Assembly (NCBI GenBank): GCA_039806925.1
Contig: JBDHQG010000001.1
Location: 1 to 42,652, forward strand
Direction of reading: 5' to 3'
Origin: Limisphaerales bacterium
GTDB lineage: Bacteria > Verrucomicrobiota > Verrucomicrobiia > Limisphaerales > JADJPG01
Length of the DNA stretch: 42,652 nucleotides
Shown: one piece after another, positions 1 through 42,652 of the stretch
Layout of the letters: each line of letters starts with the position of its first letter
Numbering within the stretch: the first letter of the stretch is position 1
Notes under the pieces: model-generated
Database searches by the model: none
The model's input: only the letters and a program-made list of their open reading frames with translations
What the model was told of the DNA's origin: nothing
Position numbers and translations under genes: made by a program

Positions 1-2
1 CC

Positions 3-1070
3 GAGACCCTGCCGGCCCGTGGCGCGTTGCGCGCGAGCAAGGATGCGGGCGAGCTGGCGCTGCGCTGGCGTCCGCTCTCCGCCAGCGACACGCTCGAAAG
101 CACCAGGGATCTCAACGAGCAGAAGTGGTCGCCGGTCAACGCGAGCATCACGACGGAAGGCCCCGACCGCTCCGCCAAGGTGTCGATGCCCGAGAAGCAC
201 GAGTTCTTCCGCGTGGTGCCGGGCAAGGAAGATTGCTTCACGCTGAGCGCGCAGCCTCCGGGCGCGAAGCCGAACCCGTGGGAGATCGGCGGCTTCAAGT
301 TCGAGGCGTTCAATGCGGCGGGTGCGATGCAGCCGCAGAACAGCATCGTGACCCGCAGCGGTTCGACCGGTCTGGATGTGCTGCACACGGTCCGAATCCA
401 TCCACAGAATGATTGCGATACGATTCACATCGACCTTCGCCAGACCTCCGGCCTCGTGGTGCTGGAAGCGGTCGGCCCGTTGGGAACGGTCATCGCGCGG
501 CGGGAGCTCGTCGGTCCGGGCACCGGCGTGGAGACCGTCACGCTGCGCGGCGTGGCGGCGCGCATCGGCTATGTCCGCGTGATTTCGCCAAACGCGCTGT
601 GCGTGATTGTGAAGGTGTGCGGCGAACGCACGCAGGTTCCATCGTCACCGCAGCCGACCTCGAGCTGCCAGAGCGTTTCAAATGCGACGGCGGGAACGTT
701 CGCGAGCCCGCTGGCGGGGCGCGGGCCGTTCCTCCTCGGCTCGCCCGGTGGCGTCGTGAACTTTGGTTCCACGGCCGGCCTCGCGGGCAACTGGCTGAAC
801 CTGTTCGGCGAAACTCAGATTGATCTGCTTCCGCCGATCGAGGGTTGCGACCGGGTCCGGCTCAGCGTCTGGGACTTTGAAGGTGTCATCACCGCGAAGG
901 CCTTCAACGCGGCGGGGGCGGAAGTGGCGAACGCCGGGCCGCCGGCCGGCAGCGCGTCGCCGCAGCAACTGACGCTTGAGGGAGCAGGCATTTCGCGTGT
1001 CGTGTTGTCCTCGTCATCGAGCAAGGCGTTGTTGCTGAACTTCTGCTGCGAGCGATTTGTGACGCCCTGA
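3..1070 (+). CDS. C-terminal part of a larger hypothetical (probably secreted) protein with two similar modules; 5' end lies outside the window
   Basis: The frame is open from base 3, and the TTG at 27 is only the first start-like codon. The segment ...HEFFRVVPG resembles the FFRV/FYRV domain endings seen in other secreted proteins of this window. The motif FNAAGA occurs twice (FEAFNAAGAM, AKAFNAAGAE). A strong terminator follows. No family recognised. Confidence 0.5.
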   Translation, partial: ETLPARGALRASKDAGELALRWRPLSASDTLESTRDLNEQKWSPVNASITTEGPDRSAKVSMPEKHEFFRVVPGKEDCFTLSAQPPGAKPNPWEIGGFKFEAFNAAGAMQPQNSIVTRSGSTGLDVLHTVRIHPQNDCDTIHIDLRQTSGLVVLEAVGPLGTVIARRELVGPGTGVETVTLRGVAARIGYVRVISPNALCVIVKVCGERTQVPSSPQPTSSCQSVSNATAGTFASPLAGRGPFLLGSPGGVVNFGSTAGLAGNWLNLFGETQIDLLPPIEGCDRVRLSVWDFEGVITAKAFNAAGAEVANAGPPAGSASPQQLTLEGAGISRVVLSSSSSKALLLNFCCERFVTP

Positions 1071-1099
1071 GCGCCGAGGTGAGTTGCGGAACGGATCGG

Positions 1100-1136
1100 A
1101 ATCCCGGCGTCCCCGAGACGCCGGGATTTTTTGTTT
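1100..1136 (+). terminator. Rho-independent terminator
   Basis: A perfect 12-bp stem, aatcccggcgtc (1100-1111) with gacgccgggatt (1117-1128), is followed by ttttttgttt. Confidence 0.75.
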
Positions 1137-1204
1137 CGCGAGCGAACAACTCTGGTGCGGCCTTTTGAGTGGCATCACGGCGGGGATTTTGAAAGATTGC
1201 CGGC

Positions 1205-2107
1205 ATGATTCTCACGGGCATCGGCGACGAGGCGGGCAACACTATCGACGCGCAGATTCGCGCCGCGCGCGAGCTGGGCTGGACGCAACTGGAGATGCGC
1301 GGCGTCGAGGTGCCCGGCTTTCCCAAGGCGAACTTCCACGACATTCCCGACCAGGCCTTCGACTGCGCCGTTGGGAAGCTCGCGGAGGCGAACATCGGCG
1401 TCCATTGCTTCGGCTCCACGATCATGAACTGGGCGAAGACGGTGGCGACGCCGTTTGACGTGACCCTCGCCGAGGTGAACCGCTGCATTCCGCGCATGCA
1501 ACGGCTCGGGACGAAGTTCGTCCGCATCATGAGCTTCAAGCCGGGCGACGCCGAGGCGGAGATTCCCGCCGCGGTTTTCGAGCGCGTGCGCGAAGTGACG
1601 GGGCGTTTTCTCGATGCCGGCATCACGCCGGTTCACGAGAACTGCATGAACTACGGCGGCATGAGCTGGCAACACGCGCTTCAACTGCTGGAGGCCGCGC
1701 CCGGATTGAAGTGGGTGTTCGACACCGCCAATCCCGTCTTCAACGCCGACCGCAAGAAGCCCAGGCCGTGGCCGCAGCAGGACCCGTGGGAGTTCTGGAC
1801 GAACGTGCGCGGGCACGTCGCGCACATTCATGTGAAGGACGCGACGTGGAACCCGGCGAAAAAGGATGCCGACTACAACTGGCCCGGAGAAGGCCAGGGC
1901 CGCGTGCGCGACATCTTGAAGGATGCCTTCGAGCGCGGGTTCGACGCCGGCATTTCCATCGAGCCGCACATGGTCGTGGTCTTCCACGACGCCGGATCGA
2001 AGTCCAACGACGACGCGATGCGCGCGAACTTCGTCGAGTACGGCCGCCGTCTCGCGACCATGATCGAGGGCATCAAGGCCGGGCTGACGAAGCTTCAGCC
2101 TGCCTGA
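1205..2107 (+). CDS. Sugar phosphate isomerase/epimerase (xylose-isomerase-like TIM barrel family)
   Basis: 300-aa ORF with ATG start. Length and motifs (FVRIMSF, ENCMNY, HIHVKD, SIEPH) are typical of the AP-endonuclease-2/xylose-isomerase-like TIM barrel fold. The antisense 376-aa ORF is rejected. Confidence 0.75.
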   Translation: MILTGIGDEAGNTIDAQIRAARELGWTQLEMRGVEVPGFPKANFHDIPDQAFDCAVGKLAEANIGVHCFGSTIMNWAKTVATPFDVTLAEVNRCIPRMQRLGTKFVRIMSFKPGDAEAEIPAAVFERVREVTGRFLDAGITPVHENCMNYGGMSWQHALQLLEAAPGLKWVFDTANPVFNADRKKPRPWPQQDPWEFWTNVRGHVAHIHVKDATWNPAKKDADYNWPGEGQGRVRDILKDAFERGFDAGISIEPHMVVVFHDAGSKSNDDAMRANFVEYGRRLATMIEGIKAGLTKLQPA

Positions 2108-2243
2108 GTCCCGTTTCTTTCCCGGCACGCCGACGGGAATACTTTTCCGATCCGGCGTGCAGTTCTTGCCGTTTCCGCCGGTTTCCCTGTCCCCCGGTTG
2201 CGCCCGCAGCCTCGGCACCGATGGTGCTAAGGTCAGCGGGTCT

Positions 2244-2459
2244 ATGCACGAGAAACGCAATTCGGGCTGGCTGGTTCTCACGCTCTTCTTCTGTTCCGGA
2301 GCCACCGCGCTGGTCTACGAGGTCATCTGGTCGAAATACCTCTCGCACATGTTCGGCAGCACCATCTACGCGCAAACGGTGGTGCTCGCGGTCTTCATGG
2401 GCGGGCTCGCGCTCGGCAACCGCCTGTTCGGCGGCAAATCCGATCGCGTGCGCCGCTAG
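2244..2459 (+). pseudogene. N-terminal fragment (first two TM helices) of a fused MFS-like/spermidine-synthase protein, ended by an in-frame TAG at 2457-2459
   Basis: The sequence MHEKRNSGWLVLTLFFCSGATALVYEVIWSKYLSHMFGSTIYAQTVVLAVFMGGLALGNRLFG matches the conserved N-terminus of membrane-bound spermidine-synthase-like proteins. It is in the same reading frame as the next ORF. Confidence 0.7.
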
Positions 2460-2477
2460 CTGAAAGCCTACGGCCTC

Positions 2478-5165
2478 ATGGAGGTCGTCATTGGCCTCTA
2501 CGCGTTCTTCTTCGCCTCATTCCATGGCATTGCGGATTCCATCTTCGTCAGCGTCGGCTCGAACCTGCTGGAGCAACGCGGGCTGCTGCTCGCGCTCAAG
2601 GGCGCGCTGGCGGTCGGACTGTTGATCATCCCCACCGTGCTCATGGGCGGCACGCTGCCGCTGATTGCGACGTGGCTGCAAAAGAGCTCCATCGAGGCCG
2701 GACGCCGTTCCGCGCGCTTCTACTCCGTGAACAGCCTTGGCGCGGTCTTCGGCTCCGCGGTCGCCGGATTCTATCTCGTGCAAAACCTCGGCCTCGTCGC
2801 CTCGCTCCAGGCCGCGGCTTTGATCAACCTCCTCATCGGCGGCATCGCGATGGGACTCGGCGGGCTGGAGCCGGAAGTTTCGCCCACGGCTGCGAATGCT
2901 CCCGCAAGAAGCGAGGCCGACCCGCAGATTTCTGACGCCACCTTGCGCTGGGCGGGATTGCTCGTCGCCATCACCGGCGGCGTCTCGATGGGCCTCGAAG
3001 TGCTCGCCGCGCGTTCGCTCGCGCTGCTGTTCGGCTCCAGCCTGCAAGCCTTTGCCATCGTGCTGATGGCCTTCATCCTCGGCATCGGCCTCGGTGCCGG
3101 CATGATCGCTTCACCACGCTGGAAACTTTGGCGCAGCGAACCGCTCGTCGTCTGCCTGCTGCTTGGCGCGGCCGCCTGGGTCGGCCTGCTCGTCCTCAAG
3201 ATCGAATGGTGGATCGAGATCTATCGCTACACCAAGTCCGGCCTCAACCAGAGCACCGTCGGCTACACCTACCATCAACTGCTCACCGCGGCGATCTCCA
3301 TGTTCGTCCTCGGCGTTCCCGCCGCGATGCTCGGCGCGGTCCTGCCGCTGCTGATCCGGGCGTTGTCCGGCCGGGCCGCCGCGCTCGGCATGAAGGTCGG
3401 CCAGCTCCTCACCTGGAACACGCTCGGCGCGGTCGTGGGAGTGTTGCTGACCGGCTTCGTGTTCATGCCCGCCGCGGGCCTGCGCAATTCCTTTGGCCTG
3501 CTGGCGTGCGTGCTCTGCGCGGTCGCGGCGCTCACCGCGTGGCGCGAAAAACTCGCGAAAGGACTCGGCGCCGCCGGCGGCGTGGCGGTGCTGCTCGCGC
3601 TGCTGTTCGCCTTTGAAGGCGACGGCTGGCGGCATGTGATGAGCTCCGGCGCGTTCCGGAAGCACGAACGCGAACCGGACTTCTCCATCATGGAGGAGCG
3701 CAAGCAGAAGATTCAGATCCTGTTCTACGAGGATGCGGCGGATGCGACCGTCTCCGTCGAGAAGGGCAGGAGCAGATGGGGCGATTTCGACGAATACGGC
3801 CTTCGCATCAATGGCAAGGCCGACGCATCGTCCTTTGGCGATCTCAGCACCCAGAAGTTGATCGGCCACCTTCCTTTCCTCGCGCGGCCCGGCGCGAAAG
3901 ATGTCTTCGTGCTGGGGCTCGGCAGCGGCATCACCGGCGGCTCCGTGCTGACGCATCCCGTCGAGCGTCTCGTGGTGGCCGAGAACTGCGAACCCGTCGT
4001 CCGCGCCGCGAAGTTCTTCGAGCCGTGGAACCGCGGCGTGCTCACCGACAAGCGGACCACCATCGAGATCGAAGATGCGCGCACGGCGCTGAAGCTCAGC
4101 CCGCGGCAGTACGACGTCATCATCACGCAGCCTTCCAATCCGTGGATGGCCGGCGTCGGCAGCGTGTTCAGCAAGGAATACTACGAGCTGGCGGCCAGCC
4201 GGCTGAAGGACGGCGGCATCATGGTGCAATGGTTTCAGGTTTACGAAATGCACGACGGCATTGTGGGCCTGGTGCTCCGCACCTTCGGCCACACCTTTCC
4301 GCACCTGGAGATCTGGGACACGGGCGCCGGCGACATCGTGCTGATCGGCTCGCGCACGCCCTGGGCCTCCACGTTGAAGGACTGGGATCGCATCTTTGAA
4401 CGCCCGACCGTGAAGGAGGATCTGGCCCTGATCGGCATCCATTCCGTGGCCCAGCTTGCCGCGCGTCAATTCGCCTCGCAACGCACCGCGTTCGCCATCG
4501 CGGGCGAGGGGCCGACCCAGAGCGATCTCTTCCCGGTGCTGGAATATCAGGCTCCGCTGGCGCGTTACCTGGGCATCACCGCGCAGACGATCTCGCGTTT
4601 CGACGAGCGGACGCACCAACGCCATCTCGCGTCCCCGGAACGCGTCGCCGCGCTCAACGCGCTCTCCACCGACCAGCTCGCGCAGACCTTCGGCACCTTC
4701 TGGACGTTCAACGAGGAGCTGCAAAAGCACATCCTCTGGCGCCTGAGTTACGAAACGTTGCCCGGCGCCGCCGAGCCCGTCGAAGTGCGCGCGATGCCGT
4801 GCGTGTTCCGCTCCACCAACACGCCGGCGCTGCCGCCGCAGTTGATGTCCCGCGTGCCCGAAGTCTCCCGGAAGATCGTGGCGGCGGCGATGTTGCTGAG
4901 AGGTTCTTCCGCGCAGCGCATGCAGGGCGCCGATGCGGTGGAAACGCTGATCCGTGAACGGCAGCCCGATGCGGACTGGTCGTCCGCGCGGCTCGCCGTG
5001 CAGGCCACGCGCACGACGTGGGGACTGGTGGAGCCGGCCAGGACTCGTTCGCTCATCCAGCTCGGGCTCGAACGGGAGCCGGGCAACGCCGAGCTGCAAT
5101 ACTTCGCACGCATTCTCCAACGCGAGAAACCGTCCGTGGGCGGCCTCTCTGCCGTCGACAAATAG
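2478..5165 (+). CDS. Fused polytopic-membrane/spermidine-synthase-like protein (main body; continuation of 2244..2459 across a TAG)
   Basis: 895-aa ORF with multiple hydrophobic helices. A class-I methyltransferase/spermidine-synthase core follows (VFVLGLGSGITGG, YDVIITQPSNPW), then a long C-terminal extension. The six codons between the TAG and the ATG at 2478 (LKAYGL) read on as the conserved YG.LE..IG helix. Confidence 0.85.
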   Translation: MEVVIGLYAFFFASFHGIADSIFVSVGSNLLEQRGLLLALKGALAVGLLIIPTVLMGGTLPLIATWLQKSSIEAGRRSARFYSVNSLGAVFGSAVAGFYLVQNLGLVASLQAAALINLLIGGIAMGLGGLEPEVSPTAANAPARSEADPQISDATLRWAGLLVAITGGVSMGLEVLAARSLALLFGSSLQAFAIVLMAFILGIGLGAGMIASPRWKLWRSEPLVVCLLLGAAAWVGLLVLKIEWWIEIYRYTKSGLNQSTVGYTYHQLLTAAISMFVLGVPAAMLGAVLPLLIRALSGRAAALGMKVGQLLTWNTLGAVVGVLLTGFVFMPAAGLRNSFGLLACVLCAVAALTAWREKLAKGLGAAGGVAVLLALLFAFEGDGWRHVMSSGAFRKHEREPDFSIMEERKQKIQILFYEDAADATVSVEKGRSRWGDFDEYGLRINGKADASSFGDLSTQKLIGHLPFLARPGAKDVFVLGLGSGITGGSVLTHPVERLVVAENCEPVVRAAKFFEPWNRGVLTDKRTTIEIEDARTALKLSPRQYDVIITQPSNPWMAGVGSVFSKEYYELAASRLKDGGIMVQWFQVYEMHDGIVGLVLRTFGHTFPHLEIWDTGAGDIVLIGSRTPWASTLKDWDRIFERPTVKEDLALIGIHSVAQLAARQFASQRTAFAIAGEGPTQSDLFPVLEYQAPLARYLGITAQTISRFDERTHQRHLASPERVAALNALSTDQLAQTFGTFWTFNEELQKHILWRLSYETLPGAAEPVEVRAMPCVFRSTNTPALPPQLMSRVPEVSRKIVAAAMLLRGSSAQRMQGADAVETLIRERQPDADWSSARLAVQATRTTWGLVEPARTRSLIQLGLEREPGNAELQYFARILQREKPSVGGLSAVDK

Positions 5166-5223
5166 GCCCGGGCGGCGCGTCGCCTGACTTTCGTTTTGCC
5201 CGGCGCCGGCGTTTGAGCTACTT

Positions 5224-6357
5224 ATGCGCACACGCATGAAGACTCCGTTCGCGGGACTGCGCCCTGTCATTCTCCTTCTCTCCGGGTTGCTGGTGGCTGT
5301 TGCCGGGGCCGCTCCGTCGATCCCGCGCCGCACAACCGTCTCGCTCGTGGGCGATGCGGTTCATCTCAATGGCGAACCCACTTACAAGGGCAGGACATGG
5401 CGTGGACACAGGATCGAAGGGCTGCTCTTCAACTCGCGCATGGTGCAGGGGATCTTCGATGACCGGAATCCGGCGACTGTGAAGCAGTGGGCGTATCCGG
5501 ACACCGGCGTCTGGGACGCGGAACGCAACACGCGCGAGTTCATTGCCGCGATGCCTGAATGGCGACGGCACGGCCTGCTGGCGATCACGATGAATCTGCA
5601 GGGCGGTTCGCCGCAGGGCTACTCGCAGGATCAGCCGTGGCATAACTCCGCGATCAACGAGGACGGGTCGCTTCGCGCCGATTACATGGCGCGTCTGGAG
5701 CGCATCCTGGATCGGGCCGACGAGCTCGGCATGGTGGTCATCCTGGGTTATTTTTACTTCGGGCAGGATGAGCGGTTGAAGGACGAGGCGGCGGTCATTC
5801 GCGCGACGGACAACGCGACGGCCTGGCTGCAGGAGCGCGGCCACCGGAATCTGCTCATCGAGATCAACAACGAGTGCAACGTTCGTTACGATCACGCCAT
5901 CCTGAAGCCGGAACGGGTTCACGAGCTGATTCGACGCGTTCGCGAAAAGACGCAACAGGGCCGGCGCCTGCTTGTCGGCACGTCTTACGGGGGCGGCGTG
6001 ATTCCGCAGGAGAAGGTGGTGCGCGCCTCTGACTTCCTGTTGTTGCACGGCAACGGAGTTTCCGATCCCGCGAAGATCGCCGGCATGGTCCGAAAGACCC
6101 GGCAGGTGGCGGGGTACACGCCCAAGCCGGTTCTGTTCAACGAGGACGACCACTTCAACTTCGACCGGCCCACGAACAACTTCACGGCCGCGATCAGCGA
6201 GCATGCGTCGTGGGGATACTTCGATTTCCGCGGGAAGGGCGAGGGCTTCGCCGACGGTTACCAGAGCGTGCCGGTCAACTGGGGGCTCAGCAGCGAACGC
6301 AAGCGCGCCTTCTTCCATTTGCTCGCGGAGATGACTGGTAGCAAACTGGAGCCATGA
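5224..6357 (+). CDS. Secreted glycoside-hydrolase-like protein (GH5/cellulase-superfamily-like TIM barrel)
   Basis: There is an N-terminal signal peptide (LRPVILLLSGLLVAVAGAAP). The motifs LIEINNECN (NE acid/base-like) and YFDF are consistent with clan GH-A. Family assignment is from memory and needs an HMM search. Confidence 0.55.
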   Translation: MRTRMKTPFAGLRPVILLLSGLLVAVAGAAPSIPRRTTVSLVGDAVHLNGEPTYKGRTWRGHRIEGLLFNSRMVQGIFDDRNPATVKQWAYPDTGVWDAERNTREFIAAMPEWRRHGLLAITMNLQGGSPQGYSQDQPWHNSAINEDGSLRADYMARLERILDRADELGMVVILGYFYFGQDERLKDEAAVIRATDNATAWLQERGHRNLLIEINNECNVRYDHAILKPERVHELIRRVREKTQQGRRLLVGTSYGGGVIPQEKVVRASDFLLLHGNGVSDPAKIAGMVRKTRQVAGYTPKPVLFNEDDHFNFDRPTNNFTAAISEHASWGYFDFRGKGEGFADGYQSVPVNWGLSSERKRAFFHLLAEMTGSKLEP

Positions 6358-7349
6358 ACTTCAGCATCCGACCCGGCTTTCTCGCCGCCATCCTGGCGCT
6401 TCTCATCACCGTTCCTCCGGGCGCGCAGGCGGGCGTGTCCATCACGCGCACAAACTATCACGGCTGGCCGGACTCCTATGTCTTGAGCAACGGCGAAGTC
6501 GCCGCCGTGGTGGTGCCGGCGGTCGGGCGCGTCATGCAGTTCGGCTATGTCGGCGAGCCGGGTGTGTTTTGGGAGAACCCCTCCCTCGCCGGCCGCATTG
6601 CCGATGGCGAGCTGTCGGTGTGGGCGTCGAAGGACTGGGTGAATTTTGGCGGCGACAAAACGTGGCCGTCACCGGAATCCGACTGGACCGTCTTCACCAA
6701 CCGCAAGGGCTGGCGTCCGCCGCCGGCCTTCGACGGCTGGGCGGCTGACGTGAAAATTTCCGGCAAGACCCTGACGTTGATCACGTCCGAGGATCCGTTT
6801 TTCCTCACGGTTGCGGAGCGCCGCATCGAGCTTCATTCGAGCAGGCCGCAGCTGGAGATTACGACGACCTACAAACGCACCCGCGGCGAGCCCGCGGTCA
6901 TCGGCATCTGGGTGATCACGCAGCTCAAGGAGCCCGCCGGCCTGTTCGCGCCGGTGCCGAAGAAATCGATCTTCAAGGACGGCTACACGCCGCTGCTCCC
7001 GACTCCCCCGCCAAGCCTGAAGGTGGAGGATGGCCTGGTGTCTCTCACGCGCAATCCCGAGGCGCCGCACAAGATCGGTCTCGATGGCGACAGCCTGCTG
7101 TGGGTCGGCGAGAAGCAGGTGCTTCGCATCGATTCGCCGCGGGTGAAGGGCGGCGATTACCCGGACAAGGGAAGCAGCGCCGAGATTTACACCGCCGCCA
7201 ATCCGCTGCCGTACATCGAGCTGGAGACGCTGGGACCGCTGCGACAAATGAAGGCCGGTGACACGATCAAACGGCGCAACGTCTACACCTTGTCACGTCG
7301 CTCGCGGCCGACGCCCGCGGACGAGGCCAAGGCGATCTACAAGCGCTGA
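6354..7349 (+). CDS. Secreted hypothetical protein, mutarotase/DUF4380-like
   Basis: ATGA start/stop overlap with the upstream hydrolase indicates translational coupling. Signal peptide is FLAAILALLITVPPGAQA. The sequence is beta-rich; family recognition is tentative. Confidence 0.5.
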   Translation: MNFSIRPGFLAAILALLITVPPGAQAGVSITRTNYHGWPDSYVLSNGEVAAVVVPAVGRVMQFGYVGEPGVFWENPSLAGRIADGELSVWASKDWVNFGGDKTWPSPESDWTVFTNRKGWRPPPAFDGWAADVKISGKTLTLITSEDPFFLTVAERRIELHSSRPQLEITTTYKRTRGEPAVIGIWVITQLKEPAGLFAPVPKKSIFKDGYTPLLPTPPPSLKVEDGLVSLTRNPEAPHKIGLDGDSLLWVGEKQVLRIDSPRVKGGDYPDKGSSAEIYTAANPLPYIELETLGPLRQMKAGDTIKRRNVYTLSRRSRPTPADEAKAIYKR

Positions 7350-7362
7350 CGCGGGCGTCCGA

Positions 7363-8610
7363 ATGGAAATGGCGTCTCTCTATCAGCAGCTCGCCATCGC
7401 GCTCGGCCTCGGCCTGCTGGTCGGCCTGCAGCGCGAACGCACCAACGCCCGCCTCGCCGGCTTCCGGACGTTCCCCCTGATCACCTTGCTGGGCGCGGTG
7501 TGCGCGCATCTGGCGGGAACGTTTGGCCCGTGGTTGGTGGGGATCGGGCTCGCCGGCCTCGCGGGACTTCTCATCGTCGGCAATCTGCCGGCAGTCCGCC
7601 CGAAGGATCCCGATCCGGGCCTGACCTCCGAGGTGGCCATGCTGGTGATGTTCGCCGTGGGCGGGCTGCTCGTCCTCCAGCAGACCGCGCTGGCGATTGC
7701 CATCGGCGGCACGGTGGCGGTGTTGCTCCATCTGAAGCCGCAGATGCACCGCTTCGCGTCGCGCATCGGAGAGCGCGACTTCACCGCGGTGATGCAGTTC
7801 GCGCTGATCTCGCTGGTCATCCTGCCGGTGTTGCCGAACCGGTTCTACGGGCCCTACCTGGTTCTGAATCCCTTCAAGATCTGGCTCATGGTCGTGCTCA
7901 TCGTCGGCATCAGCCTGGGTGGTTACCTCATCTACAAACTGCTCGGGCCCCGCGCCGGCACGCTGGCGGCAGGAATCCTGGGCGGGCTGATTTCCAGCAC
8001 CGCCACCACGGCATCGTACGCCCGCCGCTCCGGCCCGTCAGCTGGCGGCGTTGCGCTCGCGGCATTTGTCATCGTCACGGCGTCGGCCATTTTGTTCGTG
8101 CGAATCCTGGCCCTCATTGGCGCGACCTCGCCGGCGTTGCTGAACGTCGCCTTCGCGCCGGTCGCGACCATGCTCGCCACCGTCGGCCTGCTCGCAACAT
8201 GGTTTGGGTTCTCGGCGCGTCGGGAAACCTCGGCGATGCCGGAACATGAAAATCCGGCCGAGTTGAAACCAGCCATCATCTTCGCCGGGCTCTACGCGCT
8301 GATGTTGATTGCGACCGCGGCGGCGCGGGACTACCTCGGCGAGGGTGGCCTCTACGCGGTTGCGGTTCTCTCTGGTTTGACCGACATGGACGCGATCACG
8401 CTGTCCGTCTCGCAGATGGTGAATTCGGGCCGGGTCGCAAACGACACGGGCTGGCGGGTGATTCTTGTCGCCGCCCTGTCGAACCTCGTCTTCAAGGGCG
8501 GGATGGTTGTCGTGATGGGCGAACGCGCGCTCGCCCGGCGTGTCGTCATCACCTTCGCCGTCGCATTCTCGGTGGGGCTGCTGGTCGTCTTCCTGTGGCC
8601 GGCGCGATAG
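7363..8610 (+). CDS. MgtC/SapB-family membrane protein with DUF4010-like C-terminal half
   Basis: The ATG at 7363 gives MEMASLYQQLAIALGLGLLVGLQRERTNARLAGFRTFPLITLLG, the MgtC signature, followed by about 10 hydrophobic helices. The upstream Arg-rich extension from 7258 is rejected. Confidence 0.8.
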   Translation: MEMASLYQQLAIALGLGLLVGLQRERTNARLAGFRTFPLITLLGAVCAHLAGTFGPWLVGIGLAGLAGLLIVGNLPAVRPKDPDPGLTSEVAMLVMFAVGGLLVLQQTALAIAIGGTVAVLLHLKPQMHRFASRIGERDFTAVMQFALISLVILPVLPNRFYGPYLVLNPFKIWLMVVLIVGISLGGYLIYKLLGPRAGTLAAGILGGLISSTATTASYARRSGPSAGGVALAAFVIVTASAILFVRILALIGATSPALLNVAFAPVATMLATVGLLATWFGFSARRETSAMPEHENPAELKPAIIFAGLYALMLIATAAARDYLGEGGLYAVAVLSGLTDMDAITLSVSQMVNSGRVANDTGWRVILVAALSNLVFKGGMVVVMGERALARRVVITFAVAFSVGLLVVFLWPAR

Positions 8611-8627
8611 GCCGCGCGAGCCGGCGC

Positions 8628-9587
8628 TTATGGGCGCAGGACAATCTTTCCGTACGCCCCGGGCTCCAGCACGGCGACATGCGCCTTGGCGGCGTCAGCC
8701 AGCGGCATCTCGCGGCCGACGATGGGACGGAGCGTTCCGTTCTCCAACCCGGCGCCGAGCGCCGCGTGAATGCCGGCGAGTTCCGCGTCTGAGGCGTTGA
8801 AAAGCATCATCGCCCGGATGTCGGCGTCGCGTTTCATCAATTCGCGCGGCGTGATTTCCACGTTGCCGCGGCTGCCGATGACGATGACGCGGCCGGATGG
8901 CGCGAGCAGCGTGAGATCCTTGCCGAGGTTCACATTGGCCAGCATCTCGAGGATGATGTCCACGCCGCGACCGTCCGTGAGTTGGAGAATCTTTTCCAGA
9001 TACGCGGGATCGCGATGATCCACGACGTGATGCGCGCCCTGATCCGCCACAAGCTTCCGACCGGCCTCCGTGCCGCCGGTGCCGATCACGTTCAAGCCCG
9101 CCGCCCTCGCGATTTGCGTCGCGGCGATGCCGACGCCGCCGCTGGCGCCATGAATCAGGACGCTTTCACCGGCCTGGGCCCGGGCGCGGTGAAAGAGCGC
9201 GCGATAAGCGGTCGCGTAAGGAATGTTGATGGCCGCGCCCTGCTGAAAAGAAATGCCGGCAGGCAATGGATGAGCATTTTTCTCCGCGCACAAGGCGTAC
9301 TCGGCGTAAGAGCCGGTGAGGGTATCGGAGGTGTAAACGCGGTCGCCGGCCTTGCATTGAGTCACGCCGGCACCCGCCGCCTCCACCACGCCCGCGGAAT
9401 CCATGCCCGGCGTCCACGGGAGTTTGAGCGCGGGATTGCTGCCCGACCGTTGGTAGGTCTCGACCGGATTGACGCCCACAGCGTGAATCTTGACGAGCAC
9501 CTGGCCGGGGCCGGGGGCCGGCAAAGACACCTCCTCCAGCCGCAACACTTCCGGACCGCCGAACTGATGGACACGTATCGCTTTCAT
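8628..9587 (-). CDS. NADPH:quinone oxidoreductase (zeta-crystallin-type medium-chain dehydrogenase/reductase)
   Basis: MKAIRVHQFGGPEVLRLEEVSLPAPGPGQVLVKIHAVGVNPVETY plus the nucleotide-binding motif HGASGGVGIAA are classic Qor/MDR features. Confidence 0.88.
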   Translation of the reverse strand: MKAIRVHQFGGPEVLRLEEVSLPAPGPGQVLVKIHAVGVNPVETYQRSGSNPALKLPWTPGMDSAGVVEAAGAGVTQCKAGDRVYTSDTLTGSYAEYALCAEKNAHPLPAGISFQQGAAINIPYATAYRALFHRARAQAGESVLIHGASGGVGIAATQIARAAGLNVIGTGGTEAGRKLVADQGAHHVVDHRDPAYLEKILQLTDGRGVDIILEMLANVNLGKDLTLLAPSGRVIVIGSRGNVEITPRELMKRDADIRAMMLFNASDAELAGIHAALGAGLENGTLRPIVGREMPLADAAKAHVAVLEPGAYGKIVLRP

Positions 9588-9619
9588 GAAGCGCACGTTG
9601 TCAGCCCGGGCACGGGCGA

Positions 9620-10639
9620 TCAAGCCGCGACGGTCACCGTGTCCAGCTTCTCGATCTTCTTGCGGAGCTTGCGCAGCGCGACATTCTGAATCTGGCGGAT
9701 GCGTTCGCGCGTGACGCCGAATTTTTCGCCGACCTCCTCGAGCGTCTTCTCGCCCCCGCCATCCAGGCCGAAGCGATAGCGCAGGATCGTCATCTCGCGC
9801 GGATCGAGGATGCCGATGACCTCACGGACCATGTCAACGTTCGTCTTGTCCTCGAGATCCTGGTACGGCGACGTGGCGCGCTCGTCCGCGATCACGTCCG
9901 CGATGCGATTGCTCTCGTCGTCGCCCAGCGGCGCATCCAGCGACGCGGGACGAATCGCGGCGGTCTGCAGGTGACGCACCTGTTTCGCCGGAATGGCGAG
10001 CTCCTCGCCAATCTCCTCCGCGGTGGGTTCCCGGCCCAATTCCTCCTCGAGCCGCGTGGCGGCTTTCCGGATGTGCAGCAGCTTGTCGGTGGCGTGGACC
10101 GGAATACGGATGGTCTTCCCCTGATCCGAGAGCGCGCGGCGAATGGACTGCTTGATCCACCAGGCGGCATACGTGGAGAGCTTCGCGCCCTTGCGGGGAT
10201 CGAATTTCTCGACCGCGCGCATGAGCCCGATGTTGCCCTCGTTGATCAGGTCGAGCAGCGGCAGGCCGTAGTTCTCATAGTCCCGGGCGATCTTCACCAC
10301 GAGGCGCAGGTTCGCCTTGATCATGTGCTCGCGGGCCGCCGCGTCGCCGCGCTGAATGCGCCGCGCCAGCTGGATTTCTTCCTTCGGCGTGAGAAGCTTT
10401 GTCTGGCCGATCTCGCGCACGTAAAGATGAAATGCGCTGTCGCCGGTGTAGCCGCCCAGTTCCGTGGGCGTCGGTTCTGGGGCCGCGACCGGAGCCGGCG
10501 AGATGGCTGGCACCGGAGTCACCGGCACCGATGCCCGCTTCAGCTCGCGCTTGCGTCCGCGAACGAGGGTCTTTCGCGAATGCCGTTCAGCGCAATCCTT
10601 GCGCACCGTCTTTCCGCCGCGGTTTCGATTGGTTTTCAT
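9620..10639 (-). CDS. rpoD: RNA polymerase sigma-70 factor, RpoD/SigA family (compact, with a basic N-terminal tail)
   Basis: Conserved regions are readable: 1.2/2 (FHLYVREIG..LLTPKEE, ANLRLVVKIARDY, DLINEGNIGLMRAVEKFD, STYAAWWIKQSIRRAL), 3 (IRIPVH) and 4.2 (TLEEVGEKFGVTRERIRQIQNVALRKLR). Start chosen at ATG 10639 (MKTNRNRGG...). Confidence 0.9.
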   Translation of the reverse strand: MKTNRNRGGKTVRKDCAERHSRKTLVRGRKRELKRASVPVTPVPAISPAPVAAPEPTPTELGGYTGDSAFHLYVREIGQTKLLTPKEEIQLARRIQRGDAAAREHMIKANLRLVVKIARDYENYGLPLLDLINEGNIGLMRAVEKFDPRKGAKLSTYAAWWIKQSIRRALSDQGKTIRIPVHATDKLLHIRKAATRLEEELGREPTAEEIGEELAIPAKQVRHLQTAAIRPASLDAPLGDDESNRIADVIADERATSPYQDLEDKTNVDMVREVIGILDPREMTILRYRFGLDGGGEKTLEEVGEKFGVTRERIRQIQNVALRKLRKKIEKLDTVTVAA

Positions 10640-10673
10640 AGTTGCAACTGGGTTGGTCGGGCGATTCAGGAAA

Positions 10674-11027
10674 TCAGGCCGCAAGTTGGACCGCCAGGCG
10701 GCCACGGGATTGAATGCGGCACTGTTGTTCAAATTGCGTCCGGGCCGTGGAAAATTTCTCGCGAAGCAGCTCGGGCAAGGTGAGCAGCGGATAGGCGGTG
10801 GACCAGGCGAGCGAAGCGGATTCATCCGCAGCCCGACGGAGGCGGCTGGCCAGTTCCGCGTCGCCCACCGATTGCATCTGCTCGGCCAGCAGCCGGGTTT
10901 TCAACCTTTCCAAAGAATCCGGCTCCGGCGCGGCATGTGACGCGATTCCCCGCCGGCATCGGCCGCTTGCTGACGTAACTTGTTGCCTTCTCATGCTGTT
11001 TGCCATTTTTGCTGTCATCGTCGCCAT
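10674..11027 (-). CDS. Small hypothetical helical protein immediately upstream of the sigma factor gene
   Basis: 117-aa ORF with ATG start, ending 34 nt before the rpoD-like start. The C-terminal two thirds (LERLKTRLLAEQMQ...ESASLAWSTAYPLLTLPELLREKF) look protein-like. It shares a 14-bp upstream motif with tetR. An internal start is possible. Confidence 0.45.
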   Translation of the reverse strand: MATMTAKMANSMRRQQVTSASGRCRRGIASHAAPEPDSLERLKTRLLAEQMQSVGDAELASRLRRAADESASLAWSTAYPLLTLPELLREKFSTARTQFEQQCRIQSRGRLAVQLAA

Positions 11028-11041
11028 ATTAGACTGCGCCT

Positions 11042-11055
11042 AGTGAATACTTACT
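11042..11055 (-). promoter_or_regulatory. 14-bp motif AGTGAATACTTACT (copy 1), 14 nt upstream of the small-ORF start; candidate TetR operator or shared promoter element
   Basis: Identical to 11810-11823, at the same distance from a minus-strand ATG. It lies in a locally AT-rich stretch. The extended form GTGAATACTTACTCAC is partly palindromic (GTGA.TA..TA.TCAC). Confidence 0.5.
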
Positions 11056-11099
11056 CACCGGAATCGCACGAAAGTTGCGTTACAATTTTGTAAGGTAAA

Positions 11100-11795
11100 T
11101 CAGCGATCCTCGTTGAAAAACAGGCCGAGCGCCTTCGGGCTGTAATGCCGCTTGATGGCCTCGTCCTTCATGCCCAGCCCGCGCAGGGCGAACCACACCG
11201 CCTGCTGCACCAGTTCCTCGCGGCTTGCCTCGTAGTCCACCACCGGCTTTTTCGGCAGGTGCATCGTCGCGATCATCGTCGCAAGATGGTGCGCGAAGAG
11301 GAGGAGGTTCGGCTTGCTGACCGGACTGCCCACGAGATCCCCGGCCGCGGCGGCGGCGTCCATGCACTCCACGATCCGCGAAAGATTCTCCGCGAACCGG
11401 TTGTGGAAAAGAAACCGGCTGAACGATCCATCTTCCAGGCAACTGTTCAGAATCATGCGGTGCCGCGTCTCGGCGCAGATGGTTTCCTTGCCGCGCCCGA
11501 CGATGTTCACGCGCATGATGTAGTAAACGATGTACACCAGCGTGGGTGTCGACGGCTCCAGATCGATGAGCTTCTGCAATCCGGGATCGCAGCCCTTGCA
11601 TCCGAAAGTCTGGATCTCCGCGTAGAGCGATTCCTTGCTCGGGAAATGTTTGTAGAGGAGTGCCTCGGAAACCCCGGCGGCCTTCGCCAGCTCGCGCGTC
11701 GTGGTGTTGGCAAATCCGTTGCGGGCAAAAATCGGAAGCACCGCCTTCACGATGGCTTCCTTCCGTTCTTCACAGCTTAACCGTTGCGTCCGCAT
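11100..11795 (-). CDS. TetR/AcrR-family transcriptional regulator
   Basis: The N-terminal HTH segment EERKEAIVKAVLPIFARNGFANTTTRELAKAAGVSEALLYKHFPSKESLY is a canonical TetR_N domain. Confidence 0.92.
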   Translation of the reverse strand: MRTQRLSCEERKEAIVKAVLPIFARNGFANTTTRELAKAAGVSEALLYKHFPSKESLYAEIQTFGCKGCDPGLQKLIDLEPSTPTLVYIVYYIMRVNIVGRGKETICAETRHRMILNSCLEDGSFSRFLFHNRFAENLSRIVECMDAAAAAGDLVGSPVSKPNLLLFAHHLATMIATMHLPKKPVVDYEASREELVQQAVWFALRGLGMKDEAIKRHYSPKALGLFFNEDR

Positions 11796-11809
11796 GTGAG
11801 ATGAAAGTG

Positions 11810-11823
11810 AGTGAATACTTACT
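11810..11823 (-). promoter_or_regulatory. 14-bp motif AGTGAATACTTACT (copy 2), 14 nt upstream of the tetR start; candidate autoregulatory operator
   Basis: Exact repeat of 11042-11055 with identical spacing to the start codon. Confidence 0.5.
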
Positions 11824-11879
11824 TTCTGTCAACGGAGAATTTTGAGAGGGCCTGGAAGCGGGAAGTGAACGCCGTCGGC

Positions 11880-12584
11880 TCATTGCAGCGTCGCGAGAAT
11901 CTTCTCCGCGGCGGCACGCGGATTTTCAGCGGCGTAAATCGGGCGGCCGATCACCAGCCAGCTCGCGCCGGCAGCCATCGCCTCGGGCGCGCTGAGCGTG
12001 CGCTTCTGATCGCCTGCGGCATCGCCGGGACCGCGGATGCCAGGCGTCACGAGCTGCATGGAGGCGGGCAACAGCTGACGGAGCGCAGCCAGCTCCAGCG
12101 GAGAGCAGACGAGCCCGCGCAATCCGGAACTGGCGGCGAGGGAAGCGAGACGTTCCACCTGCTTGCCGGGATTTGGCGGCAGGCCGACGGAGGCGAGTTC
12201 GTTGCCGTCCATGCTGGTCAACACGGTGACGCCGAGCACGAGAGGAACGGGGCGGTTCAGCGACTTCGCGGTTTCCTGCGCGGACGCCTCGGCGGCGCGC
12301 ATCATCTCCGGTCCACCGCCGGTGTGGATGGTGAGCATCTGGACGTCGAGTCGCGTGGCGGCGGCGACGGCTTTGGCGACGGTGTTCGGGATGTCGTGAA
12401 ACTTGAGATCGAGAAAGACGGAGGCGCCCGTCGCACGGATGCGGCGAACGATGTCCGGCCCGCCGCTGGTGAAGAGCTCGCTGCCGATCTTGAAGGCGCC
12501 GACGGCGGGCGCGACTTGTTCGGCGAGCGCGAGCGCCTTCTCCACGCTGGGAACATCCAGGGCGACGATGATCGGATTCGACAT
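11880..12584 (-). CDS. pyrF: Orotidine 5'-phosphate decarboxylase
   Basis: IIVALDV, FKIGSELF and FLDLKFHDIPNTV are the PyrF active-site motifs. Length is 234 aa. Confidence 0.93.
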   Translation of the reverse strand: MSNPIIVALDVPSVEKALALAEQVAPAVGAFKIGSELFTSGGPDIVRRIRATGASVFLDLKFHDIPNTVAKAVAAATRLDVQMLTIHTGGGPEMMRAAEASAQETAKSLNRPVPLVLGVTVLTSMDGNELASVGLPPNPGKQVERLASLAASSGLRGLVCSPLELAALRQLLPASMQLVTPGIRGPGDAAGDQKRTLSAPEAMAAGASWLVIGRPIYAAENPRAAAEKILATLQ

Positions 12585-12652
12585 GCGGGCGAGAGTGAAG
12601 AAACGCGGCGAGACGGAAAAGAATTATCGTGCGCTGGCACCAGCGCCGAGCA

Positions 12653-13231
12653 TCACGCCTTGCGACGGAGGAAGCGCATCATCGAATCGCCGTGCTTCAT
12701 CTCCTTCACCTCTTCCCAGGCGGGCGTGATGGTGACGGTGTCGCGGCGCGTGTGGCCGAGCACGAACAGTCCGTCCGGCGCGAGCAGTGACGGCAATTGC
12801 TCCTCATCGAGGAGCTCCTGCGACATGGAGGTGGAACGCTTGCCGACGTTCTTTTCGCCAAACGGCGGGTCGGCCATGATCAAATCAAACTGCGCGCCGG
12901 ACGCGGCGAGCTGGGGTATGGCGCTGAAGACATCTTGAAGCCGGAGGTGAAATTTCCCGGCTCCTATTCCTGTGGCTGTGAAGTTCTGTTCGATGAACCG
13001 CGCGTGCTTGCGGGAAAGCTCGATGCACGTCGCGGAGGCTGCGCCGCGGCTGAGGCATTCAAGGCTGAGCGCGCCGGTGCCACCGAAGAGTTCCAACACG
13101 CGGGCGTTGACCACGCAATCGCCAAGACTGTTGAAGATCGCCTGGCGGACGAGGTCCGGTGTTGGCCGAACGCCGAAGCCTTCGGGAGTCTTCAAGATCA
13201 GTCCCGCCGCTGTTCCGCCGATGATGCGCAT
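12653..13231 (-). CDS. rsmD: 16S rRNA (guanine966-N2)-methyltransferase RsmD-like
   Basis: The ATG at 13231 gives MRIIGGTAAGLILKTPEGFGVRPTPDLVRQAIFNSLG, followed by LELFGGTGALSLECLSRGA and DLIMADPPF (the DPPF/Y methyltransferase motif). Confidence 0.85.
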   Translation of the reverse strand: MRIIGGTAAGLILKTPEGFGVRPTPDLVRQAIFNSLGDCVVNARVLELFGGTGALSLECLSRGAASATCIELSRKHARFIEQNFTATGIGAGKFHLRLQDVFSAIPQLAASGAQFDLIMADPPFGEKNVGKRSTSMSQELLDEEQLPSLLAPDGLFVLGHTRRDTVTITPAWEEVKEMKHGDSMMRFLRRKA

Positions 13232-13311
13232 GTTTGGTTTGCTGAGATGACGTGACGAGTGTCGTGGAGATGCCAGCGTTTCGCGAGCATGTTTCGGTTT
13301 CGTCGATACAG

Positions 13312-13351
13312 CCGAAAGCAAAACGGCGGCTCTCTTGCGAAAGCCGCCGTT
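13312..13351 (-). terminator. Intrinsic terminator downstream of gap
   Basis: 10-bp stem aacggcggct (13322-13331) with agccgccgtt (13342-13351). On the minus strand it is followed by ttttgctttcgg. Confidence 0.6.
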
Positions 13352-13368
13352 GCTGAAAACTTCGAGAC

Positions 13369-14439
<1,071 letters not shown>

Positions 14440-14591
14440 TTACTAAAAGTTAGGCGCGCGATGTTACCCGTGAACCCCCGACCGTCAACGATGATTTCCG
14501 GCGTCGTCGCGCAATTTTCCACGGCATTTCCCGGCCAGCCATGACGAAACTTCCCGCTTCATCTGGGCAGGTGTGCAGGCTACAAACCGCC

Positions 14592-15233
14592 ATGCTCAAA
14601 TGTTCCACCTCCCTGTGGTCGGCCGACCTCGGCAACCTCGCCGCCGAGATGAAACGCGTCGAGCCCTTCTCCGAACGCTGGCACCTCGACGTCGCCGACG
14701 GCCATTATGTGAAGAACCTCCTGTTCTTCCCGGATCTCATCGCCCAGCTCCGTCGGCATTCCGCCAAGCCGTTCGAGGTCCATCTCATGGTCACCGATCC
14801 ACTCGGCTGGATCGATCCGTTCGTCGAGGCCGGCGCGGACATCATCCTGTTCTGCTTCGATTCGGTGAAGAACCCCGGCGACGTGCTCAAGACCATCAAG
14901 GCGCGCGGCAAAAAAGCCGGCGTCTCGCTCCTCATCACCGAATCAATCGATGTGCTCGAACCGCACTGGAACGACCTCGACGTGCTCTGCATCGTCGGCA
15001 CCGCCATGGGCATCAAGGGCGCCAGCATGGACGCCGGCATCCCCGGCAAGATCCGGCGCGCTCGCGACATCATCCGGCAACGCAATTTGAAGACGGAGAT
15101 CGAAGCCGATGGCGGCATCCGGCGCGAAACCGTGCCGCTGCTCAAGGCCGCCGGCGCCGACTACATCGTGCCCGGCTCGCTGATGTTCAAGGAAGACCCG
15201 CCGCAGATGCGCCAGTGGCTCGCCTCGCTGTGA
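14592..15233 (+). CDS. rpe: Ribulose-phosphate 3-epimerase
   Basis: LDVADGHYV, EVHLMV, GTAMG and EADGGI are Rpe motifs. ATG 14592 is preferred; ATG 14541 is an alternative start. Confidence 0.88.
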   Translation: MLKCSTSLWSADLGNLAAEMKRVEPFSERWHLDVADGHYVKNLLFFPDLIAQLRRHSAKPFEVHLMVTDPLGWIDPFVEAGADIILFCFDSVKNPGDVLKTIKARGKKAGVSLLITESIDVLEPHWNDLDVLCIVGTAMGIKGASMDAGIPGKIRRARDIIRQRNLKTEIEADGGIRRETVPLLKAAGADYIVPGSLMFKEDPPQMRQWLASL

Positions 15234-15243
15234 GTTGCCTCGC

Positions 15244-16170
15244 ATGAAACCGCGCTTCGATGTCCTGGGACTCGGCAGTACGGCGGTGGACGACATTCTC
15301 TACGTCCCCGCTTATCCGCCCGCAGATGCGAAGGTCGAAGTGCGCCAGCGCGAACGCCATTGCGGCGGACTGACGGCCACCGCGCTCGTCGCCGCATCTC
15401 GACTCGGCGCCACGGCCGCGTTTGCGGGAACGCTTGGCTCCGACCCGGAATCGCAGTTCGTCCTCCACGCTTTCACACGGGAAAGGGTAAACACGCGCCA
15501 CGTCGTGCGACGCGACGGGGCCGGGCCGGTGCGTTCCGTGATCGTGGTCGATGAAGCGCGTCGCACGCGAAACATTTTCTACGACACCAAACACGCCCTC
15601 GGCGCGCATCCCACCAGGCCGGACGCGAGCGTGATCCAGTCCGCCCGCGTGCTGCTCGTGGATCGCTTCGGCATCCCCGGGATGATTCGCGCCGCGCGCA
15701 TCGCCCGGGCCGCGAAGATTCCCGTGGTGGCTGACTTCGAGAGCAGCCATATGCCGCGCTTCCCTGAACTGCTCGCGCTCGTCGATCACCCGATTCTGTC
15801 TGAGAAATTCGCGTGCAGAATCACGCGGACGAAAACCGCCGCCGCCGCGGCCAAAGCCCTCTGGAACGAGAATCGCGCGGTCATTGTGATCACCTGCGGC
15901 GCGCGTGGCTGCTGGTATCTGGCCGATGGACAATTCACCCCGCGCCATCTTCCGGCCTTCAACGTCGAGGCCCGGGACACCACCGGCTGTGGCGACGTCT
16001 TTCACGGTGCCTATGCCGCCGCGCTGGCTCGCGGGATGGGTTTGGCGGATCGACTGCGCTGGGCGTCCGCGTCCGCGGCACTGAAAGCCACGACGCACGG
16101 CGGTCAGGCGGGAATTCCGAACGCGACCCAAGTAAAACGTTTTCTCGCCTCGCAGCGGAGCCGGGTTTGA
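15244..16170 (+). CDS. PfkB-family carbohydrate kinase (ribokinase-like)
   Basis: VLGLGSTAVDDI at the N-terminus and DTTGCGDVFHGAYAAALARG (PfkB signature 2). Substrate unknown. Confidence 0.85.
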   Translation: MKPRFDVLGLGSTAVDDILYVPAYPPADAKVEVRQRERHCGGLTATALVAASRLGATAAFAGTLGSDPESQFVLHAFTRERVNTRHVVRRDGAGPVRSVIVVDEARRTRNIFYDTKHALGAHPTRPDASVIQSARVLLVDRFGIPGMIRAARIARAAKIPVVADFESSHMPRFPELLALVDHPILSEKFACRITRTKTAAAAAKALWNENRAVIVITCGARGCWYLADGQFTPRHLPAFNVEARDTTGCGDVFHGAYAAALARGMGLADRLRWASASAALKATTHGGQAGIPNATQVKRFLASQRSRV

Positions 16171-16179
16171 AACTGGTTG

Positions 16180-16302
16180 TTGGAACCACGAAATACACGA
16201 AGGCCACGAAAGCCGGCCACCTTTGCCACTTTTAATTCATCAAACGTCCGTTGCGTCGGTTGTTCACATGTCGATTGGCTTTCGTGTATTTCGTGGTTCC
16301 AA
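16180..16302. repeat. Perfect 22-bp inverted repeat TTGGAACCACGAAATACACGAA (16180-16201 / 16281-16302) with a 79-bp spacer
   Basis: Read directly: the arms are exact reverse complements. It lies in the 195-bp gap between the kinase gene and the zinc-ribbon gene. Track ORFs crossing it (TKYTKATK / FVYFVV) are artefacts. Confidence 0.85.
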
Positions 16303-16365
16303 GTCTGTCCTCAGGCCCAACTTGGAAGATTCGGCGGAGTTTGGAATCGAAGAAACGCCGCCGCC

Positions 16366-17112
16366 ATGCGAGGCTTGCGCACGATGATTGCCCGGACCCT
16401 CCACTGCTACAGTTGCGGCGCGGCCGTTTCGAGTGACAAACCGAAGTGCGATCACTGCGGCGCGCGGCTGGCCACCGTTTCGTGTCCGACTTGCTTCGGC
16501 ATGATGTTTCAGGGATCGAAGTTTTGCCCGCACTGCGGCGGTGCTGCGGCGACATGGCAGGGCAAAAATTCCAAACGCCCCTGTCCCGCCTGCCAGACCT
16601 CCATGCTCAAGGGCGACCTGCACGGCATCCCGCTCCACGAATGCACCAAATGTCTCGGGCTCTGGCTCGACACGACGACATTTGAACGCATCTGCCGCGA
16701 CGCCGAACAGCAGGCGTCCGTGCTTGGCACCACCCGCGCGCTGGGTGCCGCGAATTCGATCGCCGCCGTCCGTTACCTGCGCTGCCCGCACTGCCGCGAC
16801 TTCATGAATCGCGTCAATTTCGCGCGCTGCTCGGGAGTCATCGTGGATGTCTGCCGAACACACGGAACGTGGTTCGATGTGAACGAACTTCATCGCATCG
16901 TGCAGTTCATCCGCGAGGGCAGCATGACGCGGTCACGCGAAAGGGAAAAGGCGGATTTGGCGGAGGAACGGCGGCGCACGAAAGAAGCACGGCTGGCTCC
17001 GGAGCTGATGAAGACCACCGCGACTTATGCCGGTTTTCAAGGCTACAGCTTGCTGGCCGATGTCGTGGTCGCCTCGGCCGATCTGCTGACCTCCTTTCTC
17101 GATGGCAATTGA
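16366..17112 (+). CDS. Zinc-ribbon protein (N-terminal double zinc ribbon plus two TFIIB-type zinc-finger modules)
   Basis: Cys pairs are CYSCG..CDHCG, CPTC..CPHCG, CPAC..CTKCLGLWLD and CPHC..CRTHGTWFD. ATG 16366 or 16384; the long upstream extension crosses the inverted repeat and is rejected. Confidence 0.7.
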   Translation: MRGLRTMIARTLHCYSCGAAVSSDKPKCDHCGARLATVSCPTCFGMMFQGSKFCPHCGGAAATWQGKNSKRPCPACQTSMLKGDLHGIPLHECTKCLGLWLDTTTFERICRDAEQQASVLGTTRALGAANSIAAVRYLRCPHCRDFMNRVNFARCSGVIVDVCRTHGTWFDVNELHRIVQFIREGSMTRSREREKADLAEERRRTKEARLAPELMKTTATYAGFQGYSLLADVVVASADLLTSFLDGN

Positions 17113-17134
17113 TGAAACCAAGGACTGACCCCGA

Positions 17135-18478
17135 ATGAATGATCTCGAATCCGCGCTCGCCACCGTTCCGGTCTTTGACATTCACACGCATCTCGTCGGC
17201 GGAAAACTGGGCGCGCGCGGACTGCATGACGTGCTGCTCTACCACATGGTCGTCAGCGACCTGTATTCCGCGGGCTGCCCGAGCGGAGCGCGGCTGACAC
17301 AATACCCCGGCTGGCCGGACGAAGCCGAAGCTCATGCGCGCATCGAAGAAGCGCTCCCCTTTCTCCCGCATATCCAGAACACCAGTTCGTGGTGGGGCGT
17401 GCGAATCATCCTCAAGGATCTCTACCAGTGGCGCGAACCGATCACATGTGACAACTGGCATCGGCTCGATTCGATCATTCGCGAACGCGCTGATGATCGC
17501 GCCTGGCATCATTCAATTCTCGACCGCCTGAACATCCGGCGCACGGGAACCGAGATTGCCCGTCGCGGTCACGGCGAGGACGACGCGCGTCTGCAATACG
17601 CCCTCGAGTGGGGATTCTTCACGCGCTGCCAGTGGGGCGAATTCGACACGGCGCTCTACGAACTGGAACGCTGCTGGGGCCGCACGCCGGAAAGCCCGTC
17701 GCCCATTGGTTCCGGTGGCCGGCCGAAAACCGAATGCACGATTCGGACGCTGGCCGATGTCCACGCCGCCGTGCAGCATTACGTCGGTGCGATTCCATAC
17801 GCGCAAGTGCTCGCCACCGCGACGCACCTTTCCACGGACATCGATTACCGCGTTGTGAGCGATGCGGAGATGGAATCCGCGCTGGCGCGTCGGGCACAGG
17901 CCGGCGAGCGCGAACGCGACATCTACGCCAGCTACGTGAATGAACTCTTCCTCACCGAACTGGAGAAGCACGGGAACGAGATTGTGTTCCAGTTCAGCTT
18001 CGGCGCGGAGCCGCTGCCGTTTGAAACCGGCAGCCGCCTCAATCAGCGCAGCATTTCACAGCTCGCCGAGATGATCGCGCGCCATCCGAAGCTGCGCTTT
18101 CAATGTTTCCTGTCGAGCCGTCACGCGAACCAATCCCTCTGCACCCTCGCGCGCGAACTGCCGAACTTCAGCCTCGCTGGTTACTGGTGGCACAATTTTT
18201 TCCCCGACACGATTCGCCAGGTCATGACCGAGCGGCTCGACATGTTGCCGGCCAACAAGCAGGTGGGATTCTTCAGCGACGCGTATTGCGTCGAATGGGT
18301 CTACGCCAAGGCGATACTCGTGCGCAAACAACTCGCCCGCGTGCTGGCGGACAAAGTCGCGCAAGGCCAGTACGCGGACACGGAAGCGCTGGAGATCGCG
18401 CGGCGCATCCTGTTCGACACGCCGCAGGCGCTGCTCGGCATGAAGCCGCGCGTCACTTCTTCGCCGGCATCGGCTTGA
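17135..18478 (+). CDS. Amidohydrolase-fold protein, distantly uronate-isomerase (UxaC)-like
   Basis: The N-terminal metal motif FDIHTHL and the C-terminal AGYWWHNFFP ... GFFSDAY parallel the UxaC motifs DYHCHL, GSGWWFND and GMLTDSRSF. Assignment is from memory. Confidence 0.55.
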   Translation: MNDLESALATVPVFDIHTHLVGGKLGARGLHDVLLYHMVVSDLYSAGCPSGARLTQYPGWPDEAEAHARIEEALPFLPHIQNTSSWWGVRIILKDLYQWREPITCDNWHRLDSIIRERADDRAWHHSILDRLNIRRTGTEIARRGHGEDDARLQYALEWGFFTRCQWGEFDTALYELERCWGRTPESPSPIGSGGRPKTECTIRTLADVHAAVQHYVGAIPYAQVLATATHLSTDIDYRVVSDAEMESALARRAQAGERERDIYASYVNELFLTELEKHGNEIVFQFSFGAEPLPFETGSRLNQRSISQLAEMIARHPKLRFQCFLSSRHANQSLCTLARELPNFSLAGYWWHNFFPDTIRQVMTERLDMLPANKQVGFFSDAYCVEWVYAKAILVRKQLARVLADKVAQGQYADTEALEIARRILFDTPQALLGMKPRVTSSPASA

Positions 18479-19145
18479 GCACCTTCACCGGCTCCGGCGT
18501 CTTGTAATGCCGCTTCAAACCGAGGTCGCCCAACATGCCGCTCGGCGCGCGGGAGATGAACTCGGGAAAGCTGCGCTCCACGCGATCCCGAATCAGTTTC
18601 TGGCCCGTCTTTGACGCCCAGAAATCGTCCTCGATCTTCGTCAGCGCGATGCCCGCTTCCTCGGGCGTCATGTTCTCGCGCTTGGCCAGCATCCAGACCA
18701 GTTCCTGATCCCCGGGCAACGCCACCGGGAACGGCACGAACTTCAGCGTGATCTCCTGCTCATCGCCCGCTTCGGGCGCGAGCGGGCGGACTTTGATTTC
18801 GCTGGTGAACTGGTTGCCGTCCGGCAAGGACACCTCCACGGAAAGAGTCTTCTCCTTCTTGTTCGGCTTGATGATCACGTCGCCGTCCGAAAACGTCTCG
18901 TTGAACTGCTTCTGCACGTTCATCACCGTCTGCGGCTCGAGATCGGGCAGCTCGACCTTCTCGCAAAATTTCTCGAATGACTTCACGCGGTTCTTCGACT
19001 GCAGCTCCTGCTCCACCGCCTTGTAAATCACGCCGGCCAGCTTGGGATCGTGCGTGGCCTTCGGCAGCACGCGCTTCAACAGGTCCAGCAGCTGCGCATC
19101 CGTCGACTTCTTGCTCTCTTTCTTTTCCTTCGTCTCTTTCTTCAT
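18453..19145 (-). CDS. Hypothetical Lys/Glu-rich protein
   Basis: 230-aa ORF with ATG start, GC-rich third codon positions and no long competing ORF. Its 3' end overlaps the convergent gene by 26 nt. No family recognised. Confidence 0.6.
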   Translation of the reverse strand: MKKETKEKKESKKSTDAQLLDLLKRVLPKATHDPKLAGVIYKAVEQELQSKNRVKSFEKFCEKVELPDLEPQTVMNVQKQFNETFSDGDVIIKPNKKEKTLSVEVSLPDGNQFTSEIKVRPLAPEAGDEQEITLKFVPFPVALPGDQELVWMLAKRENMTPEEAGIALTKIEDDFWASKTGQKLIRDRVERSFPEFISRAPSGMLGDLGLKRHYKTPEPVKVLKPMPAKK

Positions 19146-19346
19146 GGATCAAATGTTTGTTTTGAAATTGGGCGCGCTGTTGTGCGGGATTTCTTCCGCA
19201 AGCGCAACTGGGAACTGCACGAGCCGAATCGATCACTCGCGGAACCTGGCTGGACCGGGGCCGGCGGACCGGCCACCTGCGGTTCGGCAGACTGCCAGTT
19301 CGTGGTGCGAATTGGGTCCACGCGTCCCGCGCATCTCAAGCGAAGC

Positions 19347-19382
19347 GGGGTTCCCGGGCGCTGGCGCGCCGCAGGGAACCCC
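19347..19382 (-). terminator. Hairpin downstream of the 5-repeat protein gene (possible terminator)
   Basis: 9-bp stem ggggttccc / gggaacccc with an 18-nt loop, 34 nt past the stop at 19416. There is no clear U-tract. Confidence 0.35.
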
Positions 19383-19415
19383 GCCGGAACGTGAGACCGA
19401 GCCTTGTCGAATGGT

Positions 19416-21293
19416 TCAGTTCGCCGGAATCACGCGGGAGAAGCAGGCCGTGCCGTCCTTGCGCACGATCACCTCCTGTCCGGCGACCACGAAATCGAGG
19501 AGTAGCTCGCCGGCTTTCGGAGAGTCACTGTCGAACTCGACCTTGCCGCGCGTGCCGCCGGGGACGGTGACAACGTTGAGGGTGGCGCGGACCACGCCGC
19601 CGACCACAAGTTCATAGGAGCCGACATTGACGTCCTCGACTTCAACTTCGAAATCTTCGTCGCCGTTGTCCTTGCGGCGGAACTTCGCCACCGCAGAGGC
19701 ATTCGAGTCCGCGCCGGTGCTGATGAGCGGGAGCTTGATCTCCGCTGGTTGGGCGACGTTGCCGGAGCTCGAGCCGGAGCCGCCGGTGTTTCCAGAGCCG
19801 CCGCCCGGCGCCGAACCATTGCCAAACAGGTGGGAGAAGATCATGTCGCCAGTGGCATTCTTGATCTCGATGAGCTGGCCGCGCGGCTCGAAGTTCATCG
19901 GGAGCTCGCCTTTCGGATTGTCATCGCCGTGCGAGAACTCGATCTCGCCTTCCACGCCACCGACCACCGCCACGGCGTTGATGGTGCCGCGAAGCACGCC
20001 GCCGATGTAGAGCTTGTAGGCGCCGGCGGGCACGTCTTCGATTTCCACGCTGAACTTGCGACGGCCGTTGTCGCGAATCTCGAACTTCGCATCGCCGGAC
20101 GCACCGGGAATCACGCCGGTCTTCGCAAGGTTCTCCTCCAGCTGCGTCGGGGCTTCCGGCGTGACTGGCCCGCCGCTGTTGTTGCCTCCGGTATTGCCGC
20201 CCGTGGAACCGCCCGAGCCGATGACGCCCTCGAAGTAAACCGTGCCATCCTTGCGGATGACAATGCTGGCGCCGGCGGGATCGAACGTCAGCGGCAGTTC
20301 GCCGTCGGGATGATCATCGCCCGCGTTGAATTCGATTTCGCCCTCGGTGCCGCCCGTGGTCGCCACCACGTTGATGGTGCCGACCACGTTGCCGGCGACG
20401 AGGAGTTCATACGCGCCCACGGGCACGTCCTCGATCTCGACGGAGAAGTCCTTGCGGGCGTTCTCACGGATGCGGAGCCTGGCCTTCGCGGTGGCGTTGT
20501 CGTCCGTGCCGGTGGACGGGATGCTGAAGCTCTGGATGCTCGGCGTGGCGACGTTCACATTCTGCGCCTTCGCCAGCAACGTGCCGGTGGCGCGGATGGC
20601 GCCGGCCTGCATCACATCGATGACCTGGCCGCGCGGGTCGAAGTCGAGCAGCAATTCGTTCTTCTTCGGCTCGGTGGAGAACTCGATCCTTGCCTCGCGT
20701 CCGCTCGTGCGCAGATCGCCGCGCTTCACGCCGTTGACGTAGAGCTCGTAGCCCGTGCCGGAGATGCGTTCCACCTGCACCTTGAATTCGCGTTCGCCTT
20801 TCTTGCTCGCGCGATACTCGGCCTTGCCCTTGATGGCGTCGCTGGAGTTCGTCGGCGCGAGGACTACACGTTCATTGACGACGATGCCGGAGGGTTCGCC
20901 GGCACCGGAGATGACGCCTTGCAGGACGGGGGCGATGCCGTCGTGGATTTGGAGCATCTGCCCGCGGGGATCGAAATCGAGCGGGTTCGAGGACGACCTG
21001 GTTTTGAAGGAGAGCCGGCCGCCGCCCTTCTTGTCGGTCGAGAACTCGCCCTCCACCACGCCGCCGATCTGGACAGCGTAGGTCTTGTTCGCGTCGAGCC
21101 TGGACACGATGACGCCGAAGATGGAGCTGGAGGATTTGAGGGAGGAAACAACGCGGCCGGTTGCGTCGGGATCCACCCCGGTGTTTTGCAGGACCAGAGT
21201 GATGGCGGAGGATTCGGAAGCACCGGCGAGAGCCGGCGCGACGAGCATGGCCGCCATCGGCAACGTCCACAGGGTTGAGCTTGGTTTCTTCAT
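19416..21293 (-). CDS. Secreted protein built from five tandem ~120-aa beta-rich repeats (unknown domain family)
   Basis: Signal peptide is MKKPSSTLWTLPMAAMLVAPALAGA. The repeat pattern is A.F.....G...F.VEVEDV..G.Y.L.V.G...G.I.V....G..GEIEF.......L.L.FDPRG..I.I. Gly/Ser/Asn-rich linkers separate the repeats. A sigma-54 promoter lies upstream. Confidence 0.85.
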   Translation of the reverse strand: MKKPSSTLWTLPMAAMLVAPALAGASESSAITLVLQNTGVDPDATGRVVSSLKSSSSIFGVIVSRLDANKTYAVQIGGVVEGEFSTDKKGGGRLSFKTRSSSNPLDFDPRGQMLQIHDGIAPVLQGVISGAGEPSGIVVNERVVLAPTNSSDAIKGKAEYRASKKGEREFKVQVERISGTGYELYVNGVKRGDLRTSGREARIEFSTEPKKNELLLDFDPRGQVIDVMQAGAIRATGTLLAKAQNVNVATPSIQSFSIPSTGTDDNATAKARLRIRENARKDFSVEIEDVPVGAYELLVAGNVVGTINVVATTGGTEGEIEFNAGDDHPDGELPLTFDPAGASIVIRKDGTVYFEGVIGSGGSTGGNTGGNNSGGPVTPEAPTQLEENLAKTGVIPGASGDAKFEIRDNGRRKFSVEIEDVPAGAYKLYIGGVLRGTINAVAVVGGVEGEIEFSHGDDNPKGELPMNFEPRGQLIEIKNATGDMIFSHLFGNGSAPGGGSGNTGGSGSSSGNVAQPAEIKLPLISTGADSNASAVAKFRRKDNGDEDFEVEVEDVNVGSYELVVGGVVRATLNVVTVPGGTRGKVEFDSDSPKAGELLLDFVVAGQEVIVRKDGTACFSRVIPAN

Positions 21294-21372
21294 ATCAGTT
21301 CACATTTTCAAATGGCGGCTCGTGTTACTTCCGCTGCATCACGACCGCCGTGTGATGCACGCAAACCACCTA

Positions 21373-21389
21373 TTGCAGGGCGCGTGCCG
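21373..21389 (-). promoter_or_regulatory. Sigma-54 (-24/-12) promoter for the 5-repeat protein gene
   Basis: The minus strand reads cGGCACgcgccCTGCAa, with the canonical GG-N10-GC spacing. It is about 80 nt upstream of ATG 21293 and divergent from the sigma-54 activator gene. Confidence 0.72.
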
Positions 21390-21439
21390 TCGGCGCGCAG
21401 GGCGAAATTCGCGGATTTCCACGCGGTCTTGTCGGGGCT

Positions 21440-21455
21440 GTTCCGCAGGTGGAAT
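21440..21455. promoter_or_regulatory. Candidate enhancer (UAS) half-perfect palindrome gTTCC-N6-GGAAt
   Basis: gttccgcaggtggaat, 33 bp (about 3 helical turns) from the perfect site at 21473. It is about 85 bp upstream of the inferred minus-strand TSS. Confidence 0.5.
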
Positions 21456-21472
21456 GAGGAGTCGACGCGGGT

Positions 21473-21488
21473 GTTCCGGTGGTGGAAC
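21473..21488. promoter_or_regulatory. Candidate enhancer (UAS) perfect palindrome GTTCC-N6-GGAAC
   Basis: gttccggtggtggaac, about 118 bp upstream of the inferred minus-strand TSS. Confidence 0.62.
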
Positions 21489-21579
21489 GGACAGGCCGCC
21501 GCGGAACAATCAACGGGCCGGGTTTGAGGCGGACAATGAACGAGGATTAGTTTGGAACAGAATCTGCGCGACGATATAC

Positions 21580-23031
21580 ATGATGACGTTGACGATGAAT
21601 GCCGGCTCACAACGAACGAATTCCGCTGCGGCGTTCTCCTGCCTGATGGTGGAGGACGATCCCGCCTTCGCCACCCTGGTCGCGCAGCTCGTGCGCGAGG
21701 AGGGCGGCCAGCCGACTCATTGCAAAAGCATCGCGGAGGCGCGGGCGGCCACCGCGCAACGCCAGTTCGATCTGGTGCTGCTCGACAATCATCTCCCCGA
21801 CGGCAAGGCCTACGATTTCTTTGACCAGATCAGCCGCCGCAACCCCGAGGCGCCGGTCATCATGATCACCGGCCTGCCGGCGTTGGATGAAGCCATCTCG
21901 CTCACGCGAAACGGCCTCTTCGATTATCTCACCAAGCCGGTCGATGCCGACGCCCTGGCCGCCTGCCTGCAACGCGCCCGGGCGCGCCTGGCGCAGCGCG
22001 CCTCCCATGCGGAGGCGGCCGAATGTTTTGGCACCTCGCCGGCGATGCGGCATTTCCTCGACGAAGTGGGGAAGGCGGCGCGGCATCCCTCAGCGACGGT
22101 GCTGTTCACCGGCGAAAGCGGTGCCGGCAAGGACATCGCGGCGCGCACGTTGCACCGGCTCACTTACGGTGAAAAGGCCGCACAGGCGCCTTACGTCGCC
22201 GTCAATGCGGCGGCGGTTCCGGCGGACATGTTCGAGGCCGAGCTCTTCGGCGCGGAACGCGGCGCCTACACCGGCGCGGACAAGAAACGCCCCGGCCTCG
22301 TGGCCGCGGCGCAGGGCGGCACGCTGTTCCTCGATGAAATCGCCGAGGTGCCGCTCCCGCTTCAGGCCAAGCTCCTGCGTTTTTTGGAAGGGCGCGAGTT
22401 TCGTCCGCTGGGCAGCATCGTCAACGAGACGTTCACCGGCCGCTTCGTGACGGCGACCAACAAGTCGCTCCGCGCGGAGGTCCAGGCCGGGCGATTCCGC
22501 GAGGATTTGCTCTACCGCATCGAGGTGTTCGCGCTGGAAGTGCCGCCGTTGCGGAAGCGTCGCGAGGACATTCCGGGTCTGTGCGAATTCCTGCTCGCGC
22601 AGCTGGCGAAGAAATATGGCCGGTCCGCGCCGCTGCTGAAGTCCGATGACCTCGTGGCGTTGCAGGGCTATGATTTTCCAGGGAACGTCCGCGAGTTGAG
22701 AAACATCCTCGAACGCGGACTGCTGCGGACGGAGGAGAAGGATCGCTGGCTGGCGCTCGACACGACGTGGTGGCGCGCGGGCATTGCATCGGCGGCTCCT
22801 GCGGCGACGACGGTCGCATCACCCGCCCCGGCCGACGATGTCCCGCTGCCTCCGGAGCGCGCCGGTCTGACGCCGCTGGAGGCGCAGGAGTACCGCCTGA
22901 TCCGGCGCGGCATGATGGAAGCCCGCGGCGGCATCCGTCGCGCGGCGTCGAAGCTGGGCCTTTCTCCCCAAGCCTTGCTGCGTCGTCTGGAGAAGTGGCC
23001 GGAGCTTCGACCGCCTGCTGCGACGGGTTGA
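21580..23031 (+). CDS. Sigma-54-dependent response regulator (NtrC family: receiver + AAA+ + Fis-type HTH)
   Basis: Receiver domain: MVEDDP ... DLVLLDNHLPDG ... TKP. AAA+ domain: Walker A GESGAGKD, the GAFTGA variant GAYTGA, Walker B LFLDEI and NVRELRN. The C-terminal HTH is IRRAASKLGLSPQALLRRL. ATGs at 21580, 21583 and 21595 are possible; the 165-codon upstream extension is rejected. Confidence 0.93.
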   Translation: MMTLTMNAGSQRTNSAAAFSCLMVEDDPAFATLVAQLVREEGGQPTHCKSIAEARAATAQRQFDLVLLDNHLPDGKAYDFFDQISRRNPEAPVIMITGLPALDEAISLTRNGLFDYLTKPVDADALAACLQRARARLAQRASHAEAAECFGTSPAMRHFLDEVGKAARHPSATVLFTGESGAGKDIAARTLHRLTYGEKAAQAPYVAVNAAAVPADMFEAELFGAERGAYTGADKKRPGLVAAAQGGTLFLDEIAEVPLPLQAKLLRFLEGREFRPLGSIVNETFTGRFVTATNKSLRAEVQAGRFREDLLYRIEVFALEVPPLRKRREDIPGLCEFLLAQLAKKYGRSAPLLKSDDLVALQGYDFPGNVRELRNILERGLLRTEEKDRWLALDTTWWRAGIASAAPAATTVASPAPADDVPLPPERAGLTPLEAQEYRLIRRGMMEARGGIRRAASKLGLSPQALLRRLEKWPELRPPAATG

Positions 23032-23035
23032 GATT

Positions 23036-23051
23036 GTTCCGCATCCGGAAC
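23036..23051. promoter_or_regulatory. Candidate enhancer (UAS) perfect palindrome GTTCC-N6-GGAAC
   Basis: gttccgcatccggaac, beginning 5 nt after the activator stop codon and about 76 bp upstream of the -24 element at 23112. Confidence 0.65.
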
Positions 23052-23054
23052 AGT

Positions 23055-23070
23055 GTTCCGGCGCAGGAAC
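23055..23070. promoter_or_regulatory. Candidate enhancer (UAS) perfect palindrome GTTCC-N6-GGAAC
   Basis: gttccggcgcaggaac, 19 bp centre-to-centre from the previous site. An extra GTTCC half-site follows at 23071-23075. Confidence 0.65.
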
Positions 23071-23111
23071 GTTCCATCCGGTTTTCTCCCGCAATGGCCT
23101 GCAAATCGTCG

Positions 23112-23127
23112 TGGCACCGGCGCTGCT
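23112..23127 (+). promoter_or_regulatory. Sigma-54 (-24/-12) promoter for the Ig-domain protein gene
   Basis: TGGCACcggcgCTGCT has an exact -24 TGGCAC, correct spacing and a -12 TGC. It implies a ~300-nt leader containing a repeat hairpin. Confidence 0.75.
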
Positions 23128-23282
23128 TAAGTCGTTCGGAAACGCGACATGCCGGCTGGATTGAGTTACCTTCCGGCGCGTATTTCGTGCAGATGAACCA
23201 TCACAACACCATTGGCCGCGTCACCCTCGCTCCATAACACGCATGGAACCGGGAAGAACATCTACTAAAAGCAGCTTCAACA

Positions 23283-23357
23283 TTCGTAGCCGCCGAGGTG
23301 ACGAGGCGGAGCGGCCTGAGACTCCCAATGGTTCCGCCTCCTCACCTCGGCGGCTAT
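23283..23357. repeat. Family-1 hairpin repeat (TTCGTAGCCGCCG...CGGCGGCTA), copy 1
   Basis: ~24-bp stem tagccgccgaggtgacgaggcgga / tccgcctcctcacctcggcggcta with one mismatch and a 22-nt loop. It lies inside the 5' leader of the 23435 gene. Confidence 0.8.
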
Positions 23358-23434
23358 GTTCAGAACGGAATTGTGAAACCCGTTCCAGGACCGGCGACAC
23401 ACTGATTCGCCGGACGACCGCAGCGCGGTGTTGC

Positions 23435-25147
23435 ATGTGGATTGCGGGCCTGGCGCTGGCGGGCCTGTGGTCCGCCCAGGCGGCGTCGCCGGAACTGACC
23501 GACAATTTCGCCGACCGCCAGCTGCTCACCGATGATTCCGGGCGGATCGACGGCAGCAATGCCGGGGCGACGCGCGAACCGGGCGAGCCCCGGCACGGCG
23601 GCAAGCCGGGCGGACGTTCCGTGTGGGTTTCTTGGCTCGCGCCGGCGGACGGCATCGCCACGTTCTGGACGGATGGCAGCGCCTTCGACACGTTGCTCTC
23701 CGGTTACTACTTCAGCTCCACCAACGACACGACGTTCGACAAGCTGCGCGAAGCGGACCGCAATGACGACGTCTCCGTCGCGGCGGCGCCCTCGAGCTTG
23801 ATCCAGTTCGGCGCGCACGCGGGCGTGCGTTACCACATCGCGGTGGACGGCTTCGCGGGCGCGGCGGGCGACATCCGCCTGCGCTGGGATTTTGTGAACG
23901 CCACCTCGCCGCCGCCGGTGATCGTCCGCGTGCCGGAGGATCAAGCGGCCCGCGAAGGCGATCCCGTCACGCTGGCGGTGGACATGCAGACCTCGCCGAA
24001 TCTGCGGCTGCAATGGCGCTTCAACGGCAATTCGTTCGGTGCGACCGGCCCCACGCTCCTCATCCCCGCGCTGCAATTCACGAACATCGGCCGCTACACG
24101 CTGCGGATCGACCTGGGCGATGTGCGCTTCGAGACCAGGCCCGTCGAGCTGCAAATCAACTCCGACGGCCAGACCAACGCGCTGGCGCAGGACAAGATTC
24201 TCGACGCGTTGAACTCGCCGCTCACGCCGGACGACGGCGGCGGCGGCCTGCGTGCCGCCGGTGCGATGGTGTTCACCGCCGCCGGCGTCGGAGTTTCGCG
24301 CGGCTACAACGGCTCGCAGGTGTTCAACACCACTTACGCCACGGCGGACCCGACGGAACCGGCCCACTGCGGCCTGAACGGCAGCGCCTCCTACTGGTAT
24401 GCCTATCAGCCGCCCGCCGACGGCACGCTAGTGCTCGACACCATCGGCAGCGGCTTCGACACGTTCATCGCGGTTTACACCTTCAACCCTCCATTCACAG
24501 GCTACGCGGATCTCATCCCGCTGACCTGCGATGACAACAGCGCGGGCACGAACGGCGCGGCCTGGCTGGAATTCGCCGCGCCCAGGAACAGACAGTTCCT
24601 TGTCGTGCTCGACGGCATCAATGGCGCGCGCGGCATCGCGCGGTTGAACTACCGCCTCGACACCAACCGCCCGCCCGTCGCCCCGACGCTGGTGCAAGTT
24701 CCCGCCGCCGGCACCGCGGCCACCGGGCTGAACATCACGCTGGCCCCGGCGGTGACGGGCAGCCCGCCGCTGCGCTTCCTCTGGCGCAAGGGCACCCATC
24801 TGCTGGCCGGCGCGACGAACAGTTTTCTGGCGTTGAACAACCTCACGCCGGCCGAGTCCGGCGATTATCGCGTGACGGTTTTCAGCCACGTCGGCCTGCC
24901 GCTGGAAGTGCTCCTGCCGCTCCGCGTTGTGATTCCACCACAGCTTCAATTCGCGCCGCGGACTGATGGGATGAGGGCGTGGTCCTTCCCCGGCGTCGCC
25001 GGGCAACGCTACGTCGTGGAGCAGACCGCCGCGCTGGGAAGCCCGTGGCGTCCATGGACGAACCAATTCATCGGTGACGGATCGCTCATCCTGCTGACGA
25101 ACGACGCGGCAACGCCGGCCACCTTCCTGCGCGTGCGCGTCGAATAG
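23435..25147 (+). CDS. Secreted protein: two pre-peptidase-C-terminal-like modules alternating with two Ig-like modules
   Basis: The ATG at 23435 gives the signal peptide MWIAGLALAGLWSAQA. Two modules carry the motif ..EP.H.G....S.W..W.AP.DG......GS.FDT....Y (GEPRHGGKPGGRSVWVSWLAPADG...FDTLLSGYYF and EPAHCGLNGSASYWYAYQPPADG...FDTFIAVYTF). The two Ig-like modules are PVTLAVDM...LRLQWRFNG and LRFLWRKG...ESGDYRV. The protein ends in FLRVRVE. Confidence 0.8.
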   Translation: MWIAGLALAGLWSAQAASPELTDNFADRQLLTDDSGRIDGSNAGATREPGEPRHGGKPGGRSVWVSWLAPADGIATFWTDGSAFDTLLSGYYFSSTNDTTFDKLREADRNDDVSVAAAPSSLIQFGAHAGVRYHIAVDGFAGAAGDIRLRWDFVNATSPPPVIVRVPEDQAAREGDPVTLAVDMQTSPNLRLQWRFNGNSFGATGPTLLIPALQFTNIGRYTLRIDLGDVRFETRPVELQINSDGQTNALAQDKILDALNSPLTPDDGGGGLRAAGAMVFTAAGVGVSRGYNGSQVFNTTYATADPTEPAHCGLNGSASYWYAYQPPADGTLVLDTIGSGFDTFIAVYTFNPPFTGYADLIPLTCDDNSAGTNGAAWLEFAAPRNRQFLVVLDGINGARGIARLNYRLDTNRPPVAPTLVQVPAAGTAATGLNITLAPAVTGSPPLRFLWRKGTHLLAGATNSFLALNNLTPAESGDYRVTVFSHVGLPLEVLLPLRVVIPPQLQFAPRTDGMRAWSFPGVAGQRYVVEQTAALGSPWRPWTNQFIGDGSLILLTNDAATPATFLRVRVE

Positions 25148-25171
25148 CCGGTGTGTCCGAGCGCGGCGCTT

Positions 25172-25220
25172 ATGCTGTCCGGGAATTCGAGCGGAAGCTT
25201 GTCCCGAAGGGACGGTTGAA
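25172..25220 (-). repeat. Family-2 structured repeat, internally deleted copy (minus orientation)
   Basis: atgctgtccgggaattcgagcggaagcttgtcccgaagggacggttga matches the two ends of copy 31505-31616. The segment between the two GTCCC..GGGAC hairpins is missing. Confidence 0.6.
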
Positions 25221-25243
25221 ACGGTGGTGGCGCGATTCTTCCG

Positions 25244-25360
25244 TCAGCCGTCCCTTCGGGACTCAGCCCGCCTACCGCTTTATTCCCGGCGTTGAAACGC
25301 CGGGCTATTTTCACCAGTCCCTTCCGGGACGCATCTCTCGGGCGAATTGCCGGAAGGCAT
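25244..25360 (+). repeat. Family-2 structured repeat (~115 nt, three hairpins), plus orientation
   Basis: The three hairpins are GTCCC-TTCG-GGAC, CCCGGCG-TTGAAA-CGCCGGG followed by CTATTTT, and GTCCC-TTCC-GGGAC. The element ends ...CGAATTGCC..GCAT. It aligns with 31630-31742 and with the reverse complement of 31505-31616. Confidence 0.8.
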
Positions 25361-25388
25361 CAGACTTTAGCCTGGATATTTCACAGGC

Positions 25389-25468
25389 TTCGTAGCCGCC
25401 GCGGTAACGAGACGGACTGCCGGCCGTGGAATCCCAAAGCCATCCGCCTCCTCGCGTCGGCGGCTACA
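25389..25468. repeat. Family-1 hairpin repeat, copy 2
   Basis: cttcgtagccgccg ... cggcggctac. The left flank atttcacaggcttcgtagccgcc is shared exactly with copy 3 at 31371. Confidence 0.75.
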
Positions 25469-25529
25469 ACATCCAACCGCCTCATTCGTGTTGGTTCGTG
25501 TCCATTCGCAGTTGCATCAGCGCTTCCCT

Positions 25530-25581
25530 AAAAAATAAAACCGGGCGCTGGAGGACACACAGAATTTCATCCAACGCCCGG
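25530..25581 (-). terminator. Orphan intrinsic terminator oriented on the minus strand
   Basis: 12-bp stem ccgggcgctgga (25541-25552) with tccaacgcccgg (25570-25581), one G-U position. On the minus strand it is followed by ttttatttttt (25540-25530). No credible minus-strand CDS lies upstream of it. Confidence 0.5.
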
Positions 25582-25689
25582 CTTCGCCCACACGGGCGAA
25601 GAGTTTGTCGATGAGGTTGGAGGCAGGCCGCGTGCCAGCATCGCATTGCCCGCCGTGGCTCCCGGTTCCGCGCCTTGTTCCGCGCCGCC

Positions 25690-25705
25690 GCTTCCGGCAG
25701 CGGAG
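25690..25705. promoter_or_regulatory. Degenerate UAS-like site cTTCC-N6-GGAGc
   Basis: cttccggcagcggagc, 20 bp centre-to-centre from the perfect site at 25710. It is preceded by two direct GTTCCGCGCC half-sites (25664-25673, 25676-25685). Confidence 0.35.
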
Positions 25706-25709
25706 CAGC

Positions 25710-25725
25710 TGTTCCGCGAGCGGAA
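25710..25725. promoter_or_regulatory. Candidate enhancer (UAS) perfect palindrome GTTCC-N6-GGAAC
   Basis: gttccgcgagcggaac, 55-70 bp upstream of the -24 element at 25780. Confidence 0.62.
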
Positions 25726-25779
25726 CAGCGCCCGCGCGGGCCACCATGAAAACTCCCGGATTTCCGCGTAAAACCACGT

Positions 25780-25795
25780 TGGCAAAGCCGCTGCT
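25780..25795 (+). promoter_or_regulatory. Sigma-54 (-24/-12) promoter for the 4-repeat protein gene
   Basis: TGGCAAagccgCTGCT has correct GG-N10-GC spacing and the same CTGCT -12 element as the promoter at 23112. It is about 80 nt upstream of ATG 25875. Confidence 0.7.
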
Positions 25796-25874
25796 AAAGG
25801 AGGCTCGTCACTCAACGGCCAAGACCCAGCCGCAGTGTCGTGAAACAAAACAAACACCAAAACCAAACACATCT

Positions 25875-27644
25875 ATGAAACCAAACCTCGCCAACCTGGC
25901 CGTGGCTGCCGTCCTGGCCCTCGGCGGCATCTCCGGTGCCGCCGGACGGGAAATCGAAATCCGGCGCGCGACTGAAATCGAAATCGAAACCGAGCACGGC
26001 CGTTACTACCAGCTCCAGCGTTCCACCAATATGGTCGACTGGCAGAACGTCGACGACGCCATCTACGGTCACGGCGGAACAGAGCGGCGCCTGCGCTCGG
26101 CCCGTCCCGACGACAATCCGGGCCGCGAATATTTCCGCGTCGTGATCACGGACGCTCCGACGAACGGCTTCGCGCCCTGGTCGCTCGCGGGTATCACCAT
26201 GGAGTTCGACGACGAACCCGGTGGCGACGTGATGAAGTTCCTGCTCGCGACATCGGGCGTGGACGTTTCCGAAGCGGACTCGGATCCGTTCACCTACACC
26301 TACGCGCGCACCGGCGACAGCGAGGCAAAGGCCGATCTGGTTTACGCCTCGAACAAGATCGACCGGCTGACCTTCGCGTTCACCGGTCCCGGCGTGGGCA
26401 CCTGGTCGCGCGACGAATTTCGCGACGGCAGGCTGAAGGATCACGATGCCGGTCCGTTTCGCATCGTCGGCATTGCCGCTGCGCCGGGCATCAACGCCGC
26501 GGTGAACCCCAACGTCATCATCGCCCCGCCGGTGGCTCCGCCCGCGCCGCCGGCATCGCTGTCCAACCTGGTTTATTACTTCCAGTCCTCCGGCGTACCG
26601 GATCGCTACGATTTTCTGGATGATCGCAACGGGCGCGAAGTCCAGGGCGTGGTGCAGGAAGGTCTGCCGACCAACTCGCTGGTGTACGCCTACAACATCC
26701 TCAACGCGAACACGGCCTCGCTGGTGCTGAGCTTCGGCTACTACGGCATGGGCGGCGATCGCTACGAATGCGATCTGACGTTCACCGACGGCTCTCCCGG
26801 CCACTTCGTGCGCCGTCTCTATCGTCGCGGCGTGTTGAAAGACACCGACAGCGGCGCGTTCAGCCAGAACATGCAGCTCAACTCCGGCGGCGGCTACACG
26901 CCGCCCGCGGGCACGAACTCCCCGAGCCCCTGGCCCCCGGTGGTGACCCCCACCGCCCCGCCGGCTCCGCCCGCGTCGTTGAACGGCCTGACCTACTATG
27001 TCTACACCGCGCAGTATCCGGATCAGTATCGTTTCGTCGCCGGCCACTACGGCTATGCGATGCCTGGCGCGTCAGCGGATTCGGAACTGGAAGTGACCGA
27101 AGGCGGCAACGTTTACATGTATACCTACACGAACCACACCTCGAACACCGCCACGCTGGTCATCACCTACGGCTACTACAACCTCGGCGGCGACCGCGAG
27201 GAATACGACCTCACCTACGTGGACGGCTCCACGGCGACGTTCAACCGCCGCCTCTACCGCGGTGGCACGATTTACACGAACCAGGCCGGCATCTTCAGCA
27301 CGAACTCGGTCCTGCCCTACGCCTACAATCCCGGCGGCTCCACGAACAATCCGCCTGGCGACTACGACTTCGCCATGAGCACCGGCGAGTTTCTGAAATT
27401 CAACAACGCCACGGCGGGCGTGCAGACGGACGACAGCAACCCGACCGACTTCACCTACGTGCTGACCTCGACCGGCCCGGGCACCGCCACGCTCCGCGTC
27501 CAGTTCAAGGCCGACAAGTGGGACGAATACGATCTCACCTACGCCAGCGCGACAAGCGGCTCGTTCCTCCGGCGCCAGTATGATCGAAACGAGCTGAAGG
27601 ACACCGACACCGGCACCTTCACCGCCAAAGCCCCGGCCCAGTGA
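25875..27644 (+). CDS. Secreted protein: small N-terminal beta-sandwich-like module plus four ~110-130-aa repeats (unknown family)
   Basis: The ATG at 25875 gives the signal peptide MKPNLANLAVAAVLALGGISGAAG. The N-terminal module runs YYQLQRSTNMVDW...REYFRVV. The four repeats share F.Y.Y......TA.L.V.......DEYDLT(Y/F).....G.F.RR.Y..G.LKDTD.G.F. PPAPPAS linkers separate them. Confidence 0.82.
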   Translation: MKPNLANLAVAAVLALGGISGAAGREIEIRRATEIEIETEHGRYYQLQRSTNMVDWQNVDDAIYGHGGTERRLRSARPDDNPGREYFRVVITDAPTNGFAPWSLAGITMEFDDEPGGDVMKFLLATSGVDVSEADSDPFTYTYARTGDSEAKADLVYASNKIDRLTFAFTGPGVGTWSRDEFRDGRLKDHDAGPFRIVGIAAAPGINAAVNPNVIIAPPVAPPAPPASLSNLVYYFQSSGVPDRYDFLDDRNGREVQGVVQEGLPTNSLVYAYNILNANTASLVLSFGYYGMGGDRYECDLTFTDGSPGHFVRRLYRRGVLKDTDSGAFSQNMQLNSGGGYTPPAGTNSPSPWPPVVTPTAPPAPPASLNGLTYYVYTAQYPDQYRFVAGHYGYAMPGASADSELEVTEGGNVYMYTYTNHTSNTATLVITYGYYNLGGDREEYDLTYVDGSTATFNRRLYRGGTIYTNQAGIFSTNSVLPYAYNPGGSTNNPPGDYDFAMSTGEFLKFNNATAGVQTDDSNPTDFTYVLTSTGPGTATLRVQFKADKWDEYDLTYASATSGSFLRRQYDRNELKDTDTGTFTAKAPAQ

Positions 27645-27674
27645 TGACGACGCCGAATAACATCTGAACACCAC

Positions 27675-27710
27675 GAGTCCGCCGGACGCTCTGTCGCGTC
27701 CGGCGGACTC
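27675..27710 (+). terminator. Strong GC hairpin between the 4-repeat gene and the FecR-TPR-barrel gene (terminator/attenuator candidate, no U-tract)
   Basis: Perfect 14-bp stem gagtccgccggacg (27675-27688) with cgtccggcggactc (27697-27710). Confidence 0.5.
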
Positions 27711-27896
27711 CCGCACCAACACATGAACATGACCCGCCCTCCACAAACCCGGTCGCCGCAGTGCTTCGCGGCGGGGCGGCGGATTGTTCCCGTTTTTTGG
27801 AGTGAAGCTTCTTTCGGGGCGAGGATTGCCCGACGGCGGGGCGTCGCTCGAAAGTTCGAGGTTCAAACTCCTGCGCCCCTCTGGCACCGTCCTCCC

Positions 27897-30800
27897 GTGC
27901 GCCGGACCAGCCTCGCCATCCTGCTGTTGCTCTTGATCGGAATGGCTGCGCCCGCGCAATCCACCGACACGAACACTCCGGCCAGTCGCGTCGTGGAAGT
28001 CGCGGGCAACGTCGAGTTTCAGGTCTCCGGCCGCGCGGAATGGAGCGCCGCCACCAACGGCCTCGCGCTCAAGCCCGGCGACCGCCTCCGCACCCGCACG
28101 CAAAGCCGCGCTGCCGTCCAGTTCTCCGACCGCAGCGTGCTGCGTCTGAGCGAAAGCACGACGCTCGAGATTCAGCCGCCGCGGCACGCCGAGAAGCGCC
28201 GCTTCCGCCTTCCTTTCGGCTCCATCTTCTTCTTCAACCGCGAGCGTCCGGCCGATGTCGAGTTCGAGACGCCCGTGGTCAGCGGCGCGATTCGCGGCAC
28301 GGAATTTCTTCTCGAAGCCGCCGAGGCCAACGGCGCGACGCGGCTCGCGTTGCTCGATGGCGCGGTGGAATTGTCCGCCGCCGACGCCACTGTCTCCATG
28401 CACAGCGGCGAGCAGGCGCGCGTCGAGCCAGGTCAGGCACCAGTGAAAAGCCCGCTCCTCGAAGCCCGCAGCCTGATTCAATGGGCGCTCTATTATCCCG
28501 CCGTCGCGAATCCAGATGACCTCGCGCTCGCTCGTGACGATCTCCCTGCGCTGAACGAAGCGTTGAGCGCATATCGCTCCGGCGATCTGCTGAAGGCCCA
28601 CGATCTGTTGCGCGCCGTTCCGCCCGGCAACCCGGCGCGCGAATTGTTCCGCGCCGCCGTCGAACTGTCCGTTGGAGCAGTCGATAGCGCGGAGGCGCGT
28701 CTTGCCGGCGCTCCGGCGAACGCTTCGGTGGCGCGTGCCCTGCGGGAACTGATCGCCGTCGTGCGCGGCACGACGCTGACGAATGAATTGGCGGAGCCCG
28801 GCCCGTCGGCCAGCGAATGGCTCGCGCGTTCCTACACGCTGCAATCGCGATTCCAGCTCCACGCCGCGCGCGAGACTGCGGAGCGCGCCGTCGCTCTTGC
28901 GCCGAACTTCGGCTTCGCGCTGGCCCGGCTCGCCGAGTTGCAAATGATGCTCGAAGAACGCGCCGCTGCTGCCGCAACAGTCCGCGATGCGCTACGAGTG
29001 TCGCCGCGGCTTGCCTCTGCGCACGCTCTTCTCGGCTTCCTGCGCCTCGAAGAGAACGATCCAAAGTCAGCGCTACGTTCGTTCGACGACGCCATTGCCA
29101 TCGATGCCGCGCTCGGCAACGCCTGGCTCGGTCGCGGCCTCGCGTTGTTGCGCCTGGGCGAGCGGGATGAGGCGCTGCGCTCGTTCCAGACGGCGGCGGC
29201 CCTGGAACCGCGTCGCGCCGTGATGCGCGGATATCTGGCGAAGGCGTTCAGCGCGGCGGGCGAAACGAAACTGGCTGAGAAGGATCTGCGGCTCGCCAAG
29301 GAGCTCGATCCGGGCGATCCCACCGCGTGGCTCTATTCGGCGCTGCATCAATGGCAGCAAAACTACCCGAACGTCGCCGTCCGCGAACTCGAGCGTTCGA
29401 CCGAGCTGAACGACAACCGCCGGCTGTTCCGCTCGCGACTTGGCCTGGATCGCGACCGCTCCGTGCGCAGCGCGAATCTCGCCGCGGTGTATGCCGATGC
29501 TGGATTGCAGGAAGTCAGCCTGCGCTCCGCGGCCCGTGCGGTGAACGAGGACTACGCGAATTTCTCCAGCCACCTCTTCCTCGCGAACAGCTATCAGGCG
29601 CTGGAGAATCCGAACCGCTTCGACCTCCGCTACGAGAGCGCGCGCTTCAGCGAATTGCTCGTCGCAAACCTGCTCGCGCCCGCCGGCGCCGGAAATCTTT
29701 CGCAGCTGCTCTCGCAGCAGGAACACTTGCAGTTCTTTGATCCGCGTCCGGTCGGTGTCAGCACGTTCACGCAGTATCGCAGCTCGGGGGACTGGCAGCA
29801 GCTCGCGACGCTGTTCGGGTCGCTCGACGGATTCAGCTACGCGCTCGACACCGCGTATCACAACCAGCACGGGCAGGAGATCAACGACTGGAGCGAACGC
29901 CTCGACGTCTCGCTTCAGATGAAGCAGCACGTGAACGAGCGCGATGACCTCTACTTTCAGGCCAGCTTCAGCAACGGCGACGCAGGCGACGTCTCGCGGC
30001 ACTATGATCCGAACGAAGCGAGCCGGGTTCGTCGCGTGAGCGAGGAACAGGCGCCGAATCTCTTCGCGGGCTGGCATCGCGCGTGGTCGCCCGCGAATCA
30101 TACCCTTCTGCTCGTCTCGCGGCTGACGGATTCCTTCGAGCTGCGCGATGACGGCGTGGGCGTTTTCCATCTTCAGCCCGATGTGGCGAACGCGACGCGT
30201 ATCTCAACGCCAGCCGGCGGTTTCGGTGCGCGGCTGAACAGCGACTTCATGCTCTACTCCGCGGAGCTCCAGCAGATCTGGCAGAGTGAAGCGCACACGG
30301 TGGTCGCCGGCGGGCGCATTCAGTCGGGCGAAGTGGAATCTGACTCCGTCCTCACGCGCACGTTGACCGGCGTGATTTCTTCGGACCAAACCGACGAACC
30401 GCTTCGCCGCGCCAATGGTTATCTCTACTACCACTGGCAGACTCTCGAACCGCTCCAGCTCATCGGCGGCTTCAGCTACGACCATCTCACTTATCCGCGA
30501 AACTCCGACTTCCTGCCATTGGCCGCCGGAGATGAATCGACCGACCTGCTCGCGCCGAAGGCTGGTTTTGTTCTCGCACCCTGGCGTGGCGGCACCGTCC
30601 GCGGCGCCTATACGCGTTCGCTCGGCGGATTGTTCTTCGACAACAGCGTGCGTCTGGAGCCGACGCAGGTCGCGGGATTCAATCAGGCGTTTCGCAGTCT
30701 CATTCCGGAATCGAGCGCGGGTCTGCTGCCGGGCGCGACGTTCGACACGGCGAACCTCAGCTACGATCAGCGGGTTGGTTCGGGAACCTTCTTCGGTGTG

Positions 30801-31364
30801 GAAACCGAGTGGCTCCACTCGGACGGCGACCGGACGATCGGCGTGACCACGGGCGTATTGCCGACGCCGTTCGCGGGCGCGGTGAGCAGCACGCGGCAGA
30901 AGCTGGAGTTCCGCGAGCGCAACGTCTCGGCCTACGCCGCGCAGTTGCTGGGCGATGGCTTCTCAATCGGGGCGCGCTATCGACTGAGTGAGGCCCAGCT
31001 GGAAACACGTTTGCCGGAACTGCCGAACACGACAATCGATCTCGACCTCGCGGAGCAGAGCGAACGTTCGCTGCTGCATCAGGTCGCGCTGTCGTTGAAC
31101 TACCAGCACACGAGCGGCTTCTTCGGCCAATGGGAATCGGCGTGGTATTACCAGCACAACTCCGGCTACACGCCGGCGCGTCCGGGCGATGATTTCTTCC
31201 AGCACAACGTCTGGCTTGGCTACCGCTTCCCGCGCCGGCACGCGGAGATTCGCGCGGGCCTCTTGAATCTGGCGGACACGGATTACCGGTTGAACCCGCT
31301 CAATTCCTACAACGCCCTGCCGCGCGGCCGCACCGCCGTGGTGAGCCTGCGGTTGAATTTCTAG
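27897..31364 (+). CDS. Large envelope protein: signal peptide + FecR domain + TPR repeats + C-terminal outer-membrane beta-barrel-like domain
   Basis: The GTG at 27897 gives VRRTSLAILLLLLIGMAAPAQS. FecR-like block: AVQFSDRSVLRLSESTTLEI ... ETPVVSGAIRGTEFLL ... LALLDGAVEL. TPR-like block: ALRSFDDAIAIDAALGNAWLGRGLALLRLGERDEALRSFQTAAALEPR ... The last ~570 aa have alternating beta-strand patterns ending in VVSLRLNF (terminal Phe). ATG 27723 is the alternative, less likely start. Confidence 0.85.
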   Translation: MRRTSLAILLLLLIGMAAPAQSTDTNTPASRVVEVAGNVEFQVSGRAEWSAATNGLALKPGDRLRTRTQSRAAVQFSDRSVLRLSESTTLEIQPPRHAEKRRFRLPFGSIFFFNRERPADVEFETPVVSGAIRGTEFLLEAAEANGATRLALLDGAVELSAADATVSMHSGEQARVEPGQAPVKSPLLEARSLIQWALYYPAVANPDDLALARDDLPALNEALSAYRSGDLLKAHDLLRAVPPGNPARELFRAAVELSVGAVDSAEARLAGAPANASVARALRELIAVVRGTTLTNELAEPGPSASEWLARSYTLQSRFQLHAARETAERAVALAPNFGFALARLAELQMMLEERAAAAATVRDALRVSPRLASAHALLGFLRLEENDPKSALRSFDDAIAIDAALGNAWLGRGLALLRLGERDEALRSFQTAAALEPRRAVMRGYLAKAFSAAGETKLAEKDLRLAKELDPGDPTAWLYSALHQWQQNYPNVAVRELERSTELNDNRRLFRSRLGLDRDRSVRSANLAAVYADAGLQEVSLRSAARAVNEDYANFSSHLFLANSYQALENPNRFDLRYESARFSELLVANLLAPAGAGNLSQLLSQQEHLQFFDPRPVGVSTFTQYRSSGDWQQLATLFGSLDGFSYALDTAYHNQHGQEINDWSERLDVSLQMKQHVNERDDLYFQASFSNGDAGDVSRHYDPNEASRVRRVSEEQAPNLFAGWHRAWSPANHTLLLVSRLTDSFELRDDGVGVFHLQPDVANATRISTPAGGFGARLNSDFMLYSAELQQIWQSEAHTVVAGGRIQSGEVESDSVLTRTLTGVISSDQTDEPLRRANGYLYYHWQTLEPLQLIGGFSYDHLTYPRNSDFLPLAAGDESTDLLAPKAGFVLAPWRGGTVRGAYTRSLGGLFFDNSVRLEPTQVAGFNQAFRSLIPESSAGLLPGATFDTANLSYDQRVGSGTFFGVETEWLHSDGDRTIGVTTGVLPTPFAGAVSSTRQKLEFRERNVSAYAAQLLGDGFSIGARYRLSEAQLETRLPELPNTTIDLDLAEQSERSLLHQVALSLNYQHTSGFFGQWESAWYYQHNSGYTPARPGDDFFQHNVWLGYRFPRRHAEIRAGLLNLADTDYRLNPLNSYNALPRGRTAVVSLRLNF

Positions 31365-31381
31365 CCTGCCATTTCACAGGC

Positions 31382-31455
31382 TTCGTAGCCGCCGACGCGC
31401 GGAGGCGGATGGACTGGGCGGTAATGAAATTCCGCCTCCTCACGTCGGCGGCTAC
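31382..31455. repeat. Family-1 hairpin repeat, copy 3
   Basis: ttcgtagccgccgacgcgcggaggcgga ... tccgcctcctcacgtcggcggctac. It is flanked by the inverted pair atttcacagg (31371) / ccgtgaaat (31480s). Confidence 0.78.
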
Positions 31456-31504
31456 AAAGGGTCGCGAATTCATGCGGGCCGTGAAATATCCCAGTATAGG
31501 ACTA

Positions 31505-31616
31505 ATGCCGTTCAGGAATTCGAGCGCGTTCGTCCCGGAGGGACAGCGTGAGAATAGCCCGGCGTTTCAACGCCGGGAACGAAGCCGAAGGCCGAAAGTC
31601 CCGAAGGGACGGCTGA
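31505..31616 (-). repeat. Family-2 structured repeat, minus orientation
   Basis: Its reverse complement aligns block-by-block with 25244-25360 (GTCCCTTCGGGAC, CCCGGCGTTGAAACGCCGGGCTATT, GTCCCTCCGGGAC, CGAATTCC, GCAT). Confidence 0.8.
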
Positions 31617-31629
31617 AGGGGTTGAAGGT

Positions 31630-31742
31630 TCAGTCGTCCCTTTGGGACTCGACCCTGCTGGTTCGTCCACCCAGCGTTGAAACGCTGGGCTATTTTTCGA
31701 TTGTCCCTCCGGGACACGCTCCGCCGAATTCCCGAAAAGCAT
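31630..31742 (+). repeat. Family-2 structured repeat, plus orientation; with 31505-31616 it forms a ~238-bp imperfect palindrome
   Basis: It has the same blocks, and the middle hairpin reads CCCAGCG-TTGAAA-CGCTGGG. That is a G-to-A change paired with a C-to-T change relative to the other copies (compensatory). Confidence 0.8.
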
Positions 31743-31781
31743 TGGAGCCAAGGCCCGCTCCACGCCCAGTTCAGACTCGTC

Positions 31782-31797
31782 CGGCGGGGAATCTGCT
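31782..31797 (+). promoter_or_regulatory. Weak sigma-54-like element upstream of the CHASE2 kinase gene
   Basis: cGGCGGggaatCTGCT has correct spacing and the CTGCT -12 box. The -24 box is poor, no GTTCC-N6-GGAAC site lies upstream, and it is only ~20 nt from the start codon. Confidence 0.2.
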
Positions 31798-31818
31798 GAT
31801 ATCGTGCTGACGAACCGA

Positions 31819-34536
31819 ATGTCGGACCGCCCTTCACGCCGCTCCAAGTTCATCGCCAGCGCCGCGCTGGGAATCCTTTGCGCGCTGGCCGGCTCGGCGC
31901 TGCTGGATTCCACCCGGCCCCGTGGTTCCGCCCTCACGCGGGCGAGCTATGACAGTTACTTCGGGCTGCTGGGATTGAACCACCCGCCTCCCACCAACAG
32001 CCCGGTGCTGGTGGTGTACCTCGATCTCGAATCGCACCTGAGCCAGCACCAGGATCCCAACCAGCCCTGGCCGCGGGAACTGTACGCGCAATTGATCCGG
32101 CGTTTGAAAGGCGCGGGCGCGCGCGTGGTCGTGTTCGATGTCGTCTTCGACAGCGTGGGCACCAATGCCGCGGGGAACCGTGCGTTGCGCGAGGCCATTG
32201 CCGCGCATGGCGGCGTCGTTCTCGCGGGTGAACTGCGCGCGTTGAGCAGCGACGGCGGGCGGGCGGAATGGGGACGCGCGGTGAAAGTCATCGCGCCGGT
32301 GGACGAGTTTCGTGGCGCCGCGGCCGGCTGGGGCCTGGGCGAGGTGGCGACGGATGACGACTTTGGAGTCCGCCGCTATTACACCGCAGCCGCGGTCTCC
32401 GGCGAACCAGTCTCGAACCTGACGCTGGCCGCCGCCCGGGTTTACGGGTCGGATGCTCCTTCGCCGGCTGGTGAGACGGCGCGCGCGCGCTGGCTGCATT
32501 ACTACGGCCCGCCGTTCGCATTGCCGCATCGCAGTTTCAGCCAGGTGCTCACCGCGGGTGACGTGAGCGACGCGGAGTTCCGCGACAGGATTGTCTTCGT
32601 CGGCGCGCGACCGGTGGCCGGATTGTTCAAGGAACGCCGCGACGAGTTCCGCAGCCCGTTCAGCTTCTGGAACGAGAAGGATCTGTTCATGCCGGGCGTC
32701 GAAGTTCATGCCACGGAGATGTTGAATCTCCTGCGCAACGACTGGCTGCGCCTGCCCGGAGAACGCCCGCTCGAACTGGCGTTCGGGCTGACGGGCTTGT
32801 TGCTCGGCGCCGGATTGATCTGGCTGCGACCGATTCCTGCAACGGCGTTCGCGGCGACGAGCGTCGGGCTGACGATTGCGACCGCTGCGATTCTCTTCCG
32901 CCAGTCCCACGTCTGGTTTCCGTGGCTCATCGTCGCGGCGGTTCAGGCTCCGCTGGCGCTGGGTGGTTCGGTGCTCTTCAACTCCATCGAATGGTATCTC
33001 ACGCGCCGTCGGCTCGAAGCCGCGAAACGCGTCGCCGACGCGCGCATCCGCGAGCAGGCGGCGTTGATCGAGAAGGCGCACGACGCGATTCTGGTGCGCG
33101 AGCTGGATGGGAAAACGTCCTACGCGAATCCCAGCGCCGAACGGCTCTTCGGCTGGACCGCGAGCGAGTTGCAGAACGGCGCGGTGAACGAGTTGTTCAC
33201 GGACGCGGCGGCCACTGAGGCCCGCCGTGTGGCGACGGAGCGCGGCGAGTGGAACGGCGAGTTGCGGCTTCGCGCGAAGTCCGGCGCCGGGCTGACGTTG
33301 GAGAGTCGCTGGACGTTGTTGCGCGATGATCTCGGCCAGCCGAAGGGATTGCTAATTATCAGCTCCGACGTGACGGAGAAGAAGCAGCTCGAAGCCGAGT
33401 CGCTGCGCATGCAACGCATGGAAGCGGTGGGCGCGCTGGCGGGCGGAATGGCGCATGACTTGAACAACGCGCTCGCGCCGATTCTCATGGGCACACAGCT
33501 CCTTCGTCGCGATTCGAAGGATGAAAACACCAAACGCGTGCTGTCGCTCATGGAATCGAGCACGCGGCGCGGCGCGGACATGGTGCGGCAGGTGTTGCTC
33601 TTCGCGCGTGGGAAGCAGGGCGAGTTCGAGCGGCTGGAGGCGCGACCGCTGGTGAAAGAGATGGAGAAGCTCGCGCGCGACACGTTTCCGCTGAACATCA
33701 AGGTCAGCGCGCATGTCGCGGACGATCTCTGGCCGGTGCGAGGCAACGCGACGCAATTGCATCAAGTGCTGTTGAACCTGTGCGTCAACGCGCGCGACGC
33801 GATGGTGGAAGGCGGTTCGCTGTCGATCGCGGCGGACAACGTGACGTTGGATGCGGAGGCGGCGCGGGCGATTCCGGACGGGCGGGCGGGAGAATTTGTC
33901 GTGCTCATGGTCACAGATACCGGCTCGGGAATGCCGCCCGGGGTGCGGGCGAAAGTTTTTGAACCATTCTTCACCACGAAGGCGGAAGGGAAGGGAACCG
34001 GACTCGGGCTTTCAACGAGCGCGCGCATCGTGAAGGCGCACGACGGTTTCATTTCCGTCCAAAGCCAGCCCGGCGAGGGCACGACGTTCGAGGTTTACCT
34101 TCCGCGTTTCTCGCGGGAGTTGGAGCCGAAGACAGAAGCTTCCGTCGAGGAACTTCAACGCGGGAGCGGTCAGCTTATCCTCGTTGCCGACGATGATGAA
34201 TCCGTGCGCGAACTGCTGCGCCGCAGCCTGGAGGAATACGGTTATCGCGCCGTCACGGCGGCGAACGGCGCGGAGGCGGTTTCGTTGTGCCGGGAAAGCC
34301 GGGAACCGGTCGCGCTGGTGGTGAGCGATCAATCGATGCCGTTGCTGGAAGGTTCAAAGGCGGTGGCGGCAATTCAGGCGGCTCGACCCGATCTGCCGGC
34401 GATCCTGTTGTGCGATGAACCGGCGATCATGAAACAACCCGGGGAGCTTCCGCCCGCCCGGGTCGAATATCTGCCGAAGCCGATCGAACTGCACCGGTTG
34501 CTGGAAACCGTTTCGCGGATGCTGAAGCAACGGTGA
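31819..34536 (+). CDS. Hybrid sensor histidine kinase: CHASE2 periplasmic sensor + TM helices + PAS + HisKA/HATPase + C-terminal receiver
   Basis: CHASE2-like N-terminal region (VVVYLDLES..., VVVFDVVFD, VVLAGEL) followed by 3-4 TM helices. PAS: IEKAHDAILVRELDGKTSYANPSAERLFGW. H-box: GGMAHDLNNAL. G-boxes: DTGSGM and GTGLGLS. Receiver: LILVADDDESVRELL ... LVVSDQSMP. The GTG at 31804 is an alternative start. Confidence 0.9.
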   Translation: MSDRPSRRSKFIASAALGILCALAGSALLDSTRPRGSALTRASYDSYFGLLGLNHPPPTNSPVLVVYLDLESHLSQHQDPNQPWPRELYAQLIRRLKGAGARVVVFDVVFDSVGTNAAGNRALREAIAAHGGVVLAGELRALSSDGGRAEWGRAVKVIAPVDEFRGAAAGWGLGEVATDDDFGVRRYYTAAAVSGEPVSNLTLAAARVYGSDAPSPAGETARARWLHYYGPPFALPHRSFSQVLTAGDVSDAEFRDRIVFVGARPVAGLFKERRDEFRSPFSFWNEKDLFMPGVEVHATEMLNLLRNDWLRLPGERPLELAFGLTGLLLGAGLIWLRPIPATAFAATSVGLTIATAAILFRQSHVWFPWLIVAAVQAPLALGGSVLFNSIEWYLTRRRLEAAKRVADARIREQAALIEKAHDAILVRELDGKTSYANPSAERLFGWTASELQNGAVNELFTDAAATEARRVATERGEWNGELRLRAKSGAGLTLESRWTLLRDDLGQPKGLLIISSDVTEKKQLEAESLRMQRMEAVGALAGGMAHDLNNALAPILMGTQLLRRDSKDENTKRVLSLMESSTRRGADMVRQVLLFARGKQGEFERLEARPLVKEMEKLARDTFPLNIKVSAHVADDLWPVRGNATQLHQVLLNLCVNARDAMVEGGSLSIAADNVTLDAEAARAIPDGRAGEFVVLMVTDTGSGMPPGVRAKVFEPFFTTKAEGKGTGLGLSTSARIVKAHDGFISVQSQPGEGTTFEVYLPRFSRELEPKTEASVEELQRGSGQLILVADDDESVRELLRRSLEEYGYRAVTAANGAEAVSLCRESREPVALVVSDQSMPLLEGSKAVAAIQAARPDLPAILLCDEPAIMKQPGELPPARVEYLPKPIELHRLLETVSRMLKQR

Positions 34537-34549
34537 GCGTCCGCGTTTC

Positions 34550-35662
34550 CTACACGCCGGCCGCGATGGCGTCACCCATTTCGCGGGTTCCCACTCTCTT
34601 CGCGGTTGTGTCCGCCGCGCTGTAGATGTCCCCGGTGCGCAATCCGGCGGCGATGGCCTTGCCGACCGCCTCGTCGATGGCGTTGGCCGCGTCGTTCAGC
34701 CCGAAGCTGTAGCGCAGCAGGAGGGCGACGGAGAGGATTTGCGCGACGGGATTTGCGAGATTTTTCCCGGCGATGTCGGGCGCGGTGCCGCCGGCGGGTT
34801 CGTAAAAGCCGAACGTCTGCTGGCCGCTGGTGGCGCCGAGGCTGGCACTGGGCAACATGCCGAGGGAACCGGCGAGCGCGGCAGCTTCATCGCTGAGGAT
34901 GTCGCCAAACATATTTTCGCAGAGCATCACGTCGAACTGCGTCGGCCTGAGCATGAGCTGCATCGCGCCGTTGTCCACGAACATGTGTTCGAGGGTGACA
35001 TCGGGGTATTGCTTGCTGACGGCGGTGACGACCTCGCGCCAGAGCACGCCGTTTTCGAGGACGTTTGCCTTGTCGATGCTGGTGACTTTCTTGCGGCGGA
35101 GCTGCGCGGCCTTGAACGCGACGTGGGCGATGCGTTCGATCTCCGGCGTGGTGTAAACCATCGTGTCGATGGCGCGCATCACGCCGGGCGAGACTTGCTC
35201 GGTCTTCTTCGGCTGACCGAAGTACATGCCGCCGGTGAGCTCGCGCACGACGAGGACGTCGATGCCGTTGCCCTGACGTTCCAATGACAACGGGCAGGCG
35301 TGGGCGAGCTGCTTGTAGAGCTTAACGGGACGGAGATTGGCGAAGAGGCTGAATTCCTTGCGCAGGCGAAGGAGCGCGGCGCGCTCGGGACGTTCTTCCT
35401 TCGGGATCGTGGGATCGCGATCGGGCAGGCCGACGGAGCCGAAGAGAATGGAGTCGGACTTGCGGCACAGCTCGAGCGTGGCGTCGGGCAGCGCCTTGCC
35501 CGCGGCGTCGATGCCGGCCCAGCCGACGGGGGCTTCCGTGATGTCGAACTGGAGGGAGAATCGTTTCTCAACGGCGCGGAGAACCTTGATGGCTTCGCGC
35601 ATCACTTCGGGCCCGATGCCGTCGCCGGCGAGGGCGGCGAGCTTGAAAGTCTTTGAACTCAT
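34550..35662 (-). CDS. leuB: 3-isopropylmalate dehydrogenase
   Basis: FKLAALAGDGIGPEV, LFGSVG, LRKEF..FANLRP, VRELTGG.YFG and NMFGDILSDEAA are LeuB signatures. An in-frame alternative ATG at 35680 is created by an 18-bp tandem duplication. Confidence 0.93.
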   Translation of the reverse strand: MSSKTFKLAALAGDGIGPEVMREAIKVLRAVEKRFSLQFDITEAPVGWAGIDAAGKALPDATLELCRKSDSILFGSVGLPDRDPTIPKEERPERAALLRLRKEFSLFANLRPVKLYKQLAHACPLSLERQGNGIDVLVVRELTGGMYFGQPKKTEQVSPGVMRAIDTMVYTTPEIERIAHVAFKAAQLRRKKVTSIDKANVLENGVLWREVVTAVSKQYPDVTLEHMFVDNGAMQLMLRPTQFDVMLCENMFGDILSDEAAALAGSLGMLPSASLGATSGQQTFGFYEPAGGTAPDIAGKNLANPVAQILSVALLLRYSFGLNDAANAIDEAVGKAIAAGLRTGDIYSAADTTAKRVGTREMGDAIAAGV

Positions 35663-35933
35663 AGAAGTCGCTGAACTCATAGAAGCGGCGAGGGTAGGCA
35701 GGTGCGGGCGCGACGTGAAGGAGATTTTCCCGGTAAACGGCTGCTGGGCGCATCTGGAGGGCGTGTCGGCCAAACACGCGGACCGCGACCGGTCCCCGGT
35801 CGCAGCGGGTGAAGCGCACCGGGCACCGTTGAAGTTTGCTGGCACCGCCGTCCGGGCGACGCGCTGCGAGCCGGGACGGCTCGCGGTCCGCATGTGGTGA
35901 CGGCATTTGGACAGGCTGGACGCGCTGTCCTTG

Positions 35934-38186
35934 CTACCGGGGCGCGGCGTCTGGCATCCGCGAGATCTGCACGGCGCAATCTTTGTAGGACGGCTGGCGG
36001 GAGTAGGGATCGAATGCCTGCTGCGTCAGGTGATTCGTCCCGGCGTAATGCATCGGAATGAAAACTTCCCCCGGCTTGAGCGAGCCCGTTTCGACGACAC
36101 GCGCCGTGATCTCTCCGCGGCGCGAGGCCACCCTGACATATTGCCCCGTGGACACGCCGATTCGCCTCGCGTCCCCGGCGTTGAGCTCCACGTAAACATG
36201 CTTCGGATGGAGCCGCCGGAGCACCGGCGACTTTCCGGTGCGCGTCTGCGTGTGCCATTGGGCGGAGGTGCCGCGGCCAGTCAACAATTGAAACGGGTAT
36301 GCCGCGTCGGGCATCTCCGGCGCCGGACGAGGTGATTCAAACAGGAACCTGGCGCGACCGTCCGGATGAAAGAACCGCCCGTCGGCAAACAGCCGGCGTT
36401 CCTTCGGCGGCGCGGCGGGCTGGCGCGTCTCATCCACCGGGGCCTCCGGCCACGGCCATTGGATTCCCCCGCAGCAGTCGAGGTGGGCGTAGCCGGCGAT
36501 TCCCGTGATGTCACAGGGCCGGCCCGCGCTCAGGCGCTTGAGTATCTGGAAGGCCGCCTCCGGGGAGGTCCACTCGCGAAACAGATCGGCGCAGCCCCAG
36601 TAATGCGCCACCAGGCGGAAGATGTGAAAATCCGCCAGCGCCAGGCCGGGGGCCCGGGCCACGCGTTTGATCACGCCGAACCGCCGCTCGCTGTTGATGA
36701 ACGTGCCTTCCTTCTCGCCCCAGCCCGCCGCCGGCAACACCAGGTGCGCCAGCCGCGCCGTGTCGGTGTTGTGATACATGTCCTGCACCACGAGGCATTC
36801 CATCCGCCGCAACGCCCCGCCCAGCCGCGAGCTGTCCACCCACGAATGCGCGGAGTTCGTCCCGATCACCCAGAGCCCCTTGATGCGCCCGTCACACACG
36901 CGCTCGACAATCTGGTCGTAGGCCGCCGAGTTCACCGACGGGATGCGCCCGATCGGGATGCCGGTCAATTGCGAGACCTCGGCGCGATGCGCCTCGTTCC
37001 GGAAGTCGCGCCCGCCCAGCAGCCCGGTGGCGTTCGCGAAGAGCCGCGAGCCCATCGCGTTGCACTGGCCGGTGATGCTGTTCGCGCCGGTGCCCGGACG
37101 CCCGATGTGGCCGGTCATCAACGCGAGGTTGATGATCGCCTGCGCGGTGCGCGTCGATTCGTGGCCCTGGTTCACGCCCATCGTCCACCAGAAGCTCGCC
37201 GCCCGGCCATTCCGGATCGTCTCCGCGCAGCGGAACAATTCGCCGGCCGTCAGCCCGGTGGCGGCGGCGACCTTGTCCGGCGTGAACTGGCGGACGAATT
37301 CCGAAAACTCCGCGAAGCCCGTGGTGCTGGCTTCAATGAACGCCCGATCGATCCCGCCGTTCTGAACCAGCATGTTCGCCAGGCCGTAGAGCAGGACGAG
37401 ATCGGACTTGGGCTTGATGGCGAGATGCTGGGTCGCGTTCATCGCCGTTTCCGTCTTGCGCGGATCCACGACGATGATGGCGGGCCGGTTCGGATTGCGC
37501 AGCACGCGCTGCCACATGATCGGATGCGCGATGCAGGGATTCGAGCCGACGAAGACGAGCACGTCCGACTGCTCAAAGTCCGCGTAGGTGTAAGGCGGCG
37601 CGTCGAACCCGAAGCTTTCCTTGTAGGCGACGTGGGCCGTGGCCATGCACTGGCGGGTGTTCGAATCGCAGTGGATGCCGCCCATGCCGAACTTGAAGAG
37701 CGCGCCGAGAAACGCCATCTCCTCCGTCGTGATCTGGCCGGTGCTCAGGAAGGCGATGCTCTCCGGGCCATGCTTCTCCAGGATCGCCTTGAACCGCCGG
37801 ACGAAGGTTTGCAGCGCGCACTCCCAGTCCACGGCGCGAAATGGCTGCGCCATCGAATCCCGGATGAGCGGCGCCGTGGCGCGATCATCCGCGGCAAGGG
37901 GAGCGAGCGCCTCCCAGCCCTTCGGGCACGCCATGCCGAGATTCACCGGATAGCCCGCATCCGCGGAGAGATTGATCGCCACGCCGTTCTTCAAGTGGAC
38001 GTTGAGCCCGCAGCCGGTCGAACAAAAGCCGCACACCATCGTCGTCGTGGCATCCGGCGCGAGCCGCGCCGGGATGTTGCCCAGGCCAAACTCGCCCGGA
38101 CGCTGCACGAGATCCGCCGTCAGCGGCCCGGCAAATTCCCGGAGCGGCGGCAGCGGAGGAAGGATTTCGCTCAGCGACGGTTTCAC
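35934..38186 (-). CDS. Molybdopterin (bis-MGD) oxidoreductase catalytic subunit, nitrate-reductase-like, no Tat signal visible
   Basis: N-terminal Fe-S motif CGFCSTGCG (C-x2-C-x3-C), then ACPKG and the usual molybdopterin domains. The C-terminal barrel segment is GEVFIPMHY. The GTG start at 38186 overlaps the upstream stop as GTGA. The longer Arg-rich extension to 38417 is rejected. Confidence 0.85.
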
Positions 38187-39787
38187 AGGCCCGGCATCCT
38201 TGGAAACGTGACGGCGCGGAAGAACGAGTGGCGTTCCGCCAGCTCGGCGACAAGGCAGCTCGCGAACGTGAGGCCGGGCAGGATGACGAGGTTCGCCCCC
38301 GGCAGCAGGCTCACCAGCGGAAACGTGATTCCCGCCAGCACGAGCGCCGCCAGCCGCGAACGCGTCACCAGGCCGAGCGCGCCGCCGAGGAGGCGCGCAT
38401 GGCCGGCCAGCATCCATCGGTCGATGTCCGCCTCGTCCGGCCAGCGCTCGTCGGAGAGGTCGAGCTCACCAAAGCGCAGCGTCCGCAGCTCGAGGATGAG
38501 CTTTGCCACCGCCGCGAGCGCGACGCCGGCGGCGAGCAATGGCGGCGCGCCGTCCGTGGCCGCCGCCGCCAGCCAGGCGACCGCCAGGCCCAGCACCAGC
38601 ATCGTGCCGGAGAACCGGCCGATGCTGCGCGCGCCGCTCCAGCACACGCGACGGGTGTCGTGATAAATCATCGCGGAACAAAACACGGCCGCCATGCCGG
38701 CCGCCGCCGTCACGAACATCAGGATGGGAAGAATTGCGGCGGGAAGGATCGGGAACCGCAGCGCCGCGGTCGTCGACAAGGCCAGCGGCGCGAACGTTCC
38801 GAACGCGAGAATCTCGCGGCTCATCCACGAGCGTCGCCAGCCGAGGAACGCCCGCCACGCCTTGAGCGGACGTCCGAGGTGAAACACGCTGGCGAACAGC
38901 CCCGCGAGAAGGCCGGCACAGCCGGTCGTTGCGGCCGTGAGCCGGGCCGCCGGGGAAAGGAACGGCAGGAGAAGAAACACGCCGGCCGCCGCCTGCGTCA
39001 GCACGAGCATCCATACCAGCGGCCAGTGCGCGGGCTCCAGTTCCGTCCGATCCGCGGCGGCGGGAACGAGTCGTTTCGGGAGCCCGCGCCCGGACAAGAA
39101 TCGAGTCGTTGGCCGCGTGATCGCGGGATCGGGCGCGGCGGGCAGCCACTCGCTTCGTGCCGGGACGTTCAATCCGTCCGTCGCCACGAGCGTGATACGG
39201 ATGGCCTCGTTCGGGCACGCCTGCACACACGCGGGAGCTTCGCCCACGGCGAGACGTTGCGAGCACATGTCGCACTTGCGCACGATGCCGCGCCCCGCTG
39301 AATACTTCGGGACTTCGTAGGGACATTTCAGCACGCAGTACTGGCAGCCAATGCACTGGTCGTCGAGATGCCGCACGATGCCGGTGACGGAATCCTTCTC
39401 GTAGGCGAGCACGGGGCAGCCGTTCAGGCAGCCGGGGTCCGCGCAATGATGACATGCCGTCGTGATGGTTTGCGTGAACGGCTGGCGCCAGTCGTCGCTG
39501 ACGAGCCCGCCGATGTCACGCCAGGCCTCGCCGTCATCGAGGCCGTTCAACGAGTGGCACGCCGTGACGCACGCCTTGCAGCCGCTGCATTGGTCGAGGT
39601 TGACCTCGAAGGCGTATTGCCGGCCGGGCTCCGGCAGCGCGGCGGGGAGCAGATCCCGGTAGCGCGCGGACGGCACCTCGTGCCGATCATGCGCGCGCGA
39701 GAACTTTTCCACCGCCGTGAGCCGGCGCTGTTCCGCCAACAGATCATCAATCAACGTCCGGTCGTCTGATGGCGGCATCACAAGCAT
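38183..39787 (-). CDS. Fusion of a 4Fe-4S dicluster (DmsB-like) electron-transfer domain with a DmsC-like 8-helix membrane anchor
   Basis: Cys clusters are [37 protein letters not shown] and CDMC...CVQACP. About eight hydrophobic helices follow. Translationally coupled to the molybdoenzyme gene. Confidence 0.85.
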
Positions 39788-39794
39788 CGCAGCC

Positions 39795-41291
39795 CTAGAA
39801 CCGGATCACCGTCTGGAGGTAGAACCAGTCGGCGTCCTGGGAGCCTCCGGCGCCGGCCCAGGTTTGATCGATGTACTTGCCGGTGAAGAAATGGCCGTAG
39901 CCGCCTTCAATCGCGGTGAACTTGTTCAGCGCGTAGCCGGCGACGACATCAATCTCGCCGCCGGCGAAGCTGTCATAGGTGGAATTGCGCCCGAAGCCGG
40001 TCGGGTTCGCGCCCGTGCCCCGCGCCGCGCCGCCGGCGTTGTAGAGGTTGTCCGCCGTGTCCGCCAACCAGAAGAGGTGTCCCTCGACGGCAACGCTCAC
40101 CTGCTTGTGCGGCTTCATCTGGAAGATGGCACGCACGTCGTGGATGTTCTGCCACGAGAGAAAATCCATGTAGCCATAGAACTTGTGGTTCGTGGGATAC
40201 AGGTTGTCGAAGGTGTTGTGCTCGCCGTCAGCCGCATCACCATCGCCGGTGGCGTAGGCGTATTCGAGCGCGACGCGCGGTTTGCCGAACGCTTCCTCGA
40301 ACGTGTAGCCGACGTTCGCCATGAACGCATAGGCGTCGTGATCGATGCGGTCGCCGGTGAGCGTGCCCTTCCAGTTGCCGAACTGATACGCGCCTTCCAC
40401 CGTGAAATCGAACCCGCCGAATTCGTTCGTGCCGGACTTCATGCGTCCGCCGAGCGTGTAGATGTCGCGCGCGACGGGCGCGGCCATCTGGAACGGCGGA
40501 AACGACACCGGATCTTGCGCGCTGGCGCTGCCGACGCCGTCGTTACGGGCGAAGAAGTAGAGCTCAGTGAGCGTCTTCGGAACCTTCTTTGTGCTGAGAT
40601 GCACGCCGGAAAAGACATTGTAGTCGTTCCAGGTGTTGAAGCTGTTGTCGTCGGGCAACACGATCTTGCTGGTGAACGCCTCCGCGGCGAAGAGCGAATT
40701 CTGCCAGCGAACTTTCGCGGCGTCGAACACGCGGCCGATGTTGTTCCACGCAAACGCGCCGACGAGACGTTCGTCGCCATAGCTCAGCTCCTGCCGTCCG
40801 ATTTTGAGCGAGACGGGAAACTCCTTGTGATTGCCAACGGTGACGTACGCCTGTTGGAGATCGGCCGGGCCGTCGGACTCCGGACCCGCGCCGCCAGGCC
40901 CGGGATTCGTCGCGTTCCACGAACGATCATCGCCGCTCGTGCCGCTGCTGCGGCCCTGCACGTAAACGCTCCACCACTTCGCGGTGTAGCCGACGTGCGC
41001 GAGAATCTTCTGGCTGAAATAGCTGTTGTCGTTGTCAACCGTCGTGCCGCTGGTGTCGCGCCAGTCATTCGCCGGCGGGAGGCCGAGGCCGTTTTCCTTC
41101 AGCTCATAGCGCAGGCGCGCGGAGCCGCCGATGTCCCACGCGGAGTAATAGGGATCTTTCTTGCGGAGAAAGTCGTTGATGAATCCGGGAAAGGGCTGGG
41201 GGGGTGGAGGTGGTGTGTATTGGGCGATGACGGGGGAAACATAGCCAAGGGCGAGAGCCGTGGAAGTGAGGGCAAACAGGGATTTTTTCAT
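39795..41291 (-). CDS. Outer-membrane beta-barrel porin (alginate-export/AlgE-like family)
   Basis: Signal peptide [24 protein letters not shown]. Alternating beta-strand pattern with aromatic girdles and a C-terminal ...[12 protein letters not shown] overlap with the upstream ABC ATPase gene. Family assignment is from memory. Confidence 0.7.
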
Positions 41292-42166
41292 ACGGGAGCA
41301 GTCTCGGACTTCAGCGGTTTGCCGAATTGATTTGAATCAAGAATTGGCCGTTTGGGTGGACCGGGCGGGGCGGCGGGACGGGCGTGTTTCTTGTGGGCGT
41401 GGACTTCGAGAAACTCGATCAGATGCTCGCGCAGCTTGTAGTAATCGGGATGCTCCATCACGGCCTTGCGCTCGCGCGGGCGCGGGAAGTTCACTTCGAG
41501 GATGTCGCCCACCTCCGCCGCGGGACCGTCCGTCATGCAGATGACGCGGTCGGAGAGGAAGAGCGCTTCATCGACATCGTGCGTGACCATCAGCGCGGTG
41601 ATCTTGTTCTTGCGCCACAGCTCGATGAGCACCTGTTGCAGCTCGTAGCGCGTGAGCGAATCCAACATGCCGAACGGCTCGTCGAGCAGGAGCATCTTCG
41701 GCTTCAGCGCGAACGCGCGCGCGATGCCGACGCGCTGACGCATTCCTTGCGACAGCTCGGCGGGCTTCTTGTGCATCGCGTCGCCCAGGCCGACGACGGT
41801 GAGGTAATACTCCACAATCTGCCGGCGCTCCTCTTTGCTCGCGGTGAAGAAGACTTGTTCCACGCCGATCATCACGTTCTCGAACGCCGTCATCCACGGG
41901 AGCAGACAGGGAGATTGAAACACGATGCCGCGATCCGGCCCCGGCCCGGCGAGTTCCTTGCCGGCGAGAATGATGCCGCCGTCGGTGATCTCATTGAGCC
42001 CGGCGAGCATGGAGAGCACCGTCGATTTGCCGCAGCCGGAGTGACCGATCAGCGTTACGAACTCGCCTTTCTTGATGCGGAGATTGAAGTCCTTGACGAT
42101 GACCGCCGGGCCTTTCGGCGTCGGGTACGTCTTGGTCAGGTTGGAAAGTTCAACGTAGTCACTCAT
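41288..42166 (-). CDS. ABC transporter ATP-binding protein of the nitrate/sulfonate/bicarbonate (NrtD/CmpD-like) family
   Basis: Walker [11 protein letters not shown]-loop VFQ, signature LSQGMRQRV and Walker B LLLDEPF. The C-terminal [23 protein letters not shown] is typical of NrtC/D-type ATPases. Confidence 0.9.
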
Positions 42167-42234
42167 GAGGTTGTCACTTCGTTCAATTCCGCAGACCGGG
42201 TGCTCGAAGAAGATTCGATCCGCAGTGTTGCGAT

Positions 42235-42382
42235 CTCATTAGCACCCGGCTTTAGCCGGGTGTTCAGATTCGGACGAACTCCAGCCGCTTCAACGGCTTC
42301 TTCAGCGCGGCTCGGAAAACCGTTGAAACGGTTTGGACCCCGACGCGGCAACGACACCCGGCTGAAGCCGGGTGCTAATGAG
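42235..42382. repeat. Family-4 structured element: 17-bp perfect terminal inverted repeat enclosing four hairpins, inside the ABC-transporter operon
   Basis: ctcattagcacccggct (42235-42251) is the exact reverse complement of agccgggtgctaatgag (42366-42382). Internal hairpins are cacccggc-ttta-gccgggtg, agccg-cttcaa-cggct, aaaccg-ttgaaa-cggttt and cacccggc-tgaa-gccgggtg. Confidence 0.85.
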
Positions 42383-42427
42383 AACGCCGTGGTCTTTGAA
42401 ATCATTGGAGTCAAAGTCGTCATCGCG

Positions 42428-42652
42428 TCACACCTCGATCTTCTCCTCCTGGATTTCGCGCGAGCGCCTCGGCGCGGTGCGCCGCTCACCGAGCGAACGG
42501 ACGATGGTCAAGTCCTCCGGCTCGATGTCCGGCAGCACGAGCTTGCGCGTCACGGTCGTCTTCAGGTCGTGCTTCGAGTCGAGCAGGAACGCCGTGACAT
42601 CGCGCCGGAGCTGCTTGAAGTGCGCGTCGTGATTGATGGCCTTGCGATCGCG
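42428..42652 (-). CDS. 3' end (74 codons) of a second NrtC/D-type ABC ATPase; 5' part lies outside the window
   Basis: The minus-strand frame, open from the window edge, reads RDRKAINHDAHFKQLRRDVTAFLL...EEKIEV-stop. It parallels the [23 protein letters not shown] tail of the neighbouring ATPase. It is absent from the ORF track because it has no start in the window. Confidence 0.7.
   Translation of the reverse strand, partial: RDRKAINHDAHFKQLRRDVTAFLLDSKHDLKTTVTRKLVLPDIEPEDLTIVRSLGERRTAPRRSREIQEEKIEV

Follow-up and report, generated by a model that had tools for sequence, protein, structure and literature searches.

A predicted two-component, sigma-54-dependent regulon of exported-protein genes in a verrucomicrobial genome

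Analysis of a 42,652-nt stretch of DNA (hereafter the window) pointed, with considerable confidence, to a two-component regulon that depends on sigma-54, in a genome of verrucomicrobial (Pedosphaerales/Limisphaerales-like) type. An NtrC-type activator is predicted to act on genes for exported proteins from three promoters, P1, P2 and P3, each preceded by palindromic enhancer sites. The preliminary description of this DNA had interpreted the three motifs as sigma-54 promoters, and this interpretation was supported at every level that the sequence allowed us to assess, namely spacing, orientation, the GAYTGA loop of the activator, palindromes, conservation and phasing. The earlier reading is extended here by the enhancer sites, a further promoter (P4), a possible fifth promoter and a P2 leader derived from an insertion. 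As bacterial gene switches go, the arrangement is well built but of an ordinary kind; the phylum, found in soil and freshwater, has been little studied. The genes and promoters are as follows.

19416–21293, minus strand: g1, secreted 625-aa protein with ~100-aa repeats, predicted target of P1; signal peptide MKKPSSTLWTLPMAAMLVAPALAGA (ORF translation); searches of Pfam, NCBIfam and PDB gave no match
21389–21373, minus strand: P1, predicted sigma-54 promoter, CGGCACGCGCCCTGCAA, read as CGGCACGCGCCCTGCA at 21389–21374; predicted start ~21363
21580–23031, plus strand: activator, NtrC-type response regulator/enhancer-binding protein with REC, AAA+ sigma-54 interaction domain and HTH_8; GAYTGA loop
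23112–23127, plus strand: P2, predicted sigma-54 promoter, TGGCACCGGCGCTGCT; predicted start ~23138
23193–25147, plus strand: g2, secreted Ig-domain protein (Pfam Ig_3, 1.6e-10)
25780–25795, plus strand: P3, predicted sigma-54 promoter, TGGCAAAGCCGCTGCT followed by AAAGG; predicted start ~25806
25875–27644, plus strand: g3, secreted repeat protein, downstream of P3
27723–31364, plus strand: g4, FecR-TPR protein, downstream of P3 (Pfam and synteny)
31804–34536, plus strand: g5, CHASE2-PAS hybrid histidine kinase, downstream of P3 (Pfam and synteny)

All three sigma-54-type motifs were read at the positions first proposed, and the -24 GG and -12 GC of each are separated by exactly 10 nt, as had been claimed. 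Compared with the consensus TGGCAC-N5-TTGCW, P1 reads CGGCAC-N5-CTGCA, P2 TGGCAC-N5-CTGCT and P3 TGGCAA-N5-CTGCT. P1 opens with C instead of T, an observation that weighs against the sigma-54 reading. The three motifs are intergenic and share the orientation of the gene downstream. Signal peptides in g1, g2 and g3 bore out the description of these genes as secreted-protein genes, and the distances given from predicted start to ATG also held (~70 nt for g1, ATG 21293; ~300 nt for g2, ATG 23435; ~69 nt for g3, ATG 25875). The CTGCT form of the -12 box is indeed found in both P2 and P3, but it had been called unusual, whereas 64% of 53 related promoters of the regulon carry the C at this position.

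Taken alone, the P1–P3 motifs are just modestly above chance, and it is their context that makes them convincing. One explanation is that a consensus this short and degenerate was matched by chance in GC-rich DNA and that g1–g3 use the housekeeping sigma factor; in its favor, the bare core GGCA-N7-TGC was not enriched in the window (11 matches vs. 9.4 expected), and sites within genes gave similar generic-matrix scores, one at 28855 (in g4, antisense) and one at 11708 (in the TetR gene). When the window was scored for sigma-54 promoters as the preliminary description had suggested, P3, P2 and P1 ranked 1, 2 and 6 of ~85,000 positions with a generic matrix, which is approximate and built from the published consensus, and 6 matches reached at least 12.5 bits compared with 1.86 in simulations. 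A clade matrix trained on the orthologous loci, with the window excluded, ranked them 1, 2 and 4, its training sites having been picked by the generic matrix so that the two matrices are not fully independent. The decisive statistic was the joint occurrence of both elements: a promoter match with an exact GTTCC-N6-GGAAC palindrome 40–130 nt upstream was found four times in the window and in none of 200 simulated windows. This result, the retention of both elements across dozens of loci with varying spacers, the helical phasing of their spacing and the finding of no sigma-70-like promoter in the three spacers all oppose the chance explanation, which we regard as highly improbable.

The enhancer elements that accompany the predicted sigma-54 promoters are listed here.

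21440–21488: P1 enhancer, two palindromes, GTTCCGCAGGTGGAAT (21440–21455) and GTTCCGGTGGTGGAAC (21473–21488)
23036–23070: P2 enhancer, two palindromes, GTTCCGCATCCGGAAC (23036–23051) and GTTCCGGCGCAGGAAC (23055–23070)
25691–25726: enhancer common to P3 and P4, CTTCCGGCAGCGGAGC (25691–25706, two mismatches) and GTTCCGCGAGCGGAAC (25711–25726)

Every promoter was preceded by predicted binding sites: an 18-bp palindrome, YGTTCCG-N4-CGGAACR, is present once or twice, 57–99 nt upstream of each of P1–P3. The exact form GTTCC-N6-GGAAC occurs four times in the window, always within the P1–P3 spacers, compared with 0.065 expected. The two palindromes of P1, at 66 and 99 nt from the promoter, are spaced by 33 bp, and a pair with identical spacing is also present in the related loci L101 and L104. 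Those of P2 are 19 bp apart, at 76 and 57 nt, with equivalent pairs (78/59 nt) in L001, L101 and L102. The center of the P3/P4 enhancer is exactly midway between the two promoters, its sites lying 69 and 89 nt from each, and this geometry (88–89/68–69 nt) recurs in L001, L004 and L101.

The promoter and palindrome arrangement adjoins the orthologous activator gene in ~35 Verrucomicrobiota (Pedosphaerales/Limisphaerales) loci, and both elements recur next to activator orthologs in loci at 52–88% protein identity. Among 53 non-identical promoter instances GG and GC are invariant and the spacer is variable; positions outside the selection are also conserved, including TGCT-AAAG after the -12 element and the outer and inner palindrome bases. 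In the spacer between g1 and the activator gene, the blocks conserved among five close relatives are the palindrome half-sites and the -24/-12 elements, with CGACGGCACGC-N3-YTGCAATAG of P1 invariant in five relatives and its spacer varying. Orthologs of g1 are divergent from the activator gene in L001, L101 and L104, P2 is kept after the activator gene in most orthologous loci, and promoters near-identical to P3 are present in L001, L004, L017, L101, L105 and L107. A P3-type promoter directly precedes the FecR-TPR gene in most orthologous loci.

The palindrome-to-promoter distances fall into classes ~10.6 bp apart (47, 57, 68, 79, 89, 100, 110 and 121), a pattern that indicates helical phasing of the enhancer relative to the promoter. 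Periodicity analysis of 42 distances gave a best period of 10.6 bp with R = 0.82 vs. a null maximum of 0.53, and this was reproduced on later-fetched loci (n = 19, R = 0.86; 8 more distances in the same classes), the shared ancestry of the loci meaning that these statistics overstate the number of independent observations.

The activator gene was found as claimed, with REC, Sigma54_activat and HTH_8 domains characteristic of the NtrC family (Pfam Response_reg 6e-19, Sigma54_activat 1e-53 and HTH_8 5e-05). Its translation contains the Walker A motif GESGAGKD and the Walker B motif LFLDE. The sigma-54 contact loop is GAYTGA in the window and in 22 of 26 orthologs, the other 4 having GAFTGA. The departure from the canonical GAFTGA is listed against the sigma-54 reading; the Phe-to-Tyr change is a conservative natural variant of the loop, and PspF F85Y is said to retain activity. 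In addition, the activator gene itself is preceded by a possible fifth sigma-54 promoter.

21553–21568, plus strand: possible weak sigma-54 promoter of the activator gene (tentative), TGGAACAGAATCTGCG; 80 nt from the 21473 palindrome

This candidate scored 10.0 with the generic matrix (rank 8), its GG and GC are invariant in five relatives, and it scores 12.1 in L001 and L102. Its predicted start coincides with the annotated ATG, which casts doubt on either the promoter call or the annotated start codon. rpoN was absent from the window, and no RpoN-box peptide was detected in the 1.26 Mb of sequence searched; the source genome presumably carries the gene. Verrucomicrobia are reported to often possess RpoN (PMC3372290).

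If the sigma-54 promoters are real, the palindromes could still be bound by another regulator, a repressor or an enhancer-binding protein encoded elsewhere, with the adjacent activator acting on other targets. The specificity of an HTH_8 domain is not predictable from sequence, and enhancer-binding proteins are probably numerous in the genome, public data containing 807 homologs at E <= 1e-100. Against this, the palindrome accompanies the activator orthologs whatever gene follows, be it for an Ig protein, a FecR-TPR protein, a small secreted protein, a prepilin-type protein or a glycosyltransferase, and it is essentially absent at loci of other enhancer-binding proteins (47 in 404 kb of orthologous loci vs. 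1 in 608 kb around unrelated enhancer-binding proteins). The dyad geometry of the palindromes also resembles that of NtrC sites, which speaks against another regulator. We therefore consider such a regulator unlikely and the adjacent activator the probable ligand of the palindromes.

A mechanism can be proposed for the predicted regulon. An extracytoplasmic cue would be sensed by g5, the CHASE2 hybrid kinase, probably with the help of g4, the periplasmic FecR-TPR protein, and g5 would control phosphorylation of the activator. Activator dimers would bind YGTTCCG-N4-CGGAACR, single or paired, upstream of each promoter, with the members of a pair separated by two or three turns of the DNA and the sites kept to a constant helical face. 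The bound activators would then form an AAA+ ring, the GAYTGA loop of which would remodel sigma-54 RNA polymerase at TGGCA-N6-YTGC. Activation would switch on g1 from P1, g2 from P2 and g3–g4 from P3 (predicted operon extents), all of which encode exported proteins, and the g4 product would close a feedback loop onto the sensor. The CHASE2 hybrid kinase, activator, secreted Ig-domain protein and FecR-TPR protein form a conserved module. No Hpt protein was identified for g5, which leaves the phosphorelay from this hybrid kinase to the activator unexplained. Sigma-54 has been proposed to govern the exterior of the cell (PMC3162934), and targets linked to export agree with this.

The ~300-nt P2 leader is secondary. 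Comparison with L101 translations placed the ancestral g2 start at ATG 23193 (MNHHNT...), ~54 nt from the predicted P2 start. This start has been cut off by a stop codon and an inserted repeat hairpin (23283–23356), and the body of g2 begins at ATG 23435, which shares its frame with ATG 23243. Since the 5' end of g2 is disrupted in the window, P2 may drive a damaged gene.

The predicted regulon resembles the NtrC/NtrB system of enteric bacteria at glnAp2-type promoters in the combination of REC, AAA+ sigma-54 interaction domain and Fis-type HTH (NCBIfam ntrC, 2.6e-90), in the -24 GG/-12 GC elements with dyad-symmetric site pairs ~60–120 bp upstream and in the face-of-helix dependence, here implied by phasing. 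In contrast to NtrC/NtrB, the activator scores 303 bits vs. the NtrC equivalog cut-off of 559, the dyad reads GTTCCG-N4-CGGAAC, GAYTGA forms the loop, the sensor combines a CHASE2 hybrid kinase with a FecR-TPR protein, and the target genes encode exported repeat proteins instead of serving nitrogen assimilation. The PrsK/PrsR/PrsT trio of XrtA/PEP-CTERM systems (histidine kinase, sigma-54 response regulator and TPR lipoprotein) has a similar outline, in which a sensory kinase and a regulator of the NtrC family accompany a large TPR protein and are linked to exported proteins, but the matches to the three NCBIfam models were all weak and far below the cut-offs (248 vs. 503, 50 vs. 312 and 75 vs. 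300 bits). PEP-CTERM tails were not found on g1–g3, nor was an exosortase within the window. Finally, the Burkholderia "BiofilmReg" operon encodes a FecR-domain protein, a CHASE2 histidine kinase and a response regulator (PMC5192318). As in the window, the gene for a periplasmic FecR-domain protein adjoins those for a CHASE2-PAS histidine kinase and a response regulator, but the Burkholderia regulator is an OmpR/CreB-type sigma-70 activator rather than a sigma-54 enhancer-binding protein, its FecR protein carries LysM instead of TPR repeats, and the window kinase is a hybrid with a receiver domain. Assignment to a BiofilmReg-type operon was rejected because the window regulator is NtrC-type and its FecR protein has TPR repeats (compared with PMC5192318).

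Divergent from P3, a further sigma-54-like promoter, P4, appears to drive a small non-coding RNA; both are new here.

25637–25622, minus strand: P4, sigma-54-like promoter divergent from P3, TGGCACGCGGCCTGCC; predicted start ~25611
25611–25530, minus strand: candidate small RNA, ~80 nt; hairpin 1 25601–25582, hairpin 2 25581–25541, U-run 25540–25530

P4 scored 12.7 with the generic matrix (rank 5) and was weaker with the clade matrix owing to C rather than T after TGC; the arrangement is also present in L004, L110 and L112. The candidate RNA that P4 would yield has a minimum free energy of -40.2 kcal/mol (z = -5.06), and its hairpin 2 carries a conserved loop, YUGUGUGU. Homologs, all on the minus strand, were found at L004:11400–11480, L110:12941–13021 and L112:11433–11513, and the alignment showed 98.6% of cells paired and 7 pairs with double changes. 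No Rfam match overlapped 25530–25637, even at E <= 1.

It is also conceivable that no small RNA gene exists here, P4 being a fortuitous reverse-strand match and the hairpins a structured element of the spacer, for instance a terminator or repeat. No fewer than three other families of repeats or hairpins occupy the g2–g3 spacer, the element is missing from L001 and L101, which are the closest relatives, and a copy in L012 lies in sense orientation at an operon end, like a terminator. Moreover, in P4-type promoters TGC is followed by G or C, and their clade-matrix scores are low; a clear U-run is missing from the L110, L112 and L004 copies, and the RNA loop was predicted to pair no better with nearby leaders than with shuffled ones. 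A spacer element would, however, leave unaccounted for a correctly spaced promoter-like site that all four minus-strand copies, from three lineages, carry at an in-phase enhancer distance (69/89 or 78 nt), a structure kept by double compensatory changes and the lack of other copies of the element in the window. This alternative is a serious one, though we rate it at somewhat under an even chance.

If the small RNA is genuine, it may work like Qrr, GlmY or CrcZ, although it belongs to none of these or the other Rfam small RNA families. The Qrr1–4, GlmY, CrcZ and NrsZ systems are sigma-54-dependent. Their RNAs are driven by enhancer-binding proteins, in the pairings LuxO-Qrr1–4, GlrK/GlrR-GlmY, CbrA/CbrB-CrcZ and NtrB/NtrC-NrsZ (PMC7602753). 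Like them, the candidate is a short structured RNA preceded by a -24/-12 promoter dedicated to it, with sites for a two-component enhancer-binding protein farther upstream, and it neighbors genes of the signaling system concerned; it differs in having no Rfam match, in its phylum and in an enhancer placed symmetrically between its promoter and a divergent mRNA promoter.

Two further hairpins adjoin the target genes.

21336–21358, minus strand: hairpin in the g1 5' leader, GCATCAC...GTGATGC, conserved as a block across five aligned close relatives
25285–25331, plus strand: hairpin and U-run 3' of g2 (terminator scan), a sub-threshold copy of Rfam Acido-Lenti-1

The second matched Acido-Lenti-1 at 31.9 bits vs. 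a gathering score of 37 and is likely the g2 terminator.

Reading of the sequence confirmed the three motifs proposed as sigma-54 promoters in the preliminary description, each at its reported place and with exact GG-N10-GC spacing:

21389-21374, minus strand, promoter P1, CGGCACGCGCCCTGCA
23112-23127, plus strand, promoter P2, TGGCACCGGCGCTGCT
25780-25795, plus strand, promoter P3, TGGCAAAGCCGCTGCT

All three motifs lie in intergenic spacers in the orientation of the next gene, and the products of these genes, g1 (19416-21293, minus strand), g2 (ending at 25147) and g3 (25875-27644), all have signal-peptide-like starts, as expected from the proposal that the promoters precede secreted-protein genes. 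Neither g1 nor g3 had a match in PDB, Pfam or NCBIfam. The gene between P1 and P2 (21580-23031) was indeed found to encode an activator with REC, Sigma54_activat and HTH_8 domains, whose translation displays Walker A and Walker B motifs and a GAYTGA loop; this architecture matches that of NtrC-type systems. The sigma-54 interpretation of the motifs was supported and is here extended beyond the preliminary description.

The promoter sequences were evaluated against chance expectation. The bare core GGCA-N7-TGC was not enriched in the window (11 matches vs. 9.4 expected). Using an approximate generic sigma-54 matrix based on the published consensus, P3 and P2 outscored every other position on either strand, and P1 ranked sixth. 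Six sites of at least 12.5 bits were present in the window vs. 1.86 in first-order Markov simulations, a modest enrichment. A clade matrix derived from 46 promoters of other loci, with the window left out, ranked P3 first, P2 second and P1 fourth. The consensus of 53 non-identical promoters was TGGCA-N6-YTGCTWARG, and the AAAG tail after the -12 element was conserved in this set although it lies outside the selection matrix. Two further matrix matches were judged unlikely to be promoters, one within a TetR gene and without a palindrome (11708, plus strand) and the other antisense within g4, the gene of a FecR-TPR protein (28855, minus strand).

The strongest evidence comes from enhancer palindromes, which were absent from the preliminary description. 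The 42.6-kb window contains four exact copies of the palindrome GTTCC-N6-GGAAC (at 21473, 23036, 23055 and 25711), compared with 0.065 expected per simulated window, and all four lie within the three promoter spacers, upstream of the promoters. Four more copies have one mismatch: the one at 21440 adjoins P1, and the other three are located away from these spacers. A copy with two mismatches, at 25691, adjoins P3. The window holds four promoter-like sites preceded by a palindrome at a distance of 40-130 nt, a combination that did not appear in any of 200 simulated windows. Moreover, 47 palindromes were counted in 404 kb around orthologous activator genes vs. one in 608 kb around genes of unrelated enhancer-binding proteins. 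The 65 palindrome sites gave the consensus YGTTCCG-N4-CGGAACR. Conservation in this consensus extends to the inner G/C and outer Y/R positions, which played no part in site selection. We infer that the activator binds these palindromes and that the promoters depend on sigma-54.

Palindrome-promoter distances fell into discrete classes (47, 57-59, 66-69, 76-80, 88-91, 99-100, 108-112 and 121 nt). Among 42 pairs, the best period was 10.6 bp with R = 0.82, compared with a maximum of R = 0.53 for random distances. The 19 pairs from a further set of loci gave R = 0.86 at 10.5 bp, and eight further pairs fit the same classes. All these counts are inflated by the shared ancestry of the loci. However, the distances vary among loci by whole helical turns, as a face-of-helix constraint on enhancer-dependent promoters predicts. 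In addition, a short block is shared between enhancer and promoter at P1 (AAATTCGCGGATTTCCACG, 21405-21423) and P3 (AAACTCCCGGATTTCCGCG, 25750-25768); the near-palindrome GGAAATCC inside it could be an additional binding or DNA-bending site.

Conservation was assessed in loci carrying orthologs of the activator (52-88% identity), which come from MAGs labelled Verrucomicrobia, Pedosphaera or Limisphaerales. Besides the activator, the conserved module contains a CHASE2-PAS hybrid histidine kinase, the FecR-TPR protein (g4) and g2, a secreted protein with an Ig domain. In most orthologous loci, a palindrome followed by TGGCA-N6-YTGCT occurs after the activator gene and again before the FecR-TPR gene. 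The related locus L101 (85% identity) has the gene order of the window and keeps P1, P2 and P3; its paired palindromes show the same spacings as in the window, with different spacer bases. When the g1-activator spacers of five relatives were aligned, three kinds of block stood out as conserved: the half-sites of the palindromes, the sequence CGACGGCACGC-N3-YTGCAATAG, and a hairpin in the leader. This hairpin, GCATCAC-N9-GTGATGC (21336-21358, in the minus-strand transcript), belongs to the g1 5' leader and is kept in all five. In other lineages, the enhancer and promoter unit of the regulon precedes different cargo, namely a prepilin-type N-terminal methylation protein (L021, 4477 minus strand and 4608 plus strand), two small secreted proteins followed by an RNA-like element (L012, 2027-3184), and a glycosyltransferase and ABC exporter cluster at an enhancer-promoter distance of 47 nt (L117, 9457-9520). 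Taken together, these data describe a sigma-54 regulon that is both clean and conserved, in a phylum that has been little studied.

A fourth, sigma-54-like candidate promoter, P4, was added, which points away from P3:

25637-25622, minus strand, promoter P4, TGGCACGCGGCCTGCC, fifth-best site of the generic matrix

The palindromes at 25691-25726 lie at the exact midpoint of P4 and P3, 69 and 89 nt from each. On the minus strand 3' of P4, two hairpins and a U-run were identified (25611-25530), with a folding energy of -40.2 kcal/mol and z = -5.06. Homologous sequence in the same arrangement occurs in L004, and a covariance model built from the window and L004 found a further copy (L110:12941-13021, E = 1.7e-10); a second model found a copy near-identical to it (L112:11433-11513, E = 6e-24). 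Covariance-model searches of 48 loci detected the element only in the window, L004, L110, L112 and L012; it is absent from the closest relatives, L001 and L101, and matched no Rfam family. In each minus-strand copy, hairpin 1 is preceded at 28-50 nt by a GG-N10-GC site on that strand, and this site is 78 or 69/89 nt away from a shared palindrome. The base following TGC in P4-type promoters is G or C, and the clade matrix gives these promoters low scores; a good U-run was found in the window copy only. The L012 copy is in sense orientation at the end of a predicted sigma-54-driven operon of two small secreted proteins. A metagenome scan for CGAAGC-N1-2-GGGCGTTGG-N6-24-GTGTGT returned 20 stretches, which all matched by chance or within coding sequence, for example in DNA methyltransferase genes.

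The four aligned RNA sequences show pairing in 98.6% of cells and two-sided changes in seven pairs, and the observed covariation score was not reached by any shuffle; with few sequences, and with an alignment fitted to the model, this evidence lends support but is not conclusive. The hairpin-2 loop YUGUGUGU is kept in all copies. The P3-type leaders of L004, L110 and L112 contain complementary CACACA motifs (candidate pairing site UCACACACAG), as does the g2 leader of the window (GACACAC). Calculated duplexes of the loop with the P1, P2 and P3 leaders were not more stable than those with shuffled leaders (z from -1.1 to +1.1), so only short complementary motifs seen by eye point to the proposed targets. 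Small RNAs under enhancer-binding proteins include Qrr, GlmY, CrcZ and NrsZ (PMC7602753). With somewhat less than even confidence, we propose that P4 and its RNA represent an undescribed Verrucomicrobiota family of sigma-54- and enhancer-dependent small RNAs that shares one symmetric enhancer with a divergent mRNA promoter of the same regulon and whose GU-rich loop would pair with CA-rich leaders or loops. If so, such pairing would form a GcvB-like feed-forward loop inside the regulon. This candidate regulated small RNA is the most novel element of the regulon.

The best-supported model comprises four steps. The CHASE2 kinase, together with the FecR-TPR protein, would control phosphorylation of the activator; activator dimers would bind the palindromes and then oligomerise; the GAYTGA loop would open sigma-54 holoenzyme complexes at P1-P4; and activation would yield the exported repeat and Ig proteins, the FecR-TPR sensor component (a putative feedback) and the candidate small RNA. 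The motifs, protein domains, conservation and phasing behind this model were observed directly, and the signal, the operon limits and any role of the RNA are inferred. We know of no signal for CHASE2 and FecR sensors. A search for the RpoN-box peptide in the 1.26 Mb of sequence analysed gave no match; Verrucomicrobia are reported to possess RpoN often (PMC3372290).

The combination of FecR protein, CHASE2 kinase and regulator is similar to the BiofilmReg operon of Burkholderia, in which the regulator is of the OmpR type and the FecR protein carries LysM (PMC5192318). There is also a likeness to the PrsK/PrsR/PrsT trio, but all scores were far below the cut-offs. Control of the cell exterior has been proposed as a role of sigma-54 (PMC3162934); the exported Ig-like and repeat protein targets support this view, and the glycosyltransferase and ABC exporter cargo of L117 fits it. 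These findings leave the understanding of how sigma-54 works unchanged. To our knowledge, transcriptional regulation in Verrucomicrobiota has received almost no experimental study. The analysis provides a concrete, testable regulon with a promoter consensus, an enhancer consensus and strict helical phasing, in addition to the candidate small RNA, and the signalling module of CHASE2 hybrid kinase, FecR-TPR protein and enhancer-binding protein is widespread.

P2 had been placed about 300 nt from the ATG, and it seems so distant because the 5' end of g2 is disrupted (23193-23435). The ancestral start, MNHHNT... at 23193 (MIECNT... in L101), opens a frame that is closed by a stop codon (23235), and it is separated from the signal-peptide region by some 190 nt that include a repeat hairpin. 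Several repeats were found in this and other spacers:

23283-23356, P2 leader, long repeat hairpin TTCACAGGCTTCGTAGCCGCCG...CGGCGGCTAC
25380-25467, g2-g3 spacer, the same long hairpin
31373-31458, g4-kinase spacer, the same long hairpin
25285-25331, plus strand, Acido-Lenti-1 (RF01687), 31.9 bits
31531-31577, minus strand, Acido-Lenti-1 (RF01687), 36.9 bits
31670-31716, plus strand, Acido-Lenti-1 (RF01687), 37.6 bits
25201-25262, second hairpin family GTCCCGAAGGGACGG...CCGTCCCTTCGGGAC, together with Acido-Lenti-1
31598-31648, second hairpin family, together with Acido-Lenti-1

The three-copy long hairpin resembles intergenic repeats of the REP or MITE type. The Acido-Lenti-1 motif was originally described from Acidobacteria and Lentisphaerae, and in this genome it behaves like a dispersed intergenic repeat or terminator.

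Four orthologs of the activator (L009, L016, L019 and L025) have GAFTGA in place of GAYTGA. All enhancer-coupled promoters of the GAFTGA loci carry TTGC as the -12 box, and most promoters of the GAYTGA loci carry CTGC, which suggests, from very few lineages, a possible co-variation of the sigma-54 contact loop and the -12 region. A further site, TGGAACAGAATCTGCG (21553-21568, plus strand), lies 27 nt upstream of the activator ATG and 80 nt, in phase, from a palindrome; both dinucleotides, GG and GC, are unchanged across five relatives, and the predicted start of this site would fall on the annotated activator start codon. It may be an autoregulatory sigma-54 promoter of the activator. Finally, the third-best match of the clade matrix (17.0), CGGCACCGATGGTGCT followed by AAGG (2213-2228, plus strand), lies in the spacer 5' of an 895-aa spermidine-synthase-domain gene (2478-5165). 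No GTTCC palindrome was found near this site, which may be a sigma-54 promoter served by another activator.

Follow-up and report, generated by a model that had tools for sequence, protein, structure and literature searches.

The window, meaning the whole stretch of 42,652 bp that was analysed, carries the gene of an NtrC-type response regulator, the sole sigma-54 activator encoded in it, together with genes for secreted and envelope proteins and for a sensor kinase:

19416-21293, minus strand: UP625, a secreted 625-aa protein of unassigned function and putative divergent member of the regulon (ORF with coding-like GC3)
21580-23031, plus strand: NtrC-type response regulator, predicted sigma-54 activator (Pfam REC, Sigma54_activat, AAA_lid_14, HTH_8)
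23435-25147, plus strand: gene of a secreted Ig-domain protein (Pfam Ig_3), conserved as the neighbor of the activator gene in most of the orthologous loci
25875-27644, plus strand: U589, a secreted 589-aa protein of unassigned function, with orthologs in loci L001, L002, L017, L022 and L210
27723-31364, plus strand: 1213-aa FecR and TPR protein with a beta-barrel-like C-terminus (Pfam FecR, TPR)
31804-34536, plus strand: CHASE2-PAS-HisKA-HATPase-REC hybrid histidine kinase (Pfam)

UP625 matches no Pfam family at threshold, U589 matches no Pfam or NCBIfam family, and the two have no significant homology to each other; a sequence look-up returned no record of the exact U589 protein sequence. 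The divergent arrangement of UP625 is kept in its L001 and L210 orthologs, and in L002 its homolog lies behind the activator gene, with its own site and promoter. The open reading frame of the Ig-domain protein opens at 23243, and its probable start is at 23435 (MWIAGLALAGLW...). The FecR/TPR gene is kept in nearly all orthologous clusters, and the C-terminus of its product has a weak match to TonB_dep_Rec_b-barrel. In most orthologs the CHASE2 kinase gene immediately precedes that of the activator, and the kinase is the probable cognate sensor of the activator.

The receiver of the regulator (Pfam Response_reg, 68.7 bits) carries the phospho-acceptor Asp and the conserved Thr and Lys of a group I enhancer-binding protein, and these residues (D69, T97, K119) are invariant among 42 homologs. 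The AAA+ domain (Sigma54_activat, 1e-53) harbors a Walker A motif GESGAGKD, a Walker B motif LFLDEI and a loop GAYTGA (228-233), which is a Phe-to-Tyr variant of the GAFTGA loop, and its motif residues are invariant in the homolog alignment. The HTH_8 match scores 23.5 bits for a cut-off of 22, and an AF2 model predicts a Fis-type HTH with helices at 432-447, 452-459 and 463-472 (pLDDT ~90), the recognition helix being P463-K472 (PQALLRRLEK). None of the NCBIfam equivalogs (NtrC, NtrX, AtoC, ZraR, GlrR, LuxO and others) was reached, the best score being 303.5 bits for ntrC versus the 558.6 bits needed.

All four exact matches to GTTCCNNNNNNGGAAC (GTTCC-N6-GGAAC) in the window are intergenic, and they fall in three intergenic regions around the regulator gene. 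The exact and one-mismatch search of the window that a preliminary description had proposed yielded these four sites, versus a mean of 0.07 in dinucleotide-preserving shuffles, none of 100 of which reached four, and eight sites with at most one mismatch versus 1.85 expected. The one-mismatch matches at 3404, 30908 and 32658 are inside coding sequence. The extended consensus is YGTTCCG-N4-CGGAACR; TGTTCCG words number 19 in the window versus 7.3 expected, and CGGAAC and GTTCCG are moderately common in this GC-rich DNA. The sites and the elements related to them, to which no strand is assigned, are the following:

21440-21455: candidate UAS (upstream activating sequence) site GTTCCGCAGGTGGAAT, which departs from the palindrome at one base; L001 and L210 likewise have a partner 32-33 bp upstream of their exact site
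21473-21488: exact candidate UAS site GTTCCGGTGGTGGAAC, common to two divergent promoters
21500-21508: isolated half-site CGGAACA, invariant in the alignment of the window with L001
23036-23051: exact candidate UAS site GTTCCGCATCCGGAAC; the orthologs have a site right behind the activator stop codon
23055-23070: exact candidate UAS site GTTCCGGCGCAGGAAC, 19 bp from the site at 23036
25665-25686: two half-sites in direct orientation (GTTCCGCGCC) at a distance of 12 bp, read in the sequence, one of which matches TGTTCCG
25691-25706: partner site CTTCCGGCAGCGGAGC, degenerate in that it deviates at two positions; L001, L002, L004, L017 and L210 conserve a degenerate partner at exactly -20 bp
25711-25726: exact candidate UAS site GTTCCGCGAGCGGAAC, from the exact pattern search

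The preliminary description had counted four perfect sites and no others, and the pattern search gives exactly four; three of its coordinates are right, and the fourth site, which it had placed at 25710-25725, is one base off. Of its two near-perfect partners, the one at 21440-21455 holds with its single mismatch, and the other is really at 25691-25706 and has two. It gave the distances within pairs correctly, as 19, 20 and 33 bp. The near-site at 30908, whose spacer is that of site 25711 and which is followed 92 bp downstream by TGGAAACACGTTTGC, was considered as a fourth plus-strand module in front of the kinase gene. It was then rejected because its bases encode F-R-E-R-N, a peptide conserved in the FecR/TPR protein, and the orthologs all lack a palindrome at this place; we read it as chance plus coding constraint.

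Predicted sigma-54 promoters of the -24/-12 type lie on both sides of the sites:

21374-21389, minus strand: predicted -24/-12 promoter CGGCACGCGCCCTGCA for UP625; L001 and L210 keep GGCACG and TGCA unchanged and differ in the spacer
21553-21568, plus strand: predicted -24/-12 promoter TGGAACAGAATCTGCG before the activator gene, a pattern match conserved in L001 (TGGAACGGGAATTGCG) and L210
23112-23127, plus strand: predicted -24/-12 promoter TGGCACCGGCGCTGCT for the Ig-domain protein gene, with orthologous promoters present
25622-25637, minus strand: candidate -24/-12 promoter TGGCACGCGGCCTGCC, 82.5 bp from site 25711 and in phase
25780-25795, plus strand: predicted -24/-12 promoter TGGCAAAGCCGCTGCT for an operon of U589 and the FecR/TPR gene, nearly identical in L001 and L002

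The -24/-12 pattern by itself is not enriched in this GC-rich DNA, the window containing 16 matches scoring at least 9 versus about 25 in shuffles, so that the support for these elements comes from their conservation and phasing. As rpoN is not among the genes of the 42,652-bp window, the presence of sigma-54 in the genome is presumed. The promoter at 21553 stands 73.5 bp from its site, a distance identical in L001 and L210, and its position in front of the activator gene implies autoregulation; with its predicted start at ~21579, the transcript would be nearly leaderless, the start codon of the gene being at 21580. The promoter at 25780 is at a distance of 62.5 bp, which recurs in eight loci. 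The minus-strand promoter 21389-21374 is 92.5 bp away from the center of site 21473 and shares the phase of the other promoters, and the arrangement of the candidate at 25637-25622 is the same in L004. The former had escaped the first reading of the region. The plus-strand elements then described (21553, TGGAACAGAATCTGC; 23112, TGGCACCGGCGCTGC; 25780, TGGCAAAGCCGCTGC) do exist, and the claim that the palindrome is confined to three sigma-54 promoters has to be widened by the two minus-strand elements. The sites are dyad-symmetric and would therefore work in both directions, with four or five predicted promoters rather than three. They are predicted to serve also the conserved minus-strand promoter 21389-21374 for gene 19416-21293, and they may act on the other one, 25637-25622, which would drive a candidate small RNA:

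25520-25612, minus strand: candidate small RNA of ~90 nt, two hairpins followed by UUUUAUUUUUU (fold -40.2 kcal/mol, z = -3.8)

A homologous two-hairpin element is found behind the same promoter in L004, and L001, L002 and L210 lack it. A metagenome scan for the core GAAGC-N0-1-CGGGCGTTGG gave only chance matches among the matches listed, so that the RNA candidate is drawn solely from the window and L004. Two further elements, distinct from the palindrome, were compared with Acido-Lenti-1 RNA (RF01687): one at 31670-31716 scores 37.6 bits for an Rfam gathering threshold of 37, and a copy at 25285-25331 scores 31.9 bits; both also resemble intrinsic terminators.

Orthologous clusters encoding the CHASE2 kinase, the activator, the Ig protein and the FecR/TPR protein were found in about 20 Verrucomicrobiota MAGs with the palindrome in the same intergenic regions, and the dyad-symmetric sites are both over-represented and conserved in orthologous regulatory regions. 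Taken together, the window and those loci, orthologous or related, in which the activator has a Pro-type recognition helix (see below) make up a set of 367 kb, which holds 35 exact sites versus four in 898 kb of unrelated activator loci, and in which GTTCC ranks as the most frequent among all 1024 5-mer-N6 palindromes. All sites except one are in intergenic regions of the conserved cluster; the orthologous contigs L007, L014, L016 and L021 have no exact site (short contig, or target genes elsewhere). An element TGGCA-N6-YTGCT (TGGCA(A/G)-N5-YTGCT), conserved in alignments, occurs 50-115 bp downstream of 29 of the 35 exact sites.

The sites are in phase with each other and with the promoter. 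Partner sites with at most two mismatches in the orthologs are offset by 19-20 bp on either side or by 31-33 bp, with one at +52, where 0.03 are expected per offset. Site-to-promoter distances cluster around 50.5, 61.5, 72, 83, 93.5, 104 and 114 bp, and their 10.5-bp periodicity (Rayleigh R = 0.84) was reached by none of 20,000 null sets. The phasing was replicated in independent sets, a separate one of 14 sites (V-test p = 5e-6) and six minus-strand promoters (p = 0.003) showing the same phase, which makes this a clean natural case of 10.5-bp enhancer-promoter phasing.

The half-site varies with the recognition helix of the activator. Helices of the form xPQxLLRRL(E/Q)KW go with GTTCC and those of the form xHQxLLRRL(E/Q)KW, which belong to activators of sister lineages, go with GGTCC, with no cross-occurrence. 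Position 2 of the half-site (T or G) thus co-varies with the first residue of the helix (Pro or His) in several lineages, and, as the split tracks clades, it may reflect few independent events. Paralogs with Pro and Gln beside a HAMP/PAS kinase, which form one paralogous lineage with different target genes, keep GTTCC. Residues R85 of Fis and R456 of NtrC, at the helix start, contact DNA. The co-varying Pro463/His likewise opens the last HTH helix in the AF2 model, and it may occupy the same DNA-contacting position; comparison of the C-terminal domain of the activator with PDB sequences, and BLASTP with an NtrC C-terminus, yielded no usable alignment, and this putative correspondence is drawn from the AF2 helix boundaries. 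The covariation is suggestive of a one-residue, one-base change of specificity.

Conservation, promoters, phasing and covariation support the earlier proposal that the palindrome is the enhancer of an NtrC-type activator. With high confidence, YGTTCCG-N4-CGGAACR can be regarded as the upstream activating sequence bound by the response regulator 21580-23031. The palindrome might instead be the operator of another dimeric factor encoded elsewhere, the activator binding some other, unrecognised sequence: such a geometry suits many HTH dimers, and two sites stand directly behind stop codons. This appears unlikely, however, in view of the change from T to G at half-site position 2 exactly where the helix goes from Pro to His, and of the GTTCC palindromes that a paralogous Pro-helix activator with other neighbors also has before sigma-54 promoters. 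Moreover, no second conserved dyad was seen when palindromes in these regulatory regions were compared.

The location of several sites 5-40 bp past a stop codon, in intergenic regions that also contain true hairpin repeats and terminator-like elements, would fit RNA-level hairpins (terminators or processing sites) or REP-like repeats. However, the stems would be of only 5-7 bp and lack a T run, and the half-sites are invariant, with no pairing-preserving covariation, although the activators are only 60% identical. Phasing with downstream promoters, and the presence of sites upstream of divergent genes where no transcript ends, add to making this explanation highly improbable. Least credible of all, to the point of being negligible, is a chance or compositional cluster devoid of function; it could draw on the frequency of CGGAAC and GTTCCG words in GC-rich DNA, but it is already contradicted by the shuffles, by the conservation of the same positions in about 20 or more genomes and by the site-promoter phasing.

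As the upstream activating sequence of the regulator, the palindrome very probably mediates the activation of a small set of sigma-54 promoters that is conserved in Verrucomicrobiota. Once phosphorylated, for which the CHASE2 hybrid kinase encoded in the cluster is the most likely enzyme, the regulator would bind as dimers, through its Fis-type HTH, to tandem palindromes 2 or 3 helical turns apart. On a single face of the helix, these dimers would then assemble an AAA+ ring that contacts sigma-54 RNA polymerase held at a -24/-12 promoter 50-115 bp away and opens the promoter. The predicted targets in the window are the activator's own promoter, gene 19416-21293, the Ig-protein gene, the operon of U589 and the FecR/TPR gene, and possibly the small RNA.

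As a gene switch the system is of an ordinary kind and leaves the understanding of sigma-54 activation itself unchanged, and what is new is its description for this activator; no prior description was found in the literature on the motif, on CHASE2, FecR and sigma-54 together, or on Verrucomicrobia sigma-54 enhancer-binding proteins. A precise binding motif and a local regulon can thereby be proposed for an uncharacterised activator widespread in uncultured soil and freshwater Verrucomicrobiota, with reporter promoters at hand for a CHASE2/FecR sensing system. Three linked readings go further, and that all of them hold together is a speculative and rather doubtful proposition. If they did, the activator family would contain a natural switch of specificity in which the first helix residue sets position 2 of the half-site, Pro giving T (GTTCC) and His giving G (GGTCC). 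An outer-membrane FecR/TPR barrel would signal to the CHASE2 kinase and on to the sigma-54 activator, replacing the classical FecA/FecR/ECF-sigma route, with the regulon as the output of trans-envelope signalling. In some lineages, a divergent small RNA dependent on sigma-54 would be driven by the common enhancer as well.

In enteric bacteria, NtrC (NRI) acts at glnAp2 from tandem dyad sites (TGCACC-N5-GGTGCA) upstream of a -24/-12 promoter, with oligomerisation at adjacent sites followed by DNA looping, and is autoregulated. The present system is similar in having a REC, AAA+ and Fis-type HTH regulator and tandem dyads upstream of -24/-12 elements, here read from sequence. It differs in its GTTCC-N6-GGAAC sites, in the ntrC equivalog score (303 versus 558.6 bits), in its targets, which are secreted and envelope proteins rather than nitrogen genes, and in its kinase, a CHASE2 hybrid rather than NtrB. 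The NifA UAS is TGT-N10-ACA, whose function depends on the helix face, and the TyrR box is TGTAAA-N6-TTTACA. These too are dyad sites for activators of the sigma-54 family with HTH_8 domains, and TGTTCC-N6-GGAACA shares the 6+6+6 geometry of the TyrR box. In contrast, the half-site sequence is another one, the TGT/ACA spacing is N12 here and N10 for NifA, and the activator is devoid of GAF or ACT/PAS sensor domains.

In the regulons of Desulfovibrio vulgaris, most sites are within ~100 nt of the promoter, divergent operons use one common UAS, and some activator-motif assignments were checked by EMSA (PMC4641369). The same inference was made there, from motifs conserved beside orthologous activator genes and sigma-54 promoters, in another phylum and for another activator family and motif; the sites described here are known from sequence alone. 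The 'BiofilmReg' system of Burkholderia encodes together a FecR-domain envelope protein, a CHASE2-PAS histidine kinase and a response regulator, and the signals sensed by CHASE2 domains are unknown according to a Pfam-derived description quoted in the same work (PMC5192318). The present cluster likewise encodes a FecR-domain protein and a CHASE2-PAS kinase with a response regulator. Unlike BiofilmReg, whose regulator is of the OmpR/CreB type and whose FecR protein has LysM, it comprises a sigma-54 activator and a FecR protein with TPR repeats and a barrel-like C-terminus.

The palindrome GTTCC-N6-GGAAC is very probably bound by the NtrC-type activator encoded next to it, a reading for which the covariation between protein and DNA in related genomes (see below) is the strongest available argument. 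An exact pattern search of the 42,652 bp returned four occurrences of GTTCCNNNNNNGGAAC, compared with a mean of 0.07 in dinucleotide shuffles, none of which (0/100) reached four. Eight sites were found with at most one mismatch, versus 1.85 expected.

21473-21488, exact site
23036-23051, exact site
23055-23070, exact site
25711-25726, exact site
21440-21455, partner site with one mismatch
25691-25706, partner site with two mismatches
3404, 30908 and 32658, one-mismatch sites within coding sequence

The preliminary description had given the number of exact sites, the first three coordinates and the pair spacings of 19, 20 and 33 bp correctly, and was one base off for the fourth. It had also named two near-perfect partners, of which that at 21440-21455 can be retained, and the other is to be placed at 25691-25706, with two mismatches. 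If up to two mismatches are allowed, partner sites lie +/-19-20 or 31-33 bp away, with a single one at +52 (0.03 expected per offset), and the extended consensus reads YGTTCCG-N4-CGGAACR. The near-site at 30908 has a spacer identical to that of the site at 25711, but it was dismissed as a coincidence combined with coding constraint, since the stretch codes for the peptide F-R-E-R-N, kept in all FecR/TPR orthologs, none of which has a palindrome at the equivalent position.

The genes concerned were assigned with Pfam and NCBIfam profiles, as follows.

19416-21293, minus strand, UP625, secreted protein of 625 aa without known family (Pfam/NCBIfam)
21580-23031, plus strand, NtrC-type response regulator with REC, Sigma54_activat, AAA_lid_14 and HTH_8 domains (Pfam)
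23435-25147, plus strand, secreted Ig-domain protein (Pfam)
25875-27644, plus strand, U589, protein of 589 aa without known family (Pfam/NCBIfam)
27723-31364, plus strand, FecR and TPR protein of 1213 aa with a barrel-like C-terminus
31804-34536, plus strand, CHASE2-PAS-HisKA-HATPase-REC hybrid kinase

The activator harbors a Walker A motif (GESGAGKD), a Walker B motif (LFLDEI) and a GAYTGA loop; it reaches no NCBIfam equivalog cut-off, and among solved structures Aquifex NtrC1 and NtrC4 are the nearest to it. The remaining genes of the window are housekeeping and metabolic, and neither rpoN nor a second activator was found among them. The FecR-domain protein is unusually large, with TPR repeats and a C-terminal region that weakly resembles the barrel of TonB-dependent receptors and ends in ...LNF, features that suggest an outer-membrane FecR fusion partnering the CHASE2 kinase.

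Conservation was investigated by a scan with one genome per species, which yielded some 27 loci (L001-L027), orthologous or nearly so, from Verrucomicrobiota MAGs, whose activators are 48-82% identical to that of the window; 53 loci of unrelated activators from the same scan served as controls. The window and the loci sharing its recognition-helix type contain 35 exact palindromes in 367 kb, versus 4 in 898 kb of controls, and GTTCC is the commonest of all 1024 5-mer-N6 palindromes in the 367-kb set. Mapping of the window proteins onto the loci revealed a conserved order, [kinase]-activator-Ig protein-(U589)-FecR/TPR-[kinase]. All exact sites but one are intergenic within this cluster, located 3' of the activator gene, in the gap separating the Ig gene from the operon that follows, or upstream of the kinase or divergent genes. 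In L210, a closer relative (85% identical), the three-region architecture of the window is matched site for site. The sole exact palindrome outside recognized cluster genes (L012, 534-549) is followed 113.5 bp downstream, in phase, by TGGCAAGGCCGATGCT, and is therefore probably the site of another regulon member. A palindrome and a -24/-12 element also precede a glycosyltransferase-like gene (MRFLFYSHDGLGLGHTRRNLAIA...) in L006 (about 4440-4600), L008 (about 6880, minus strand) and L015 (about 4340, minus strand), and thus regulon content differs between genomes. The records of seven loci (L001, L006, L010, L011, L014, L015, L027) are titled 'uncultured Bifidobacterium/Bifidobacteriaceae' despite their Verrucomicrobiota-type cluster, which looks like mislabelled MAG taxonomy.

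In an AF2 model of the activator (42 homologs, mean pLDDT 83.7), the C-terminal domain consists of three helices, and its helix-turn-helix comprises those at 452-459 (IRRAASKL) and 463-472 (PQALLRRLEK). The recognition helix begins with Pro463, and wherever the activator carries xPQxLLRRLEKW, the palindromes of the locus are of the GTTCC type and none is of the GGTCC type. The activators of L020, L022, L023 and L024 read (S/T)HQ..., and these loci contain GGTCC-N6-GGACC (7 sites in 70 kb), the top-ranked palindrome of that set, and no GTTCC. Natural recombinants were obtained by homolog searches, and their contigs were examined. Where His is combined with Gln (L205-L207), GGTCC-N6-GGACC lies upstream of the Ig gene; where it is combined with Glu (L201, L202, L208, L209), GGTCCG half-sites and GGTTCG-N4-CGGACC are present. 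L207 derives from the complete genome OZ260084.1, and L012 from OY969416.1. Proteins with Pro and Gln (L203, L204) have as gene neighbors a HAMP/PAS kinase and an ECF sigma factor instead of the FecR cluster, yet tandem GTTCC-N6-GGAAC pairs stand ahead of -24/-12 promoters. Whether half-site position 2 is T or G therefore tracks whether the recognition helix starts with Pro or His, although the split is mostly clade-wise and represents few independent switches. Judged from these sequences, position 2 is independent of the Glu/Gln position and of gene context.

This covariation speaks against occupation of the palindromes by a different transcription factor, which is accordingly unlikely. A role as RNA hairpins, terminators or REP elements is more improbable still, given that their stems would be just 5-7 bp with no T run, that half-sites are invariant rather than compensatory, and that the sites are phased with promoters. 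A chance cluster, excluded by the shuffle statistics and by conservation, can be given almost no weight.

Matches to the -24/-12 pattern are not by themselves enriched in the GC-rich DNA of the window. Nevertheless, a TGGCA(A/G)-N5-YTGCT element lies 50-115 bp downstream of 29 of the 35 exact sites, and when the loci are aligned the spacer varies but the GG and TGC blocks do not. Distances from site center to the -24 GG are quantized, at about 50.5, 61.5, 72, 83, 93.5, 104 and 114 bp (Rayleigh R = 0.84 for a period of 10.5 bp; 0/20,000 random sets as high). The FecR/U589 promoter alone displays seven distance classes among different genomes, so the phasing signal reflects more than shared ancestry. 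Period and phase were reproduced in 14 further, independent sites, among them those of the sister clade and of a paralogous system (V-test p = 5e-6). As for the activator's own -24/-12 element (21553-21583 region), the predicted transcript start precedes the annotated start codon by about 1-4 nt, so that the mRNA would have little or no leader; L001 and L210 share this arrangement.

The preliminary description had assigned the sites to three sigma-54 promoters only, a number too low in that the sites appear to serve promoters on both strands.

21389-21374, minus strand, -24/-12 promoter CGGCACGCGCCCTGCA, 92.5 bp from site 21473 and in phase, facing the UP625 gene (19416-21293)
25637-25622, minus strand, second, candidate -24/-12 element TGGCACGCGGCCTGCC, 82.5 bp from site 25711

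The GGCACG and TGCA blocks of CGGCACGCGCCCTGCA are kept in L001 and L210, and in L002 a UP625 homolog located 3' of the activator gene has a site of its own, 93.5 bp from a promoter that is almost identical. The TGGCACGCGGCCTGCC element keeps the phase of the shared enhancer, and behind it come two hairpins and UUUUAUUUUUU, with a T run after the hairpins, a layout that makes the region 25520-25637 (minus strand) a candidate locus for a sigma-54-dependent small RNA of about 90 nt. In L004 (15395-15535, minus strand) the promoter, its distance from the site and the pair of hairpins are all found again; the element is absent from L001, L002 and L210, and no further copies were among the matches listed in a metagenome scan. 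This RNA is a candidate, restricted to certain lineages. Predicted transcript starts lie near 21579, 23138 and 25806 on the plus strand and near 21363 and 25611 on the minus strand, and the small RNA would end near 25520.

The non-coding parts of the regulon also harbor two repeats.

23283-23365, 25389-25470 and 31382-31458, plus strand, hairpin repeat of about 75 nt (TTCGTAGCCGCCG...CGGCGGCTAC)
25150-25345 and 31495-31735, plus strand, composite repeat of about 190 bp, 3' of the Ig gene and of the FecR/TPR gene

The three hairpin copies share one orientation and are all non-coding, one of them in the long leader ahead of the Ig-protein coding sequence, and their arms differ by paired changes. 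Each copy of the composite repeat contains a match to Acido-Lenti-1 (RF01687, Rfam; gathering score 37), with 31.9 bits for 25285-25331 and 37.6 bits for 31670-31716, and the two stretches score as intrinsic terminators as well. This 'sRNA' motif may here be the 3'-end element of a mobile repeat, and the ORF at 31409-31810 is probably not a gene.

The best-supported model, which we hold with considerable confidence, is that of a classical enhancer. Phosphorylated activator dimers would bind the tandem palindromes on a single DNA face and assemble into an ATPase ring, which, via short-range looping, would remodel sigma-54 polymerase at promoters on both sides; with distances as short as 50-115 bp, the strictness of the phasing is in keeping with this. 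In most orthologs the kinase gene is immediately 5' of the activator gene, a gene order that suggests a CHASE2 kinase-activator partnership. FecR-domain proteins have been found repeatedly beside CHASE2 kinases in other phyla (PMC5192318), a recurrence that suggests a co-sensor role for the FecR/TPR protein. If so, the regulon would contain its own signalling parts, which implies positive feedback.

No earlier description of the motif, the activator family, the regulon or the Pro/His-T/G relation was found in the searchable literature. The architecture is well known from NtrC and NifA, and inference of a similar type has already been made for Desulfovibrio activators (PMC4641369).

Follow-up and report, generated by a model that had tools for sequence, protein, structure and literature searches.

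The window analysed here, a 42,652-nt stretch from a Limisphaerales bacterium (contig JBDHQG010000001.1, assembly GCA_039806925.1), carries hairpin repeats of two families. At one site, a complete head-to-head dimer of family 2 was found at 31503-31742. Its left arm (31503-31617, minus strand) comprises a tail (31503-31521) and a module (31531-31617) with an Acido-Lenti-1 core at 31531-31577. It scored 80.2 bits with our R1 model and 36.9 bits with Rfam RF01687, just under the gathering score of 37. The right arm (31629-31742, plus strand) consists of a module (31629-31716) with its core at 31670-31716, and the tail GAATTCCCGAAAAGCATT (31725-31742). It scored 77.8 bits with R1 and 37.6 bits with RF01687, which exceeds the gathering score. 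Between the arms lies an 11-nt central spacer (31618-31628), in the place that the transposase gene occupies in gene-bearing units.

At the other site, the window scan revealed a plus-strand family-2 copy at 25243-25361. It includes a three-hairpin class-A module (25243-25331, plus strand; R1 75.3 bits), for which DNA folding gave three hairpins (z -3.4), namely P1 at 25250-25262, P2 at 25285-25304 and P3 at 25318-25331. The Acido-Lenti-1 core of this copy (25285-25331, plus strand) reached 31.9 bits with RF01687, under the gathering score. The outer tail of the class-A arm follows at 25332-25372 on the same strand, with GAATTGCCGGAAGGCATC and the small palindrome-like AGACTTTAGCC, and is kept among class-A copies. 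On the minus strand, 25173-25242 is a class-A left-arm remnant, as seen by alignment with an intact sister copy (C276:7300-7700). What is left of it is the outer tail, ATGCTGTCCGGGAATTC, and a single fused GTCCCGAAGGGAC hairpin; ~75 nt, the middle hairpin included, are missing between two identical GTCCCGAAGGGAC 13-mers. The first-pass annotation had placed a second, oppositely oriented family-2 copy at both sites. This is right for the dimer at 31503-31742, whereas 25172-25243 holds only the remnant. The dimer is intact, and 25173-25372 is a damaged form of the same ~200-250-bp head-to-head layout.

Three family-1 copies were located in the window. Two REP-like arms form a long GTAG...CTAT palindrome at 23286-23356 (DNA fold -30.2 kcal/mol, z -6.9); its flanks, TTCAACATTC and GTTCAGAACGG, are conserved. 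The copy at 25378-25467 (plus strand) has the left flank ATTTCACAGGCTTC and a GTAG...CTAC hairpin at 25392-25467. A subfamily element between ATTTCAC and GTGAAAT occupies 31371-31487 (plus strand), with a GTAG...CTAC hairpin at 31385-31455 (z -6.1), and its layout recurs at C518. The ~225-nt unit described earlier is indeed present at two sites: when 25244-25468 is aligned with the reverse-complemented 31382-31616, 170 of 248 columns are identical and the linker has an 18-nt gap. According to the flank ATTTCACAGGCTTC, the family-1 part is direct at both sites, and it looks inverted because family 1 is itself palindromic.

Both families are dispersed genome-wide, as the REP/MITE-like interpretation of the first-pass annotation had anticipated. 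A family-2 module is ~88 nt long and made of three short hairpins; together with a class-specific tail it forms an arm. The R1 model detected at least 146 modules on 69 contigs. Since the assembly is only 72% complete, in 734 contigs, copy numbers and the rule of one gene per class are provisional. An Rfam search showed that the two 3' hairpins and the GGCTA linker are RF01687 (Acido-Lenti-1), a family already on record but unexplained, an outcome that the first-pass annotation had listed among those that would refute it. Family 2 is therefore not new; this model matched 69 times in the genome, 40 of them at or above the gathering score. The repeats are spread over many unrelated intergenic regions, with no special tie to the sigma-54 cluster.

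Neighbouring modules followed the order "minus then plus" 57 times and "plus then minus" six times. In 51 of the 57 former pairs the gap was -1 to 53 nt, forming short head-to-head dimers. Five pairs had gaps of 454-525 nt, each with an intact Y1 transposase gene (C566, C445, C581, C690 and C213). Stem sequences divided the modules into classes E (51), A (34), C (30), B (10), D (6), F (5) and G (2). Both arms were of the same class in all 47 classifiable dimers. Classes A-F are each matched by the arms of at least one gene, and class G by a gene stub (C562). The C566 gene (2683-3129) encodes the class-A enzyme, and the C213 gene (3281-3748) that of class E. Every arm shares an invariant foot, CC-stem-GG-CTA; seen from the opposite strand it is (A/G)TAG-CC.

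The genome has eight small IS200-like Y1 transposase genes, and every one of them adjoins family-2 modules. Five lie exactly between one inverted module pair, each of these having a co-varying set of stems to itself, and those of C225 and C237 are also bracketed by modules. At C71, hairpins are visible on both sides, the R1 model having scored the downstream module only. The full unit is a minus-strand arm, a gene of ~150 codons and a plus-strand arm. A ninth locus, C562, has a 41-codon gene stub between its arms. Both of its flanks share synteny (74-77% identity) with L028, a Verrucomicrobiia locus whose gene between the arms is intact. Dimers probably arise from full units by gene loss.

The eight genes are paralogues with 34-50% identity, and each is single-copy. 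Their products matched PF01797 at 77-94 bits and NF033573 (NCBIfam IS200/IS605 transposase) at 56-77 bits, with a cut-off of 55. In the PDB, they matched the solved IS608, ISDra2 and archaeal TnpA structures, and no match to TnpA-REP was found at E <= 1e-3. The tyrosine motif, YIxNQxxHH, is the "Y...Q..HH" signature of TnpA-Y1 subclass 1.2.

The association between gene and arms extends beyond this genome. For 60 of 80 related Y1 genes, from at least eight phyla, a minus-strand module was found upstream and a plus-strand module downstream within 200 nt. Another 14 had a module on one side, and six had no detectable arms. Most of the related genes come from Verrucomicrobiota, Acidobacteriota and Planctomycetota. 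Over 18 stem positions, the arms of one gene differed by 1.8 and those of different genes by 5.6. Protein identity tracked stem similarity (Spearman -0.46; none of 500 permutations as low), a correlation that could come from shared descent of gene plus arms instead of a specificity code. Across 41 related genomes, gene and motif were both present in 27 and both absent in eight, with three having the gene only and three the motif only (Fisher p = 2e-4); each motif-only genome had one weak match.

Covariation was found in all three family-2 hairpins, with double changes in 15 of 18 base pairs, in agreement with the selection on structure proposed in the first-pass annotation. Of the stem cells, 97.1% were paired; shuffles reached 78% and slid controls 25-50%. 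In two counts (1206 and 2677 cells), 97-98% of the pairing was Watson-Crick, with almost no G·U: there were 11 and 13 G·T cells, as against 23 and 27 A·C cells. Covariation alone fits an RNA hairpin as well as a DNA hairpin. The almost purely Watson-Crick pairing fits DNA hairpins rather than a small RNA.

A congener, G003, has no element at either window site. One site has ~2 nt there (8 nt between BLAST matches) and ~407 nt in the window, the other 160 nt and 542 nt. The flanks are too diverged (~76%) to give base-exact insertion junctions, and the presence/absence between congeners could be deletion instead of insertion. The open reading frames across the repeats are artefacts, as presumed before, because the repeats are found in either orientation and the congener lacks them at the same sites. 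Target-site duplications, which the first-pass annotation had proposed as a feature to look for, were not found: the median longest flank match was 7 nt, equal to the control. Long flank duplications occurred at only four loci and were of another kind.

The inverted arms at Y1 genes, the DNA-like pairing, the empty sites and the lack of target-site duplications together make a REPIN-like non-autonomous derivative the best reading of family 2. The window clusters are best read as gene-less copies of the hairpin ends of small Y1 (single-strand-DNA) transposase genes. We are fairly confident that family 2 is the recognition end of small Y1 (HUH) transposase genes, with REPIN-like gene-less dimers, and that family 1, a GTAG-tagged REP doublet, is a family apart. 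We infer DNA-level recognition, cleavage and trans-mobilisation by the Y1 enzyme. The enzyme would recognise the arm hairpins as single-stranded DNA around the CC-stem-GG-CTA foot (TAG-CC on the other strand). The dimers would be non-autonomous elements, copied or maintained in trans by the cognate enzyme of the same class. We also lean, with more reserve, towards a broader proposal. Rather than a small RNA, Acido-Lenti-1 would be the module by which TnpA-Y1 subclass 1.2 recognises single-stranded DNA. Enzymes and hairpins would form at least seven or eight orthogonal pairs in this genome, with a separate population of gene-less dimers (5 to 51 modules) maintained by each enzyme.

The dimers could instead be retained mainly for the host, as bidirectional terminators or mRNA-stabilising 3' structures like classical REPs, their transposase origin being merely historical. 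Both window repeat sites begin within ~25 nt of a stop codon, and in class A the sequence CTATTTT(T)C comes after the middle hairpin, with terminator-like scores at 25285-25304 and 31670-31689. Arranged head to head, the two arms would point such signals outward on both strands. However, the T-run is limited to class A, the hairpin being followed by CTACC, CTATCACA and the like in the other classes, and the terminator counts did not exceed the shuffled expectation (1 vs 0.8; 2 vs 0.7). The congener lives without the element at both sites, and a host function leaves the class-matched intact transposase genes unexplained. We consider this explanation unlikely.

A trans-acting small RNA gene family is very unlikely. 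Under this explanation, the proximity of the transposase would be incidental or regulatory, for example through an antisense or leader RNA controlling the transposase. The authors of the original motif graded it as a likely RNA (PMC2864571), every helix covaries strongly, and one window copy passes the Rfam gathering score, as do 40 copies genome-wide. Yet the inverted pairs put half of the copies on the opposite strand at every site, motif copy number ranges from 0 to 69 among relatives, and G·U makes up ~0.5-0.9% of cells, being rarer than A·C. Neither window site has a sigma-70-like promoter. Moreover, the conserved unit exceeds the Rfam model and is positioned at both gene ends in at least eight phyla. 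The structured RNA family considered in the first-pass annotation has thus become the less likely option, the modules being inverted ends of Y1 genes with almost purely Watson-Crick pairing.

Family 1 has ~63 loci in the genome, with 88 arms and 32 doublets. Its arm, GTAG-CCGCC-GA(G/C)GTGA(C/G)GA-GGCGG, has an unpaired GTAG and a stem-loop, and commonly forms inverted dimers. Arm positions 3 and 8 are pairable in 81 of 88 arms (G..C 44, C..G 34, T..G 3). The paired changes noticed in the first pass are compensatory, although the pairing lies inside the small hairpin of each arm and not between the arms. Rfam microRNA matches on family 1 (mir-9456 etc.; 19-39 bits, cut-offs 61-150) were rejected as generic long-hairpin matches.

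That the two families form one composite mobile element, the ~225-nt unit, is extremely improbable. The unit is seen at C518 as well as at both window sites, the linkers being related, and 10 of the 63 family-1 loci have a module within 300 nt, with 0.9 expected genome-wide. But the other 53 loci have no module near them, and the enrichment largely vanishes when both families are restricted to intergenic DNA; we judge the closeness to be mostly an effect of both being intergenic. The orientation of family 1 relative to the family-2 tail also differs between the two window sites. Relatives carry either family alone: one genome (G014) has 136 family-1 arms without family-2 motif or Y1 gene, and another (G024) has 32 family-2 motif matches and eight genes without a family-1 arm. 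Because the families are distributed independently across genomes, a single mobile unit was rejected, and the composite unit of the first-pass annotation is two independent families side by side. A DDE-derived MITE was dismissed on two grounds: target-site duplications are lacking, and the enzyme of the gene-bearing form is of the Y1 type.

Read as transposase ends with REPIN-like dimers, family 2 resembles the REPIN/RAYT systems ("REPtrons"), which include E. coli TnpA-REP with REP/BIME and the Pseudomonas fluorescens REPINs (Nunvar 2010; Bertels & Rainey 2011, PMC3116915). In both, a Y1 HUH gene lies between inverted palindromic repeats, gene-less inverted doublets are intergenic and far commoner than the genes (here 51 short dimers and eight genes), and one genome has several cognate gene-repeat classes. 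The gene is single-copy and its locus vertically inheritable, as in the synteny of C562 and L028. In contrast to class-2 RAYTs, the enzyme here carries Y...Q..HH and matches the IS608/ISDra2 TnpA. The arm is a ~88-nt module of three hairpins and not a single hairpin of 20-40 nt. Its foot, (A/G)TAG-CC as read from the other strand, may or may not be equivalent to the 5' GTAG tag of a REP.

TIRtrons (TIRYT) consist of a tyrosine-transposase gene between long inverted repeats, and some of these repeats make up dimeric families of moderate abundance (Di Nocera et al. 2013, PMC3733652). By description they are alike to family 2 in having such a gene with long inverted repeats that are also dispersed. 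They include a sharply defined acidobacterial group, with Koribacter versatilis and others (PMC3733652); K. versatilis is also a seed genome of Rfam Acido-Lenti-1. The TIRtron paper (PMC3733652) says nothing of the three hairpins, of their covariation, of Acido-Lenti-1 or of how widely the phyla are spanned. TnpA-Y1 subclass 1.2 was described as generally without terminal IS200-type structures and mostly from Cyanobacteria and Bacteroidetes (Quentin et al. 2018, PMC6006769). The genes here share its Y---Q--HH motif, short core with a conserved C-terminal domain, and few copies per genome, but unlike the published subclass they have paired arms in 60 of 80 cases and come mostly from Verrucomicrobiota, Acidobacteriota and Planctomycetota. 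Rfam models RF01687 (Weinberg et al. 2010, PMC2864571) as a 46-nt small RNA from two phyla whose function is unknown, whereas the conserved unit here measures ~88 nt, has a third hairpin, occurs in inverted pairs and is transposase-linked. As in IS200/IS605, a Y1 HUH TnpA is encoded and insertion is without target-site duplication. However, the known IS200/IS605 enzymes use two same-strand hairpins and the arms here are inverted; nor are there multiple near-identical whole elements, the genes being single-copy.

If the proposed reading is true, the enzyme-hairpin pairs would amount to a natural code of specificity among HUH enzymes. A REPIN/RAYT-type partnership would also have arisen a second time, independently, on the IS200 side. 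REPIN/RAYT-like systems would then extend beyond class-2 RAYTs and Proteobacteria, and the published view of subclass 1.2 as lacking terminal structures would be corrected. With eight diverged enzymes and their class-matched hairpins, a single genome would offer a natural enzyme-substrate set for studies of HUH recognition of sequence and structure. For annotation, RF01687 matches should be taken as repeat or transposon ends, and open reading frames over them are spurious.

As a GTAG-tagged REP doublet, family 1 is unrelated to family 2 and lies beside it by happenstance. The GTAG-tagged REP superfamily was described by Di Nocera et al. 2013 (PMC3733652). Family 1 shares with it the short CCGCC...GGCGG stem-loop with an unpaired 5' GTAG, a majority of inverted doublets, and a ~100-fold variable copy number among relatives. 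It differs in having no linked Y1 gene in four repeat-rich genomes: none of 30 Y1_Tnp loci of G003, G014, G034 and G039 had a family-1 arm within ±1.5 kb (<=4 mismatches). None was found beside the Y1 genes of the window's own genome either. A further difference is that one arm pattern spans several families of the order. This degenerate 25-nt pattern (<=2 mismatches) had many exact matches in several genomes, among the matches listed, and the reversed-pattern control gave 0 matches across the 41 genomes. In G039, three widely spaced pairs of family-1 arms enclose ordinary genes, which by eye resemble a MoaA-type radical-SAM enzyme, an ATP-pyrophosphatase and an RDD-family protein.

Both repeat families reported by the first-pass annotation were present where it had placed them, which confirmed the repeats as an observation. 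Family 2, a three-hairpin module with a tail, has copies at 25243-25361 (+), 31503-31617 (-) and 31629-31742 (+). The latter two form the left and right parts of a head-to-head dimer (31503-31742), with a spacer of 11 nt and the layout typical of such pairs. Family 1, a palindromic REP doublet, has hairpins at 23286-23356, 25392-25467 and 31385-31455. The 225-nt unit recurs as claimed, with 170 of 248 alignment columns identical between 25244-25468 and the reverse complement of 31382-31616. Its opposite orientation at the two sites held for family 2 only. The flank ATTTCACAGGCTTC, common to both sites, places family 1 in direct orientation at each, and the whole unit seems inverted because family 1 is a palindrome. 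A second family-2 copy had been read from 25172 onward; 25173-25242 is instead an incomplete left arm, from which ~75 nt were deleted between identical copies of the 13-mer GTCCCGAAGGGAC, as exposed by comparison with an intact sister copy on another contig (C276:7300-7700, 91% identical). The connection of the repeats to the sigma-54 cluster is incidental.

Family 2 turned out to be an already described motif. The Rfam search matched Acido-Lenti-1 (RF01687) at 31670-31716 with 37.6 bits (gathering score 37), and the remaining two window cores scored 36.9 and 31.9 bits. Across the whole genome the model matched 69 times, and 40 of the matches exceeded the cut-off. Little has been published on Acido-Lenti-1, which was introduced as a 46-nt, two-hairpin candidate sRNA of Acidobacteria and Lentisphaerae, occasionally close to group II introns, with no function given (Weinberg et al. 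2010, PMC2864571). Among the publications examined from a full-text search on the motif name, none connects it with a transposase, and it is unmentioned in Di Nocera et al. 2013 (PMC3733652) and Quentin et al. 2018 (PMC6006769). The new explanation, that family 2 derives in REPIN-like fashion from Y1 transposase units, is well supported.

Alignment of the copies revealed a conserved unit larger than the Rfam model. It consists, in order, of TTCNNNCG, the 5' hairpin P1, a variable linker of ~20 nt, P2, an invariant GGCTA and P3; class-A modules additionally carry the tail GAATTCCCGAAAGGCATT. The covariation proposed for family 2 was borne out in 67 copies from this genome: 97.1% of the cells were paired, compared with 78% when shuffled and 25-50% with slid partners, and 15 of 18 stem pairs had double changes. 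As single-stranded DNA, the window modules fold into three hairpins (z -3.2 to -5.0). Both families proved to be multicopy genome-wide. Iterated nhmmer gave ~63 family-1 loci, and R1, a covariance model built on the 88-nt module, found at least 146 family-2 modules on 69 contigs, a lower bound from 150 scored candidates, in an assembly of 734 contigs (4.58 Mb, 62.7% G+C, 72% complete). Adjacent modules were mostly ordered '- then +' (n=57), with few '+ then -' (n=6), '++' (n=2) or '--' (n=1) neighbours. The spacer measured -1 to 53 nt in 51 of the 57 '-+' pairs, most commonly 21-24 nt. Sorted by P2 stem sequence, the modules fell into classes E (51), A (34, the class of the window), C (30), B (10), D (6), F (5) and G (2). 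The two arms matched in class in all 47 classifiable short dimers. Class A has CTATTTT(T)C after the middle hairpin, with a terminator-like score (25285-25311 and 31670-31696); this signal would point outward on both strands of a head-to-head dimer, and the T-run is missing in the other classes.

A Pfam Y1_Tnp search of the window's genome gave 12 matches, eight of which were intact genes of ~150 codons. Five of the eight lie exactly inside wide-spaced '-+' pairs (contigs C566, C445, C581, C690 and C213), and those on C225 and C237 have modules or dimers on either side. The C71 gene has hairpins on both sides in its flanking sequence, where R1 scored the downstream arm alone. Stem sequences of the arms differ gene by gene, each gene having its own set. 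The eight proteins share 34-50% mutual identity, match the NCBIfam IS200/IS605 transposase model, and all have HUH and a YIxNQxxHH tyrosine motif, a type that is the signature of TnpA-Y1 subclass 1.2 (Quentin et al. 2018, PMC6006769). Their structural matches were the solved IS608, ISDra2 and archaeal TnpA; E. coli TnpA-REP was not among their matches to solved structures.

Dimer formation from gene loss was seen at C562:6023-6348, a dimer with a transposase stub, whose 150-nt centre encodes ~32 codons from the start and ~13 from the end of such a gene. Its flanks are syntenic (74% over 921 nt, 77% over 355 nt) with a locus of a Verrucomicrobiia MAG (L028), where an intact gene lies between arms at the orthologous place. 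C562 is a direct snapshot of a dimer formed through internal gene loss, and the synteny shows that the locus was inherited vertically while the gene decayed in place. The synteny also suggests Verrucomicrobiota as the phylum of the window's organism.

Some Y1 genes have further repeats around them. At C690:1750-2560 and C566:2450-3300, the gene-bearing unit has on both sides long direct copies of the 5' end of the gene next to it, a ~75-nt repeat in C690 (containing a 36-nt exact match that begins CATGAACTCGCTCGTTGAATACC) and ~45 nt in C566, both dissimilar to a classical target-site duplication. At C237:6490-7730 one dimer precedes the gene and two follow it; beyond the next dimer, 52 nt of the transposase 3' end recur exactly, which marks a tandem duplication of arm and gene end. 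Three larger Y1-like ORFs carry RAYT-type motifs: C379:1663-2472 (269 aa, NHAH/YIRNNP), C201:2404-2664 (-) (189 aa, NHYH) and C90:10391-11602 (403 aa, NHFH/YVHLNP). Each of those on C379 and C201 lies between long direct repeats of its own, which belong to further families.

Linkage of gene and arms extended across genomes. In species-representative genomes, scanning detected at least 597 relatives of the Y1 gene. The best 80 of these came from Verrucomicrobiota, Acidobacteriota, Planctomycetota, Bacteroidota, Nitrospirae, Deltaproteobacteria, Zixibacteria, Calditrichaceae, Limnocylindrales, Fimbriimonadaceae and a MAG labelled Heliomicrobium. Searching 168 kb around them with R1 yielded 213 modules. 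Of the 80 genes, 60 had modules on both sides at no more than 200 nt, '-' upstream and '+' downstream; 14 had a module on a single side, and the R1 search of the flanks found none at six. Among the best 150 of the 213 modules, 98.2% of the cells were paired, with double changes in 17 of 18 pairs. Stems differed at 1.8 of 18 positions between the arms of one gene, compared with 5.6 between arms of different genes, and their similarity correlated with protein identity (Spearman -0.46; 0 of 500 permutations as low). Across 41 genomes (the window's and 40 relatives), gene and motif occurred together in 27 and were both missing from eight; three had the gene only, and three the motif only, as single weak matches (Fisher p = 2e-4).

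RNA under selection is expected to tolerate G·U much more than A·C. G·T accounted for 11 of 1206 and 13 of 2677 cells, and A·C cells were commoner (23 and 27). This A·C excess is a weak sign that selection acts on the strand complementary to that of the Rfam model. On this complementary strand, family 2 has an invariant foot, (A/G)TAG-CC, which resembles the GTAG tag of REPs. A sigma-70-like promoter was found at neither window site.

Presence or absence of the repeats was seen between congeners. At the second site, repeats span ~407 nt of the window (31365-31771), where the congener G003 has ~2 nt from the barrel-gene stop to the kinase leader (8 nt between BLAST matches). The first site measures 160 nt in G003 versus 542 nt in the window. 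The other two congeners, G001 (locus L101) and G002 (L100), have at the second site an unrelated 1.75-kb segment with opposite-strand genes. The spacer orthologous to 31365-31771 is a hotspot of structural change. With a stricter search, RF01687 had 5-11 matches per congener (n=3) versus 57 in the window's genome, which points to a recent family-2 expansion in this lineage. Direct repeats in the flanks of 56 units did not exceed the control (median 7 nt), so the target-site duplications that had been sought are absent from these flanks.

The chemistry is established for IS608/ISDra2 TnpA and for E. coli TnpA-REP; by analogy, the Y1 enzyme would recognise hairpins folded in single-stranded DNA, with replication forks as the probable place, and would cut beside the invariant foot. 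Gene-less dimers of the enzyme's own class may be copied or maintained in trans. REPIN/RAYT systems work alike, but the enzyme here belongs to class 1 and each arm comprises three hairpins, which sets the system apart from RAYTs. Like IS200/IS605 elements, family-2 units encode an IS200-type enzyme; however, their ends are inverted, whereas IS200-type ends are same-strand, and their genes are single diverged copies. Closest in the literature are TIRtrons/TIRYTs (Di Nocera et al. 2013, PMC3733652) and TnpA-Y1 subclass 1.2, reported generally without terminal structures (Quentin et al. 2018, PMC6006769).

Each family-1 element consists of two arms inverted about a ~20-nt centre, each arm reading GTAG-CCGCC-GA-S-GTGA-S-GA-GGCGG. 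The paired change in family 1 had been assigned to the two arms facing each other, but the compensation sits inside each arm. Among 88 arms, the S positions were G..C in 44, C..G in 34 and T..G in three, and hence pair within the arm, closing the GTGA loop. In 16 of 32 doublets a G..C arm is joined to a C..G arm, giving G·G and C·C mismatches in the long inter-arm hairpin; selection therefore acts on each arm's small hairpin, as in REPs. A degenerate 25-nt arm pattern (up to 2 mismatches) matched 87 times in the window's genome, 87 in G003, 286 in G008, 198 in G010, 136 in G014, 148 in G034 and 236 in G039. The last five represent several families of the order and have many exact copies. The distribution was patchy, with 0 matches in 20 of the 41 genomes, and the reversed pattern had 0 matches in all 41. 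In neither the window's genome nor four repeat-rich genomes was a Y1 gene found at up to 1.5 kb from any family-1 arm. The features of family 1 agree with the GTAG-tagged REP superfamily (Di Nocera et al. 2013, PMC3733652), and the family is a REP doublet of the ordinary GTAG type with no known partner.

The composite element of families 1 and 2 resolved into mere neighbours. The two families are independently distributed: G014 has family 1 without the family-2 motif or the Y1 gene, and G024 is the opposite. A family-2 module is present within 300 nt at 10 of 63 family-1 loci, versus 0.9 expected genome-wide, mostly because both families are intergenic. We read the 'composite' as adjacency of two families in permissive spacers, and one family may to some degree prefer insertion beside the other.

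An inverted repeat of 27 nt at 16180-16302 (96% complementary, 69 nt between arms) is unique in the genome and stands outside the repeat families. Two further palindromic families are present in the window. One, at 42230-42387, has ~60 loci, each arm containing a CACCCGGC-TTTA-GCCGGGTG hairpin. The other, at 35774-35895, has ~111 loci, and its sequence also occurs beside some family-2 dimers (C453, C168). With families 1 and 2, the genome thus has at least four abundant palindromic families.
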